Positions 1-64,000 of a stretch of 64,000 bases of DNA are shown here, piece by piece. The position numbers and the translations under genes are program-made. Origin of the DNA: Phyllobates terribilis (Eukaryota); contig NW_027362764.1 in NCBI RefSeq assembly GCF_046119375.1, positions 415,896,001 through 415,960,000 on the forward strand, read 5' to 3'. The notes beneath the pieces are model-generated. The model saw only the letters and a program-made list of their open reading frames with translations. It was not told the DNA's origin and ran no database searches. How positions within the stretch are numbered: the first letter of the stretch is position 1; every line of letters begins with the position of its first letter.

Positions 1-469
1 CAGCCTTCCCCAGCCATGTGCGCTTCCAGGAGCCTCTTGTCCACGTGCACAATTTATTATGGTTGCTGATGAGGTTTTTGCACTCTCAAGCCATGTTTTG
101 AGGCCATTTGCGCGGAGAGGTTTGGACACATGAAGGCGCATTTTTAACATGCGACTGACAAAAGCCCGTCGTTTTGTTGAGTGTGCTTTTGGATTGTCAA
201 CCTCTAAGTGGCGTATATCTGACAGTGCTATACAAATGCATCCGGCCAATGTTAAGGCAGCCATAAAGGCAAGTATCTTGTTGCTTAATTTTGCAAGAAC
301 ACATGAAGTATCCTTGGATGATGTTGAGGCTGTGACAATGGTAGGCGTGCCAATACCACAGGACATTCCGCGTGGTCCACAATCTGGTACTTCTGGCCTT
401 CGAGTCAGAAATCTTTTTTGTGATTATTTTATGTCACCAGAGGGTAGTGTCCCATGGCAAATGGAGTGA
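1..469 (+). pseudogene. PIF/Harbinger DDE transposase, C-terminal part, degenerate
   Basis: Manual translation gives VADEVFAL..LRPFARRGLD*RRIFNMRLTKARRFVECAFGLSTSKWRI..IKASILLLNF, matching Harbinger/HARBI1-type catalytic motifs; in-frame stop near 130; truncated by window start. Confidence 0.85.
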
Positions 470-1663
470 ATCAAAGCATGTCCTAATTAGATAGAATTGT
501 TGTTGTTTTTTTACAAAATTTTGAGATGCGCTAGTTAGGGACTCGCAAGGTAATGAGGATCCTTGACGTGGGTTGCGAGCTTATTTTTGTTTGTGGAAAA
601 TGTTACACACCGTTCGCAAAGGCTTCCTGTTTCCAAGACAAAATAACAAATACCTAATTTTTCTATTTCAAACATGTTTACTGTTGTTTGATTAAAATTC
701 ATTTGGTATAAACAGAAGCCTCCTCTTTTATTAGTAAATTAGCCTGATTTATGTGTTTACTTCCTGTAAGATATAAAGCCAAATACACGTTCTGATGTTG
801 TACTTTGAATATTGTTTTTAGTCCCAAACTTTTCTGAAATATTTCCATGTATGCTTACTGTTCCATTGGTACCACACAATTATTATGATTGCTGCTTATC
901 TCTTAAGTGATCACACAAACTTTATGTTCACACTCTCTATACAACATCACACACATTGTGTTGTGTGCTTAGTGTAATAGTACAGTGTGCCAACACCCTC
1001 TGGGCCCATTAATGTACATTAGGTGTAATGTCATGTAAGTTGTTAAGCATGTGAATTTTTTTGACACCCATTGTACGTTAATGAAACATTTTATTTTGTA
1101 TTGTTTTTTTTTTCAGGTTGTCATTATCTTAGACATCCACACAACACCAACAAACACACTGTCACCAATGTTATTTGATGATTTTAATTATTTGTGCGTT
1201 CATTTTATAATGTATGTATGAAAAGAAAAACAAACTATCTGAACAAATACATTTTTTTATTATGCAGCCAACACATGTGATTCTGTTATTGTTGCAAGAG
1301 CATCAATAAATATATTTATAATTAAAAAAAAAAGATCATTCGTTATAAATCCACATAATCACCCTGACTCGACTATGATTCTTCTGTTGGGTTTTGTGTG
1401 CTTCCCCATTTAGGGCTGGATGATTGTGTGTCAATTTGACTGGTAGATGTTTGGGGGTTGAGAGAGGGTGTTTGCCCATGTGTGTGTATGGCTGCATGTG
1501 TCACAGATGTATCTGTAGGATTATGGTCTTGTGACAAAGAGACTGAAAAACTTGTTTGTTCTATGGTTTGTGTGTGATGTCTGTAATTTGGAGGGGCTGC
1601 GTATTGGTGAGCTTGCACACTAGGTTGTGGATAATGTTGTGTTGTTGTAATATAGCTGACATA

Positions 1664-3288
1664 CAGTACAGACCAAAAGTTTGGACACACCTCATTTAAA
1701 GATTTTTCTGTATTTTCATGACTATGAAAATTGTACATTCACACTGAAGGCATCAAAACTATGAATTAACACATGTGGAATTATATACTTAACAAAAAAG
1801 TGTGAAACAACTGAAAATATGTCTTATACTCTAGGTTCTTCAAAGTAGCCACCTTTTGCTTTGATGACTGCTTTGCACACTCTTGGCATTCTCTTGATGA
1901 GCTTCTAGAGGTAGTCACCGGAAATGGTTTTCACTTCACAGGTGTGCCCTGTCAGGTTTAATAAGTGGGATTTTTTTTGCCTTCTAAATGGGGTTGGGAC
2001 CATCAGTTGTGTTGTGCAGAAGTCTGGTGGATACACAGCTGATAGTCCTTCTGAATAGACTGTTAGCTGCTTTTTTCTTGCCAGAATACAAATTCTAAGT
2101 AAAGAAAAATGAGTAGCCATCATTACTTTAAGAAATGAAGGTCAGTCAGTGCGAAAAATTGGGAAAACTTTGAAAGTGTCCCCAAGTGCAGTTGAAAAAA
2201 CCATCAAGCACTACAAAGAAACTGGCTCACATGAGGACCGCCCCTGGAAAGGAAGAGCAAGAGTCACCTCTGCTTCTGAGGCTAAGTTTATCCGAGTCAC
2301 CAGCCTCAGAAATCGCAGGTTAACAGCAGCTCAGATTAGAGACCAGGTCAATGCCACACAGAGTTCTAGCAGCAGACACATCTCTACAACAACTATTAAG
2401 AGGAGACTTTGGGCAGCAGGCCTTCATGGTAAAATAGCTGCTAGGAAACCACTGCTAAGGACAGGCAACAAGTAGAAGAGACTTGTTTGGGCTAAAGAAC
2501 ACAAGGAATGGACATTAGACCAGTGGAAATCTGTGCTTTGGTCTGATGAGTCCAAATTTGAGATCTTTGGTTCCAACCACCATGTCTTTGTGCGACGCAG
2601 AAAAGGTGAACGGATGGACTCTACATGACTGGTTCTCACCGTGAAGCATGGAGGAGGAGGTGTGGGGATGCTTTGCTGGTGACACTGTTGGGGATTTATT
2701 CAAAATTGAGGGCATACTGAACCAGCATGGCTACCACAGCATCTTGCACCGGCATGCTATTCCATCCGGTTTGCGTTTAGTTGGACCATCATTTATTTTT
2801 CAACAGTACAATGACCCCAAACACACCTCCAGGCTGTGTAAGGGCTATTTGACCAAGAAGGAGAGGAGTGATGGGGTGCTATGCCAGATGACCTGGCCTC
2901 CACAGTCACCAGACCTGAACCCAATCGAGATGGTTTGGGGGTGAGCTGGACCGCAGAGTGAAGGCAAAAGGGCCAACAAGTGCTAAGCATCTCTGGGATC
3001 TCCTTCAAGATTGTTGGAAGACCATTTCCGGTGACTACCTCTTGAAGCTCATCAAGAGAATGCCAAGAGTGTGCAAAGCAGTCATCAAAGCAAAAGGTGG
3101 CTACTTTGAAGAACCTAGAGTATAAGACATATTTTCAGTTGTTTCACACTTTTTTGTTAAGTATATAATTCCACATGTGTTAATTCATAGTTTTGATCCC
3201 TTCAGTGTGAATGTACAATTTTCATAGTCATGAAAATATATAAAAATCTTTAAATGAGAAGGTGTGTCCAAACTTTTGGTCTGTACTG
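1664..3288 (+). mobile_element. Tc1/mariner family A, full length, disrupted transposase
   Basis: TA-flanked; ~265-bp TIRs starting CAGTACAGACCAAAAGTTTGGACACACC; fragments [27 protein letters not shown] with stops and frameshifts. Confidence 0.95.
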
Positions 3289-5453
3289 TATCTTTGAGAT
3301 GGTTTAGCTAGTTGAGATCTTGCCCGAGGCTTGTGAAGTCCAAATGGTTGTGGCACAGGTGTCTGATGCTTTGCAGACAGAGTGTACGGCTGAGGCTCAT
3401 AAAATGTTGGCCCACCAGTATCCACCACAGGCATGAGGGTAGTCAGATGTGGATATTGCTGGTTGGATGGTGGTGTTGGACGGACAGAAGAAGGGCTCAG
3501 GCATGTGCTGGTACTGATGGGTGTAGGCGGTGTTTGGCAACACGGAATAGGGAGCAGCCATGTGCTAATATCGATGGGTGTCTAGGGTTTTGTGGAACAG
3601 CAGAGGGTGCAGACATGTGCCGATAGGGTTGGGTTGCAGTTAGATTTACCGGCACAGAAGACCGTGTAGCAACATTTTGACCATGTGTACTGGACGTAGC
3701 AGATGGCCAGTTCGCCATTGTTCAATTGGTTCAAGAACCTGGTTTAGCTCCTGTGGTCCCTGGCTTGCATCATTGAGTGTCAGTATTGCAGCCCATACCT
3801 GTTCCTGACGTTCCTCTGGAACTTTTGCAAGACACGGAGACAGTGACCTACAACAGCGATCAACTGATGTTTGTGGTGTGATGAAATTGGTGATCGCAAG
3901 ACCCCAAGCATCAATCACCTCTGTCAGCATACGCAGGTCTTCCTGACGCCTGGTTCTTCTTCCTTGGACATTGGTGGCAATGATCTTTTTACGAATCTGT
4001 GTGGATGATGCCTGTGGTTGTGGTGCATTTTGTGTTTGGCCTGATGGTTGAGAACTTTCTTGTGTGCTTACTGGAGCAAGATCAGTGGAGGCTTCAGCAG
4101 CATCAGACACATCTTCAGCCTGTGCTTGTGGATTCTGGTCAGCTGGGGGGTCTGTCTCCGACGTTGATGTACATGTTGCGGATGGTTCTGCTCTTGTAGA
4201 TTCATCTGAGTCCTCCAGGTTGTCATCAGTTCTATGAGAAATTACATTGACAAGATATTATTGTAGGCATGATAAAATTTAGTCAAACATAAGTGTTGCC
4301 ATCTTTTAAATCATAGCAACAAAAGCTGGAGCGTCAGTTTAAAGGCCTTTACCATTATGAAGATCACAATTTTGACAGTGTACTTCTAACTTAACACATA
4401 TGTTTTTTATTAGGCACATAATCTGTATGTGTGTTTATGATTTAGATAATATACATTTATGAAACTAACAACTTATCATATCAGATTATGTTGTGCCTAA
4501 AATATAAAAAAAAACATACACAGTCACTTGCTGGTTGAGTTCCATTATTGGCTTGAGAAATGCTAAATTCTTATAGTAAACATGTCGCCTTTTTTTGGCG
4601 GCACCTGATGTCGTGGGTAGGGGAAGAAATTCTCGCCTGAACTGATCCCTCGCTGAGCGCCATCGCCGCTTTACAAAATCAACTGAAAGACAATAGTACG
4701 AAAAAATATGAGTGTACATGTTTAAAGTTGGTAAAAACAATTGCCTAATATACTATTTGTAAATTTAAAAAAAACTAGTTTTGCACACCTAATTCAATTG
4801 ATAAGTGAAAAATCATACATTTTAAAAGAAAAATCCTTTAAAATGTAAAAAGTATTAGAACTGAGTACTGTGGGACCAATTTAAGAAATGATGTCGGCAT
4901 TCATTTATATTTTGGGATAACATAAATGTAAACATTTATTTAATTTTTAAAGTGAAAACTTGGTTGAGGGACTCAGGGTAGGTAGGGAAAAATTTAAATA
5001 GTGGGTGCAGTAATGCATTATATGTGTGGCCCTGCCAGGGGCAATAAATGGTCAGTGTTTACAGAAACAGTGGAGATAACACACAAAAATAAGAAGCACA
5101 CAAAGGGTTAGTATTAGGTAAACTTTCACATTTGCATGGAGAACAATACCAGCCAGCACATGGCCACCTAATGGTTTTTACATGTTATGTTAAAACTTGG
5201 CACAGATATTATGGTTCCAAAATCCAAAAAGTCAATTAAAATTTAAGTAACCTTGCAACACACAGTTAACACATTGGATTATTTATGTGCAAATTTACCC
5301 ATAAAGGTAAAAATTAAAAAGCATCAAATTCAATATACTTATGGGGCAAAACAAGAAGAAGAAATTTCAAAAATACTAGCAGAAAGTTACAAGGCCATGG
5401 AAGGGAATTCAAAACAATATTGCACTTTGTTTTTGGTAAAAAATTGAAAGGTA

Positions 5454-7029
<1,576 letters not shown>

Positions 7030-8531
7030 TATAATGGCCAAACACATCGCCACACATACCTAATGTACACATGGCAGCTAATTTATTAAATATTTCAAAA
7101 AGTAACAAATTTTTTAATGTGTTGTAGGAAAAGAGTGGAAATACTGTAATACTGGCATGATAAGATGCCTAAATACAAGCTACAAAATCAGGCCACAGAC
7201 ACACAATGCATGTTTAATACATGTTTAAGCAAGGTTGGTTACTATCAACCATACTTTAAACTAAACATTTGGGTATGAAAAAAGTTCACACGGTAATATT
7301 TGATTGAGTATATATGTTATTTAAAACAAATATTGTCTGTGTGGCTTAGCTCTTTAAAATTAAAAGCTACACAGCACAATGACAAGTCTATGCATTTAAA
7401 AAATAGGATAAAGGAACTGCTATAGGATAACTTGCCAAACTTTGCCTGCTTGGCTGGTGAATATGTGGCCCATCCTGTTCTTGGGAAGAGCTGTGCAGCT
7501 ACAGCAAGCCATGCCCTTTCTATTGTCAGCCTGTCATGGTATCCCTCTTTTCTGGTGTCCCAAAGATCAGGGTGCTGCTCCACAAGAAATATTAGCCGTG
7601 CTGTGTCCACACTGGGGGCCATTATAAAGAGAAATCTCACCACACTTGCAAAACACCACTACGCTCATACTATTCCAATTTCACTTATCACAAAATGCTG
7701 CCAAGAGGACAAAGTCATCTTCCCCTCTCCCCACACTGCTCACTCTTGCCTTGCAATGTACCGCTTGCTGAATTAGCAGTCTTTCTGGATTAAAGGACTT
7801 TTAATTGCAACAGGATCAGTGAGTTGCTGCCTTTCATTTGCATAGTGAGGAGGAGCTGGTGATCCACAGTGTCAAATGCTGCAGAGAGATCCAGGAGTAT
7901 CATCAGGGAGTAGTAACCATTAGATTTAGCTATTTGTAGATCATTAGAGAGTTTAATATGGGCAGTTTCTGTAGAGTGAAAGGAGTGGAAACTGAATTGT
8001 AAAGGGTAAAGAAGGGAATCATCTTAAAGATAGCAGATTAGACAAGAGTGGACCAAGTTTTCCAGGAGTGTAGAGTTAAAGGGGAGATTTGAAACAGGTT
8101 TGTAGTTAGCAGTGCAGTTTTGTTCTGTATATTTTTTTTTAGCAATGGGTTTATGATGGCGTGTTTGAAGGAGGAGGCAAAGATACCGGAAGAATGAGAG
8201 AGGTGAAATATCTTAGTTAGGTAGTGACTGCAGGAGAGAGGTACTGGAAGAAATGAAAGGGAATTGTTGCAGGTAGTAGGGCAACAAGATGCGAGGAGCC
8301 TGCTAACCTCTTCTGCGACTGGTTCGAAGACATAAAGTGAGCTAGATGACGTGCAGGAGGGATGAGCATGCATGATATTGGGGACAATTTCCTGTTGGTT
8401 ACGATCATTTGTTTTCTTTGAAATAATTGGTCAGATCGTCAGCGCTGAGGTTGGTGATTGGGGCTTGCACTTTAGGACTTAGGAGGGAGCGAAAAGTTTT
8501 AAATGTCCATTTTAGATTGTTAGATAGTGAG

Positions 8532-8827
8532 TAGTAATGAGCGAATGTGCTCGGATAAGGGGTTATCTGAGCACGCTCGGGTGCTAACCGAGTATCTTCG
8601 GCGTGCTCACAAATAGGTTTGCGTCACCGCGACTGTTTGACAGCCAAGAAACATTCAGGGATTGCCTGACAAACATGCAATCCCTGCATGTGTTGCGGCT
8701 GTCTAACAGCCGCGAGACATGCAGCCGTGTCGACGTGAACCTATTTTGTGAGCAAGCCGAAGATACTGGGTTAGCACCCGAGCGTGCTTGGATAACCCCT
8801 TAACCCGACCATGTTCACGCGACACTA
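8532..8827. mobile_element. hAT-type MITE
   Basis: Left terminus TAGTAATGAGCGA resembles the hAT end at 34288; long internal inverted repeats (gataaggggttatctgagcacgctcgggtgctaacc and its reverse complement); TSD imperfect. Confidence 0.6.
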
Positions 8828-9377
8828 ATAGGTGATGAGGGTTGCTAAAGTAGGCTTGTTTGAAGAGGTGAAGGGCAGAGTTATGTTTTAAGCATAAACT
8901 AAGAATGGATGAAATCTTCAGCCCAAAAAAATTTTCTCCACAGATGTTCGGCTCCCCACTTGAGAAAACGTGTTTTCATCATTTGCTATGGTTGCCGTCA
9001 TCTGTGCCGTGGTATTCTATGTGTAGGGGTGCAGCTTCATTAAAGGCGCTTTCCAGTGTTTAATTATAATATTTTAGAGCCAATTGGGACATGACAGTGA
9101 GGAGATTGGAGCCAATGATGAATGTAAATTCTTCATAAGTTGCTGGGTATTGATGGAACGTAGATTTCTATAAGTGTGATAAGCAGGTGTGTCTTGAGCA
9201 AGCGACTTTTTTTTGACAGAGAAGGAAGGAAAGTTGGTGTTACAAAGATGGAATGGGGAGTTAGTAAGATCATGCACTGAGCAGAGGCAGAAGACCAGGT
9301 CCAGTGTATTCCCGTCCTTATGTGTAGGAGAGCTAGGACCAAGAGAGGAGGTTAGAGACAGAAGAAGAGTGGCAGAT

Positions 9378-10574
9378 TTTCTGTTTTTGCGTTTTTTGTT
9401 CCCCTTCTTTCCAGAATCATAACGTTTTTATTTTTCAGTCAATATGGCCATATCATATCGTGTACTGGAAAATGGGGAAGAAATTCCAAGTGCGGTGAAA
9501 TTGCAAAAAAAAGTGCGATTCCACAGTTGTTTTTTTTTTTTTTTTTTTTACCACGTTCACTAAATGCTAAAACTGGCCTGCCATTATGATTCTCCAGATC
9601 ATTACGAGTTCGTAGACACCAAACATGTATAGGTTCTTTTTTACTTAAGTGGTGAAAAAAAAATCCAAAGTTTGTTAAAAAAAAGGCACTATTTTCTGGG
9701 ACTCATAGCGTCTCCATTTTTCGGGATCTGGGACCAGATCAGGGACCAGTTGAGGGCTTATTTTTTGCTCGCTGAGCTGACATTTTTATTGATATAATTT
9801 TGCTGTAGATACGATGTTTTAATCATCCGTTATTGCATTTTATTGCAATGTACCGGTGACCAAAAAAGTAATTCTGGCTTTTTGAATTTTTTTTGTTGTT
9901 GCGCCGTTTACCGATCGGATTAATTCTTTTGTTATATTGATAGATCGGGCGATTCTGAACACGACAATACCAAATATGTGTATATTTGATTTTTTTATTG
10001 TTTTATTTTGAATGGGGCGAAATGGGGGTGATTTGAACTTTTTTTTATATTTTTTTAATATTTATAAAACCATTTTTTTTACACTTTTGACATGCTTCAA
10101 TAGTCTCCAAGGGAGACTAGAAGCAGCATTTGTCTGATCTCTTCTGTTACACACAGGCGATGATCAGATCGCCTGTGTGTAGCAGAAATGCTCACTTGCT
10201 ATGAGCTTGCCGACCGCTGGGTGGCGCTCATAGCAATCTGGCAATGACAACCACAGGGGTCTCCTGCTGACCCCAGGTTGTCATGCCAACCCATCGGCGA
10301 CTCGCGATCAAGTGACGAGGTCACTGATAAGCAGAGCCAGTGACGCGCATCCAGTTTGTATGAGTTGAATGCTGCTGTCAGAGATTGACTGCGGCATTTA
10401 ACTACTTAACAGCCACGGGTGGATCGCGATTCCAACCGCGGCTGTTAGGGGCACATGTCGGCTGAATAGATCAGCCGTAATGTGCCCGGAAAGGTGCGGG
10501 CTCAGCACTGGAGCCCGCAATAAAAGGAGGGAGCCGACGTGTGTCATACTATTACGGCACACGTCGGAAAGGGG
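9378..10574 (-). mobile_element. Non-autonomous piggyBac-like element, left end truncated
   Basis: Ends AAGGGG followed by TTAA (10575-10578), inserted in the L2 GDFN codons; reverse-complement similarity to 40848-42108. Confidence 0.75.
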
Positions 10575-10869
10575 TTAAAGTCCCCCAAAATGAGAATGTC
10601 ACAGGATAGTAAGTGAGGAAGCCAGGTGGCAGTGTGATCTAGGAACGGGAGGGAGGGGCGGAAAACACCCGCCACTCTCAGGGAGAAGGGGTGAAAAAGT
10701 CTGACAGTGTGGACCTCAAAAAAGGAAAGATAAGTGAGTGTACGGGGGGGTGACCTGAAAAGCACATTTTGATGAAAAAAGCAGAACAACACCTCTGTAA
10801 AATGTAGGCCTCCATAAGAGAGCAGCAATGGAGGTGGTGTCTGAGTGTTGGATCCAGATTTCAATAAGT

Positions 10870-11286
10870 ATCGACATGTACTTTTTTTTGTTCTTTTTCT
10901 TCCCCTTCCCTTTCTCATACAAACACTTGTTGCATATGTATATGAAAAAAAAAATTCCTTTTCTTTTCTTTTTTCTCTCTTCTAAAGAAAAAAAACATTG
11001 CTTAACAAATCTAACATATGAATAAAACTGTAGGGGAACAAAGCGCACAAGACCATTGGATGATACCCTTTAGGTACAAGGAAAGTAAAAGGTAAGTGCT
11101 CACCTGAGCAGGTTGTGTGCAGGCACAACTCTTACGAACAACGGATGCAATTGTTGTTTTACTTGAAAAAGACGCTTGTCCATCGTTGAAACGCATTGTG
11201 GAAATAAAAACTGGTCCTAAGGATTCTTCATTACAGCAACGCAGCCTGAAATCGTGTTATCGTCCAAACTGGTCATGAATAACTGT

Positions 11287-11290
<4 letters not shown>
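10870..11290 (+). mobile_element. Probable Penelope-like 3' tail/pseudo-LTR with atypical hammerhead-like motif
   Basis: CTTGAAAAAG..GAAACGCATTG followed by AATAAA at 11162-11208; same layout as the PLE tail at 43352-43470; lies tail-to-tail with the minus-strand PLE. Confidence 0.4.

Positions 11291-11328
<38 letters not shown>
11290..11328. repeat. (TA)n microsatellite
   Basis: Direct reading. Confidence 0.95.
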
Positions 11329-11329
<1 letters not shown>

Positions 11330-11339
11330 GTATCTATCT

Positions 11340-12895
11340 ATAATAAATATTTATATATGTGTGTGTGTATATAATATCCCAAATGGGATGCATTTTTTTG
11401 CATATATTGGAGAAATCTTCAGCAATTTTTTTTTTGGCACAGATTGTGCATATTGTAACTTACATACTTCGCACCCGATGCAGTAAAGTACGTGATGTGC
11501 GTTAGTTAACAAAAAGTGTTTGATGTCTCGATAACTGTCATACGTAACATCATACATTTTTTTCTTTGCTGCATAAGAACAGACGTTACATCTATTACAC
11601 TCACGTTTGTAAAATCCTTGAGTGGTGAACCATTTTTTGGGGTATCTTTTTCAATAAAGAGGCTTTGTGATAGAATATTACCAAAAGATTTGCCTCTTTT
11701 AGCAACAAAACGGCATCCATTGTCAACAGTTTTTTTCTTTCAAAACCTCGTCCCGATGCAACAGAGGTAAGTATTTAATAACATTTTTTATTTCATTGAA
11801 CTGTGCTAAAAGCTGGTTTCACAGCTTTATATTTGAAGGGTTTTGCATCATATAATAGAGACTCTTTAGACATCAACCTGCCTTTCAGTAAGTGCACTGG
11901 AATTTTTGTTGTAGTCTTTGTTTCTATTTTTCTTTTGCATAAACTTGAGTATTGGAGCTAATTCGTTTAGCCCTAATAAATTCTCCATATGGAGTAGATT
12001 CAACTGTGTGCTTGGTGCTGACAACTAGTAGCTAACAGTATTGTGTTGCCAGATATTTTTTTCTTAAATATGGAGATATGTACCTGACTATTATAACAGC
12101 ATCCCCCAACCCAAAAAAATGTAATCCAAAAATGCACTACTGGTGGTGAGAAATCGTTGGTATTGAAATAGTTAATGAGATCTGGTACAACCTTCACTGC
12201 AACCTTACACACCATAAGTATGTCGTCCATGTATCGGCTAGATATTTAATTAATAAAAATGTTGTTACTAGAAAAAACAAATATTTTTTCCCACCACCCA
12301 ACATAAAGGATTGCTGTGAATGTCGAGAATCTTGATCCCATTGGCAATCCTTCATTTTGTAAAAAGGATTATTTATCAACATAAAGAAATTGTGACCAAT
12401 AAAATACTCGTCTGCAATCAGCTGGATTTCAGTGCACAGGAATAGGAACTGTGTTTGTTCAAATGTTATTTCAGGGCAACAAGTTCCTTATCATGGGGCA
12501 TACATGAGTAGAGGTTCACAATATCACTCACAACAAAAATGTGGTTGCGCCACTACACGAAGCCGTCCATGGCTTTAAAGACTATGAACTGTCCTTCAAA
12601 AAAAAACTGAAATCCTGCTGGCTAAAGGCTGCAGATTGTTGTCAGTCCAGGCAATGAGCCTCTCATCAAGAGCCCCAATGCCTGAGATGATAGAGCGTAA
12701 TGGAGGAGGGGAGACATCCATAGGAGTTTTTTTGCAGACTGTGGAAAATGGGTGTAATTGGCTGGGTGTTGCAAATAAGTTTTACAGAATTATTGCCTAA
12801 AACCTCTCAATTTTCGACCCTGCTTTAACATATCAATAAGAGTAGATGAAAACAGGATTGTGGGATCAGATTGTAATCTCCAATATGTTGCATTA
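11340..12895 (-). mobile_element. Penelope-like element (RT plus GIY-YIG remnant), decayed
   Basis: Minus-strand PIFHSL..PPPLRSIISGIG, DIVNLYSCMPHD and HVLYCIGCEVCKLQY (GIY-YIG-like); interrupted at 12896 by the capsid-NTD-only LTR element. Confidence 0.7.
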
Positions 12896-13382
12896 TGTAA
12901 TGCACACGCCCGGGCTGAGCGGCGTGTGCGTGTGATTCCACTGGACCGTGCCGGAGAGTGAATGCCTGGAGAGGCGTAACTAGGTATTCACCCGATCCGA
13001 CCAGGGTCGCACGACGGCATGCGACGCCAGTGCACCCAGGAGGAACCGAGCAGAGGGACCAGGTGCTACTCCAGGACAGACCCCGGACACGGCTGTTGAC
13101 CCACACAGGGGAATACAGGAACAGACTGGTTAGGCTGGCACACAGACTGGTGGGAATAGGCAGGCACGACTGGTATGCGGGCAGGCGGGTATGAAGGCAG
13201 GGGGGTACAGGCAAGCACGGCTAGAGTGCAGACAGGAAGGCACTAGCAGGCAGGAACACAGGCGGGATAGGACCCAGTACACACTGGGACTCTGGAACAG
13301 AACCACAGATGTGGCAGACAAACACAGCAAAGTGAGGCCGCCCAGAGAGGTGAGCGAGAGCAAGGCAGGACGAGACCGCCTG

Positions 13383-14027
13383 GAGCGGTGAGCAAGAGCA
13401 GAGCAGGACGAGACCGCCTGGAGCGGTGAGCAAGAGCAGAGCAGGACGAGACCGCCTGGAGCGGTGAGCAAGAGCAGAGCAGGACGAGACCGCCTGGAGC
13501 GGTGAGCAAGAGCAGAGCAGGACGAGACCGCCTGGAGCGGTGAGAAAGAGCAGAGCAGAACGAGACCTCCTGGAGCGGTGAGCAAGAGCAGAGCAGGACG
13601 AGACCGCCTGGAGCGGTGAGCAAGAGCAGAGCAGGACGAGACCGCCTGGAGCGGTGAGCAAGAGCAGAGCAGGACGAGACCGCCTGGAGCGGTGAGCAAG
13701 AGCAGAGCAGGACGAGACCGCCTGGAGCGGTGAGCAAGAGCAGAGCAGGACGAGACCGCCTGGAGCGGTGAGCAAGAGCAGAGTAGGACGAGACCGCCTG
13801 GAGCGGTGAGCAAGAGCAGAGCAGGACGAGACCGCCTGGAGCACTGAGCAAGAGCAGAGCAGGACGAGACCGCCTGGAGCGGTGAGCAAGAGCAGAGTAG
13901 GACGAGACCGCCTGGAGCGGTGAGCAAGAGCAGAGCAGGACGAGACCGCCTGGAGCGGTGAGCAAGAGCAGAGCAGGACGAGACCGCCTGGAGCGGTGAG
14001 CAAGAGCAGAGCAGGACGAGACTGCCG
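13383..14027. repeat. 38-bp minisatellite, 17 units
   Basis: Unit GAGCGGTGAGCAAGAGCAGAGCAGGACGAGACCGCCTG; starts at 13383 and recurs every 38 bp to 13991. Confidence 0.95.
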
Positions 14028-14319
14028 GAGCAGTGAGCAAAGGAGTCAGAGCGGAGCGAGACTGAGCAGGGGGAACAGGGCTCTGTTCACACGGAACAGA
14101 CAGGAAGGAAAAGGCAGAGCCAGATACCCACAAGGTACTTGCAGTGAAGTAGCGAGTGGACCACAAACACACAAACGGGAGTACAGAGACAACAAGCAGG
14201 AGTTAGGTACGAGTTCAGACTCTGCAGAAAATGGAAAGGAACGGACATAGAGGCAAAACAGGTAAAGGATAGGAGAGAGTTCAGACTGGAACTGAGTGTA
14301 CGGAAGAGACCGACACTGC

Positions 14320-14640
14320 AGCGGGATACAGGAGCGGGTCTGGGAATACGGCCCCCAGAGAGGCGGGACGAACAGGCAAGGAGCGTGTTCAGACAGGACA
14401 GACAAGATACAGGAGCGGGTCTAGGTAATCGGCCCCTAGAAGGCGGGAGGAACAGGCTAGGAGCGAGTTCAGACAGGACAGACAAGATACAGGAGCGGGT
14501 CTAGGTAATCGGCCCCTAGATGGCGTGAGGAACAGGCTAGGAGCAAGTTCAGACAGGACAGACAAGATACAGGAGCGGGTCTAGGTAATCGGCCCCTAGA
14601 AGGCGGGAGGAACAGGCTAGGAGCGTGTTCAGACAGGCCT
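14320..14640. repeat. 80-bp tandem repeat, about 4 units (mirrored at about 18180-18500)
   Basis: GACAAGATACAGGAGCGGGTCTAGG recurs at 14401, 14481 and 14561. Confidence 0.9.
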
Positions 14641-14986
14641 GGAAATACAGCCTCCAGGATAGGCAGACAAGAGAACACAGAACGGGACCTGGCACCTTCA
14701 GAGTGCAAGCACACACTGAATGAAACACAATGCTCAGGCAGGGATTGATTGGAGCAGCTGGGTTATATACCAGGTGACAGACAGCAATAGGCTGAGGACG
14801 CACAAGGGGTGTGAACCCCAGCAGGTACAAAAAGCAGGAAGTGATCGGGCGCCGCCCTTAAGCAGCAGAAACAGACACAAACAGACAGCATGGAGGGAAG
14901 CCAGAGAGACATTCTGGACTGGAGATCAAGTGTGCGCTCTTGCACAGTGGGAGATGGACCACCATGCAAGGGCGCCGCCAGGTATG

Positions 14987-16690
14987 TTACAGTACCCCCC
15001 CCTTACGCCCCCTCTTCTTCAGGCCTGCCAGAATCTTCCGCAGGGAATTCGAGGGCCAATCCTTCACTTCAAGGAGATCACTTCCACTGTCCACAGGAAA
15101 AACTGGTCTCATCTGGTTAGCTAGGATGCTACCTCCTATCCAGCCATCCTCAGCAACAGACGAAACGGGTGGAGTACCAGGAACAGCACACAAGGAAGTC
15201 TCTCTCCACATATTTTCAGGTGGCACCCCAGAGGGTACAGGAGACAACTTGAAGTCCTCCACCGGGTTGGAGGGGAGCAGAGACTTGGGGGTAAACTCTG
15301 CTTCGAGGTACATCTTGTCAAGCTCACAGGAAGAAATAGACGGGTTATCAGGTACAGGATGAGGAAAAATCACTGTCTCTTTGTTACCTGGTGGTACCCC
15401 GGAGGATTCAGGAAACAACTGGAGGTCCTCCGCCGGGTCAGAAGAGTGCAGAGGCTCAGAGAAAACATCTGCTTCAGAGTACACTAGGTCGGACTCACTG
15501 GACGAAGCAGGCGAGGTATCGGGTACCGAGTATAGGAAAGTCTCTGTCCATTCACCACCAGGTGGCACCCCGAAGGGTTCTGGAGACAACTGGAGGCCCT
15601 CCGCCCGGTCGGAGGGGTGTAGAGACTCGGGAGTAACCTCTGCTTTGGAGTACACTAGGTTGGACTTACTGGACGAAGCGAGCGAGGTATCAGGTACAGA
15701 GTATAGGAGAGTCTCTGTCCTTTCGCTACCAGGTAGCACCCCGAAGGGTTCTGGAGACAACTGGAGGTCCTCCGCCTGGTCGGAGGGGTGTAGAGACTCA
15801 GGGGTAACTACCACTTTGGGGTACCCATTGTCAGGCTCACAGGACGGAGCAGACAAAGTATCGAGTACCAGGTGTAGAGAAGTCTCTCTCCATTTGTCAT
15901 CGAGTGGTATCCCGGAGGATTCAGGAGGCAACTGGGGGTCCTCCGCCAGGTAGTAGAGGTGCACAGACTCTGAGGTAATCACAGCTTCGGAGCATCCTTG
16001 GACATGCACACCGGTTAAAGTGGGTGAAGCATCTGATGCCGGGTGCAGGAAGTTCTCCTGTGTGGAGTCTGGATGGGCAGTAGTCTCTTCGGGCAGGAGA
16101 ACTGGTGCACTACCCACGCACATTACCCGTTGGGGCTTCTCCGGGATACAGGGAGATGAAGCTTCAGTAGGAACTTCAAGGTTGGGGTCAGGAGGTCTCA
16201 GGGAGGACAGACCCTGGCGTGACGGCTTGCCTCTACGTCTAGCACGTCTGGACTGCCTCTTGAGGTTGGGAGAAGTATTCCGGAGAGCGTAGTCACCCTG
16301 TGAGGATTCTGGGTGGGCAGTAGTCTCATTGGGCTGGAGGACTATTGCGCTACCCACACACATTACCCATCGGGGCTGCTCCGGGATATTGGGAAGTGAA
16401 GCTTCAGCAGGAGCCTCCGGGTTAGGATCATCGAAGACCATTAGAAAGGCCACCAGGAAGGCCATTATGTCCAGGACGATAGGATCCTGTGTTTCCCATA
16501 GGGGATTGATCCATTCCAAGGCATCACCCGCTAGGTTAGACATAATGAATGCCACCTTAACCCGATCGGTGGGAAAACATAGAGGGTAGAACTTGAAGTG
16601 TAGCATGCATTGCTCCACAAATGCACGACTTTGTCTTGGATCCCCATAGTAATGTGGCGGATCCGCAGGAACGAGAGCAGATAGATCCAT
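14987..16690 (-). CDS. 567-aa Ty3/Gypsy capsid N-terminal domain (LDOC1/RTL/PEG10-like) fused to acidic Pro/Ser/Glu repeats
   Basis: N-terminus PPHYYGDPRQSRAFVEQC..FPTDRVKVAFIMSNLAGDALEW..FLMVFDDP aligns by eye with the chromovirus gag at 25705. Then two ~44-aa repeats, a basic stretch and about five 57-aa repeats; the stop lies inside the 3' LTR terminus. Confidence 0.85.
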   Translation of the reverse strand: MDLSALVPADPPHYYGDPRQSRAFVEQCMLHFKFYPLCFPTDRVKVAFIMSNLAGDALEWINPLWETQDPIVLDIMAFLVAFLMVFDDPNPEAPAEASLPNIPEQPRWVMCVGSAIVLQPNETTAHPESSQGDYALRNTSPNLKRQSRRARRRGKPSRQGLSSLRPPDPNLEVPTEASSPCIPEKPQRVMCVGSAPVLLPEETTAHPDSTQENFLHPASDASPTLTGVHVQGCSEAVITSESVHLYYLAEDPQLPPESSGIPLDDKWRETSLHLVLDTLSAPSCEPDNGYPKVVVTPESLHPSDQAEDLQLSPEPFGVLPGSERTETLLYSVPDTSLASSSKSNLVYSKAEVTPESLHPSDRAEGLQLSPEPFGVPPGGEWTETFLYSVPDTSPASSSESDLVYSEADVFSEPLHSSDPAEDLQLFPESSGVPPGNKETVIFPHPVPDNPSISSCELDKMYLEAEFTPKSLLPSNPVEDFKLSPVPSGVPPENMWRETSLCAVPGTPPVSSVAEDGWIGGSILANQMRPVFPVDSGSDLLEVKDWPSNSLRKILAGLKKRGRKGGVL

Positions 16691-16831
16691 CTGGACGGGT
16701 GCGTAATTAGCCAGGAACTCAGCTAGAGAAAAAAAAATTGTATTTATTTATTTTTAATGCATGTATTCTCTGGAAAACGTCTCAGAGAGCGAAGGCCGTG
16801 GGGCTCAACGGGAACCATGGCCTGAGCATGC

Positions 16832-18851
16832 TGTAATGCACACGCCCGGGCTGAGCGGCGTGTGCGTGTGATTCCACTGGACCGTGCCGGAGAGTGAATG
16901 CCTGGAGGGGCGTAACTAGGTATTCACCCGATCCGACCAGGGTCGCACGACGGCATACGACGCCAGTGCACCCAGGAGGAACCGAGCAGAGGGACCAGGT
17001 GCTACTCCAGGACAGACCCCGGACACGGCTGTTGACCCACACAGGGGAATACAGGAACAGACTGGTTAGGCTGGCACACAGACTGGTGGGAATAGGCAGG
17101 CACGACTGGTATGCGGGCAGGCGGGTATGCAGGCAGGGGGGTACAGGCAAGCACGGCTAGAGTGCAGACAGGAAGGCACTAGCAGGCAGGAACACAGGCG
17201 GGATAGGACCCAGTACACACTGGGACTCTTGAACAGAACCACAGATGTGGCAGACAAACACAGCAGAGTGAGGCCACCCAGAGAGGTGAGCGAGAGCAAG
17301 GCAGGACGAGACCGCCTGGAGCGGTGAGCAAGAGCAGAGCAGGACGAGACCGCCTGGAGCGGTGAGCAAGAGCAGAGCAGGACGAGACCATCTGGAGCGG
17401 TGAGCAAGAGCAGAGCAGGACGAGACCGCCTGGAGCGGTGAGCAAGAGCAGAGCAGGACGAGACCGCCTGGAGCGGTGAGCAAGAGCAGAGCAGGACGAG
17501 ACCGCCTGGAGCGGTGAGCAAGAGCAGAGCAGGACGAGACCGCCTGGAGCGGTGAGCAAGAGCAGAGCAGGACGATACCGCCTGGAGCGGTGAGCAAGAG
17601 CAGAGCAGGACGAGACCGCCTGGAGCGGTGAGCAAGAGCAGAGCAGGACGAGACCGCCTGGAGCGGTGAGCAAGAGCAGAGCAGGACGAGACCGCCTGGA
17701 GCGGTGAGCAAGAGCAGAGCAGGACGAGACCGCCTGGAGCGGTGAGCAAGAGCAGAGCAGGACGAGACCGCCTGGAGCGGTGAGCAAGAGCAGAGCAGGA
17801 CGAGACCGCCTGGAGCGGTGAGCAAGAGCAGAGTAGGACGAGACCGCCTGGAGCGGTGAGCAAGAGCAGAGCAGGACGAGACTGCCGGAGCAGTGAGCAA
17901 AGGAGTCAGAGCGGAGCGAGACTGAGCAGGGGGAACAGGGCTCTGTTCACACGGAACAGACAGGAAGGGAAAGGCAGAGCCAGATACCCACAAGGTACTT
18001 GCAGTGAAGTGGCTAGTGGACCACAAACACACAAACGGGAGTACAGAGACAACAAGCAGGAGTTAGGTACGAGTTCAGACTCTGCAGAAAAAGGAAAGGA
18101 ACGGACATAGAGGCAAAACAGGTAAAGGATAGGAGAGAGTTCAGACTGGAACTGAGTGTACGGAAGAGACCGACACTGCAGCGGGATACAGGAGCGGGTC
18201 TGGGAATACGGCCCCCAGAGAGGCGGGACGAACAGGCAAGGAGCGTGTTCAGACAGGTCAGACAAGATACAGGAGCGGGTCTAGGTAATCGGCCCCTAGA
18301 AGGTGGGAGGAACAGGCTAGGAGCGAGTTCAGACAGGACAGACAAGATACAGGAGCGGGTCTAGGTAATCGGCCCCTAGATGGCGGGAGGAACAGGCTAG
18401 GAGCAAGTTCAGACAGGACAGACAAGATACAGGAGCGGGTCTAGGTAATCAGCCCCTAGAAGGCGGGAGGAACAGGCTAGGAGCGTGTTCAGACAGGCCT
18501 GGAAATACAGCCTCCAGGATAGGCAGACAAGAGAACACAGAACGGGACCTGGCACCTTCAGAGTGCAAGCACACACTGAATGAAACACAATGCTGAGGCA
18601 GGGATTGATTGGAGCAGCTGGGCTATATACCAGGTGACAGACAGCAATAGGCTGAGGACGCACAAGGGGTGTGACCCACAGCAGGTACAAAAAGCAGGAA
18701 GTGATCGGGCGCCGCCCTTAAGCAGCAGAAACAGACACAAACAGACAGCATGGAGGGAAGCCAGAGAGACATTCTGGACTGGAGATCAAGTGTGCGCTCT
18801 TGCACAGTGGGAGATGGACCACCATGCAAGGGCGCCGCCAGGTATGTTACA
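16832..18851 (-). repeat. 5' LTR (2020 bp) of the capsid-NTD-only element
   Basis: TG..CA termini; 15 units of the 38-bp repeat (17319-17887); TATA-like box at 18629-18623. Confidence 0.92.
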
Positions 18852-18966
18852 CATTACTGCCCATAATACTGAAGGGAAGGACATTTTTTTTCATATAAAT
18901 ACGAGAGAGAGGGGCAAGGGTAAGAATCTTGTATCTTGTAGATATCTGTTGCTTTGTCTAGATATA

Positions 18967-20595
18967 CAGTACAGACCAAAAGTTTGGACACACCTTCTCA
19001 TTTAAAGATTTTTCTGTATTTTCATGACTATGAAAATTGTACATTCACACTCAAGGCATCAAAACTATGAATTAACACATGTGGAATTATATACTTAACA
19101 AAAAACTGTGAAACAACTGAAAATATGTCTTATATTCTAGTTTCTTCAAAGTAGCCACTTTTTGCTTTGTTGACTGCTTTGCACACCCTTGCATTCTCTT
19201 GATGAGCTTCAAGAGGTAGTCACTGGAAATGGTCTTCCAACAATCTTGAAGGAGCTCCCAGAGATGCTTAGCACTTGTTGGCCCTTTTGCCTTCACTCTG
19301 CGGTCCAGCTCACCCCAAACCATCTCGATTGGGTTCAGGTCTGGTGACTGTGGAGGCCAGGTCATCTGGCGTAGCACCCCATCACTCTCCTTCTTGGTCA
19401 AATAGCCCTTACACAGCCTGGAGGTGTGTTTGGGGTCATTGTCCTGTTGAAAAATAAATGATGGTCCAGCTAAACGCAAACTGGATGGAATAGCATGCCT
19501 CTGCAAGATGCTGTGGTAGCCATGCTGGTTCAGTATGCCTTCAATTTTGAATAAATCCCCAACAGTGTCACCAGCAAAGCACCTCCACACCATCACACCT
19601 CCTCCTCCATGCTTCACGGTGGGAACCAGGCATGTAGAGTCCATCCGTTCACCTTTTCTGCGTCGCACAAAGACACGGTGGTTGGAACCAAAGATCTCAA
19701 ATTTGGACTCATCAGATCAAAGCACAGATTTCCACTGGTCTAATGTCCATTCCTTGTGTTCTTTAGCCCAAACAAGTCTCTTCTGCTTGTTGCCTGTCCT
19801 TAGCAATGGTTTCCTAGCAGCTATTTTACCATGAAGGCCTGCTGCACAAAGTCTCCTCTTAACAGTTGTTGTAGAGATGTGTCTGCTGCTAGAACTCTGT
19901 GTGGCATTGACCTGGTCTCTAATCTGAGCTGCTGTTAACCTGCGATTCCTGAGGCTGGTGACTCGGATAAACTTATCCTCAGAAGCAGAGGTGACTCTTG
20001 GTCTTCCTTTCCTGGGGCGGTCCTCATGTCAGCCAGTTTCTTTGTAGCGCTTGATGGCTTTTGCAACTGCACTTGGGGACACTTTCAAAGTTTTCCCAAT
20101 TTTTTGCACTGACTGACCTTCATTTCTTAAAATAATGATGGCCACTCATTTTTCTTTACTTTGCTGCTTTTTTCTTGCCATAATACAAATTCTAACAGTC
20201 TATTCAGTAGGACTATCAGCTGTGTATCCACCATACTTCTGCACAACACAACTGATGGTCCCAACCCCATTTATAAGGCAAGAAATCCCACTTATTAAAC
20301 CTGACAGGGCACACCTGTGAAGTGAAGACCATTTCCGGTGACTACCTCTTGAAGCTCATCAAGAGAATGCCAAGAGTGTGCAAAGCAGTCATCAAAGCAA
20401 AAGGTGGCTACTTTGAAGATCCTAGAATATAAGACATATTTTCAGTTGTTTCACACTTTTTTGTTAAGTATATAATTCCACATGTGGTAATTCATAGTTT
20501 TGATGCCTTCAGTGTGAATGTACAATTTTCATAGTCATGAAAATACAGAAAAATCTTTAAATGAGAAGGTGTGTCCAAACTTTTGGTTTGTACTG
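18967..20595 (-). mobile_element. Tc1 family A, full length, frameshifted
   Basis: TA flanks, same TIRs as 1664-3288; ORF 19087-19668 with QQDNDPKH and SPDLNPIE. Confidence 0.95.
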
Positions 20596-20886
20596 TAGAT
20601 GTTAAAACACAAACATTACTATTCGCATAATTGTAAAACATGCTTCACTCAATGTATTGTTTTCAAGCATATATACCACAGCTTGAAATAATTATGTTTA
20701 TTAAGTACTCACATGCGATTGGTTCATATGGGTTTTATATACTCTCCCATGACTCTTTGATTTAAACTGAGTACGGGCGTTATTGTTACGCCAGGAACGC
20801 TTCAGTCTTTCATGGCTTTCATGTGAACCTCTCTTGTGTGCCGCTCTTTTTCTCTATATGTATCTTAGAACTACATATGTGGATAA

Positions 20887-21171
20887 GGGTGCTTTCACAT
20901 TGCATTCAGGCAGCCTATAATAGTACCAGCATAGCAAACGTGCGCTCTGACGTGAAACATTTCAGGCGTATATGCCTACTGGAGGCAAATACTCAGACAT
21001 AGTAGACTGCATCTGGGAATCCACCTCAAGAAGGGCGTACACTCCCGAAAATGATGCCCGAGAGAGCACACATTCTCTATAGGCTATCACCCTGTCATTT
21101 TGTGAGGTTCGGATGTAAGCCTTGATAGGGCCATTAAATGGATGCCTAGAGACAATGTAAACAAAGCACCC
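20887..21171. mobile_element. Tourist-like (PIF/Harbinger) MITE
   Basis: TAA flanks; imperfect termini GGGTGCTTTCACATTG / CAATGTAAACAAAGCACCC. Confidence 0.65.
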
Positions 21172-21254
21172 TAAACAACTGTGTAGATGTTTCTAAGCCA
21201 AGTAACTGAGTACCCATAAGAGCTTGGTTTTATGCAACATTTGAGGTGCAGTTG

Positions 21255-22323
21255 TGTGAGGGGCGCAGGGTTGTAGTCATGGTGAGAGATTGCTGTTTTT
21301 CTCCCACACCCTGACACCCCACAAAGAAAAAATAAAGTTCTGTTTTTCGTGTTGTTTGTGTGTATTCAATAACACTCACAGTTTTCTTTGAGGATCCCCT
21401 CTGTTCCGGGACTCCAACCTCAGCTGCAGACAAACAATCAAGCACAGTCTCTTGTTTCGTTTTTTAACAAAACCGTTTTTTTACTATAAACTTTCAGTTC
21501 AGTTTTTGGTCTCAGATACAGCTCATTGGGGGTACAACAGACACAGTTTCAGCTTTCTTCAACACCCCTTTCACTACTTGTCCCCCAGGTTTGATCCACC
21601 CAGTACCGCAGCTTTCCAGAACCTGGTTCTGCTTCCTATAGGGATGTTCCTGTCCATTTCTCCTTCTTTGGAATTGAGTAAGGCTGACTTCTCCACGCCT
21701 TCTCTGGGCCGCAGACTCCGGAAGTTTAGGGAAGTTTCCTAGCAGTTTACTGCTTCTTTTTCTATAGTGCTGCTTCTCTATTTCTCTGCCTCTTGCTGTA
21801 TCACTGTCGACCTTCAGCCCACTGGCCCTCAACTTTTCCACTCCTCTCAGTTATCCCTCCTGCACAAGCTTCAACGTTTCAACCAACAACTCCTTCTCTG
21901 ACTGACAGGAAAACCCATTACTCTTCTCTGGCCCAAAACTCCTCCCATTTTCACTGGACCAATCACCAACTCTCCTTCGGTTGCTGGGCAAACTTCCCCG
22001 TTACTACCCTGCTGCAGTCACTAAACCTCCTATATCTAAGGTGCCTCCAACTAAATCTTCCCTTCCTAAATGAATCCCTAAGTCCTAGGCTTTACTTATA
22101 TTCTTTACTTAACCATATATGTTACACATAAAGAATATTATACATTAATCATATTGTATTACATTAACTGCACATTAGTGCCTATAAGATTCTATGTATT
22201 TTCACATTTTTGATTACTCATACAATACAATAAAACCATGTTCTAACACACATTCACACACAGTTACCGCAGTTGTTTCCTTTAGGGGGAGAGGTGAATG
22301 GCAGCTCCTGTCACACCCTTACA
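21255..22323. mobile_element. Solo LTR (1069 bp)
   Basis: Termini TGTGAGGG..CCCTTACA; 4-bp TSD GTTG on both sides; no coding content. Confidence 0.7.
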
Positions 22324-23108
22324 GTTGCTGCAGTTTTCAATTGATCATTAATATTGATTATAAATGGAAAGTCCATGCCATTAATGGGTTTGTCTCATGT
22401 TCAGTCATGGTTAAATTGGAAAGTGCTTGTAAAAATAGACAACTTTGCCATTTACATTCTATTAAAAATTCCTCTCTGTTCTTAAGAATGGAGGGTTTTT
22501 AAATCTATAGTTTACTTGACAAGCTTACCTGCCAAATAAGAATGGCTGGTAAAAGGTAAAGAACGCTCGCTTGCATGATGTTTGGTATACAGCTTGCAAT
22601 CACCGCTCTGAAGCTGGACGAATCGCTCCTACTCCCATGCTGCAGATCCAAAGCGGCCTTTGCTAGCAGCATCAGATAGTGAACAGTTCAAACCAGCAGC
22701 ACAACTATGTCACTGGTCTGAACTGTGAATCCTCAGGAGCATGCCACCCCCTGGCAAGCAGGGTACTAGAGGGGCAGAGGAACGGTCCACTCCAGAACAT
22801 GAGCACTCCCCCTTTACCAATCAACGGTCTATTAACTAACAATATTTAATAACTTTTGAACACTGTGGCAACTAGCATGGGTGCATGTTTTTTTTGTCTG
22901 TGTCCTGTTTTAACCCGCCTGATGGCCGATTCATAGGACTATACCCCAAGTAACACATGTAATTGTCTTCGTTTATTTTTTAAAGGGGTCCGCCCAATTG
23001 AATAACTGAATATCAATAGGGCATATGAACGCGATTGAAGGGTTCACCCCCATTATTAGCTGGGCTTCGGTTGGCTATGAATTACACGGACACCATTTTT
23101 TTATTTAA

Positions 23109-23472
23109 AGGGAACCTGACAGCTGATACATGCTAGCCAATCCACAGGCAGCATGTATCAGGCACTGGCTGTATTATCTCACCCATATATTTTTAACTCT
23201 GAATGTTGCGGCATTTCAGAGAAAAGTATATTGTTTAAAAGCTACCAGAGAGCAAGTCGCATGCGTGACTAGTCAGTAGGTGGATCCTCAGTCGCTTCTC
23301 CCCACCCACTGCCAACGACTGACAGATCTCTTTCTATACACGCATGCAGTGAGAGACCTGTCATTCGAGGGACAGCGGGCAGGGAGAAGCTTTTAAAGTG
23401 TGCTTTCAAACATACATGGTTGAAATCATACTGCCGGTGCCTGATACTTACTGTCCGTGGATCAGGTTCCCT
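23109..23472. mobile_element. T2/Kolobok-type MITE
   Basis: TTAA flanks; TIR AGGGAACCTGA / TCAGGTTCCCT. Confidence 0.8.
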
Positions 23473-25235
23473 TTAAATGTGTGCTATGTAACACTACATA
23501 TTCCCTATAGCTTTAAATAGGCGTCACATCTAATTATGAGGTTTAAGGGTACATTCCCATTAGCGGAATACGCAGTGCATTTACGATTTGAATATCTGCT
23601 GCTTGATAAAGTAGCAGCATTGTGAAAGCATTGCTAAAAACTCTTTCACACACTGAAAATCTGCATTGTATGTTGGCATGGATTTACCCTTTTGCAATGC
23701 AAGGGTAATGAGTGCGGAAACAGATGAATATTGGCATTTACCTCTGCAGATTCTACCGCACCGAAATTATACACTGGAAACCTCCAGTAAAAACATACTA
23801 TTGACAGCAGTCACACTAAACAGCCACCTAAAACTGACTGTTTTTTGGGGGCAAGTACAAGCCTTTTTTAGCAACATAAATACCCAAGTTTTTATCCAAT
23901 TCAAGACCACGCCATTTTCCCCCATTCCTTATCAGGCACATTTTCAGGGTTTTTTTGTACATGCAGTTTAAAGAACTGTAAAATGTTCATTTGTTTGTAT
24001 ATTCAAATAGTTTGCGCAACTTTTATAGGGCCTAGGGTTTTTTTCTCATATTTTTTTAATTTATTATTTTTTGGTCAATATCGGATCATATTGGTGGGAA
24101 AATGCATGTCTGCCTTTTACATTTTTTAATTTTTTATTTTATTCCCACAAAAGGACCACTGAAATACATTTTATATTTTGTTCTCCTTTCCTTACAATTA
24201 CACTGCTCAAAAAAATAAAGGGAGCACTTAAACAACACAATGTAACTCCAAGTCAGTAACACTTCTGTGAAATCTACCTGTCCAGTTATGAAGCAACACT
24301 GATTGTGAATCAATTTCTCCTGCTGTTCAAATGGAGCAAACAACTGGTAGAAATGATAGGCAATTAGCAAGATACCACTTATAAAGGAGTGGTTCTGCAG
24401 GTGGTGACCACAGACCATTTCTCTGTTCTCATCCTTTTTGGCTGTTGTTTTGGTCACTTTTTCATTTTGCCATTGCTCTCACCCCTAGAGATACAGTAGC
24501 ATGAGGCGGTGTCTACAGTACAACCCACAGAAATTGCTCAGGTAGTGCAGTTCATCCAGGATGGCACATCAGTGCGAGCTGTGACAAGGAGGGTAGTTGT
24601 GTCTGTCAGCGTAGTGTCCAGAGCATGGAGCAGATACCAGGAGATGTGGAGCTAGCCATAGGAGGGCAACAACCCACCAGCAGGACCGTTACCTCCTCCT
24701 TTGTGCAAGGAGGAACAGGAGGAGCACAGCCAGAGCCCTGCAAAATGACCTCCAGCCGGCCACAAATGTGCTTGTGTCTGCACAAATGGTTAGAAACCGA
24801 CTCCATGAGGGTGGTATGAGGGCCCGACATCCACAGATGGGGGTTGTGCTCACAGCCCAACACCGTGCAGGACGCTTGGCATTAGCCACAGAACACCAGG
24901 ATTGGCAAAGTCGCCACTGGCGCCCTGTGCACTTCACAGATGAAAGCTGGTTCACACTGAGCACATGTGACAGATGTGACAGAGTCTGGAGACGCCGTGG
25001 AGAGCGATCTGCTGCCTGCAACGTCCTTCAGCATGACCGGTTTGGCAGTGGGTCAGTAATGATGTGGGGTGGCATTTCTTTGGAGGTCCGCACAGCCCTC
25101 CATGTGCGCCAGAGGTAGCCTGACTGCCATTAGGTACTGAGATGAGATCCTCAGACCCCTTGTGAGACCATATGCTGGTGCTGTTGGCCCTAGGTTCCTT
25201 CTAATGCAGGACAATGCCAGACCTCATGTGGCTGG

Positions 25236-28200
25236 TGTTAGAACCTTGCTGTTAGTTTTTTTTCCTTTGCTGGTCACATGACCTTGTTGGCCTATTTAAT
25301 CCTGCTCCGCCCTTCTGGCTTTGCTGGACTTCATTGTATATCTACTTTCTAGCTAGCCTGTGCTCTGTATCTAACTCTGTTAGTTTGCTTGGTCTACGGA
25401 CCTCTATGTTCTATCTATTTTGTTTGTTCGTCTGTCTGCTACTATTTCTGTTAGGAGGTGTCCCATATTCCTCCCAGTCCTTAGTACTTGTAGGGATTCC
25501 CTCCCCACATCTATAGGTCTCCGTACAGACTAGATTAGGACTTTAGCAGGTCTGATCGCAGGATCAGGTTCCCTGTTACATCGTAGGGATTCAGCTGAGT
25601 CCTATAGTAGGGACAGATCTCCTCTCTTTCCTTAGCTTTGGTAGCAGAACATAACAGTAAGTCCAGCCAGCAAATTCTCTAAGGAAAGATTTTTCTGTTC
25701 CATCATGGTGTCGGTTCAGGATTTGGCTCATCGCCTGCAGGGACTCTCTCTGGAGGTGGCCGAGCTCCGTCAGCACGTGAGTAACTGTCCTGGAGCACAT
25801 TTCTTGGAGCCTAAGGTATGTTTGCCGGATTTATTTTTTGGTGAACACCGAGAATTTTTTTCATTTAAAAATGCTTGCTTATTGTATTTTCGTTTGAGAC
25901 CTAAGTCCTCTGGGGATGAATCCCAGCGCGTAGGGTTCATAATGTCACTTTTGCGCAAAGAGCCTCAGGAGTGGGCCTTTTCTTTGCAACCTAGTGATTC
26001 ATGCTTCAGATCAGTGGATAGTTTTTTTTCTGCTTTGGGACTATTATATGATGATCCTGACCGTGTCGCATCAGCTGAGACTGAGTTGAGACGTTTAAAA
26101 CAAGGATCAGGTAATGTGGAAAAATATTGTACACATTTTCGTCGTTGGTCCACTCAAACAGGGTGGAACGATTCTGCTCTGAAAAGTCTATTTCTTGCTG
26201 GGCTCAGTGAAAGGGTTAAAGACCTGCAAATTGCTTATCCTACACCTGAGGATTTGCAACAGGCTATGCAATTAGCTATACGGGTGGATAGAAGACTGCG
26301 TGCTAGGGTTAATGAGAGCAAATCCTCTGCTATGTCAGTTTCTGGTTATGATAATGTGTGTACTAACAATGGTGAACCGATGGAGATTGGATCGGTGGCA
26401 CCTCGCTCTCAAGAAAAAGACCGTCGTTTTTCGGAAGGCTTGTGTTTCTATTGCGGAAAATCTGGTCATTTGATTAAAGGCTGTGAGCTTCGTATGAAGA
26501 AAGAAAAAAAAATGGTCAGTCACGCCCGTATTGCCTGTTTAAATTCCAAGGGTATATTTTTAGCTGCTTCCACGATTGCTCAGGAAAAATTAATGGAATT
26601 TCGGGTGTTTGTTGATTGCGGGTCTACACTGAATGTTATTGATGGGGGATTCGTGGAAAAACTCAATTTAAAACCTGAACCTTTATCATCCCCCATTGCT
26701 GTGGTTTCTGTGGATGGTTCCCCTTTGAAGAATATTACTCTCAAGGTCAGTGAATTTCCTCTCACTATTAATGGTGTTCACCATGAGAAATTGGATTTGG
26801 TAGTGTTGAATAACTTGCCTTCTCCAGTAATATTGGGTTTGCCCTGGTTAAAATTTCACAATCCTGTACTGGATTGGTCTACCAGTGAAATTAAATCCTG
26901 GAGCCATAAATGTTATGACAAGTGTTGTAACGGGCGTATTGCAGCTTTGGATAGGGGAGAATTGCCTGTTCCTATTCAGGATTTTTGGAGAGTTTTTTCT
27001 GAGAAAGAATCGCAGGTTTTGCCTCCCCATAGAGACTATGATTGTTCTATTGAATTTGTCCCTGGAGCGACTCTTCCTAAAAGTCGTTTATTTAACCTTA
27101 CTATTCCTGAGAGGAAGGCTTTGGAGGAATACATACAGACAAGCTTGGCCGCCGGTCACATTAGGCCCTCTAAGTCTCCTGTGGCGGTTGGATTTTTTTT
27201 TGTAAAAAAAAAGGACGGCGGTTTACGTCCTTGTCTGGATTTTCGTGAGATTAACAAAATTACGGTACGCAATCCTTACCCACTGCCATTGATTCCTGAT
27301 CTGTTTAACCAGTTATTGGGGGCCAAGTGGTTCTCTAAAATTGACCTTAAGGGGGCATACAATCTGTTGCGCATGAAGGAGGGTGATGAATGGAAGACTG
27401 CTTTTAACACTCCTGTGGGTCATTTTGAGAATCTGGTTATGCCTTTTGGTCTTACTAATGCTCCTGCATTTTTTCAGAATCTGATTAATGACATCCTTAG
27501 ACCTTTGATCGGTAAAAATGTGGTTGTGTATTTGGATGACATTTTGATTTATTCGCCAGATCTGGAGTCTCATTGGCGGAGCGTGCGTGAGGTATTACAG
27601 TTATTAATGGACAATTCGCTTTTTGCTAAGCTGGAGAAATGTGAGTTCGCTGTACAGAGAATTAGTTTTTTGGGCTACATTATCTCCAGCAAAGGTTTTG
27701 AGATGGATCCGGTTAAGGTTCAGGCTGTGCAGGAATGGCCTAGGCCTATTGGTTTGAAATCGATACAGAGGTTTTTGGGTTTCGCCAATTACTATAGAAA
27801 ATTCATAAAAAATTTTTCTAGTATTGTCAAACCTCTGACTGATCTCACCAGGAAAGGTGCTGATGCGGTTCAGTGGTCTTCTGAGGCCATTGAAGCTTTT
27901 GTGTATCTCAAAGAGAGGTTCACCTCTGCTCCCATCCTTATGCAGCCTGATGTTACTAGGCCGTTTTTGGTTGAGGTTGATGCTTCCTCTGTGGGGGTTG
28001 GCGCAGTATTGTCTCAGGATAACGGGGATGGATTACATCCCTGTGCCTTTTTTTCAAAAAAATTTTCGGAGACTGAATTGAATTACGATATTGGTAATCG
28101 GGAATTATTGGCTATTAAACTCGCATTTGAACACTGGCGCCACTTCTTGGAAGGTGCGGAATTTCCCGTTCAGGTTCTTACGGATCATAAAAATCTGATA

Positions 28201-30205
28201 TATCTTGATGCTGCCAAGCGCCTGAATGCCCGTCAGGCTAGGTGGGCACTGTTTTTCTCGCGGTTTAATTTCTCCGTTACTTACATCCCTGGTACTAAGA
28301 ATGTTAAGGCGGATGCCTTGTCTCGCAGTTTTTCTCCCATAGTCGGTGCTGAGAAAGAGGAAAACATTTTACAAGAAGGTGTTGTGATAGCTGCTTTAGA
28401 CTCCGTTTTGGAAGATGAGATTCTTAAAGCTCAGGAGAATGCCCCATCTAACACTCCTCATGGGAGGTTGTTTGTGCCTGGGACCTTTAGGAGAGATTTG
28501 TTTGTTGAGTGTCACGAATCTCGGTTGGCAGGTCATCCCGGAATCTCTGAGACCAAGAGACTGGTGGGTCGCAGTTTTTGGTGGCCTGGATGGCAGAAGG
28601 AAGTCATTAAGTGGGTGCGCCAATGTACTATATGTGCTAGATCTAAGTCCTCACATACTCCTGCTGCGGGGTTGCTTTGTCCTTTGGAGGTCCCCAGTGC
28701 TCCTTGGACACATTTGGCTATGGACTTTATAACTGACCTTCCCCCCTCTGAGGGTTTTACTGTCATCTGGGTGGTCGTGGACCGTTTTAGCAAGATGTGT
28801 CACTTGGTTCCCTTCGTCAAACTGCCCTGCGCTAAAACTCTCGCTAAGGCCTTTGTCAAGGAAATTGTCAGACTTCATGGCGTTCCTACTGACATTGTTT
28901 CTGATAGGGGTCCTCAGTTCGTGGCTCGTTTTTGGCGTGCCTTTTGTGACAGGTTGGGAATTCATTTGTCGTTTTCGTCCGGATATCATCCTGAATCTAA
29001 TGGCCAGACAGAAAGGAAAAACCAGGATGTTGAGCAGTTCTTGCGTTGTTTTGTGGCAGACAATCAAGAGGGGTGGTCTGAGTTTCTGCCACTTGCCGAA
29101 TTTGCTCTGAACAATCATACATCTTCTTCTGCTGGTTGTTCGCCTTTTTTTTGTTGTTCTGGGAGACATCCGTCGTTTGGGTCGTTCTCCAAGTTGGGAT
29201 CTGCCGTGCCTGAGGAGGAGAATTTTTCCGGTGATTTGGAAAGAGTTTGGACGGATGTGCGTGGTAATCTTCAGGAGGCCAACAGAAAATCTAAAGACTA
29301 CTTTGATAGGAAACGACAGGAGGTTTTGTTCGCTGTTGGTGACATGGTTTGGTTGTCCTCTAGGAATCTGCGGTTGAGGATTCCTTCTAAGAAATTGGGT
29401 CCCAAGTTTGTAGGGCCCTTTAAGGTGCTTCAGGTTGTCAACCAATCTGCTGTTAGGTTGGAGGTTCCTACCTCCTGGAGAATTAATCCGGTCTTTCATG
29501 TCTCTCTGTTAAAAAAAGCTGTTGTGTCGGATGGTGACGCCTCTGCCTCTGTTCCTCCGGTGGTGGAGGACGGGGAATATGAAATTTCTCGCATCCTTGA
29601 CTCTAGACGGTATAGAGGTAGTTTGCAGTATCTTGTGGCCTGGAAAGGTTTCGGACCCGAGGATAACTCTTGGGTGAGGTCAGATGATGTTTCCGCGTCC
29701 AGACTTATCAGAGCGTTTCACAGGAGATTTCCTGATAAGCCTGGTCCTAGGGGATCCGGAGGATCCTCTTAGAAGGGGGGGTACTGTTAGAACCTTGCTG
29801 TTAGTTTTTTTTCCTTTGCTGGTCACATGACCTTGTTGGCCTATTTAATCCTGCTCCGCCCTTCTGGCTTTGCTGGACTTCATTGTATATCTACTTTCTA
29901 GCTAGCCTGTGCTCTGTATCTAACTCTGTTAGTTTGCTTGGTCTACGGACCTCTATGTTCTATCTATTTTGTTTGTTCGTCTGTCTGCTACTATTTCTGT
30001 TAGGAGGTGTCCCATATTCCTCCCAGTCCTTAGTACTTGTAGGGATTCCCTCCCCACATCTATAGGTCTCCGTACAGACTAGATTAGGACTTTAGCAGGT
30101 CTGATCGCAGGATCAGGTTCCCTGTTACATCGTAGGGATTCAGCTGAGTCCGATAGTAGGGACAGATCTCCTCTCTTTCCTTAGCTTTGGTAGCAGAACA
30201 TAACA
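25236..30205 (+). mobile_element. Apparently intact Ty3/Gypsy chromovirus (Tf1/sushi group)
   Basis: 421-bp LTRs (25236-25656, 29785-30205) with one visible mismatch; TSD GCTGG; PPT AGAAGGGGGGGTAC; single uninterrupted ORF. Confidence 0.97.
25705..29772 (+). CDS. Gag-Pol polyprotein: CA, CCHC knuckle, protease, RT, RNase H, integrase, chromodomain
   Basis: CFYCGKSGHLIKGC; VDCGS; YLDDILIYS; EVDAS..TDHKNL; H..GHPG..C..C; DRGPQF..E; YLVAWKGFGPEDNSW. Confidence 0.97.
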   Translation: MVSVQDLAHRLQGLSLEVAELRQHVSNCPGAHFLEPKVCLPDLFFGEHREFFSFKNACLLYFRLRPKSSGDESQRVGFIMSLLRKEPQEWAFSLQPSDSCFRSVDSFFSALGLLYDDPDRVASAETELRRLKQGSGNVEKYCTHFRRWSTQTGWNDSALKSLFLAGLSERVKDLQIAYPTPEDLQQAMQLAIRVDRRLRARVNESKSSAMSVSGYDNVCTNNGEPMEIGSVAPRSQEKDRRFSEGLCFYCGKSGHLIKGCELRMKKEKKMVSHARIACLNSKGIFLAASTIAQEKLMEFRVFVDCGSTLNVIDGGFVEKLNLKPEPLSSPIAVVSVDGSPLKNITLKVSEFPLTINGVHHEKLDLVVLNNLPSPVILGLPWLKFHNPVLDWSTSEIKSWSHKCYDKCCNGRIAALDRGELPVPIQDFWRVFSEKESQVLPPHRDYDCSIEFVPGATLPKSRLFNLTIPERKALEEYIQTSLAAGHIRPSKSPVAVGFFFVKKKDGGLRPCLDFREINKITVRNPYPLPLIPDLFNQLLGAKWFSKIDLKGAYNLLRMKEGDEWKTAFNTPVGHFENLVMPFGLTNAPAFFQNLINDILRPLIGKNVVVYLDDILIYSPDLESHWRSVREVLQLLMDNSLFAKLEKCEFAVQRISFLGYIISSKGFEMDPVKVQAVQEWPRPIGLKSIQRFLGFANYYRKFIKNFSSIVKPLTDLTRKGADAVQWSSEAIEAFVYLKERFTSAPILMQPDVTRPFLVEVDASSVGVGAVLSQDNGDGLHPCAFFSKKFSETELNYDIGNRELLAIKLAFEHWRHFLEGAEFPVQVLTDHKNLIYLDAAKRLNARQARWALFFSRFNFSVTYIPGTKNVKADALSRSFSPIVGAEKEENILQEGVVIAALDSVLEDEILKAQENAPSNTPHGRLFVPGTFRRDLFVECHESRLAGHPGISETKRLVGRSFWWPGWQKEVIKWVRQCTICARSKSSHTPAAGLLCPLEVPSAPWTHLAMDFITDLPPSEGFTVIWVVVDRFSKMCHLVPFVKLPCAKTLAKAFVKEIVRLHGVPTDIVSDRGPQFVARFWRAFCDRLGIHLSFSSGYHPESNGQTERKNQDVEQFLRCFVADNQEGWSEFLPLAEFALNNHTSSSAGCSPFFCCSGRHPSFGSFSKLGSAVPEEENFSGDLERVWTDVRGNLQEANRKSKDYFDRKRQEVLFAVGDMVWLSSRNLRLRIPSKKLGPKFVGPFKVLQVVNQSAVRLEVPTSWRINPVFHVSLLKKAVVSDGDASASVPPVVEDGEYEISRILDSRRYRGSLQYLVAWKGFGPEDNSWVRSDDVSASRLIRAFHRRFPDKPGPRGSGGSS

Positions 30206-31087
30206 GCTGGAGTGTGTCAGCAGTTCCTGCAAGATGAAGGCATTGAAACTATGGACTGGCCCGCCCGTTCCCCAGACCTGAATCCGATTGAGCACATCTG
30301 GGACATCATGTCTCGCTCCATCCACCAACGTCACGTTGCACCACAGACTGTCCAGGAGTTGGCGGATGCTTTAGTCCATGTCTGGGAGGAGATTCCACAG
30401 GAGACCATCCGCAACCTCATCAGGAGCATGCCCAGGCATTGTAGGGAGGTCATACAGGCACGTGGAGTCCACACACAATACTGAGCCTCATTTTGACTTG
30501 TTTTAAGGACATTACATCAAAGTTGGATCAGCCTGTAGTGTGTTTTTCCACTTTAATTTTGGGGGTGACTCCAAATCCAGGCCTCCATTGGTTAATAAAT
30601 TTGATTTCCATTGATGATTTTTGTGTGATTTTGTTATCAGCACATTCAGCTTTGTACAGAACAAAGTATTCAATGAGAATATTTCATTCATTCAGATCTA
30701 GGATGTGTTATTTGAGTGTTCCCTTTATTTTTTTGAGCAGTGTATTTTCACACTCCTCAACATTGAAATTGCAATACCAAGAAGGAATAGTCGCAGAGTT
30801 TTGAAAATCACAGGATCAATAGATATGTTAATGATATGTAAATGATGAAAAATGGAAACAAAATTTTCCAAACATCTCAATTTATTCAGTATTGAATATG
30901 AGCACGAAGCACAGAAATTTACACACTTTGGTATGTTATCAATGAGGTTATTGCAATTTCAAGTGCAATGAAATAACGAAACAATCACAATTCCGCAATT
31001 GTTGTTATAATATATATATATATATATATTTATTTTTTTTTACAAAATTGATTATCGATTACTTTTAACGTATTTTTCGGACTTTAA

Positions 31088-32987
31088 CCCCTTAGTGACC
31101 ACCAATACGACTTAAAACTGACAAGAGATATAAGTGAATAGCATCCCCCGACAGGTAAAAATGCAGCAGCTGTTGGTTGTACACTATAGCTGACACACTG
31201 CTGCATCAGCCATGTTCAGTTTTGGCACCCACCATGACCGTTTAACCCCTTACATGCTGCTGTAAGAATTGACTACTGTATCTAGATGGTCAACAAAGTG
31301 TGGGGGCTCCCTCCTTTAACTCCATTGGCACCCTGAGATCATGATTGTGTGGTCCTGCTGCTTGCCATGGCAATTCACGGCCGAGTAATGGCCTTAGAGT
31401 CTGCTGGCTGTAGAGATCTGTTCAGAAGTTAGCAACATTTAGGTGGTATAAATAATATTTTTCATTCCTGTCATGACACTTTGCATTAATTCCTGAAAAA
31501 CACATGAGGGGTTAATAAACTACCTAAAACCAGTTTTGAATATGTTGAGGGGTGCTGATTTTAAAATGGTATCACTTTGGGTGGTTTTCCAATATATAAG
31601 TCCCCCAAAGTCACTTCAAAACTGAATAGGTCTGTGAAGATCTGAGATTGTGGGTCGTAATAATTACCCAGGCAGGTTAACGATGCAACAATATTTTATT
31701 ACTTACATCAAGGTTTTACAACGCTAGGTAAATGGCCAAAATAGAATTGCCTCAGTCCACAAGATCCCCTCCCCGGGACGGTAGTTCCGCTGCCTTTGTA
31801 CCAGGCGTTACTCACTGTCTCCCAACTTTTGGTTGACCCACAGATTTCATATCTCCCGCCAGTATAGTCTGTGTTCACATTCCACGATCCTCCAGATGAC
31901 AGATAAAACGATAGAAGCACATGTATCCAGTAGCAACAGTCCTTTTAAGTACATTTAAATCCAGACGACAGATCCCACAACAGTAGCATGTATATCCAGC
32001 CCAGTCAGCAAATGTTCTCCAAAACTCCATCAGCCATCCATTCATGGGCTCCAGGACTTCAGCCTAGATCCTATCCCTCCGACAACATTCCACCAACTCC
32101 CTGACTAAATATGTGGCTTATTGTCCTCCCTCTCTGGGATCAGCCCCCTTGATGGGCAGAAGTGTTCACACCCTCCCCCTTAAACATTTTCTTTTAGCTG
32201 CAAGAATGAAAAATCTTTCAGAAGCCCATCACTGGTGACTCCATGTGAGACGGTCCTGTGGTGATGGCTCCACTGTGTCTACTTTCCCCATCCACAGAAT
32301 GTGACTAGTGGCTGTTAGAACAATGGCTTGAGGCTCCTGAAATACTAATGAGATTACTGGAATGTTGGACACTTTATAAGTGAAATTAGTTCACATAAGC
32401 TGACAAGCAATCAGAACATTAATAAAACACAGCAAGGAAATCTCCAATAAAACACAATAATAAGATCGACGGAACCAATGCGCCGTGCTGGAAAAAGTCT
32501 GCATCCCTTAGAGCAGTTGACTCCGCTCCATGTGCATTAGTTTAATAGTCTTAGAACAAGGCCAGCTCCTCACAAGGTTCTTTTAAAAAAATACTTTTGT
32601 AAATTTACCTGAAAAAATGAAAAATTACTGCTACAAGCTACAATTTTAAAGCTTCTAACATCCTAACAAAATAGAAAAAACATTTTACAAATGGAGCTGA
32701 TGTAAAGCAGACATAAGGTAAATGTTCTATATATGAACTTTTTTGTGTGGTATGACTATTTGGATTAAAGGGATAATTATTAAAATTTTCAAAATAGCTA
32801 ATTTTTAGCCATTTTTGACAAATTTCTGATATTTATATAAATAAACGCAAAACATAACGGCCTACAATTACCATTATCATAAAATATAATGTGTCACGAA
32901 AAAACAATCTCGGAAAACATTCCAAAGTTATTGCCAGATAAAGTGACACATGTCAAATTTGAAAAATTTGGCCTGGTCACTAAGGGG
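31088..32987. mobile_element. Non-autonomous piggyBac-like element
   Basis: TIR CCCCTTAGTGACC / GGTCACTAAGGGG; flanks TTAA (left) and ATAA (right). Confidence 0.75.
31633..32574. mobile_element. Probable solo LTR (942 bp)
   Basis: TGTGA..TCACA termini; flanks AGGTC/AGGTT (4/5 match); the host element resumes afterwards. Confidence 0.55.
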
Positions 32988-34503
32988 ATAAGACACACCA
33001 GACCATAAGACGCACCTAGGTTTTAGAGGTGGAAAATAGAAAAAAAAATGTGGTCATGACACACTGTTATGGGAAGGGTGGGGAGATCTACTGTCGACAC
33101 TGTTATAGAGGTAATGTCCCCCAATTCTGAAGTAATATCCCCATCCTTGTATATATATGTCCCCATTCAGGTATATAGTGGGTACGGAGAGTATTCAGAC
33201 CCCTTTAAATTGTTCACTCTTTGTTTCATTGCAGCCATTTGGTAAATTCTAAAATGTTCATTTTTTTTCTCATTAAAGTACACTCTGCACCCCATCTTGA
33301 CTGAAAAAAAAACCAGAAATTTTGAAAGTTTTGCAAATTCATTAAAAAAGAAAAACTGAAATATCACATGGTCATAAGTATTCAGACCCTTTGCTCAGAC
33401 ACTCATATTTAATTCACATGCTGTCCATTTCCTTGTGATCCTCCTTGAGATGGTTCTACTTCTTCATTGGAGTCCAGCTGTGTTTAATTAAACTGATAGG
33501 ACTTGACTGAAAAAAAACAGAAATGTAGAAATTTTGGTAGGTTTATTAAAAAAGACCCTTTGCTCAGACACTCATATTTAAGTCACATGCTGTCCATTTC
33601 CTTGTGATTCTCCTCCACGCCCCAGATGGAAAAGAGGGGGTGGAAAACCCAAACAAAAAAGGGAGGCCATCCCTGATGTAAAAGAAGTACCGACAAATGG
33701 AAGTGACATGGATACAGCTACCAATGGTTCTGTCACTAAAAGTAACAATATTTTCAACTTATCCAGTTATAACCTTTCGTTTACAGAAATCTCTCTCCTA
33801 CAGAAAGGTCTTTCTTTTTGCCCCACCCATAACACTAGGGATATAGATCTACTTATGGATTTCCAGTCTTTCGTAAGAAAACTAACACTTAACCGACATT
33901 TCTCCCAGGAAAACCCCCTCCAGAGTACTAAAAGAACAGAAGATCCCATTTATCATACAGGATTAAAAGGAACATCTAATTTTTACCCCATCCAAAGTCA
34001 AGGCCATTATCTGTAAACTTTCTCTGATCTTGCTTCAGATGACCTGGACAATATGAATTTGACACACAGCAAGGGGGAATCCAACCTTACCCCAAAAGAA
34101 AAAGAGGCATTAAAATCCCTAAAGAACAATCCAGACCTTGTCATCCGCATGGCAGACAAATGGGGGAGGGATAGTGATACAGGACTGGGGGGATTACTTG
34201 GCAGAAGCATTGAGACTATTATCTGACCCCCAAACTTACAATAAGGTTGATAACACTCAATATAATAATGCAGTGATTACTTTTAACTAGTGATGAGCGA
34301 GCATACTCCCAAGTACTCGGTACTCGCCCGAGCATCTCAGTACTCGAGATGCTCGGAGCTCGCCGAGTACTCGCGAGATGCTCGGGTCCCCTCCCTGCAT
34401 GTTTGGTGCTCTTTAGAGCGCCAATCAACATGCAAGGATTGCCTGCCACTCAATGTAATGCCGCAGCCATGGTGGTTGTGGCATTACAGTGATTGGCTGG
34501 CCG

Positions 34504-35249
34504 CAGAGTCCAAATTTGAGATCTTTGGTTCCAACCACCACGTCTTTGTGCAACGCAGAAAAGGTGAACGGATGGACTCTACATGCCTGGTTCCCACCGT
34601 GAAGCATGGAGGAGGAGGTGTGATGTTGTGGGGGTGCTTTGCTGGTGACACTGTTGGGGATTTATTCAAAATTGAAGGCATACTGAACCAGCATGGCTAC
34701 CACAGCATCTTGCAACGGCATGCTATTCCATCCGGTTTGCATTTAGTTGGACCATCATTTATTTTTCAACAGGACAATGACCCCAAACACACCTCCAGGC
34801 TGTGTAAGGGCTATTTGACCAAGAAGGAGAGTGATGGGGTGCTACGCCAGATGACCTGGCCTCCACAGTCACCAGACCTGAACCCAATCGAGATGGTTTG
34901 GGGTGAGCTGGACCGCAGAGTGAAGGCAAAAGGGCCAACAAGTGCTAAGCATCTCTGGGAGCTCCTTCAAGATTGTTGGAAGACCATTTCCAGTGACTAC
35001 CTCTTGAAGCTCATCAAGAGAATGCAAGGGTGTGCAAAGCAGTCAACAAAGCAAAAAGTGGCTACTTTGAAGAACCTAGAATATAAGACATATTTTCAGT
35101 TGTTTCACAGTTTTTTGTTAAGTATATAATTCCACATGTGTTAATTCATAGTTTTGATGCCTTGAGTGTGAATGTACAATTTTCATAGTCATGAAAATAC
35201 AGAAAAATCTTTAAATGAGAAGGTGTGTCCAAACTTTTGGTCTGTACTG
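34504..35249 (+). mobile_element. 3' half of Tc1 family A inside the hAT
   Basis: Begins abruptly at ESKFEIFG, ends with the full TIR plus TA; left half deleted. Confidence 0.9.
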
Positions 35250-35462
35250 TACGTTGTCAGAAAATACTGCCATTTTTGGCGTCCATTCCAATTTTTTTTT
35301 CACTGTGTCAGCGAAGTTTTTGACACCGGTTTGCTGTTCAAACTAGTTACCTACAGGCCAGGTATTTAAAAATGTGTTTTCTCCGTCACACAGATCTCAT
35401 ATAAGTTCTATCCAAACTCAGTCATTTGTAGTGAGCATTGAAGATACTGTTCTCCATTTAAA

Positions 35463-38400
35463 ATGGGCAAGACACGTGGCAAGGGACGGGGATCTGGACG
35501 TGATGGTTATGGTGCATGCAGAGTCTGATGACTAGCCCGTCCGCAAGCTGAAATTGTGCCACAACAAACACCTACATCTTCTCTCCCGACCTTCCTGTCC
35601 CAATTCCTATGGGACCGCAGCACACCACTATTGAACCCAGAGCAGTGTCAAAAGGTTGTTGGTTGGATAGCAGATAATGCTTCCAGTCACTTAGCCACCA
35701 TCACCGTGTCTTCCACACGGTCAAGTCTCAGTAGCTGTGAGTCTGGACCGCATATTCCTCACCCTGATCCTCCTTCCTCCCACCATGCCGAGTGCCCAGA
35801 CATGCAGAGCGAGGACAGCAGCACACAGGGGGAGGGAGGCAAAGCACCCCAACAGGCAGGAAGAAGCAGTGTGGTGGCCGCAGAAAAAAGGCAGGCAACA
35901 GTTCCCCGTAACACCAACACGAAGGAAGTTGCCAGTACAACTGTTAGGTCTTCCCGAGTCTGGTTGTTTTTTAAAGACTCTGCCGATAACCCCAAAAAGG
36001 CCATTTGCACCACCTGCCAGGCCAGCATCAGCAGGGGTGGCAAAACAACCAGCCTGACCACCACCAGCATGATCAGGCTCATGGCAGCAAAGCACCCGAC
36101 TTTGTGGGCCAAACCCCAGGGTCCAGGAACAGTGTCTGCGGGTGGCACCATTGCTTCCTCCGCTGTTGTGCATGCAAGCCAATCTCCTATCCATGGTGCA
36201 TGCGAAGATGCCTCCTGCCCTGCACCTGTCGTTGCACACTCTCAAGTAGTAGCATCAGGAAGCACGTCCATGTCTTCGTCCCAGCGCAGAGTTCAGTTGT
36301 CCATACCCTAGTCCTTGGAACGCAAGCGCAAATATGCAGCCAACGCCCCACAGGCCACACTACTAAATTCTCACATTTCATGACTGCTTGCGCTTGAAAT
36401 GTTGCTTTTTAGGCTCATGGAGACGGAAGTATTCCCCAACCTGATGGCAGCAGCCGTCCCTCGGTACTCGGTCCCCAGCCGCCACTATTTCTCCCGGTGT
36501 GCACGTGTCCCAAAACATTAACCGTGCCCTCAACAACACAGTTACCAGGAAAGTCCACCTAACCAAGGACATGTGGACAAGTGCTTGTGGGCAGGGATGG
36601 TACATCTCGCTGACGGCACACTGGGTTAACATAGTGGAAGCCGGGACCCAGTCGGACCTTGGGATGGAACATGTCCTCCCGACGCCAAGGATTGCGGGCC
36701 CTAGGTCAATCAGGGTTGCCCCCACGGTCCACAGCTCCTGCACCTCATCCTCCTCAGCCTCCTCCTCCTCTTCAGCCTCCATCTCCGAAATGACCACATC
36801 AGTCACAAGCTGGAAGCACTTCAGCACTGCCTCGGCCAAGCTGCAACAGGCTGTGCTGAAGCTAATATGCTTAGGTGACAAACCGCACAATGCTGAAGAG
36901 TTGTGGACAGCTCTGAAAGAGCAGGCAGATCTGTGGCTCACACTGCTGAACCTACAGCCAGGCATGGTCTTGTGTGACAATGGCTGGAACCTGGTGGCGG
37001 CTCTGAGGCGAGACAAGCTCACACACGTACCATGCCTGGCCCATGTGCTTAACCTCGTGGTTCAGCGGTTTCTCAAATCCTACCCGGAGCTGCCAGATCT
37101 GCTTACTAAAGTACACCGCTCTTGTGCCCATTTTAGAAAGTCACCTACAGGTTCCGCCGCCCTTGCCGTGTTTCAGCAGCGTTTGCAGCTTCCGGCTCAC
37201 AGACTGGTGTGTGATGTCCCCACGCGTTGGAACTCTACACTGCAGATGTTGAGAAGGATTTGTGAGCAGAAGAGGGAGGGTAGTTGTTGAGTACCAGCAT
37301 CAACAAGGCCGTCGGTATTCAGTTCAGACTCCACACATAAGACCTCAGGAGTGGACATGGACATGGATGTCAGACATATGTACCATCCTCCAAAACTTTG
37401 AGGACTCCACCAAGATGGTGAGCAGCGATGACTCCATAATTAGTGTCACCATCCCGCTTCTCTGTCTTCTGAAACGCTCTCTGCTCACAATCAAAGAGGA
37501 TGCATTGCAGGCGGAGCACGATGAGATGGAGCAAGGGTGATTACACACAGCCCAGCCCCATCTCATCCCAATGTAGATTGGGTGACAATGAGGAAGAGGA
37601 GGAGGAGGAAGGACAGGAGCTAGTTTCATGCACTATAGACGGTACTACCTGCACAGTTGTCATACCGTCTGTTCAGCGTGGATGGCCAGAGGACAGAGAG
37701 GAGGAGGAGAGCATGGTCAGTCATCCTCTTGGTGAGGACATGGAAGTCTTGCTTGTGATTAGTCTGGCACGCATGGCTAAGTTTATGTTACGCTGCCTTT
37801 CCCATGACAATCGCGTTCTCAAAATTTTGGGTGACAGTCATTACTGGTTGGTGACACTTCTATACCCACGCTACAAGGAGAACTTTATATCTCTTATTCC
37901 CGAGACAGACAGATCTACAAAAATGGGTCAGTATCAGAAGGCCCTTGTTGCGGAACTTTTAAAAAAATTTCCATCTGAAAACGCTGGCGGCAGAGGTCAC
38001 AGTTCGTTGGACAACCAAGGAGTAGAGGCGAGAGAGACACAAATGCAATCCAGCAGAGGCAAGGGAATACTGTCAAAGTTCTGGGAGAATTTTCTCAGCC
38101 CCTCCCATCGCACAGGCCCTGAGGCGCAGGGTACTCCTCAGAAGGAGTGCAAAGTTTGGGAAGATGCGGAGGGAGTACCTTGCCGACCGTACCAACATCC
38201 TCCGTGATTCCTCTGTGCCTTATAATTATTGGGTATCAAAGCTGGATACGTGGAATAAACTGTCTCTCTATGCCTTGGAGGTCCTGGCCTGGCCTGCCGC
38301 CAATGTTTTATTAGGGCAGGTTTTTAGTGCCGCTGGTGGAATTATAACTGATAAGCGCATCCGCCTGTCAATTGAAAATGCTGACAGGCTGACTCTTATA

Positions 38401-38466
38401 AAAATGAACAAGGGCTGGATTGGGCCACACTGCTCAACACCACAGGATGATAGCAGCGTAACATAA
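35463..38466 (+). pseudogene. hAT transposase with BED zinc finger, fragmented
   Basis: SRVWLFF..AICTTC..H (BED); DMWTS; DNG..HVPCLAHVLNLVV; CDVPTRWNST; YWVSKL..VFSAAG..R (C-terminal dimerization); multiple frameshifts. Confidence 0.9.
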
Positions 38467-38739
38467 ACTCAAATCCAGTGTCTTTTCTTAGGAGGTGTAT
38501 TCCCATGCACCTTTTCACACCCAGACATGGGTATACGCTTCCTGATTTGGGCTATTTGCTCTTGTCCTCCTCCTTCTCCTCATCCTCCACCACCATATCA
38601 CCAGGGTGACCGTGGTCCATGATGCAACACCCACATAATTTTTTTAAAGGGTGTTTATGATGCCCGTAAAAATTTTTTTTTTTACAGTATGTTCATGTAT
38701 ACCCCCCAGGGATAAATATTTGTCAGCCCATACACTTAG

Positions 38740-39300
38740 TGCATGGGCATTACAAGTATAGGAGGCATGCTCCTTTCTAATGGGAACATTTTTTTATGAG
38801 GCCCTCCTCCACGTCTCTTCCAAGGGTCATTGGAGTGCCTCCCAATTTTTGGCAGCCCTTGCATTCACTGCATAGGCCAACACTATGGGAGACCCACTTC
38901 CTAATAACGGGAATATTTTTTTATGAGGCCCTCTACATCTCTTCCAAGGGGCATTGGAGTGCCTCCAAATTTTTGGCAACCCTTGCATTCACTGCATAGG
39001 CAAACACAATGGGAGACCCACTTTCTAATAATGGCAACATTGTTTTCAGGAGGCCCTCTGACTTCCACGTCTCTTCCAAGGGGCATTGGAGTGCCTCCAA
39101 ATTTTTGGCAACCCTTGCATTCACTGCATTGGCAAACACAATGGGAGACACATGGGAGACCTACTTCCTAATAATGGGAATATTGTTTTCAGGAGGCCCT
39201 CCTCTAAGTCTCTTCAAAGGGGTATTGGGGTGCATCCAAATTTTCAAAGTGGTATTGGGGTGCATCCAAATTTTGGGCAGCCCTGGCACTCACTGCATAT
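38740..39300. repeat. Diverged ~125-bp subterminal tandem repeats of the hAT
   Basis: TCTTCCAAGGG..ATTGGAGTGCCTCC..TTTTTGGCA..CCTTGCATTCACTGCA recurs three times plus degenerate copies. Confidence 0.8.
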
Positions 39301-40847
39301 GCAATAACAGTATAGGAGACCCACTCTTTAGTAATGGGAACAATAAAACATAGCCGGCTGATGGCTCTCTAAGAATAGTGAGGGCCGACTACTGGGCCTT
39401 TAAGAATAGTAAAGGCCACCTAATGGCCCTATAAAAATAGGCTTTGTGACTCTCACTCTTTCATAAATGAAACACGATGTGTCTGATGATATCTCACACA
39501 CCACATGGCCAGATAAGGTTGTAAAATGTTAAAATGACATTTCCTGGTGAATGCATTTGTCACTGTTGAAAGCAATGCAAAAGTGAAAAAACGCATCAAA
39601 AACGCTATGTGTGAACATAGCCCAAGGTGTGGAGGAGCATTTTTGTTTTTAGTTATTTATTTTACTTTATATACAAGTCATTACCCTGGAAAGGATGTTC
39701 CTTAACATATATCCCAGGAAAATCCATTTTGGTTTCGTTTTGGTATGTTTTATTGTTAGTCCGTAAAAGTGGCGTAATACCTCTGACAGCGTTGTTGACA
39801 GAAGTGACCTGGGAGTCAGAAATGCTTCCAGGGGTCTTCCCCATGCTGTCCCCATGTCAATTGAGCACTGTTCCCATCGATTTGGGCAATTTTTAGGCCC
39901 TCTGCAGACTGCCGGGGGGAGCCGCCTGAAAAATACTCGAGTTTCCCATAGACTTACATTGGGCTCGTTGCTCGGGTCGAGCACCCAAGTATTCCAATGT
40001 GCTCAACCCGAGCATCGAGCACCCGAGCATTTTAGTGCTCTCTCATCACTATTTATAACGCTTTAATATCAAAAGCTAAAAGACAGAATATTCTGAGCAA
40101 ATTAGAGAAAAATTTTCTAAGAGTTGTTAATCCACCGATTGCCTTCTTCTATCACCTCCCCAAAATACATAAGGATGCTGTAAGACTCCCTGGGAGGCCC
40201 ATAATTTCAGGGATAGGGTCCCTGACATCAAATCTTGCTAATTATGTGGATGTAGTGATGCACACACATGTAGACCAACTACACAGTTACTTGAGGGACT
40301 CCAGTCATTTAATCCGACTTACGAAGGGCATTCCATGGAAGAACACATTTGTTTTCATTTCCATGGATGTTTCCGCCCTCTATTCCAGTATCCCACATGA
40401 TTTGGGACTGGTGTGTTTCAAAACGTTCATAGACATTGATCCACGGTTGACACCCATACAAAAAGATTTTCTGAATGAAAGCATGCAGTTCATACTTTAT
40501 AACAATTTCTTAACTTTTCAAGATACCTTATACCATCAGATACTTGGGACCGCGATGGGCTAGAAGGTGGCACCAATTTATGCAAATTTGTTCATGGCCA
40601 TCTTCGAGTCCATCTTCATATACAGCAGTATGCATGCACCCAATATCATCATTTACAAACGTTACATAGATGATTTATTTTTTATTTATGATAATTCAAA
40701 GGATGATGTGGGGTCCTTCCTCAGGAACATTGAAGATAATACCTGGGGTTTGGGTTTCACCCCCGTAGTAAACCCTAACACAGTTGACTTCCTTGACCTC
40801 ACTTTCTTTCATGACAATAAAGAAATTCACACAAGAACTTACTTTAA

Positions 40848-42108
40848 CCCCTTACTTACCGGGGACGTATTAGTACGCATATCTGCGTACCGCCGGTTCA
40901 GTGAGGGCTCCGGCGCTGAGCCCTCACTGAACCGAGCACATGTCAGCTGATTCTTACAGCTGACATGTGCCCGCAACAGCCGCGGGTGGAATCGCGATCC
41001 ACCCGCGGCTGTTAACCAGTTAAATGCTGCTGTCAATCTCCGACAGCAGCATTTAACGCGCGCTTCCGGGTAGCGCGTCATAAGCCCCGCCCACCGGCGA
41101 CCCCGTCACGTGATCGCGGGTCGCCGATGGGCGTGCATGACAACCCAGGGTCTGCAGCAGACGCCTGTGGTTGTCATGATCTTGTCGCTATGAGCGCCAC
41201 CTAGTGGTCGGCGCTCATAGCACAGGACCATTTCTGCTGCATGCAGGGGATCTGCTGGTCCCCTGTATGTAGCAGAGGCGATCGGACAGTTGCTGCTTCT
41301 AGTCTCCTATGGAGACTATAGAAGCATGCAAAAAGTAAAAAAAAAAAGTTTTTAAAAATATATAAAAAAAAAAATATATAAAAGTTTAAATCACCCCCCT
41401 TTCGCCCCATTCAAAATAAAATATATAAAAAAAAAACCCACATACACATATTTGGTATCGCCGCGTTCAGAATCGCCCGATCTATCAAAATAAAAAAAGA
41501 ATTATTCCGATCGGTAAACGGCGTAGCGAGAAAAAAATTCTAAACGCCAGAATTACGTTTTTTGCAATAAAATGCAATAACGGGCGATCAAAACATCGGA
41601 TCTACCCCAAATGTTATCAATAAAAACGTCAGCCTGGCACGCAAAAAATAAGCCATCAACCAGCCCCAGATCACGAAAAATGGAGACGCTACGGGTCTTA
41701 GAAAATGGCGCTATTTTTTTTTTTTTTTTTACCAAATTTTGGAATTTTTTTTCACCACTTAAATATAAAAGAACCTATACATGTTTGGTGTCTATGAACT
41801 CGTAATGACCTGTAGAATAAGAAGGGCAGGTCAGTTTTAGCATTCAGTGAACATGGTAAAAAAAATAAATAAAAAACAACTGGGGTATTGCACTTTTTTT
41901 GCAATTTTACCGCACTTGGAATTTTTTTCCTGTTTTCCCGTACAGGATATGATAAAACTAGTAATGGCGTTGAAAAGTACAACTCGTCCCGCAAAAAATA
42001 AGCCCTCACATGGCCATATTGACCAAAAAATAAATACGCTATGGCTCTGGGAACAAGGGGAGCAAAAACGAAAATGCAAAAACGAAAAATGCTCCGGGGC
42101 TTAAGGGG
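40848..42108 (+). mobile_element. Complete non-autonomous piggyBac-like element
   Basis: Perfect TTAA TSD; TIR CCCCTTA / TAAGGGG; excision restores the PLE RT frame. Confidence 0.9.
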
Positions 42109-43077
42109 TTAAACCTGTGGATGCGAACAGTTATGTCCATTATCAAAGTGGACACTACACTAAATGGTTGAGGAATATTCCGCTCAACCAATACAAAAGA
42201 ATTAAGAGGAATTGTAGTATGGACATAGATTTCATCAACCATTCAAAAGTTTTATCACATAGATTTCTTGGAAGAAGTTACCCGAAAAAAAATGATCCAG
42301 AGAGCATTCTCTGAAAACAAAAAAATAGAATAGACAGACTTAATCTTAATCTAATAATATAAAAGAAGGATTTTTACAATATGGCCTTTATTGGTATTAT
42401 GCGATATATCACAATAAAAGGATCTCCTTTAGGGTGATGCCTATTGACCATGTCCCCCATGAGACCTCAAACCGAGTCCAGTCTCTTAACAGGAAAGAGA
42501 TCTTCTGGATTCATAAGCTGAACACTATAAATCCACATGGACTGAATGAAACAACTGATTTGTTCAATTAATTGAGATATATCTATGGATTCTGCTTTGT
42601 TCCTCTGTACAACCCACCTCCTTTTTCTCTGTATTTTGTAATGATGAATGTTACTGACAAACATCCGCTCTTTCTAGGAAGGGGTTTCATCCCTTCATTG
42701 TGATTTGTCTTTGCTTCCTTTTTTCTAATCCCTGTTTTTTCCATTAGTTTTGACCCATCAATTGCTATGTGATTTTTATAGGGATCACCTAACTGCAATT
42801 TCTCATAATATTGAACATTCCTTCTTTTAAACTAGTCTAAGAGCTTTGGAGCTTCTTTTATCCATTATTATTATTATTTATTTAGGTTTTTTATCTCATA
42901 AATTCTTGTGAAATTATCACCAAATAAAGCGATCAAATCAAATTCACCCATGGCTCAATGGTTTAAAACAGCAGCAGCAGGGTGCTGACAAAGAACAAAT
43001 GGGTCAACATCATAGGTTCAAGCACTCCCCTAGCTTGTAAAATTTATTTATTCATTTAACTACTTTTTTAATATATA

Positions 43078-43083
<6 letters not shown>

Positions 43084-43136
<53 letters not shown>
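43084..43136. repeat. (TA)n microsatellite
   Basis: Direct reading. Confidence 0.95.
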
Positions 43137-43141
<5 letters not shown>

Positions 43142-43351
43142 AAAATTCTGCATTTATATTTTTAAATGTATGAGTAATGTTTTTAAGTGATATATTCCAT
43201 TATGCTTTATGATTGTTTTGTGGGTACTTTATGATGTATACATGCATTTAGTCTGATTACCCGCCCACTGGGTGTGGTGATTTTTTTGAAGGGAGGCGTC
43301 TCCATGTGCATTCTTTTGCTATAAGTAACAGACCCTCTATGTGTATGTGTA

Positions 43352-43407
43352 TAGACTGTCCTGAGGAAGTGGTGTGATCACCACGAAATGCGTAGAAATA
43401 AAGTCTA
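43352..43407 (+). ncRNA. Candidate minimal type I hammerhead ribozyme in the PLE tail
   Basis: CUGAGGA-A-[GUGGUG ugau CACCAC]-GAAA-UGCG-UA; flanking TAGACT/AGTCTA complementarity. Confidence 0.55.
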
Positions 43408-44289
43408 GTTCATCATTGCATCGACTTGGATTCCTCTGGTACATAATTCTGACAGGCGAGCAGCGCAGTCTGATGCCCCATTCTCTTCACCCAACAAAAG
43501 ACTATGAGAAATAAGATTCTCTGGTCTGATGAGACTAACATAGAACTTTTTGGTGATAATTATAAGCGGTATGTGTGGAGAAAACCAGGCACTGCTCATC
43601 ACCTGCCCAATACAGTCCCAACAGTGAAACATGGTGGTGGCAGCATCATGCTATGGAGGTGTTTTTCAGCTGCAGGGACAGGACGATTGGTTGCAATTGA
43701 AGGAAACATGAATGCGGCTAAGTACAGAGATATCCTGGATGAAAACCTCTTCCAGAGTGCTCTGAACCTCAGACTTGGCCAAAGATTCACCCTCCAACAA
43801 GACAATGACTCTAAGCACACAGCTAAAATAACAAAGGAGTGGCTTCAGAACAACTCTGTGACCACTCTTGACTGGCCCAGCCAGAGCCCTGACCTAAACC
43901 CAATTGAGCATCTCTGGAGAGACCTGAAAATGGCTGTTCACCATTCATCCTGACGGAACTGGAGATGATCTGCAAGGAAAAATGGCAGAGGATCCCTAAA
44001 TCCAGGTGTGAAAAACTGGTTACATCATTTCCAAGAAGACTCATGGCTGTACTATCTCAATAGGGTGCTTCTACTCAATACTGAGCCAAGGGTCTGAATA
44101 CTTATGACCATGTGATATTTAAGTTTTTCTTTTTTAATAAATTTGCAAGTCAAGATAGGGTGCAGGGTGTACTTTAATAAGAAAAAAAATTAACTTTTTA
44201 GAATTTACCAAATGGCTGCAATGAAACAACGAGTGAAAAATTTAAAGGGGTCTGAATACTTTCCGTACCCACTGTATATGACACCCCTA

Positions 44290-44560
44290 TTCTGGTATGC
44301 ATGGCCCCCATCCCCATTCTGGTAAACATGGCCTCCATCCCATCCCTATCCTGGTATATATGGCCTCCATCCCCATCCTGGTATATATGGGCTCCATCCC
44401 ATCCCCATCCTGGTTTACTTGGCCTCCATCCCCATCCTGGTATTCATGGCTCCCATCCCCATCCTGGTATACATGACCCCCCCAACCTGATATACATGGC
44501 CTCAATCCCATCCCCATCCAGGTATACATGGCCCCCATCCTGGTATATATGGCCCCCATC
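44290..44560. repeat. Degenerate ~22-bp minisatellite (CCCCATCCTGGTATATATGG-like)
   Basis: Direct reading; related units at about 33120-33170. Confidence 0.8.
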
Positions 44561-45244
44561 ACGCTGCACACATAAAAAAATAAATTATTCTACTAACCTT
44601 CCCTCTGCTCCCTCGCAGCACTGTGTCCTTTTCTGATGCCAGCAGCTGATTTCAGCATGTAAGCAGGTCATGACATCACTGCCATGTGCCCCCACATGCC
44701 AAGGTCAGCTGCTGGAATATTCACTGCCAGGGACTATGGAAGTGGAGAGCAGTGCATATTCATTCTCTTTATTAGCGGGTACACTGTTAGCCGCAGCCGC
44801 CGTATTCCTGTAGCGGCTGGGCGATCACATGTGTCCACTATTAAAGAGAATGAATATTCACTGCTCTCCACTCCCATAGTTCTGCCCACCTCTCAGCGCT
44901 ATGGGCATGTGGAGCAGTGAATATTCTCTTTAATAGCGGACACATGTGATCGACCATCCGCTGCAGGAGCCGGCTGCTGCAGCTAAGACTGTGCCCGCTA
45001 TTAAAGAAAATGAATATTTACTGCTCCTCACGCCCATAATTTCTCCCACCTCTAGGTGCCGGCCTTAGTGGGAGGGACTATGAGCTTGGGGAGCAGTGAA
45101 TTTTCATTTTCTTTAACAGCGGGCACAGTCTTAGCTGCAGCAGCCGGCTCCTGCCTCCTGTGACCCGCTCCTCCAACACTGCCTCTCCCCTTTACCCTAC
45201 AGCTACAGCCATAGCCACACTATAAAGGTACATCCGGACTATAA

Positions 45245-46109
45245 GGCTATGTGCACACGATGCAGAAATGCTCAGGATTTTTTCCTGAGCGTTTCTGCAT
45301 CTCCCTGGCAGAAAAAAACGCATGCGGATTGTACATGCGTTTTCCTGCCAGGGACATGCGGAAATGAAGCGGTCCCACTGACATTTCCGCATGCGGATTG
45401 ACAAGCGCTTCCCAAGCGATTAGCATCACTTGGAAAGTGCTTGTGACAACTAGGTCACACTATATAAATCCATGCAAATAGCATGGATTTATATAGTGTG
45501 ACCCGAGAGAGTGGTAAAAATAAAAAAATAAATGTATACTTACCCTCGGATGGCCCCCGGTGTCCCGCTCACTCCGTTCTCCCTTGCCGGCAACAGTGAA
45601 TTGAAAGACCTGCCGACGTCAGCGGCACGTGACCCGTCACATGACTCTGTCGTCGGCGCAGGTCCTTCAACTCACTGCAAAGTGCCGGGAACCAAGCAGG
45701 AGCGGTGCGCGGGCCGACAGAAGGTAAGTATACATTTATTTTTTATTTTATTCTTGTGCTTTTTTATGGTACCTGGGTGTGGAGGAGAGTCTCATCTTCT
45801 CCACACTCGGGTACCATCCGCACTTTAGAACGTGCCAATAACGCAAGTACAAATGCAGTCTTGCAGTATTGGCGCGTTCTAATGCAAGTCAATGGCGGCG
45901 AAAACGCCGCGTTTCTGCAAAATTTATGGACATGCTGCGGATTTTTGAGCGCAGCATAAATGCTGCGGAAAAATCCGCAGCATGGGCACAGCACATGCAG
46001 ATTTCCATTGGGGAACATTGCTGCCCTTCTACCATGCGTTTTTAATGCTTTTCCGCGGCTGCAAAAACGCCGCGGAAACGCATTAAAAACGCATCGTGTG
46101 CACACAGCC
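45245..46109. mobile_element. Tourist-like MITE
   Basis: TAA TSD; TIR GGCTATGTGCACACGATGC / GCATCGTGTGCACACAGCC. Confidence 0.85.
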
Positions 46110-46767
46110 TAAAACACACTCCCCACTTTCCTCCAAAATTTTGGAGGAAAAAAGTACGTCTTATGGTCCAAAAATACGGTAAGTGAAAAACAAAAATTCA
46201 TAAAAAAATGTGCATGTGTCGCCATTCTCCAAGCCATAATGGTTTAAATTTTTGGGTAATAGAACGGTGTTAGAGCTCTTTGTTTGTGCCTTGAGCTGTC
46301 ATTCTTATTGATACCATTTTAGGGTAGATGAAATGTTTCAATCACCTTATGGCTTATTTTCGTGGCCAAAAAAAGGCAATTGTGGCATTTTGATGTTTTT
46401 ATGATTTAATCAGTTACAGATCAGGTTAATTAATTTTATATTTTCATTGGGTAAAAGAGGGTGATTTCAACTTTTATACATACTGTATATTTGTTCTATT
46501 GTTTTCTTTTGTACTTTTTATTGTATTTGTTATTCCCCTTAGGAGACTTGAACCTGCGATCATCCAATCGCTTGTGCTACAGTGGCATGTAAAAGTTTGG
46601 GCACCCCTGGTCAAAATTACTGTTATTGTGAACAGTTAAGCAAGTTGTAGATGAAATGATCTCTAAAAGGTCTAAAGTTAAAGTTGACACATTTCCTTTG
46701 TATTTTAGGCAACAGAAAAAAATTCAAAATATGAATATATATATATTGAGAGAGAGAGAGAGATATA

Positions 46768-48330
46768 CAGTGGGTACGGAAATTATTCAGACCCCTTTAA
46801 ATTGTTCACTCTTTGTTTCATTGCAGCCATCTGGTAAATTCTAAACTGTTCATTTTTTTTCTCATTAAAGTACACGCTGCACCCCATCTTGACTGAAAAA
46901 AAACCCAGAAATTTTGAAAGTTTTGCAAATTCATTAAAAAAGAAAAACTGAAATATCACATGGTCATAAGTATTCAGACCCTTTGCTCAGACACTTATAT
47001 TTAAGTCACATGCTGTCCATTTCCTTGAGATCCTCCTTGAGATGGTTCTACTCCTTCATTGGAGTCCAGCTGTGTTTAATTAAACTGATAGGACTTGATT
47101 TGGAAAGGCACACATCTGTTTATATAAGACCTCACAGCTCACAGTGCATGTCAGACCAAATGAGAATCATGAGCTCAAAGGAACGGCCCAAGGAGCTCAG
47201 AGACAGAATTGTGGCAAGGCACAGATCTGGCCAAGGTTACAAAAGAATTTCTGCATTACTCAAGGTTCCTAAGAGCACAGTGGCCTCCATAATCCTTAAA
47301 TGGAAGACGTTCGGGACCACCAGAAGTCTTCCTCGACCTAGCTGTCCAGCCAAACTGAGCAATCGTGGGAGAAGAGCCTTGGTGAGAGAGGTAAAGAAGA
47401 ACCCCAAGATCACTGTGGCTGAGCTTCAGAGATGCAGTAGGGAGATGGGAGAAAGTTCCACAAAGTCAACTATCACTGCAGCCCTCCACCAGTTGGGCTT
47501 TTATGGCAGAGTGGCCCGACAAAAGCCACTCCTCAGTGCAAGACATATGAAAGCCCGCATACAGTTTGTTCAAAAACACAAGAAGGACTCCCAGACTATG
47601 AGAAATAAGATTCTCTGGTCTGATGAGACGAAGATAGAACTTTTTGGTGATAATTCTAAGCGGTATGTGTGGAGAAAACCAGGCACTGCTCATCACCTGC
47701 CCAATATAATCCCAACAGTGAAACATGGTGGTGGCAGCATCATGCTATGGAGGTGTTTTTCAGCTACAGGGACAGGACGACTGGTTGCAATTGAAGGAAA
47801 CATGAATGTGGCCAAGTACAGAGATATCCTGGATAAAAACCTCTTCCAGAGTGCTCTGGACCTCAGACTTGGCCGAAGGTTCACCTTCCAACAAGACAAT
47901 GACCCTAAGCACACAGCTAAAATAACAAAGGAGTGGCTTCAGAACATCTCTGTGACCATTCTTGACTGTCCCAGCCAGAGCCCTGACCTAAACCCAGCTG
48001 AGCATCTCTGGAGAGACCTGAAAATGGCTGTCCACCAACGTTCACCATCCAACCTGAACTGGAGAGAATCTGCAAGGAAGAATGGCAGAGGATCCCCAAA
48101 TCCAGGTGTGAAAAACTTGTTGCATCATTTCTAAGAAGACTCATGGCTGTACTAGCTCAAATTGGTGCTTCTACTCAATACAGGGCAAAGGGTCTGAATA
48201 CTTATGACCATGTGATATTTCAGTTTTTCTTTTTTAATAAATTTGCAAAAATTTCTACATTTCTGTTTTTTTTCAGTAAAGATGGGGTGCAGAGTGTACT
48301 TTAATGAGAAAAAAATGAACTTTTTTTTTA
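46768..48330 (+). mobile_element. Tc1 family D, nearly intact transposase (likely ATG 47169), right TIR truncated
   Basis: MSSKERPKELRD..WSDETK..QQDNDPKH..SPDLNPAEH; frameshift near 48050. Confidence 0.92.
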
Positions 48331-49063
48331 AAGGCCCGACTTGGGGAGGGCTGCAGTGATAGTTGACTTTGTGAAACTTTTTCCTATCTCCCTACTGCAT
48401 CTCTGGAGCTCAGCCACAGTGATCTTGGGGTTCTTCTTTACCTCTCTCACCAAGACTCTTCTCCCACGATTGCTCAGTTTGGCTGGACAGCTAGGTCTAG
48501 GAAGACTTCTGGTGGTCCCAAACTTCTTCCATTTAAGGATTATGGAGGCCACTGTGCTTTTAGGAACCTTGAGTAATGCAGAAATTCTTTTGTAACCTTG
48601 GCCAGATCTGTGCCTTGCCACAATTCTGTCTCTGAGCTCCTTGGGCCGTTCCTTTGAGCTCATGATTCTCATTTGGTCTGACATGCACTGTGAGCTGTGA
48701 GGTCTTATATAGACAGGTGTGTGCCTTTCCAAATCAAGTCCTATCAGTTTAATTAAACACAGCTGGACTCCAATGAAGGAGTAGAACCATCTCAAGGAGG
48801 ATCACAAGGAAATGGACGGCATGTGACTTAAATATTAGTGTCTGAGCAAAGGGTCTGAATACTTATGACCATGTGATATTTCAGTTTTTCTTTTTTAATA
48901 AATTTGCAAAAATTTCTACATTTCTGTTTTTTTTCAGTCAAGATGGGGTGCAGAGTGTACTTTAATGAGAAAAAAAAAAGAACATTTTAGAATTTACCAA
49001 ATGGCTGCAATGAAACAAACAGTGAAAAATTTAAAGGGGTCTGAATACTTTCCGTACCCACTG
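48331..49063 (-). mobile_element. Tc1 family D 5' half in inverted orientation
   Basis: ORF 48328-48795 mirrors 47043-47490; ends with TIR plus TA. Confidence 0.9.
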
Positions 49064-49099
49064 TATATATAGATATATATATATTTATATCTGTATATA

Positions 49100-50729
49100 C
49101 AGTACAGACCAAAAGTTTGGACACACCTTCTCATTTAAAGATTTTTCTGCATTTTCATAACTATGAAAATTGTACATTCCCACCGAAGGCATCAAAACTA
49201 TGAATTAACACATGTGGAATTATATATTTAACAAAAAAGTGTGAAACAACTGAAAGTATGTCTTATATTCTAGGTTCTTCAAAGTAGCCACCTTTTGCTT
49301 TGATGACTGCTTTGCATACTCTTGGCATTCTCTTGATGAGCTTCAAGTGGAAGTCACCGGAAATGGTTTTCACTTCACAGGTGTGCCCTGTCAGGTTTAA
49401 TAAGTGGGATTTCTTGCCTTATAAATGGGGTTGGGACCATCAGTTGTGTTGTGCAGAAGTCTGGTGGATACACAGCTGATAGTCCTACTGAATAGACTGT
49501 TAGAATTTGTATTATGGCAAGAAAAAAGCAGCTAAGTAAAGAAAAACGAGTGGCCATCATTACTTTAAGAAATGAAGGTCAGTCAGTCCGAAAAATTGGG
49601 AAAATTTTGAAAGTGTCCCCAAATGCAGTTGCAAAGACCATCAAGCGCTACAAAGAAACTGGCTCACATGAGGACAGCCCCAGGAAAGGAAGACCAAGAG
49701 TCACCTCTGCTTCTGAGGATAAGTTTATCCGAGTCACCAGCCTCAGAAATCGCAGGTTAACAGCAGCTCAGATTAGAGGCCAGGTCACTGCCACACAGAG
49801 TTCTGGCAGCAGACACATCTCTACAACAACTGTTAAGAGGAGACTTTGTGCAGCAGGCCTTCATGGTAAAATAACTGCTAGGAAACCACTGCTAAGGACA
49901 GGCAACAAGCAGAAGAGACTTGTTTGGGCTAAAGAACACAAGGAATGGACATTAGACCAGTGGAAATCTGTGCTTTGGTCTGATGAGTCCAAATTTGAGA
50001 TCTTTGGTTCCAACCACCGTGTCTTTGTGCGACGCAGAAAAGGTGAATGGATGGACTCTACATGCCTGGTTCCCACCGTGAAGCATGGAGGAGGAGGTGT
50101 GATGGTGTGGGGGTGCTTTGCTGGTGAAACTGTTGGGGATTTATTCAAAATTGAAGGCATACTGAACCAGCATGGCTACCACAGCATCTTGCAGCGGCAT
50201 GCTATTCCATCTGGTTTGCGTTTAGTTGGACCATCATTTATTTTTCAACAGGACAATGACCCCAAACACACCTCCAGGCTGTATAAGGGCTATTTGACCA
50301 AGAAGGAGAGTGATGGGGTGCTACGCCAGATGACCCGGCCTCCACAGTCACCAGACCTGAACCCAATCGAGATGGTTTGGGGTGAGCTGGACCGCAGAGT
50401 GAAGGCAAAAGGGCCAACAAGTGCTAAGCATCTCTGGGAACTCCTTTAAGATTGTCGGAAGACCATTTCCGGTGACTACCACTTGAAGCTCATCAAGAGA
50501 ATGGCAAGAGTGTGCAAAGCAGTCATCAAAGCAAAAGGTGGCTACTTTGAAGAACCTAGAATATAACACATATTTTCAGTCGTTTCACACTTTTTTGTTA
50601 AGTATATAATTCCACATGTGTTAATTCATAGTTTTGATGCCTTCAGTGTGAATGTACAATTTTCAAAGTGATGAAAATACAGAAAAATCTTTAAATGAGA
50701 AGGTGTGTCCAAACTTTTGGCCTGTACTG
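49100..50729 (+). mobile_element. Tc1 family A, full length
   Basis: TA flanks and long TIRs. Confidence 0.95.
49514..50449 (+). CDS. Tc1 transposase, near-intact (one premature stop about 28 codons early)
   Basis: 311 aa with HTH, WSDESK, QQDNDPKH and SPDLNPIE; TAA at 50447 replaces the CAA seen in other copies. Confidence 0.85.
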   Translation: MARKKQLSKEKRVAIITLRNEGQSVRKIGKILKVSPNAVAKTIKRYKETGSHEDSPRKGRPRVTSASEDKFIRVTSLRNRRLTAAQIRGQVTATQSSGSRHISTTTVKRRLCAAGLHGKITARKPLLRTGNKQKRLVWAKEHKEWTLDQWKSVLWSDESKFEIFGSNHRVFVRRRKGEWMDSTCLVPTVKHGGGGVMVWGCFAGETVGDLFKIEGILNQHGYHSILQRHAIPSGLRLVGPSFIFQQDNDPKHTSRLYKGYLTKKESDGVLRQMTRPPQSPDLNPIEMVWGELDRRVKAKGPTSAKHLWELL

Positions 50730-52698
50730 TATATATTTTTTTAAGTTACAAAAAGGAAAATGGGCCAAAGCAAAAGTGTGGACACCTTTGAAAATTTGTG
50801 TTCAGATAACTTTGACCAAGGTTTCAGACTTTAAAGCGCACTTGTCAGCAGGATTGTGCTTAGTAAACTACATACACTGTCAGGTGGGGGCCATTATACT
50901 TCGGCAAGCGATAGCAGCAGGCGCCATTTTGCTAGAGGAGAAATAAATTTGCCTGCAACAATATGACTCCCACTGCCCTCGCTTGCTCAGTAGCATTTCT
51001 CGATTGCCGAGACGCTACTGCCCATGCGCTTTGCCATATTGCTGCACCCACAATCTTTTTCCAAAAGCAAATGACTAGCCCAGGGGATGGGGATGACTCG
51101 GTACCCGGCCTTTGCCTGGCCTTGGGGATGTCGCGGTGGTCGGCTCCCGGTCCCGTACCCTGGGGTCACTTTTTAAAAGGGTGGATAATTTGTTAATTTT
51201 ATGAAAGTTCGTGACGCCACCTGTGGTTTCTGGTGAGAAGCACCAGCGCTGCGGCAGTTCACTGAGGCCGGTGATAAGGCAGCTTGATGGTATAGCTCCC
51301 CACAGGTGGAGCTTGGCCTCAGGGCAGCGTATGCAGAGGGGATGCAGGACAGAGGGGACCCAGACGGGTCAGAGCAAGAACAGGGACAGACACGATAGTC
51401 ACTTCAGTACCTTTTACTGATGGAAAATTAGGCACATCCCGAAGCGCTGTAGGGTGAAGGGTGCATATCAGGATCCTCCCCAATAAGCGGGTGTAGGGCC
51501 TCCTGTTTCTTGCCTCTGCGTAGTAAGTTTCTGACCTGCCTGGAGCTAGGCCTAACTTTGTCTCTGTCCTGCGCTGGCTGACCTTGTGGTAGGGCCTTTT
51601 CTTGGAGTACACGCTCCTCAGCTTGCGGGGCCTATGTGTCTCCTGGCTCTTTTACGTATCAGCGCTTTAGCGATCCGGGGACTTGTAGTTCTCCAGGGAT
51701 TCCGGTTATGCCTTACTGGGTCGTAGAGATCCCGGTAAACTTCGGACCCGGTGTCCAGTAAATTCTTGAGGGTGAGCTAGTTAAGCTCCTCTGCCCCCTA
51801 TGTACTAACTCACCACTCGCCTTCGGCCTACTCGGGCCCTCACTAGGCTATACACACTAACGGCAGCTTGCCGCGCTTCACCGATCTTATGGCGCCGGCA
51901 CACCTAAAGCTCCCTATTCTGAGCTACAAATGAGTCTGGACTGTGCTCCACTGCAGACTGACCTCTCTCAGGCTTCTCTACTGCAGGAACTCTCTCAACA
52001 GACTTGGCTCTCTGTCGATTCCAGACTGAACTGCCTGGCTCCACCTTCCCTATTTATATCCCTATCGGGCTCCCTCTGCTGGTCTGAGTTGGAAGGTGGA
52101 GATGTATGAATGTTTATGGGGGCCTCTTGTGGAGGAATCCATCAATGCACACTTCCAGGATCTGTGATACCAATCGCAGCTGGGCGTCACATTCCCCCCT
52201 AGCAAAGCTCAGCACTCCCAGGCTGAAGTACATTTTAAAACAACAACAATAGGAAACATGAACAATCTTCCCTTTATGGGAGGCACCAATCTTAAACGTT
52301 GCATAACAATAACAAATACAAAGTGTCCTCAGAGTTCAAGTCTCCTGTGGTGAGGTTCCCAGACAGGATGTCCATCTCACAGGGTAGAGTACTTGGTGGT
52401 TTGAGGGACCTCTCCCAAACCCTCATCGTAGGTCCTGGGGTGGCTGCAGGGCATGAAGATCCAGAGTTGGACCTCCAAGAGAGCCACTCCAGACAGGTTT
52501 TCCTTCTGAGGTCACCTAGAGGGGCACTCCAGGGAGCGCAATTATATACAAAAGCAGTTTTGATAAGAAATTGATAAGGTAAAGGGTCCATGTGCTTGAA
52601 CTGTTCAATAATAAAGCAAAACACAAAGTAATATACATATGCATGAAAATACACAATAATACAGTATAATCATACACAATACCCCAGGGGTAACTATC

Positions 52699-55600
52699 CT
52701 ACTGTGTGTATCTGACAGGGGGTCTACCTCGCGTGCTACGTGTTGATCTGCATAGTGCGGTGGTCTGTGGGGTATCAGAGTCTGCATTGTTAGTTACTCT
52801 ACCAGTTCTACGTGTAACCATATTGTAAAACTGCCTTAACCTCTCTCTGGGACTGGCAAGTTCACCATTGGCTGGGCCCTCTTGCTCTGCTCCTACCAGG
52901 GATCCTTCGTCCAGGGATACTTCTTGAGCTGGCTCTTCTGCAGCACTTACAGGTTCAACTTGCTGTGGAGGGTTTTCTGGCTGTTCGTAGAATTGGAGTA
53001 CTGGGATGATTACTGCTCCTCCTATTTGAGGCCAATCTGCCGGGAAATCTCCTAAGTCAGTGTGGATCACTGCTTCTTTAGGCTCTTCCAGTACAGTAAG
53101 AGGCACTTCTTCTTGGGGTTTTAGTAGGTCTGGACACAACTTTAGGTGGTCCATGGACACTGTTGCAGACGTTCTTCCTCCATTTTGACTGATTAAGCAG
53201 GTCTTCCTATTATCGAATCCTGAATTCAACACAGTGTAGGGTTCTTTTTTCCACTGGTCGTCAAGTTTGTGATTTCGTCTTTTCCTTTTCAATACTGTTT
53301 CACCAGGTGTGAAAGGTTCTGCGTTTTTGTTGTAGTGCGCTTCCTGCTTTTCTCTCACCCGAGTGAGACTGTCCTCGACACAGGCTTGTACTCTCCTGTA
53401 CTGCTCTTGTCTGGTCTTGTCCCAGTCCTCAGTGGTCATATCAGCTTCAGGCTCAACAACACCAAGCTCCAGGTCCATGGGCAGCTTTCCTGGCCTTGCC
53501 CGCATGAGATATGCCGGAGTGCAATTGGTGGAACTTACTGGTATATGATTATACAGATCTACTAAATCAGGCAGTAGGTCTGGCCACTGATTTCTCTTCT
53601 CAAGTGGTATGGTCTTTAGCAGGTCGATGATGATGTTGTTCATCTTTTCGCAGAGACCGTTGGTTTGTGGGTGGTACGGTGTAGTTCTGATCTTTTTACA
53701 ACCGTATAGATGGCAGAACTCCTTGAACAACTTAGCCTCAAAGGCCGGGCCTTGGTCCGTCAGCACCTGCTCAGGATAACCATGGGGTCTGCAAAAGTAC
53801 GCTTGGAACGTCTTTGCTGCTGTCTCTGCCGTCAGGTCTTTGACGGGGGCGACCACCAGGAAACGTGAGTAGTGATCCACCATGGTCAGAGCGTAGGAGT
53901 ACCCTGACCTGCTGGGTGACAATTTGACATGGTCCAGGGCCACGATCTCCAGGGGCCGAGTCGTCTTGATAGATTGCAGGGGTGACTTCTGGCTACTGTA
54001 GTCTTTTCTTCTGAGGCTACAGGGTTCACAGTCTCGGCACCACCGTTCAATGGAGCTGCGCATTCCTACCCAGTAGGGTAGGAATGCGCAGGGTCTCTAG
54101 CAGGGTCTCAGCAGGGTCTCTAGCTTTTTCCAGCCAAAGTGCCCCGCCTGATCGTGGTAAGCTTCTAATACCATCTGGATGTCTGTCTTCGGGACCACTA
54201 TCTGCCATACCATCTCATGGGTTTTTGGATTGACGTACCTCTGGCACAGCTTCTCACGGTAGATAAACAGCAGGCTTCTCTCGTTCCACAGCTGCTTTGC
54301 TTGGAGAGACGCTTCCTTCTCCAGGGAGGAACCTTCTTGGGTTATCAGCTCCTTGATGCGGCTGACAACCGGGTCACTGTCCTGGGTCTCTTTCCAGCTG
54401 TGGTGAGGCAGGGGGTTTAACGTCTTCCCAAGCTGCTTCCTGGAGGCTCATTGCTCGTTTATTATCCCATTCCGGTGAAAGGCAGGTAGCTCTATCTCTT
54501 CCAGGTCATCCACTTCTTCTTCTGTGTCTGACTGGTGAGGCATCCTGGACAGGGCATCGGCGTTGGCATTCTTGCGGCCCGCCCGGTATTTAATTGTAAA
54601 TTGGTAATTTGACAGCCGAGCCATCCATCGTTGTTCCAGTGCCCCGAGCTTAGCTGTTTCAAGATGGGTCAAGGGGTTGTTATCAGTGAAGGCAGTGAAC
54701 TTGCTGGAGGCCAGGTAGAGCTTGAACCTTTCAGTGATGGCCCAGACCAAGGCCAGGAACTACAACTTGAAGCTGCTATAGTTCTCTGGGTTTCTCTCGG
54801 TCGGGTGGAGCTTCCTGCTTGCGTATGCGATCACTTTCTCTTGGCCATTCTGCTTCTGACTTAGAACAGCGCCCAGCCCTTCGTTGCTGGCATCTGTATA
54901 CAGCAGGAACGGTTGGCTGTAGTCAGGGTAGGCTAGGATCTCATCACCTGTCTGGATCTCCTTCATCTCCTGAAATGACTTGGCTTGCTCCATACCCCAG
55001 TGGAATGGGGGATTTCTGCCTTTGGGGGACTGCCCTACCAGGAGGTCTTGCAGAGGAGCTGCTTTCTTAGTGTAGTCTTTTACAAACCTTCGGTAGTATC
55101 CTACTAGTCCCAAGAACTGACGCACCTCCTTGAGGTTCTTCGGCTCTGGCCACTTCTGGATGGCAGTGACTTTCTCCAGGTCTGGTGCTACCCCTTCCGG
55201 ACTGACAATGTGCCCCAGGTACTGTACCTTTCTCTTGAGCAAGTGGCACTTTGAGGGCTTCAACTTCATCCCGTACCGGGACAGTGACTCAAATACCTCT
55301 GCCAGGTGCTTCAAGTGGTCCTCGTACATCTTAGAGTACACTATCACATCGTCCAGGTAAAGTAACACAGTCTCGAAGTTGCGGTGTCCCAGGCAGCACT
55401 CCATCAATCTCTGGAACGTTCCAGGGGCATTGCAGAGTCCAAACGGCATACTGTTGAACTCGCAGAGTCCCATCGGGGTTGTGAAGGCCGTCTTCTCCCG
55501 ATCCTCCTCAGCCACAGCTACTTGCCAGTACCCACTAGTGAGGTCAAGGGTGGAAAAGTAATTTGCAGACTTTAAGGCAGCTAGGGACTCCTCTATGCGT

Positions 55601-56859
55601 GGTAAAGGGTATGCATCTTTATGTGTAATGCGATTTACTTGACGGTAATCTACACACATTCTCATGCTCCCGTCCTTTTTCCTAACTAGCACTAGGGGAG
55701 CTGCCCAGGGACTACAACTAGCCCTTATTACTCCCGCCTTTCTCATGTCATGCAGCATTTCCTTAGCCTTCTAGTAGTGAGCTGGTGGTATAGGCCGGTA
55801 ACGTTCTTTGATTGGGGGATGGTCGCCTGTGGGGATATGATGTTGAACCCCCTTAATCCTCCCGAAATCAAGTGGATGTTTACTGAACACCTGTGCGTAT
55901 TCTTGAACCACCCGGTGTACACCCTGTTTTTGATGGGTAGGAGTGGTGTCTGTCCCAACATGGAGCCTTTGACACCAATCCTCCACCTGGGTTGCAGGGT
56001 CATTATCCTCCACTTTGTCTGGTGAAGTTAAGGACTCCGCCTCGTGAATGCAGTTGTTATTGACAGCATGTAATTTGGCAGCAGTGGCATAACATGGCAA
56101 TCTGACCTCATCTTCCCCAATATTGAGAAGGCAGACGGGCACCCTCCCATTGCGTACATCTACCACTCCCCTGGCGGTTAAGAGCGTGGGTCTGTGCTCG
56201 GAGCAAAGGAGTTCTACTACCGCCTGGTAGCTCTGTCCTCTAAGACCTATAGCAGCTCTACACCAGATGAGCATTTCACTCATTGGGGGGATGACAATGG
56301 GTATTGAGTCCGTCACCCGCACGTTACCGATTTTACCGTCTGTTAACCTTACTTGCTGTTGATACATCAGGACTCGGATCTCTTTCTGCAGTGCCCTCCT
56401 CTGTCTTGGTCTGGCAGTGTCAGCTATCTGTTGGAGCAAGAACACAACCTCTCCCAAACAGTTACCAACAATGTTAGTGCCTAGTACCATATACGGATTG
56501 GTGTCATCAGGATTAGTCTCTACTACAATTAGCCCCTGGTCCTTCAGCTCCACTCTCCCCACCTTTACAGTCACATTCTTAACCCCGATTAGGTTAAGGG
56601 GGAGTCCGTTTGAGGCATAAACAGAAAGATTTGGAGCTGGCGGACGTAGGTCATCCATGGACCAGAACCTCTTGTAGAGGTCAGGCATGATGGTTACCTG
56701 AGATCCTGTGTCCAGCAGGGCGTGCGTCGGGATCCCGTCCAGTACAATGGACAGGAAAGGTCTTCCTCCGACGAACCTGTTGTACCAGTCTGATGGGCCT
56801 GGTGAATTTACTCCTGGGTGTCGGCCCTCGGACTCAGGGTTTTCTCGTTTAAAGGACAA
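52699..56859 (-). pseudogene. pol: protease (LDTGS), RT (YLDD), RNase H, integrase with long C-terminal tail
   Basis: ORF pieces 55771-56859, 54760-55758, 54448-54750 and 52699-54063; in-frame stops at about 55771 and 54760, frameshift near 54100. Confidence 0.92.
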
Positions 56860-57869
56860 TTCTGGGCGGTGTGTCCGGTCTTACGGCAGCGGTAGCAGGT
56901 AGGGTCCTTCGGCGGACGGCGCTGGTCACTGGTCCTTGTAGAGGGTGGTGTCGGACTCCTCCTCCTTCGCATCCAGGGGACATCCTCAGGGCTATCGGCT
57001 AACAGGATTTTCCCTCCTTCCTTGGGCTCCATCCGCAGCTGCAGAGCACTCAGCACGGTGGTCAGGGTTTTGCTCAACTGACGCACCTCAGAGTGCAGAC
57101 TGTCCAGCTCTCTAGGGGACGTTGCTGGAACCTTGGCTTCAGCAGCCACTGGGGAAAAGGTGGGTGTAGCAGGCACTGGGGTAGTCCCACCCTGGTAACA
57201 TTGGATGGCATTTGTTTCCAGGGTCTGAAGTCCTTTTATAGCCATGTCCTTCAGATTATCAAAGGTGGCATCTGGGTGATCCAAGGACCACCAACGTACA
57301 GTCCTGCTCTCCTCTGGAGACCTCAGTTCCCGGACAAACTGGTCCTTTAGCATTTTGTTCTCATTTTCAATGCTGGTCGGACTAACCTGTTTCAGAGCCC
57401 GCAGGGCCCCTTGTAGACGCCAGGCGTAGTCCTGAACGTTGTCCTCCGGTTGTTGAGAACAGTTGTAGAACCTCATCTGGAGGTCCGCCTCAGTATGATC
57501 CTCAAACACAGTCTGTAGCTTTTGAAATATTGTGGACACTGACTCCTGGTCTGCGGCTGACCATGTTTCCACTTCCCGTTCCGCAGCACCGGTCAGTTGT
57601 CCTAATACAACAGCGGCCCTTTGCTTGACTGTCATAGAGTACATGTCCAAGATACCGCATATCTTCCGTTTGAATCCAGACAGGGTATCTGGTTTGCCGT
57701 TGTACTGGGGGAGCCACTTTGCTCCAGGAATGTACGGTAGAGTTATTGGAATGACAGGGGTTACAGGCGCTGCTGGTGGAGCGACTGCCTCGGCCTGCCC
57801 GGCGTCGGGCGCGGGTTGAACATCAGGAATGTTGGCCTGCATGTCGGCGTTCTGCTGTTCGTCGGACAT
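56808..57869 (-). CDS. Gag (PNMA-like capsid, CCHC knuckle)
   Basis: 353-aa open ORF with CYRCRKTGHTAQNC. Confidence 0.85.
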   Translation of the reverse strand: MSDEQQNADMQANIPDVQPAPDAGQAEAVAPPAAPVTPVIPITLPYIPGAKWLPQYNGKPDTLSGFKRKICGILDMYSMTVKQRAAVVLGQLTGAAEREVETWSAADQESVSTIFQKLQTVFEDHTEADLQMRFYNCSQQPEDNVQDYAWRLQGALRALKQVSPTSIENENKMLKDQFVRELRSPEESRTVRWWSLDHPDATFDNLKDMAIKGLQTLETNAIQCYQGGTTPVPATPTFSPVAAEAKVPATSPRELDSLHSEVRQLSKTLTTVLSALQLRMEPKEGGKILLADSPEDVPWMRRRRSPTPPSTRTSDQRRPPKDPTCYRCRKTGHTAQNCPLNEKTLSPRADTQE

Positions 57870-58233
57870 TCTGGCGCCCCCCTAGCTAACCGTGGCCTAC
57901 CTTCTATTCTTTTCTTCCGGTAGGCCGCAGCTCCGCAGGTGACGGTCGTCTTCAGGACCTTGCGTCGCTTGCGTCCTACGTCAGAGCGTTCAGCAACGCT
58001 CCTTACAGGACCTGGCGCTTCCTGGTTTGACGTCGAGGCGTGGGGCGTGTCCGGGGCTTCGTTCTCTTTTGCAGGTACGCCCCTCATTTTCCCGCGGTTA
58101 CTCCCTTCTTCTCGCTCGGCGGCCCAACAATGGTGGCAATCTTCACCACAGTTAAAACACACAGTTTCTGATTAAAGGCGCACAGTACCCGGTGGCAACG
58201 GACGCAACACTCCGTCGTTGCAGCGGGCACGGG

Positions 58234-58251
58234 ATCCTGTTCGTGACGCCA
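58234..58251 (-). promoter_or_regulatory. Primer-binding site, probably tRNA-Ser(CGA)
   Basis: TGGCGTCACGAACAGGAT, 7 nt after the 5' LTR; complementary to the vertebrate tRNA-Ser(CGA) 3' end as I recall it (not database-checked). Confidence 0.7.
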
Positions 58252-60497
58252 GAAAAGATGACTAGTCCAGGGGATGGGGATGATTCGGTACCCGAGCCTT
58301 TGCCTGGCCTTGGGGATGTCGCGGTGGTCAGCTCCTGGGCCCGTACCCTGGGGTCACTCTTTAAAAGGGTGGATAATTTGTAAATTTTATGAAAGTTCGT
58401 GACGCCACCTGTGGTTTCTGGTGAGAAGCACCAGCGCTGCGGCAGTCCACTGAGGCCGGTGATAAGGCAGCTCGATGGTATAGCTCCCCACTGGTGGAGC
58501 TTGGCCTCAGGGCAGCGTATGCAGAGTTTTATGCAGGACAGAGGGGACCCAGCCGGGTCAGAGCAAGAACAGGGACAGACACGATAGTCACTTCAGTACC
58601 TTTTACTGATGGAAAATCAGGCACATCCCGGAGCGCTGTAGGGTGAGGGGTGCATATCAGGATCCTCCCCAATGAGCGGGTGTAGGGCCTCCTGTTTCTT
58701 GCCTCTGCGTAGTAAGTTTCTGACCTGCCTGGAGCTAGGCCTAACTTTGTCTCTGTCCTGCGCTGGCTGACCTTGTGGTAGGGCCTTTTCTTGGAGTACA
58801 CGCTCCTCAGCTTGTGGGGCCTATGTGTCTCCCGGCTCTGTTACGTATCAGCGCTTTAGTGATCCCGGGACTTGTAGTTCTCCAGGGATTTCGGTTATGC
58901 CTTACTGGGTCGTAGAGATCCCAGTAAGCTTCGGACCCAGTGTCCGGTAAATTCTTTGGGGTGAGCTAGTTAAGCTCCTCTGCCCCCTATGTACTAACTC
59001 TCCACTCGCCTTCGGCCTACTCGGGCCCTCACTAGGCTATACACAATAACGGCAGCTTGCTGCGCTTCACCGATCTTATGGCGCCGGCACACCTAAAGCT
59101 CCCTATTCTGAGCTACAAATGAGTCTGGACTGAACTCCACTGCAGACTGACCTCTCTCAGGCTTCTCTACTGCAGGAACTCTCTCAACAGACTTGGCTCT
59201 CTGTCGACTCCAGACTGAACTGCCTGGCTCCACCTTCCCTATTTATATCCCTAACGGGCTCCCTCTGCTGGTCTGAGGTGGAAGGTGGAGATGTATGAAT
59301 GTTTATGGGGGCCTCTTGTGGAGGAATCCATCAATGCACACTTCCAGGATCTGTGATACCAAGCGCAGCTTGGCGTCACACAAAATGGCGCCCACACGTG
59401 CGCAGTAGCATGTCTCGGCAACCAAAAGTTGCTACTGCGCATGCACGGGCATCGGATGGCCATTTGGGGATATGTAAATTTCACATGGGCAGAGAAATTA
59501 AACAGGCAATATTTCAAATAGTAGGCAGGTCACTGAAAGCACAGTGAGCTGTCAGAGGCCAGAGATAGGAATACACAAATACATAATGAGAGCACATGCA
59601 TATCATTATGGCAGAACTGAATCTAAAGATTATAAAAGAACCGCTGGACGGATTTCATCATCAAAGGTATCATTTTACTCAGTGCAATGGCGCCCACCAG
59701 ACAGTGTATGTAGCTTACTAAGCACAATCCTGCTTACAGGTGCGCTTTAATTAGCTTGTTAGGGTTATGGCTTGTTCACTATCATCGTTACGAAATGCCA
59801 GGTGATACAAATTTCCTAGCTTTATAAAAACCCAGTCTCTTCTAATCTTGTGCCAAAAAACAGCAGGCATGGGTTTTTCTAAGCAGCTGCCTAGAACTCT
59901 AAAAATGAAAATGGTGGAGGCCCACAGAGCAGGAGAAGGCCATAAGAAGATAGCGACTCGTTTTCAAGCTACCCTTTTCTCAGTTTGAAATGTAATTAAG
60001 AAATAACATTTAACAGGAGCAATGAAGGTCAAGATAAGGTCTGGAAGATCAAGCAAAATTTCAGTGAGAGCTGCCCGTACGATTGCTAAAGAGGCAAATC
60101 AGAACCCCACTTGACTGCAAAAGACCTTCAGAAACATTTAGCAGACTCTGGAGTTGTGGCACCTCGTGATCATTTGATCACTGAGCAGGAGGAGGAAGCA
60201 CTATCAGCCCTTCCTAACCTATATACACAGTTCTTATTCAGCACTGTGTATATAGAAATCAGAATGGTAGAGATGATAATAATCATCTCTGCCTTCTCTA
60301 TGGGGAATTTGGCTCTGTCTGACATCTGGCCCCTTGCTTCCACAGCTGCTCGACCTTATGCAACTGCCTACTATGCAGTGACATTTTAGAACATCACTGC
60401 AGAGGAAGATGCGGATTACCCAAACGTTTAAAGTCTATGCAATAAAAAAAACGGATGGATAGGAAAGGTGTTCTCTAGTGCAATACTGTTAGGTTAA

Positions 60498-60694
60498 GGC
60501 CATGGCCCCACTATCAGTATTTGGTCAGTATTCGGTCAGTATTTTTTCTCATGAGTGGGAGCCAAAACCAGGTGAGGAACAATCAGAAATGTGCACCAAT
60601 TCTGCATTTATCACCCACTCCTGGTTTTGGCTCCCACTCCTGAGAAAAAATACTGACCGAAAACTGACCAAATAGTGATAGTGGGGCCGTGGCC
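60498..60694. mobile_element. Tourist-like hairpin MITE
   Basis: TAA TSD; ~80-bp TIRs. Confidence 0.85.
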
Positions 60695-60980
60695 TAAAAG
60701 AGCGAGAGGAGAAGACGCATATGTTTGTTCACCTTATGAGCTATGCGAAAAAGCATAGTACAATTTTGTGTTCGCTGGCTGCTGCCTCTTTTCCCAAATG
60801 TCCCTGCATAGCGGTACGGTGGGTACAGCCAGGGCTGGCATCAACACCTGGCAAGTGCCGGGGCCCTAGAAAAACAGGGGGGGGAACCACTTGCCATTTT
60901 CTCATTAACATATTGCCTGTTGGTAAATAGAACCCCCAACTAAAGCTCTATAAAACTTAACTTTTAATAATTAAATCCTT

Positions 60981-61348
60981 ATTATAGTAGTAATTTATAT
61001 TAAAATACCAATATAGGAGCAGGTGGTAAGGACTATCAGGATTATTCAATTGGCATAACTTGTGTACCCAATAGTTATCCTATCTATTTCCATTATCTTA
61101 TGCTTGTGGCCGCGGACCACTTATTGCACTATTCCCAACCTGTCCTATTGTAAACTAAAATTATATAATTTTAGATTACAATAGGACAGGTGGGGAATAG
61201 TGCAATAAGTGGTCCGCGACCACAAGCATAAGATAATGGAAATAGATAGGATAACTATTGGGTACACAAGTTACGCCAATTGAATAATCCTGATAGTCCT
61301 TACCACCTGCTCCTATATTGGTATTTTAATATAAATTACTACTATAAT
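60981..61348. repeat. 368-bp spacerless palindrome
   Basis: Centre between 61164 and 61165 (CTAAAATTAT/ATAATTTTAG); about 4 mismatched pairs; right arm cut by the LTR at 61349. Confidence 0.93.
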
Positions 61349-64000
61349 TGTTATGCACACGCCCGGACTGACTGGTGTGTGCGGGAGAAGTGGTTCCACT
61401 GGACCATGAACCGGAGAGTGCCTGGAGGGGCGTGACTAAGTATCTGGCCGATCCGACCAAGGTGGCACGACGGCATACGACGCCAGTGCACCAGGGAGAA
61501 ACCGGGCAGAGGGACCAGGTGCTACTCCAGGTCAAACTCCGGACACGGGGGTTGACCCACACAGGGATTACTGGAACAGGCAGGTTAGGCTGGCTCAGAC
61601 TGGTGGATATAAGCGAACACGGCAGGTATGCAGACGGGTGGATACAGGCGAGTATGCAGGCAGGGAGGTACTGGCAGAAAGGACGGGCTGGAGCTCAGAG
61701 AGGACAAGGCCCAGTACAGACTGGGACACAGAAACAGAACCGCAGATGCGGTAGCCAAACACAGCAGAGAGGGAACGCCCGAAGCGGTGGGCAAGAGCAG
61801 AGCAGGACGGGACTGCCGGAGCAGCGAGCACAAGCAGAGCAGGACAGGACTGCCGGAGCAGCGAGCAGATGCAGAGCTGGACGGGGCTGCCGGAGCAGCG
61901 AGCAGAAGCAGAGCAGAAACCGCAGGAGCGGCAAGCAAGGCAAGAGCAGAGTGGAAACCGCAAGAGCGGTAAACAAGGCAGGAGCAGAGCGGAAACCGCA
62001 GAGCGGCTAAGAAGGCCGCAGCAGAGCGGAAACCGTAGAGCGGAAAACAAGGCAGGAGCAGAGCGGAAACCGCAGAGCTGCTAAGTAGGCAGGAGCAGAG
62101 CGGAAACCGCAGAGCGGTAAACAAGGCAGGAGCAGAGCGGAAACCGCAGAGCGGTAAACAAGGCAGGAGCAGAGCGGCTAAGAAGGCAGGAGCAGAGCGG
62201 AAACCGCAGAGCGGCAAACAAGGCAGGAGCAGAGCGGAAACCGCAGAGCGGCAAACAAGGCAGGAGCAGAGCGGAAACCGCAGGAGCAGCAAGCAAGGCA
62301 AGAGCAGAGCAGAAACCGCAAGAGCGGCAAGCTAAGCAGGAGCGGAGAGGAAACCGCAGAGCGGTAAACAAGGCAGGAGCAGAGCGGAAACCGCAGAGCG
62401 GCAAACAAGGCAGGAGCAGAGCGGGAACCGCAGAGCGGCAAACAAGGCAGGAGCAGAGCGGGAACCGCAGAGCGGCAAACAAGGCAGGAGCAGAGCGGGA
62501 ACCGCAGAGCGGCAAACGAGACAAGGCAAGGAGATAGGACTCTGTTCACAAAGAACAGACAGAGAAGGAAAGGCAGAACCAGAAGCACACAAAGTACTTG
62601 CAAAGAAGTAGCGAGCGTACACTAAATTCACAACAGAGGTACAGAGACGATGAGAAGGAATTTAGGAGCAAGTTCAGACTCTGCAGAAAGGCGCAGAAAA
62701 CAGGCATAGAGGGAAAAGGGAGAAAAGGCTAAAGTAGAAACGAGGCGCAGACAACTGGGAACAGAGGAACGGGAACAAATACAGCAAGGCTGGGACACAA
62801 ACAGGACTCTGTTCAGACGGGAACAGATACCGCAAGGCACAGACAACTGGAAACAGAGGAACGGGAACAAATACAGCAAGGCTGGGACACAAACAGGACT
62901 CTGTTCAGACGGGAACAGATACCGCAAGGCACAGACAGGCAGATCTAGGAATACAGCCCCTAGAAGGCGAAAGAACAGGCTAGAAGCGTGTTCACAAGAA
63001 CAGACCACAGTTCAGACACAGAACTGGAGAACAGGCAGGAAAACAGGATAGGACCTGGCACGTCAGAGACAAAAAGCCAACTGACAGGACACAATGCTCA
63101 GGCGCCATCTTGAGGAAGAAGGTGGTATAAATACCCAAAGATGGACAGCAATAGGCTGAAGGTGCAACAGGGGCGTGTCCGCAGCAGGTACAAGAAACAG
63201 GAAGTTCAGCGGGCGTCGCCCTATGCAGCCAAAACAGACAAACAGACAGCAAGGAGGGAAGCCAGAGAGACATTCTGGACTGGAGATCAAGTGCGCGCTC
63301 TTGCACAGTGGAAGATGGACCACCATGCAAGGACGCTGCCAGGTATGTTACAGTACCCCCCCCCCATTACGCCCCCTCTTCTTCAGGCCTGCCAGAATCT
63401 TCCGCAGGGAATTCGAGGACCAGTCGTTCACTTCAAGGAGATCACTTCCACTGTCCACAGGAAAATTGATCTCATCTGGTTAGCTAGGATGCTACCTCCT
63501 ATCCAGCCATCCTTAGCAACAGACGAAACGGGTGGAGTACCAGGAACAGCACACAAAGGAGTCTCTCTCCACATATTTTCAGGTGGCACCCCAGAGGGTA
63601 CAGGAGACAACTGGAAGTCCTTCACCGGGTTGGAGGGGGACAGAGACTTGGGGGTAATCTCTGCTTCGAGGTACATCTTGTCAAGCTCACAGGAAGAAAT
63701 AGACGGGTTATCAGGTACATAATGAGGAAAAGTCACTGTCTCTTTGTTATCTGGTGGTACCCCGGAGAATTCAGGAAACAACTGGAGGTCCTCCGCCGGG
63801 TCAGAAGAGTGCAGAGGCTCAGAGAAAACATCTGCTTCAGAGTACACTAGGTCGGACTCACTGGAGGAAGCAGGCGAGGTATCGGGTACCGAATATAGGA
63901 AAGTCTCAGTCCATTCACCACCAGGTGGCACCCCGAAGGGTTCTGGAGACAACTGGAGGTCCTCCGCCTGGTCAGAGGGGTGTAGAGACTCATGGGTAAC
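61349..64000 (-). mobile_element. Second, diverged subfamily of the capsid-NTD-only LTR element (3' LTR 61349-63352 plus ORF C-terminus; rest outside the window)
   Basis: Same LTR ends and PPT; ORF 63428-63952 nearly identical to the 57-aa repeats of 14987-16690; LTR arrays are a 37-bp unit and a ~92-bp unit. Confidence 0.9.

What the first reader, a model, noticed from the sequence alone, without database searches (positions are those of the whole stretch)
12896..18851. Enzyme-less LTR retroelement: 2-kb satellite-filled LTRs flanking only a capsid-NTD gene
Seen: perfect CATTA TSD, TG..CA LTRs of 2096 and 2020 bp (about 69% of the element), chromovirus-type PPT, an intact 567-aa ORF, and no protease, RT, RNase H or integrase. 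Known: TRIM/LARD non-autonomous elements are usually non-coding, and gag-only elements normally keep a full capsid. Inference: a mobile satellite of Tf1/sushi chromoviruses that borrows Pol in trans yet keeps its own novel protein. The autonomous element at 25236 shares PPT (GGGGGGTAC), 5-bp TSD, TGT..TAACA/TTACA ends and priming geometry, so its clade is a plausible helper. I do not recognise this architecture as a described family.
Basis: partly seen in the sequence, partly recalled or inferred. Interest (0 to 1): 0.88.

Follow-up and report, generated by a model that had tools for sequence, protein, structure and literature searches.

The report
Pol-less LTR retrotransposon with half-capsid ORF
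This is a real, fairly young LTR retrotransposon copy that has lost all its enzymes and keeps only the front lobe of a capsid gene fused to repetitive filler; it is an ordinary kind of "hitch-hiker" element with two unusual traits (2-kb repeat-filled LTRs and a half-capsid ORF), and I found no sign that its protein is under selection.

Summary
The element spans 12896-18851 on the minus strand. Its LTRs are 2096 and 2020 bp and 98.7% identical. It has TG..CA ends, a perfect CATTA target duplication and a G-rich polypurine tract. A 567-aa ORF fills the interior and no pol domain is present.

The ORF has three parts. Residues ~9-90 form a confidently folded Ty3/gypsy capsid N-terminal lobe (DUF4939), up to 52% identical to Gag of autonomous elements. 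Residues ~100-567 are predicted disordered, built of in-frame 240-nt and 171-nt tandem repeats, and have no homologue among 1.84 billion proteins. The frame then reads through the polypurine tract and stops inside the LTR.

A second, diverged copy at 61349-64000 has the same pol-less 3' interior, so this is a family, not a one-off deletion. Ka/Ks tests on the repeat part cannot be told from off-frame controls.

Best reading: a non-autonomous LTR retrotransposon of chromovirus-like descent, copied by enzymes supplied in trans. It lies in the known LARD/TR-GAG continuum. The neighbouring intact chromovirus shares the tract end and LTR tips, but not the leader or a close Gag. A working half-capsid protein is not excluded (about 0.2).

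The parts
12891..12895 (.). Target-site duplication CATTA, left copy
   Evidence: Read directly; identical to 18852-18856.
12896..14991 (-). 3' LTR in element sense, 2096 bp, TG..CA ends
   Evidence: 98.7% identical to 16832-18851. The only length difference is one 76-nt gap, equal to two satellite units.
13334..14062 (.). 38-nt tandem array, 19.1 units, inside the 3' LTR
   Evidence: TRF reports 95% matches. The counterpart at 17281-17922 has 16.8 units.
14325..14637 (.). 80-nt tandem array, 3.9 units, inside the 3' LTR
   Evidence: TRF; counterpart at 18185-18497.
14992..15020 (-). Polypurine tract ending GGGGGGGGTAC directly before the 3' LTR; it lies inside the ORF
   Evidence: Read directly. 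Copy 2 and the autonomous element at 29771-29784 end the same way. The third LTR element in the window does not.
14987..16690 (-). 567-aa ORF: capsid N-lobe, then repeats, then a tail. Its stop codon lies inside the 3' LTR
   Evidence: Pfam finds DUF4939 only. HMMER hits cover aa 9-110 only.
16421..16666 (-). Coding sequence for the capsid N-terminal lobe, aa ~9-90
   Evidence: DUF4939 E 9e-7. 51-52% identity to Gag of P0001 and P0002. All 10 near-invariant family positions are kept. AlphaFold pLDDT is 93-98 with 4-5 helices. The best fold matches are Arc, Ty1 and PNMA capsid lobes, all with E > 0.1.
16057..16430 (-). 240-nt (80-aa) in-frame duplication, starting exactly where Gag homology ends
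   Evidence: the repeat finder family D6, 81% identity; protein register shown.
15125..15992 (-). Five in-frame 171-nt (57-aa) tandem units, rich in Ser, Pro, Leu and Glu
   Evidence: TRF reports 4.5 copies at 76% matches. Five units in register have pN/pS 0.84, against 0.72 and 0.80 off-frame. pLDDT is below 50.
16691..16831 (-). 141-nt leader between the 5' LTR and the ORF; the primer-binding site is expected here but not identified
   Evidence: No complement of 8 nt or more to the LTR. The best duplex is no better than shuffles. Three upstream ATGs open short uORFs.
16832..18851 (-). 5' LTR in element sense, 2020 bp
18852..18856 (.). Target-site duplication CATTA, right copy
61349..63352 (-). 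3' LTR of a second family copy, about 2004 bp, with its own 37-nt and 92-nt arrays
   Evidence: BLASTN to copy 1, TRF, boundaries. Identity to copy 1 is 45-89% over most of the LTR, but 91-94% in the ~150 nt next to the interior.
63353..64000 (-). Polypurine tract and 3' interior of the second copy, cut by the window end. It matches the C-terminal repeats and tail of the ORF; the frame is broken once by a frameshift
   Evidence: 94-98% nucleotide identity to copy 1. tblastn gives 92% amino-acid identity in two frames. No pol sequence lies next to the polypurine tract.
25236..30205 (+). Neighbouring autonomous chromovirus, the candidate helper clade. LTRs are 421 bp with 1 mismatch, the target duplication is GCTGG, and one 1355-aa gag-PR-RT-RH-IN-chromodomain ORF spans 25705-29772

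Best explanation
Proposed identity. The element is one copy of a family of non-autonomous LTR retrotransposons descended from a Ty3/gypsy element with a DUF4939-type Gag. Chromoviruses carry that type of Gag.

Proposed history.
- An ancestor lost everything from the middle of the capsid to the end of pol.
- What remains of the coding region is a start codon and the capsid N-terminal lobe.
- Downstream of the lobe, the interior was later filled by in-frame tandem duplications: 240 nt x 2 and 171 nt x 5.
- The LTRs grew to 2 kb through 38-nt and 80-nt arrays.

Proposed mechanism.
- The element is transcribed from its 5' LTR.
- Its RNA is packaged, reverse-transcribed from the leader and the polypurine tract, and integrated with a 5-bp duplication. 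Gag, RT/RNase H and integrase all come from an autonomous element in the same genome.
- The likely supplier clade has the same polypurine-tract end and LTR tips as the intact chromovirus at 25236-30205.

The ORF. The 567-aa ORF is most likely a leftover. The N-lobe is still well formed. The repeat tail is open because frame-preserving units were multiplied on a strand where that frame has few stops. It is not open because its amino-acid sequence matters.

Shown versus inferred.
- Shown: the structure, the lack of enzymes, family status, the domain content and the absence of detectable coding constraint on the tail.
- Inferred: supply of enzymes in trans, the identity of the helper, and the ORF being non-functional.
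For: Transposition hallmarks:
- Perfect 5-bp duplication, TG..CA ends, 98.7% identical LTRs and a polypurine tract abutting the 3' LTR.

No enzymes:
- Pfam and an exhaustive HMMER search give 881 hits. The top 150 match aa 9-110 only, and none reaches E < 1e-30.

Descent from Gag:
- 51-52% identity to the Gag N-lobe of P0001 and P0002. P0002 also carries protease, RNase H and integrase. Other hits, P0027 and P0058, carry a chromodomain.

Family status:
- A second copy has different flanks and the same repeat-bearing interior next to its polypurine tract.

The tail is unconstrained:
- Ka/Ks is 0.79 between copies, against 0.81 and 0.55 off-frame.
- pN/pS is 0.84 among repeat units, against 0.72 and 0.80 off-frame.
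- The tail is predicted disordered.
- The frame has no stop of its own and reads through the polypurine tract into the LTR.
- Copy 2 has one frameshift.
- The leader has three upstream ATGs, one in a strong context.

Helper compatibility:
- The polypurine tract ends GGGGGGGTAC in both copies and in the autonomous neighbour, but not in the third LTR element.
- The U5 tip CATAACA is identical in copy 2 and the neighbour.
- The neighbour is intact, and its LTRs differ by 1 base in 421.

Known kind:
- TR-GAG, and the continuum of non-autonomous LTR elements with gag remnants (PMC4350172, PMC13570524).
Against: - The N-lobe keeps all 10 near-invariant family residues and folds with pLDDT 93-98.
- The frame carries no stop across five repeat units that differ by at least 140 substitutions. 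About 3.6 new stops would be expected, giving P about 0.03 before correcting for the choice of frame.
- Both facts would also fit selection for an open, translated frame.
- The Ka/Ks comparison between copies rests on only 24 differences, so it has little power.
- No primer-binding site could be assigned. The leader is unrelated to that of the proposed helper clade.
- The neighbour's Gag lobe is only 29% identical.
- Only two copies, one of them truncated by the window, could be examined. No genome-wide data were reachable.
Confidence: 0.7

Rival explanations
1. Same element, but the ORF is functional. On this reading the half-capsid protein (N-lobe plus a long disordered tail) is translated and binds the N-lobes of the helper's Gag. 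That would either bring the element's own RNA or protein into helper particles (an adaptor for parasitising the helper) or interfere with helper assembly, as RTL8 does with PEG10 and as truncated Gag does in Ty1.
For: - The N-lobe is intact, keeps all near-invariant residues and is confidently folded.
- The 567-codon frame has no stop, while the other two sense frames of the interior have 20 and 44.
- Zero stops where about 3.6 are expected among the diverged repeat units.
- The interior is 94-98% conserved between copies whose LTRs are 45-89% identical.
- Precedent: RTL8, an N-lobe-only protein, enters PEG10 particles and lowers their release (PMC11684626).
Against: - Ka/Ks on the tail equals the off-frame controls.
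- The frame has no dedicated stop and ends in the LTR after reading through the polypurine tract.
- Copy 2 is frameshifted.
- There are upstream ATGs, and the ORF's own start has only a moderate context.
- The P of 0.03 is post hoc and weakens to about 0.08 after allowing for three frames.
- There are no expression data.
Confidence: 0.2
2. A one-off internally deleted corpse of an autonomous element. It would have been deleted after insertion and would never have been copied in this form.
For: Internal deletions of LTR elements are common (general knowledge). Only 1.3 copies could be inspected.
Against: - A second insertion with unrelated flanks and strongly diverged LTRs has the same repeat-bearing, pol-less sequence next to its polypurine tract.
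- The repeat units have diverged by 10-44% from one another, so the rearranged interior is far older than this insertion, whose LTRs differ by 1.3%.
Confidence: 0.05
3. A host gene derived from gag (LDOC1/RTL-like) that merely lies between two solo LTRs, or an assembly artefact of repeats.
For: DUF4939 is the domain of the RTL/LDOC1 host genes. The region is rich in tandem repeats.
Against: - The two LTRs are in the same orientation and 98.7% identical. They are flanked by one perfect duplication, with the polypurine tract exactly at the inner LTR edge.
- The unit is present twice in 64 kb.
- The window contains no N runs.
Confidence: 0.03

Closest known systems
[quoted passage not shown] 2015, PMC4350172)
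   Same: An LTR pair, a polypurine tract and a 5-bp duplication. There is a single ORF related to Gag and no pol. Mobility is presumed to depend on another element, and no obvious full-length partner is known.
   Different: TR-GAGs are shorter than 4 kb and encode a whole GAG precursor. This element is 5956 bp, 69% of it LTR. It keeps only the capsid N-lobe, with no C-lobe and no zinc knuckle, followed by about 470 aa of repeats. Its host is an animal.
LARDs and the continuum of non-autonomous LTR retrotransposons with decayed domain remnants (PMC13570524)
   Same: Longer than 4 kb with long LTRs and a non-pol interior that is conserved between copies. The sugar-beet survey found domain remnants in 43 of 115 families, with frequent lack of a traceable partner.
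   Different: LARDs are defined as non-coding, whereas here a 567-codon frame is open. The LTRs are half tandem repeat.
Tf1/sushi-group chromoviruses of vertebrates (own knowledge for the group; the neighbour at 25236-30205 is one by its domain content)
   Same: Gag N-lobe of the DUF4939 type, a G-rich polypurine tract ending in TAC, a 5-bp duplication and TGT..ACA tips.
   Different: No protease, RT, RNase H, integrase or chromodomain. No self-priming complement. Gag lobe identity to the neighbour is only 29%.
RTL8 / LDOC1 (mammalian host genes consisting of a capsid N-lobe; PMC11684626)
   Same: The folded part of the protein is the same domain, and it is the N-lobe alone.
   Different: Those are single-copy host genes without LTRs. 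This ORF sits inside a mobile element, has a long disordered repeat tail, and shows no evidence of selection.
MaLR elements of mammals (non-autonomous relatives of ERV-L; own knowledge, not tested here)
   Same: A vertebrate LTR element family without pol that spread using another element's enzymes.
   Different: A different superfamily (class III ERV-like). No sequence relation was tested or expected.

Membership tests
LTR retrotransposon (structural definition) | Two direct long terminal repeats with TG..CA ends | tested here: met
   2096 and 2020 bp, 98.7% identical, TG..CA.
LTR retrotransposon (structural definition) | Target-site duplication of 4-6 bp | tested here: met
   CATTA on both sides.
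LTR retrotransposon (structural definition) | Polypurine tract directly upstream of the 3' LTR | tested here: met
   Purine-rich 29 nt ending GGGGGGGGTAC at 14992-15020, minus strand.
LTR retrotransposon (structural definition) | Primer-binding site directly downstream of the 5' LTR | tested here: inconclusive
   No self-priming complement. There are no tRNA genes in the window to compare with. A TGG begins 15 nt after the LTR, but no host tRNA set was available.
Non-autonomous LTR retrotransposon | No reverse transcriptase, RNase H, integrase or protease coding capacity | tested here: met
   Pfam at E <= 1 finds only DUF4939 and Ty3_capsid. All HMMER hits are confined to aa 9-110. The interior is 1840 bp, 93% of it taken by the ORF.
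Non-autonomous LTR retrotransposon | Multiple copies with independent insertion sites share the defective structure | tested here: inconclusive
   There are two copies in the window with different flanks. The second is seen only from its 3' LTR to 648 nt of interior, so its target duplication and 5' half are out of reach. No genome-wide data were available.
TR-GAG | Total length below 4 kb | tested here: not met
   5956 bp.
TR-GAG | Single ORF encoding a GAG precursor (capsid and nucleocapsid) | tested here: not met
   Only the N-lobe is present. Retrotrans_gag (PF03732) and zf-CCHC are not matched, whereas relatives and the neighbour match them.
LARD | Longer than 4 kb, with a non-coding but conserved interior | tested here: inconclusive
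   The length criterion is met. The interior is 94-98% conserved between two copies. It does hold a 567-codon open frame, although no coding constraint was detected.
TRIM | Total length below about 1-1.5 kb with short LTRs | tested here: not met
   5956 bp with 2-kb LTRs.
Ty3/gypsy (chromovirus-like) descent | Gag homologous to Ty3/gypsy capsid of the DUF4939/RTL type | tested here: met
   DUF4939 E 9e-7, 29.2 bits against a cut-off of 29. 881 HMMER hits, the best at 1.9e-23. Hits include proteins with PR, RT, RH, IN and chromodomain.
Tf1/sushi-type self-priming | The sequence just after the 5' LTR is complementary to the start of the transcript within the LTR | tested here: not met
   No complement of 8 nt or more in 45 nt after the LTR. 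The best duplex is -27.6 kcal/mol against a shuffled mean of -28.3. The neighbour has a 9-nt exact complement about 24 nt after a TATA-like motif.
Domesticated gag-derived host gene (RTL8/LDOC1-like) | Single-copy host locus without LTRs, under purifying selection | tested here: not met
   It lies inside an LTR element with a target duplication and is present at least twice in 64 kb. No constraint was detected on the part that could be tested.

The most novel reading that the evidence does not exclude
The half-capsid ORF may be a working gene of the parasite element. On this reading, a capsid N-lobe on a long disordered tail binds the Gag lattice of an autonomous chromovirus. It would either secure the element a place in the helper's particles or damp the helper's activity. 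That would be a mobile counterpart of RTL8 or of Ty1's truncated Gag, carried by a non-autonomous vertebrate retrotransposon. The frame would be kept open while the tail sequence drifts freely.
Probability: 0.2. Interest if true: 0.7.

Novelty: new member of a known kind. Interest (0 to 1): 0.3.

Why it matters
As it stands, this is a well-documented example of a vertebrate non-autonomous LTR retrotransposon. It is useful for repeat annotation because enzyme-based classifiers would miss it, and because its 2-kb LTRs could be mistaken for satellite DNA. It also shows tandem arrays growing inside LTRs, which is one route by which satellites arise.

It would matter more if the half-capsid protein proved to be made and selected. 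That would be a case of a parasite-of-a-parasite carrying its own capsid-binding module. It would bear on how capsid-lobe genes such as RTL8 and LDOC1 start out.

Tried and rejected
1. Looking for further copies or the source genome all failed. The exact-protein look-ups for the 567-aa ORF and for the neighbour's 1355-aa ORF were not on record. A word-indexed protein search with the whole ORF found nothing at E <= 1e-3. Protein and DNA-pattern scans of metagenome, viral and prokaryotic genome collections found nothing. Copy number, insertion polymorphism and the true partner therefore remain unknown.

2. The loci of the closest Gag relatives were not informative. P0001 and P0002 lie in genomes too large to be served. 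P0003 sits on short transcript-like contigs, where its gag is followed by a pol ORF. Its leader shows no resemblance to this element's leader by eye.

3. I considered that the ORF's C-terminal tail, which has a predicted short helix at aa 548-558, might be a remnant of the ancestral chromodomain. Pfam at E <= 10 and BLASTP against the neighbour's chromodomain region gave nothing, so I rejected the idea.

4. The third LTR element (~51071-59380) is not a candidate partner. Its Gag is 22% identical at E 0.003, and its polypurine tract and LTR tips differ.

5. Rfam found no small-RNA-like module in the LTRs or leader, such as the 5S sequence in Cassandra. There were no matches at gathering score in the window, or at E <= 1 in the element.

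6. A PDB sequence search with the N-lobe gave only chance-level hits. Ty3 Gag appeared at E 1.4.

7. The opposite orientation of the element was rejected. There is no purine tract at the other inner LTR edge, and the Gag frame is on the minus strand.

8. No paralogous empty site exists in the window. The 110 nt next to the right flank are unique, and beyond that lies a multi-copy Tc1-like repeat.

- The output allows the frame break in copy 2 to be located.
- In my private reasoning I briefly wrote two short retroviral primer-binding strings and a chromodomain motif from memory.
Full report
**Observation**

Two direct repeats lie at 12896-14991 (2096 bp) and 16832-18851 (2020 bp). A global alignment gives 26 mismatches in 2020 aligned positions and a single 76-nt gap, equal to two units of a 38-nt satellite. 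Both repeats begin TG and end CA. The pentamer CATTA flanks the element on each side, at 12891-12895 and 18852-18856. About half of each LTR is tandem repeat: a 38-nt unit x 16.8-19.1 and an 80-nt unit x 3.9. The LTRs make up 69% of the 5956-bp element. The window has no N runs.

**Orientation and interior**

The element reads on the minus strand. In that sense a purine-rich tract ending GGGGGGGGTAC abuts the 3' LTR. The other inner edge has no such tract. The 1840-bp interior has three parts:
- a 141-nt leader;
- a 567-codon ORF (16690->14987);
- nothing else.

The ORF has no stop of its own. It reads through the polypurine tract and ends at a TAA formed by the first bases of the LTR. The leader holds three upstream ATGs that open uORFs of 2-24 codons, one of them in a strong context. 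The ORF's own start has C at -3 and G at +4.

**What the ORF encodes**

- Pfam matches only DUF4939 (aa 11-86, E 9e-7, just at the curated cut-off), plus a sub-threshold Ty3_capsid match.
- An exhaustive HMMER search of 1.84 billion representative proteins gave 881 hits at E <= 1e-3. All of the best 150 match only aa ~9-110. No hit reaches E < 1e-30, so no member of this family is in that library.
- The best hits are Gag proteins or Gag-Pol models at 52% identity (P0001, P0002). P0002 also carries protease, RNase H and integrase. Other hits (P0027, P0058) carry a chromodomain.
- In those relatives the matched stretch starts near residue 99 and is followed by the rest of the capsid. Here it starts at residue 9 and stops at about residue 88, exactly where a 240-nt in-frame duplication begins.
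- All ten near-invariant positions of an alignment with 40 relatives are kept.
- AlphaFold with that alignment gives pLDDT 93-98 for aa 10-90 (four to five helices) and below 50 for nearly all of aa 100-567, apart from a short helix at 548-558.
- Foldseek against the PDB gives no significant E-value, because the query is mostly disordered. Its list is nevertheless headed by single capsid lobes: dArc1, Arc N-lobe (TM 0.58-0.66 on the target), Ty1 CA-CTD and PNMA2.

So the folded part is one capsid lobe, the N-terminal one. There is no C-lobe and no zinc knuckle. The rest of the ORF is two 80-aa units, five 57-aa units rich in Ser, Pro, Leu and Glu, and a 45-aa tail.

**Is the protein under selection?**

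Four tests were possible.
- Between copy 1 and the second copy, 179 codons of the repeat and tail region have 7 synonymous and 17 non-synonymous differences. Ka/Ks is 0.79, against 0.81 and 0.55 when the same block is read off-frame.
- Among the five 57-aa units, pooled pN/pS is 0.84, against 0.72 and 0.80 off-frame.
- The five units differ by at least 140 substitutions. With the observed transition share, about 3.6 of these should have created a stop in the ORF frame, and none is present (P about 0.03). The other two frames carry 5 and 22 stops, where 4.9 and 8.0 new ones are expected. Allowing for the choice among three frames, this is weak evidence at best.
- The second copy has one frameshift in the visible part of the frame.

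In sum, no amino-acid-level constraint is seen on the 85% of the ORF that could be tested, and there is a faint hint that the frame is kept open. The N-lobe could not be tested, because the second copy is cut off by the window before reaching it. Its intact conserved positions fit either constraint or recent derivation.

**Family status**

BLASTN of the element against the window finds a second copy at 61349-64000, in the same orientation and with unrelated flanks. It has:
- a ~2004-bp LTR with its own 37-nt and 92-nt arrays;
- the same LTR inner end and polypurine tract;
- 648 nt of interior that match the C-terminal repeats and tail of the ORF.

No integrase or chromodomain sequence lies next to its polypurine tract. 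The loss of pol therefore predates both insertions.

The identity profile between the copies is mosaic. It is 94-98% in the interior and 91-94% in the ~150 nt of the LTR next to it. It falls to 45-75% across the satellite-bearing middle of the LTR and is 77-89% at the far end. I cannot decide between recombination among co-packaged RNAs and fast turnover of the arrays.

The repeat units inside the ORF differ from each other by 10-44%, far more than the 1.3% between this copy's LTRs. The rearranged interior is therefore old relative to this insertion.

**Helper**

The neighbour at 25236-30205 is an intact, very young chromovirus:
- 421-bp LTRs with one mismatch;
- target duplication GCTGG;
- one 1355-aa ORF with Gag, protease, RT, RNase H, integrase, an SH3-like domain and a chromodomain.

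It shares several features with the finding's family. These are the end of the polypurine tract (GGGGGGGTAC), the 5-bp duplication size and the TGT start of the LTR. In copy 2 the last seven bases of the LTR (CATAACA) also match. The third LTR element of the window (~51071-59380) shares none of these beyond TG..CA, so the likeness is specific.

Three points count against a close partnership. The Gag lobes are only 29% identical. The leaders are unrelated. The neighbour also has a 9-nt exact complement between the bases just after its LTR and a site about 24 nt downstream of a TATA-like motif, as expected for Tf1-type self-priming. The finding's element has no complement of 8 nt or more, and its best duplex is no better than shuffles.

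The neighbour's clade is thus a plausible supplier of integrase and RNase H specificity. It is neither the parent lineage nor a demonstrated partner.

**Mechanism**

The steps below are inferred from established knowledge of LTR retrotransposon replication.
- Transcription starts in the 5' LTR and ends in the 3' LTR.
- The RNA is taken up into particles made by an autonomous element's Gag.
- Minus-strand synthesis is primed in the leader, and plus-strand synthesis at the polypurine tract.
- Integration by the helper's integrase recognises the TG..CA tips and gives the 5-bp duplication.

Only the end products are shown here: the duplication, the near-identical LTRs and two independent copies. 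U3, R and U5 could not be delimited. There is one TATA-like motif at LTR position 223 and no canonical poly(A) signal.

**Comparison with known kinds**

Pol-less LTR elements that keep gag are described as TR-GAG in plants. They share the LTRs, the polypurine tract, the primer site, the 5-bp duplication and the frequent lack of an obvious partner (PMC4350172). This element fails two of their defining features: length below 4 kb, and a complete GAG.

By length and long LTRs it fits LARDs, which are defined as non-coding. A 2026 survey argues that these classes form a continuum. It found domain remnants in 43 of 115 non-autonomous families (PMC13570524). This element sits in that continuum.

N-lobe-only capsid proteins are known as host genes. 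RTL8 binds the N-lobe of PEG10 capsid, enters its particles and lowers their release (PMC11684626). That is the model for the more novel reading, in which the half-capsid protein is functional. I give that reading about 0.2.

**Verdict**

The element is a new member of a known kind, a non-autonomous LTR retrotransposon of chromovirus-like descent in a vertebrate. It has two uncommon traits: 2-kb, half-satellite LTRs, and an ORF reduced to the capsid N-lobe plus repeats. Interest is modest unless the protein proves to be made and selected.

No data from the rest of the host genome could be reached, and Dfam and Repbase could not be consulted. The host was not identified. Tc1/Sleeping-Beauty-like transposases and the type of Gag point to a fish or another cold-blooded vertebrate.

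Two slips are declared. The outputs allow the frame break of copy 2 to be located. In my reasoning I briefly wrote two short primer-binding strings and a chromodomain motif from memory.

Noticed in passing
window 25236-30205 (+): An intact, very young chromovirus. Its 421-bp LTRs differ by 1 base, the target duplication is GCTGG, and a single 1355-aa ORF runs from Gag to chromodomain. A 9-nt exact complement links the bases just after the 5' LTR to LTR position 88, about 24 nt after a TATA-like motif. This is the layout expected for Tf1-type self-priming.
   Followed up: partly
window ~51071-59380 (-): A third LTR retroelement. Its LTRs are at least 1.1 kb and 96% identical, and its Gag is PNMA-type with a zinc knuckle. 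Pol is split over several reading frames, with at least two interruptions beyond the gag/pol overlap. Its polypurine tract and LTR tips are unlike the other two families.
   Followed up: partly
window 61349-64000 versus 12896-15650: Mosaic conservation between the two copies of the finding's family. The interior and the adjoining ~150 nt of the LTR are 91-98% identical, while the rest of the LTR is 45-89% identical, with different satellite units (37 versus 38 nt, 92 versus 80 nt). This suggests recombination between subfamilies or very fast array turnover. It remains unexplained.
   Followed up: partly
window 1658-1932, 2902-3291, 18962-19351, 20324-20600, 34865-35251, 49095-49371, 50344-50734: At least seven pieces of one Tc1-like transposon family, 93-99.7% identical. 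Separate Tc1/Sleeping-Beauty-like transposase ORFs lie at 46983-48134 (383 codons, HTH_SB plus DDE_3) and 49514-50449. Together with three LTR families, these make the window a dense nest of transposons in which no host gene was seen.
   Followed up: partly
window 16720-16775 (-), in the element's leader: An A/T-rich insert-like stretch with AATAAA-type motifs is followed by a T-run and CTCTAG, about 30 nt before the ORF start. It resembles a poly(A) signal or a splice-acceptor context. Its meaning is unknown.
   Followed up: no
window 13130-14172 and 17066-18032 (-): The 38-nt LTR satellite is open in all three minus-strand frames, giving mechanical ORFs of 202-309 codons. A gene caller could report these as proteins. 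They are artefacts of the repeat.
   Followed up: yes

Follow-up and report, generated by a model that had tools for sequence, protein, structure and literature searches.

A pol-less LTR retrotransposon of Phyllobates terribilis that is probably self-primed across a kilobase-scale loop

The stretch of Phyllobates terribilis DNA that was analysed (64,000 nucleotides; hereafter the window) contains, in minus-strand orientation, an LTR retrotransposon of 5.96 kb that lacks pol, has LTRs of 2 kb and a target-site duplication (TSD) of 5 bp, and contains one ORF opening with a capsid fragment. It belongs to a family that we call A, and shares the window with part of a second, diverged family A copy and with an autonomous element, B. 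The features used below are listed by window position; “loop” denotes the sequence from the predicted transcript start up to the primer-binding site (PBS).

18852..18856, minus strand: upstream copy of the 5-bp TSD, TAATG
16832..18851, minus strand: 5′ LTR, 2,020 bp, TG...CA
18623..18629, minus strand: TATA-like box of the 5′ LTR, TATATAG (putative function)
18590..18599, minus strand: nucleotides 1-10 of the predicted transcript (self-primer) in the 5′ LTR, with one mismatch to the PBS at 18595 (putative start site)
18185..18497, minus strand: 80-bp tandem array, 3.9 copies, within the loop
17281..17922, minus strand: 38-bp tandem array, 16.8 copies, within the loop
16869..16875, minus strand: LTR arm of a candidate outer helix across the PBS (predicted only; 7/7 pairs, G-U allowed, in 81/86 copies)
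16838..16865, minus strand: predicted 9-bp hairpin at the LTR 3′ end, adjoining the PBS
16820..16829, minus strand: PBS, 10 nt, with a 2-nt spacer from the 5′ LTR and no initial TGG (identical in 30/30 loci)
16811..16817, minus strand: leader arm of the candidate outer helix, overlapping the first ATG 3′ of the PBS
14987..16747, minus strand: one uninterrupted frame of 586 aa between stops, with an ATG at 16690 and no pol
14992..15020, minus strand: polypurine tract (PPT), its end common to autonomous family G
12896..14991, minus strand: 3′ LTR, 2,096 bp
14763..14769, minus strand: TATATAA of the 3′ LTR
14730..14739, minus strand: perfect PBS complement in the 3′ LTR
12891..12895, minus strand: downstream copy of the TSD, TAATG
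61349..63352, minus strand: 3′ LTR of the second-subfamily copy, whose PBS and 5′ LTR lie outside the window (locus L101)
63094..63103, minus strand: the same 10-mer in the second copy
25236..30206, plus strand: autonomous element B, a chromovirus with 422-bp LTRs (TATA at 25293, 9-nt primer at 25323-25331, PBS at 25659-25667, loop of 336 nt)

The open frame consists of an N-terminal capsid piece (PF16297) followed by acidic 171-bp repeats. About 90 nt past the PBS, at 16723-16765 (minus strand), an A-rich and then T-rich stretch with AATAAA and an acceptor-like AG interrupts the frame that starts at the first ATG; it was found in 13/13 copies printed, with varying run lengths, and might represent a splice acceptor, a poly(A) site used prematurely or the remnant of an old insertion. 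Among the rows listed from assembled contigs of presumed RNA runs, none had a splice joint at the acceptor-like site near 16723, which counts neither for nor against its use.

A sequence-only reading of this window had drawn attention to a 10-mer in the LTR that is complementary to the PBS, and all of its coordinates hold base for base on recomputation. In the 3′ LTR, the complement at 14739-14730 is perfect and lies 30 nt past TATATAA (14769), while the 5′ LTR copy (18599-18590), behind TATATAG (18629), carries a single mismatch at 18595, and the second copy has the same 10-mer at 63103-63094, 30 nt past TATTTATA (63133). That the PBS is complementary to the element’s own LTR is confirmed. 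The spacing, given as exactly 30 nt after TATA, is so in the window copies and widens to 30-32 nt across families; 30 nt is the ordinary Pol II TATA-to-start distance. Of the 1,809 internal 10-mers, no more than 4 are perfectly complementary to any part of the LTR, so a match 30 nt past TATA is not due to chance. In both window copies the perfect match is restricted to the 3′ LTR, the 5′ LTR of the second copy also having one mismatch in the 10-mer. This is not typical of the family: the upstream 5′ site is perfect in 52/54 copies in which it was located (60 were examined, six of them without a located site), and the exact 10-mer is found upstream in 59/64 family A copies. As copies were selected by an intact PBS, conservation of the PBS itself follows by construction, but that of the upstream site does not.

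Family A is abundant in the 10.6-Gb assembly. A pattern spanning the junction of LTR end and PBS matched 9,243 times, versus 0 for the reversed control, and the first 100 matches listed all had the family A PBS. Sixty copies, 20 found by similarity and 40 by position, all of them required to have an intact PBS, were examined further. Identical 5-bp TSDs surround 54 of the 55 testable copies, and the features generally expected of an LTR retrotransposon, namely TG...CA LTRs, a PPT, a 5-bp TSD and matching LTRs in young copies, were all found. U3 spans 246-252 nt in copies with a located site. The two LTRs are equally long in 13/18 copies with no more than one substitution between them, and differ by at least 30 nt in 36/58 copies overall; since young copies are mostly equal and the overall set often unequal, LTR duplication is normal, with array length likely to drift after insertion.

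Among the 60 copies, no intact one contains pol, pol matches at 12 loci all lying outside the element or in an antisense insertion, and the frame stays open to the 3′ LTR in 42/56 copies. The only profile that the ORF matched, above the cut-off, was PF16297; PF03732 and PF19259, both matched by the Gag of family G, were not, and the family A Gag is therefore regarded as partial. A search of PDB sequences with the capsid piece gave no matches, and a homolog search confined to proteins of near-equal length gave 88 candidates, none significant, while the 150 matches of the Gag protein search were all 96-100% identical. In one lineage (L081, L093-L095, L098-L100), the capsid fragment is deleted directly past the PBS, several copies having a common downstream junction. 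At two places (G000:C11:330316442-330325012 and C13:184907247-184915643), three Gag matches follow each other about 4 kb apart, consistent with head-to-tail arrays with common LTRs. The top PF03732 matches (L151-L180) lie on small contigs, such as G000:C5587 and C4373, and were not used; seven of them were translated, and the proteins resemble plant Athila/Tat Gags, which, on small unplaced contigs, suggests plant contamination in the assembly.

We then compared primer and PBS across related families, which were retrieved by a PF16297 search and by a PPT pattern, the latter yielding copies not chosen by their PBS, including those of subfamily A3 and family G. The covariation that self-priming predicts was found: seven homologous families or subfamilies have seven distinct 10-nt PBSs, each of which pairs fully only with its own site (10/10, as opposed to 5-9/10 with the sites of other families). 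Paired changes affect five of the ten positions, namely 3, 4, 6, 8 and 10 of the primer, with two kinds of change at position 4, and one of them sets the long-LTR subfamily A3 apart from A1 and A2. In every family the PBS lies 2 nt past the LTR and the complementary site 30-32 nt past a TATA-like box, and all primer sites are preceded by a pyrimidine. Primer sites were found by searching for PBS complements in families that are themselves related, so that the perfect diagonal and the corresponding permutation figure of 1 in 5,040 arise partly by construction; the independent fact is where the complementary sites land. Pairing is perfect in 10/15 rows of A3 and in 16/20 copies of G, whereas all five sampled copies of family C have 1-2 mismatches; families H and D2 are represented by a single locus each. 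Element B is itself intact, with a single 1,375-aa frame, LTRs 99.8% identical, the TSD GCTGG and a 9-bp self-priming signature of its own, and near-identical copies of it are inserted at other loci (L032, L111, L120).

These paired changes bear directly on conventional priming, in which a host tRNA or tRNA fragment would anneal to the PBS and the LTR match would be incidental. A TGG-starting stretch does lie 14 nt past the LTR end, and over 8 nt it seems to resemble a tRNA-Glu PBS; however, it forms the context of the ATG, and it differs in G and in some A copies. The PBS proper has no initial TGG, and its best match to tRNA-Lys extends over 5-6 nt in 65/65 genes, in a tRNA comparison covering tRNA-Lys(UUU) genes only. 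Above all, the PBS shifts between families in step with its own LTR site, which an invariant host RNA cannot explain. Covariation thus largely refutes tRNA priming, which we consider very improbable.

An element without pol would depend on enzymes supplied by another, and the chromodomain-bearing autonomous family G is the likely helper, judging from sequence relationships. It encodes RT, RNase H, integrase, SH3_Tf2-1 and Chromo domains, its gag and pol frames overlap, and a majority of 20 copies have long pol frames; the chromodomain, absent from the window element, which has no integrase, is present in G as well as in element B. Families G and A have in common the PPT end, the LTR start and an ATG 1 nt past the PBS, and a pattern common to G and A3 matched the genome 23,607 times, versus once for the control. 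The G Gag is the closest to that of A (47-52% identity over about 90 aa), and the two are sisters in a Gag tree that omits one of 19 intended rows, for which no match was obtained, with support of 92/93, below the strict cut. We infer the A-G partnership rather than read it off the LTRs, because these share almost no alignable sequence. Furthermore, the G primer differs from that of A at 2/10 positions (from that of A3 at one), and the helper would therefore need to cut a duplex of another sequence. When a helper was sought by the same PBS combined with an altered base in the leader, 20 of the 24 matches were examined, and all 20 were variants of family A.

In the fission yeast Tf1, the PBS is flanked by helices in a “pretzel”, the outer arm of which joins the LTR end to the leader (bioRxiv 10.1101/2022.12.06.519325). 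When the RNA was folded from the predicted start to the PBS end, the first eight primer/PBS pairs formed with a predicted probability of 0.97-1.0 even at loop lengths of 1,033 and 1,811 nt; besides this central duplex, an LTR-end hairpin is predicted for family A. Among the predicted duplexes, a helix between LTR and leader that spans the PBS is the best one in the autonomous families B, D1, D2, E, F and H. Its 7-bp counterpart can form in the 81/86 family A copies mentioned above, with a 6-bp version in 20/23 G/H copies, and its central bases are swapped on both sides between A and G/H, if the two LTR arms are indeed homologous. In A and G, other duplexes rank above the PBS-proximal outer helix, which comes 5th to 31st among some 300-370 windows in A and 42nd of 157 in G; local folds of A differ between copies and do not surpass shuffled sequences in stability (z of -0.8 to -1.0). 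Adding 60 nt of leader removed the primer duplex from nested folding of D1, D2 and E; this is expected, since the pretzel is a pseudoknot, and was counted neither way. In all family A subfamilies tested, the leader (16797-16810) has its best predicted partner in a conserved segment that lies some 225 nt ahead of the LTR end (16990-17050, minus strand), and the two could possibly form a second outer helix, in which no covariation was seen.

The same duplex might exist for translation or packaging, for instance by bringing the cap beside the AUG 3′ of the PBS, with priming achieved in another way. Such a role would fit the ATG located 1 nt past the PBS in A and G, and the 1-2-kb leader of A with its 1-11 upstream ATGs. 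Nevertheless, 2 nt past the LTR end is the position for priming, and the element has no second PBS; the duplex is kept in B, D, E and F although their ATG is further off, and in family A the first ATG opens a frame of only about 24 codons. We regard this alternative to priming as unlikely, although the two roles are not mutually exclusive.

What sets family A apart is the length of the loop. The sequence-only reading had proposed a loop of about 1.8 kb, which is borne out by the 1,770 nt that separate the predicted start (18599) from the PBS in the window, but its contrast with about 0.35 kb was overdrawn, as autonomous relatives in the same genome have loops ranging from about 200 to 1,063 nt: about 200 nt in D1, 336 in B, 526 in D2, 649 in H, 665-667 in F, mostly 545-751 in E, and 680-1,063 in G. 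Loops of the non-autonomous A3 measure 995-1,671 nt, with one of 2,564 nt, and those of family A 1,033-2,243 nt, with a median of 1,657 nt, about twice the length in the likely helper. The family A range is the top of a continuum that starts at about 200 nt, and it is the length that is unusual. The loops are filled with A-poor tandem repeats.

Splicing of an LTR intron could in principle shorten the loop before self-priming, and the loop is indeed pyrimidine-rich, with many acceptor-like sites. Yet the five copies inspected for donors have no strong one (the best scored 2.7 bits with a rough matrix), none of the top donors is common to both subfamilies, and new insertions retain the full loop in both LTRs, so that we find it hard to credit such an intron.

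An unusually long minus-strand strong-stop DNA, which had been deduced from the long loop, does not follow from it. Twelve poly(A) hexamers were sought between the start and the LTR end, and none was found in 58/59 copies, nor in B or C. With no poly(A) signal in the loop, R could be long, and transfer could then take place early. The matching LTRs of young copies require plus-strand synthesis to cover the 1.3-2.5-kb LTR in full, a requirement that does not extend to the minus-strand strong stop. For comparison, retroviral R is given as 15-250 nt (PMC12789967), while AATAAA is reported close to the 3′ end of Sushi LTRs, which would mean a long R and possibly early transfer (PMC3601003). Four loci (L188, L192, L209 and L214) have mosaic LTRs, in which a tract from the other subfamily lies in the loop and is identical in both LTRs; it comprises at least 28 consecutive other-subfamily sites within the last 430 nt of the LTR and ends 61 nt before the LTR end. 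These few events fit template switching early in minus-strand synthesis (PMC6894440), and ancestral gene conversion fits equally well.

Taken as a whole, the data argue for self-priming as in Tf1 by a pol-less element with a capsid fragment, the enzymes for which would probably be borrowed from a related autonomous chromovirus family; we assign this reading a probability of about 0.85 on the basis of sequence comparisons. Of what the sequence-only reading had claimed, Tf1-like priming is well supported by covariation in seven families or subfamilies, by the lack of TGG at the PBS start, by the chromovirus-type helper and Gag and by the candidate outer helix, and the strong-stop deduction falls away. 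Pol II would start at the first G of the 10-mer, and nucleotides 1-10 of the transcript would anneal to the PBS across the loop, with short helices beside the PBS stabilizing the junction. RT/RNase H of the helper would cut after about nucleotide 10 and then extend the freed primer, and the minus-strand DNA would or would not run through the whole loop before transfer, depending on the length of R. The priming structure would need only the RNA 5′ end and some 100-250 nt around the PBS, and the intervening loop may therefore be free to grow by repeat expansion.

A bolder proposal, which we put forward only tentatively and consider rather doubtful as a whole, is that self-priming is indifferent to distance and works in trans, with the helper RNase H cutting a primer of foreign sequence out of a duplex that closes a loop of up to 2.2 kb. 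Almost the whole loop would then be R, there being no poly(A) signal in the LTR, and minus-strand DNA could transfer to the 3′ copy shortly after it is begun; the loop would be a freely growing and recombining minisatellite compartment, by which the genome has gained tens of megabases.

Self-priming is stated to be a hallmark of the Tf1/sushi group of yeasts and vertebrates (PMC6317226, PMC4600332), as the sequence-only reading had assumed; according to these sources it has been demonstrated for the fission-yeast Tf1, and for vertebrate elements is “implicated” or predicted only. The element is best classed as a non-autonomous derivative of a Tf1/sushi-type chromovirus. With this group (Tf1, Tf2, Tj1, Tosmo, sushi-ichi and Amn; the GyDB V-clade) family A shares a PBS complementary to the predicted transcript start just past TATA, candidate flanking helices, TG...CA LTRs and a 5-bp TSD; its Gag is related to chromovirus Gags, and a chromodomain as well as an overlap of the gag and pol frames are found in its likely helper. 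Unlike these elements, it has no pol, and its outer helix is weak or ambiguous. Its LTRs of 1.3-2.5 kb compare with a mean of 572 nt in a Sushi LTR training set, which has AATAAA near the LTR 3′ end (PMC3601003), a motif absent from the family A LTR. Plant TR-GAG and LARD elements are described as similar in their long LTRs, a Gag-derived ORF only, no enzymes, a length of over 4 kb and high copy number (PMC13570524), whereas family A lives in a vertebrate host, has only the N-terminal capsid part recognisable and has a self-priming signature in which 2/10 positions are unlike those of the likely helper (one in A3). Tcn1 chromoviruses and plant TAR copia elements, in which LTR/PBS complementarity predicts self-priming for 83% and 89% of elements, respectively, are autonomous (PMC6317226), while family A is not. 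A literature search, mostly of papers outside subscription, found no pol-less self-primed vertebrate element and no loops of over 1 kb.

The mechanism itself is not new; new are the loop length, in a quantitative sense, and, as evidence, the natural compensatory series formed by seven primer/PBS pairs with loops of about 200-2,243 nt. As the families are very young and high in copy number, they allow direct tests, in a vertebrate, of the mechanism, of its tolerance of distance and of its operation in trans. In practical terms, tens of thousands of elements in the Phyllobates terribilis genome will escape any PBS detection that relies on tRNAs.

The window also contains other mobile elements. 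Tc1/mariner-like transposons with long inverted repeats occupy positions 1651-3291, 18962-20600, 46938-48134 and 49086-50734, one of them beginning 110 nt from the 5′ LTR, and at 51071-59380 on the minus strand lies another, distinct element of gypsy type, whose LTRs measure 1.1 kb and whose Gag is of PNMA/CCHC type.
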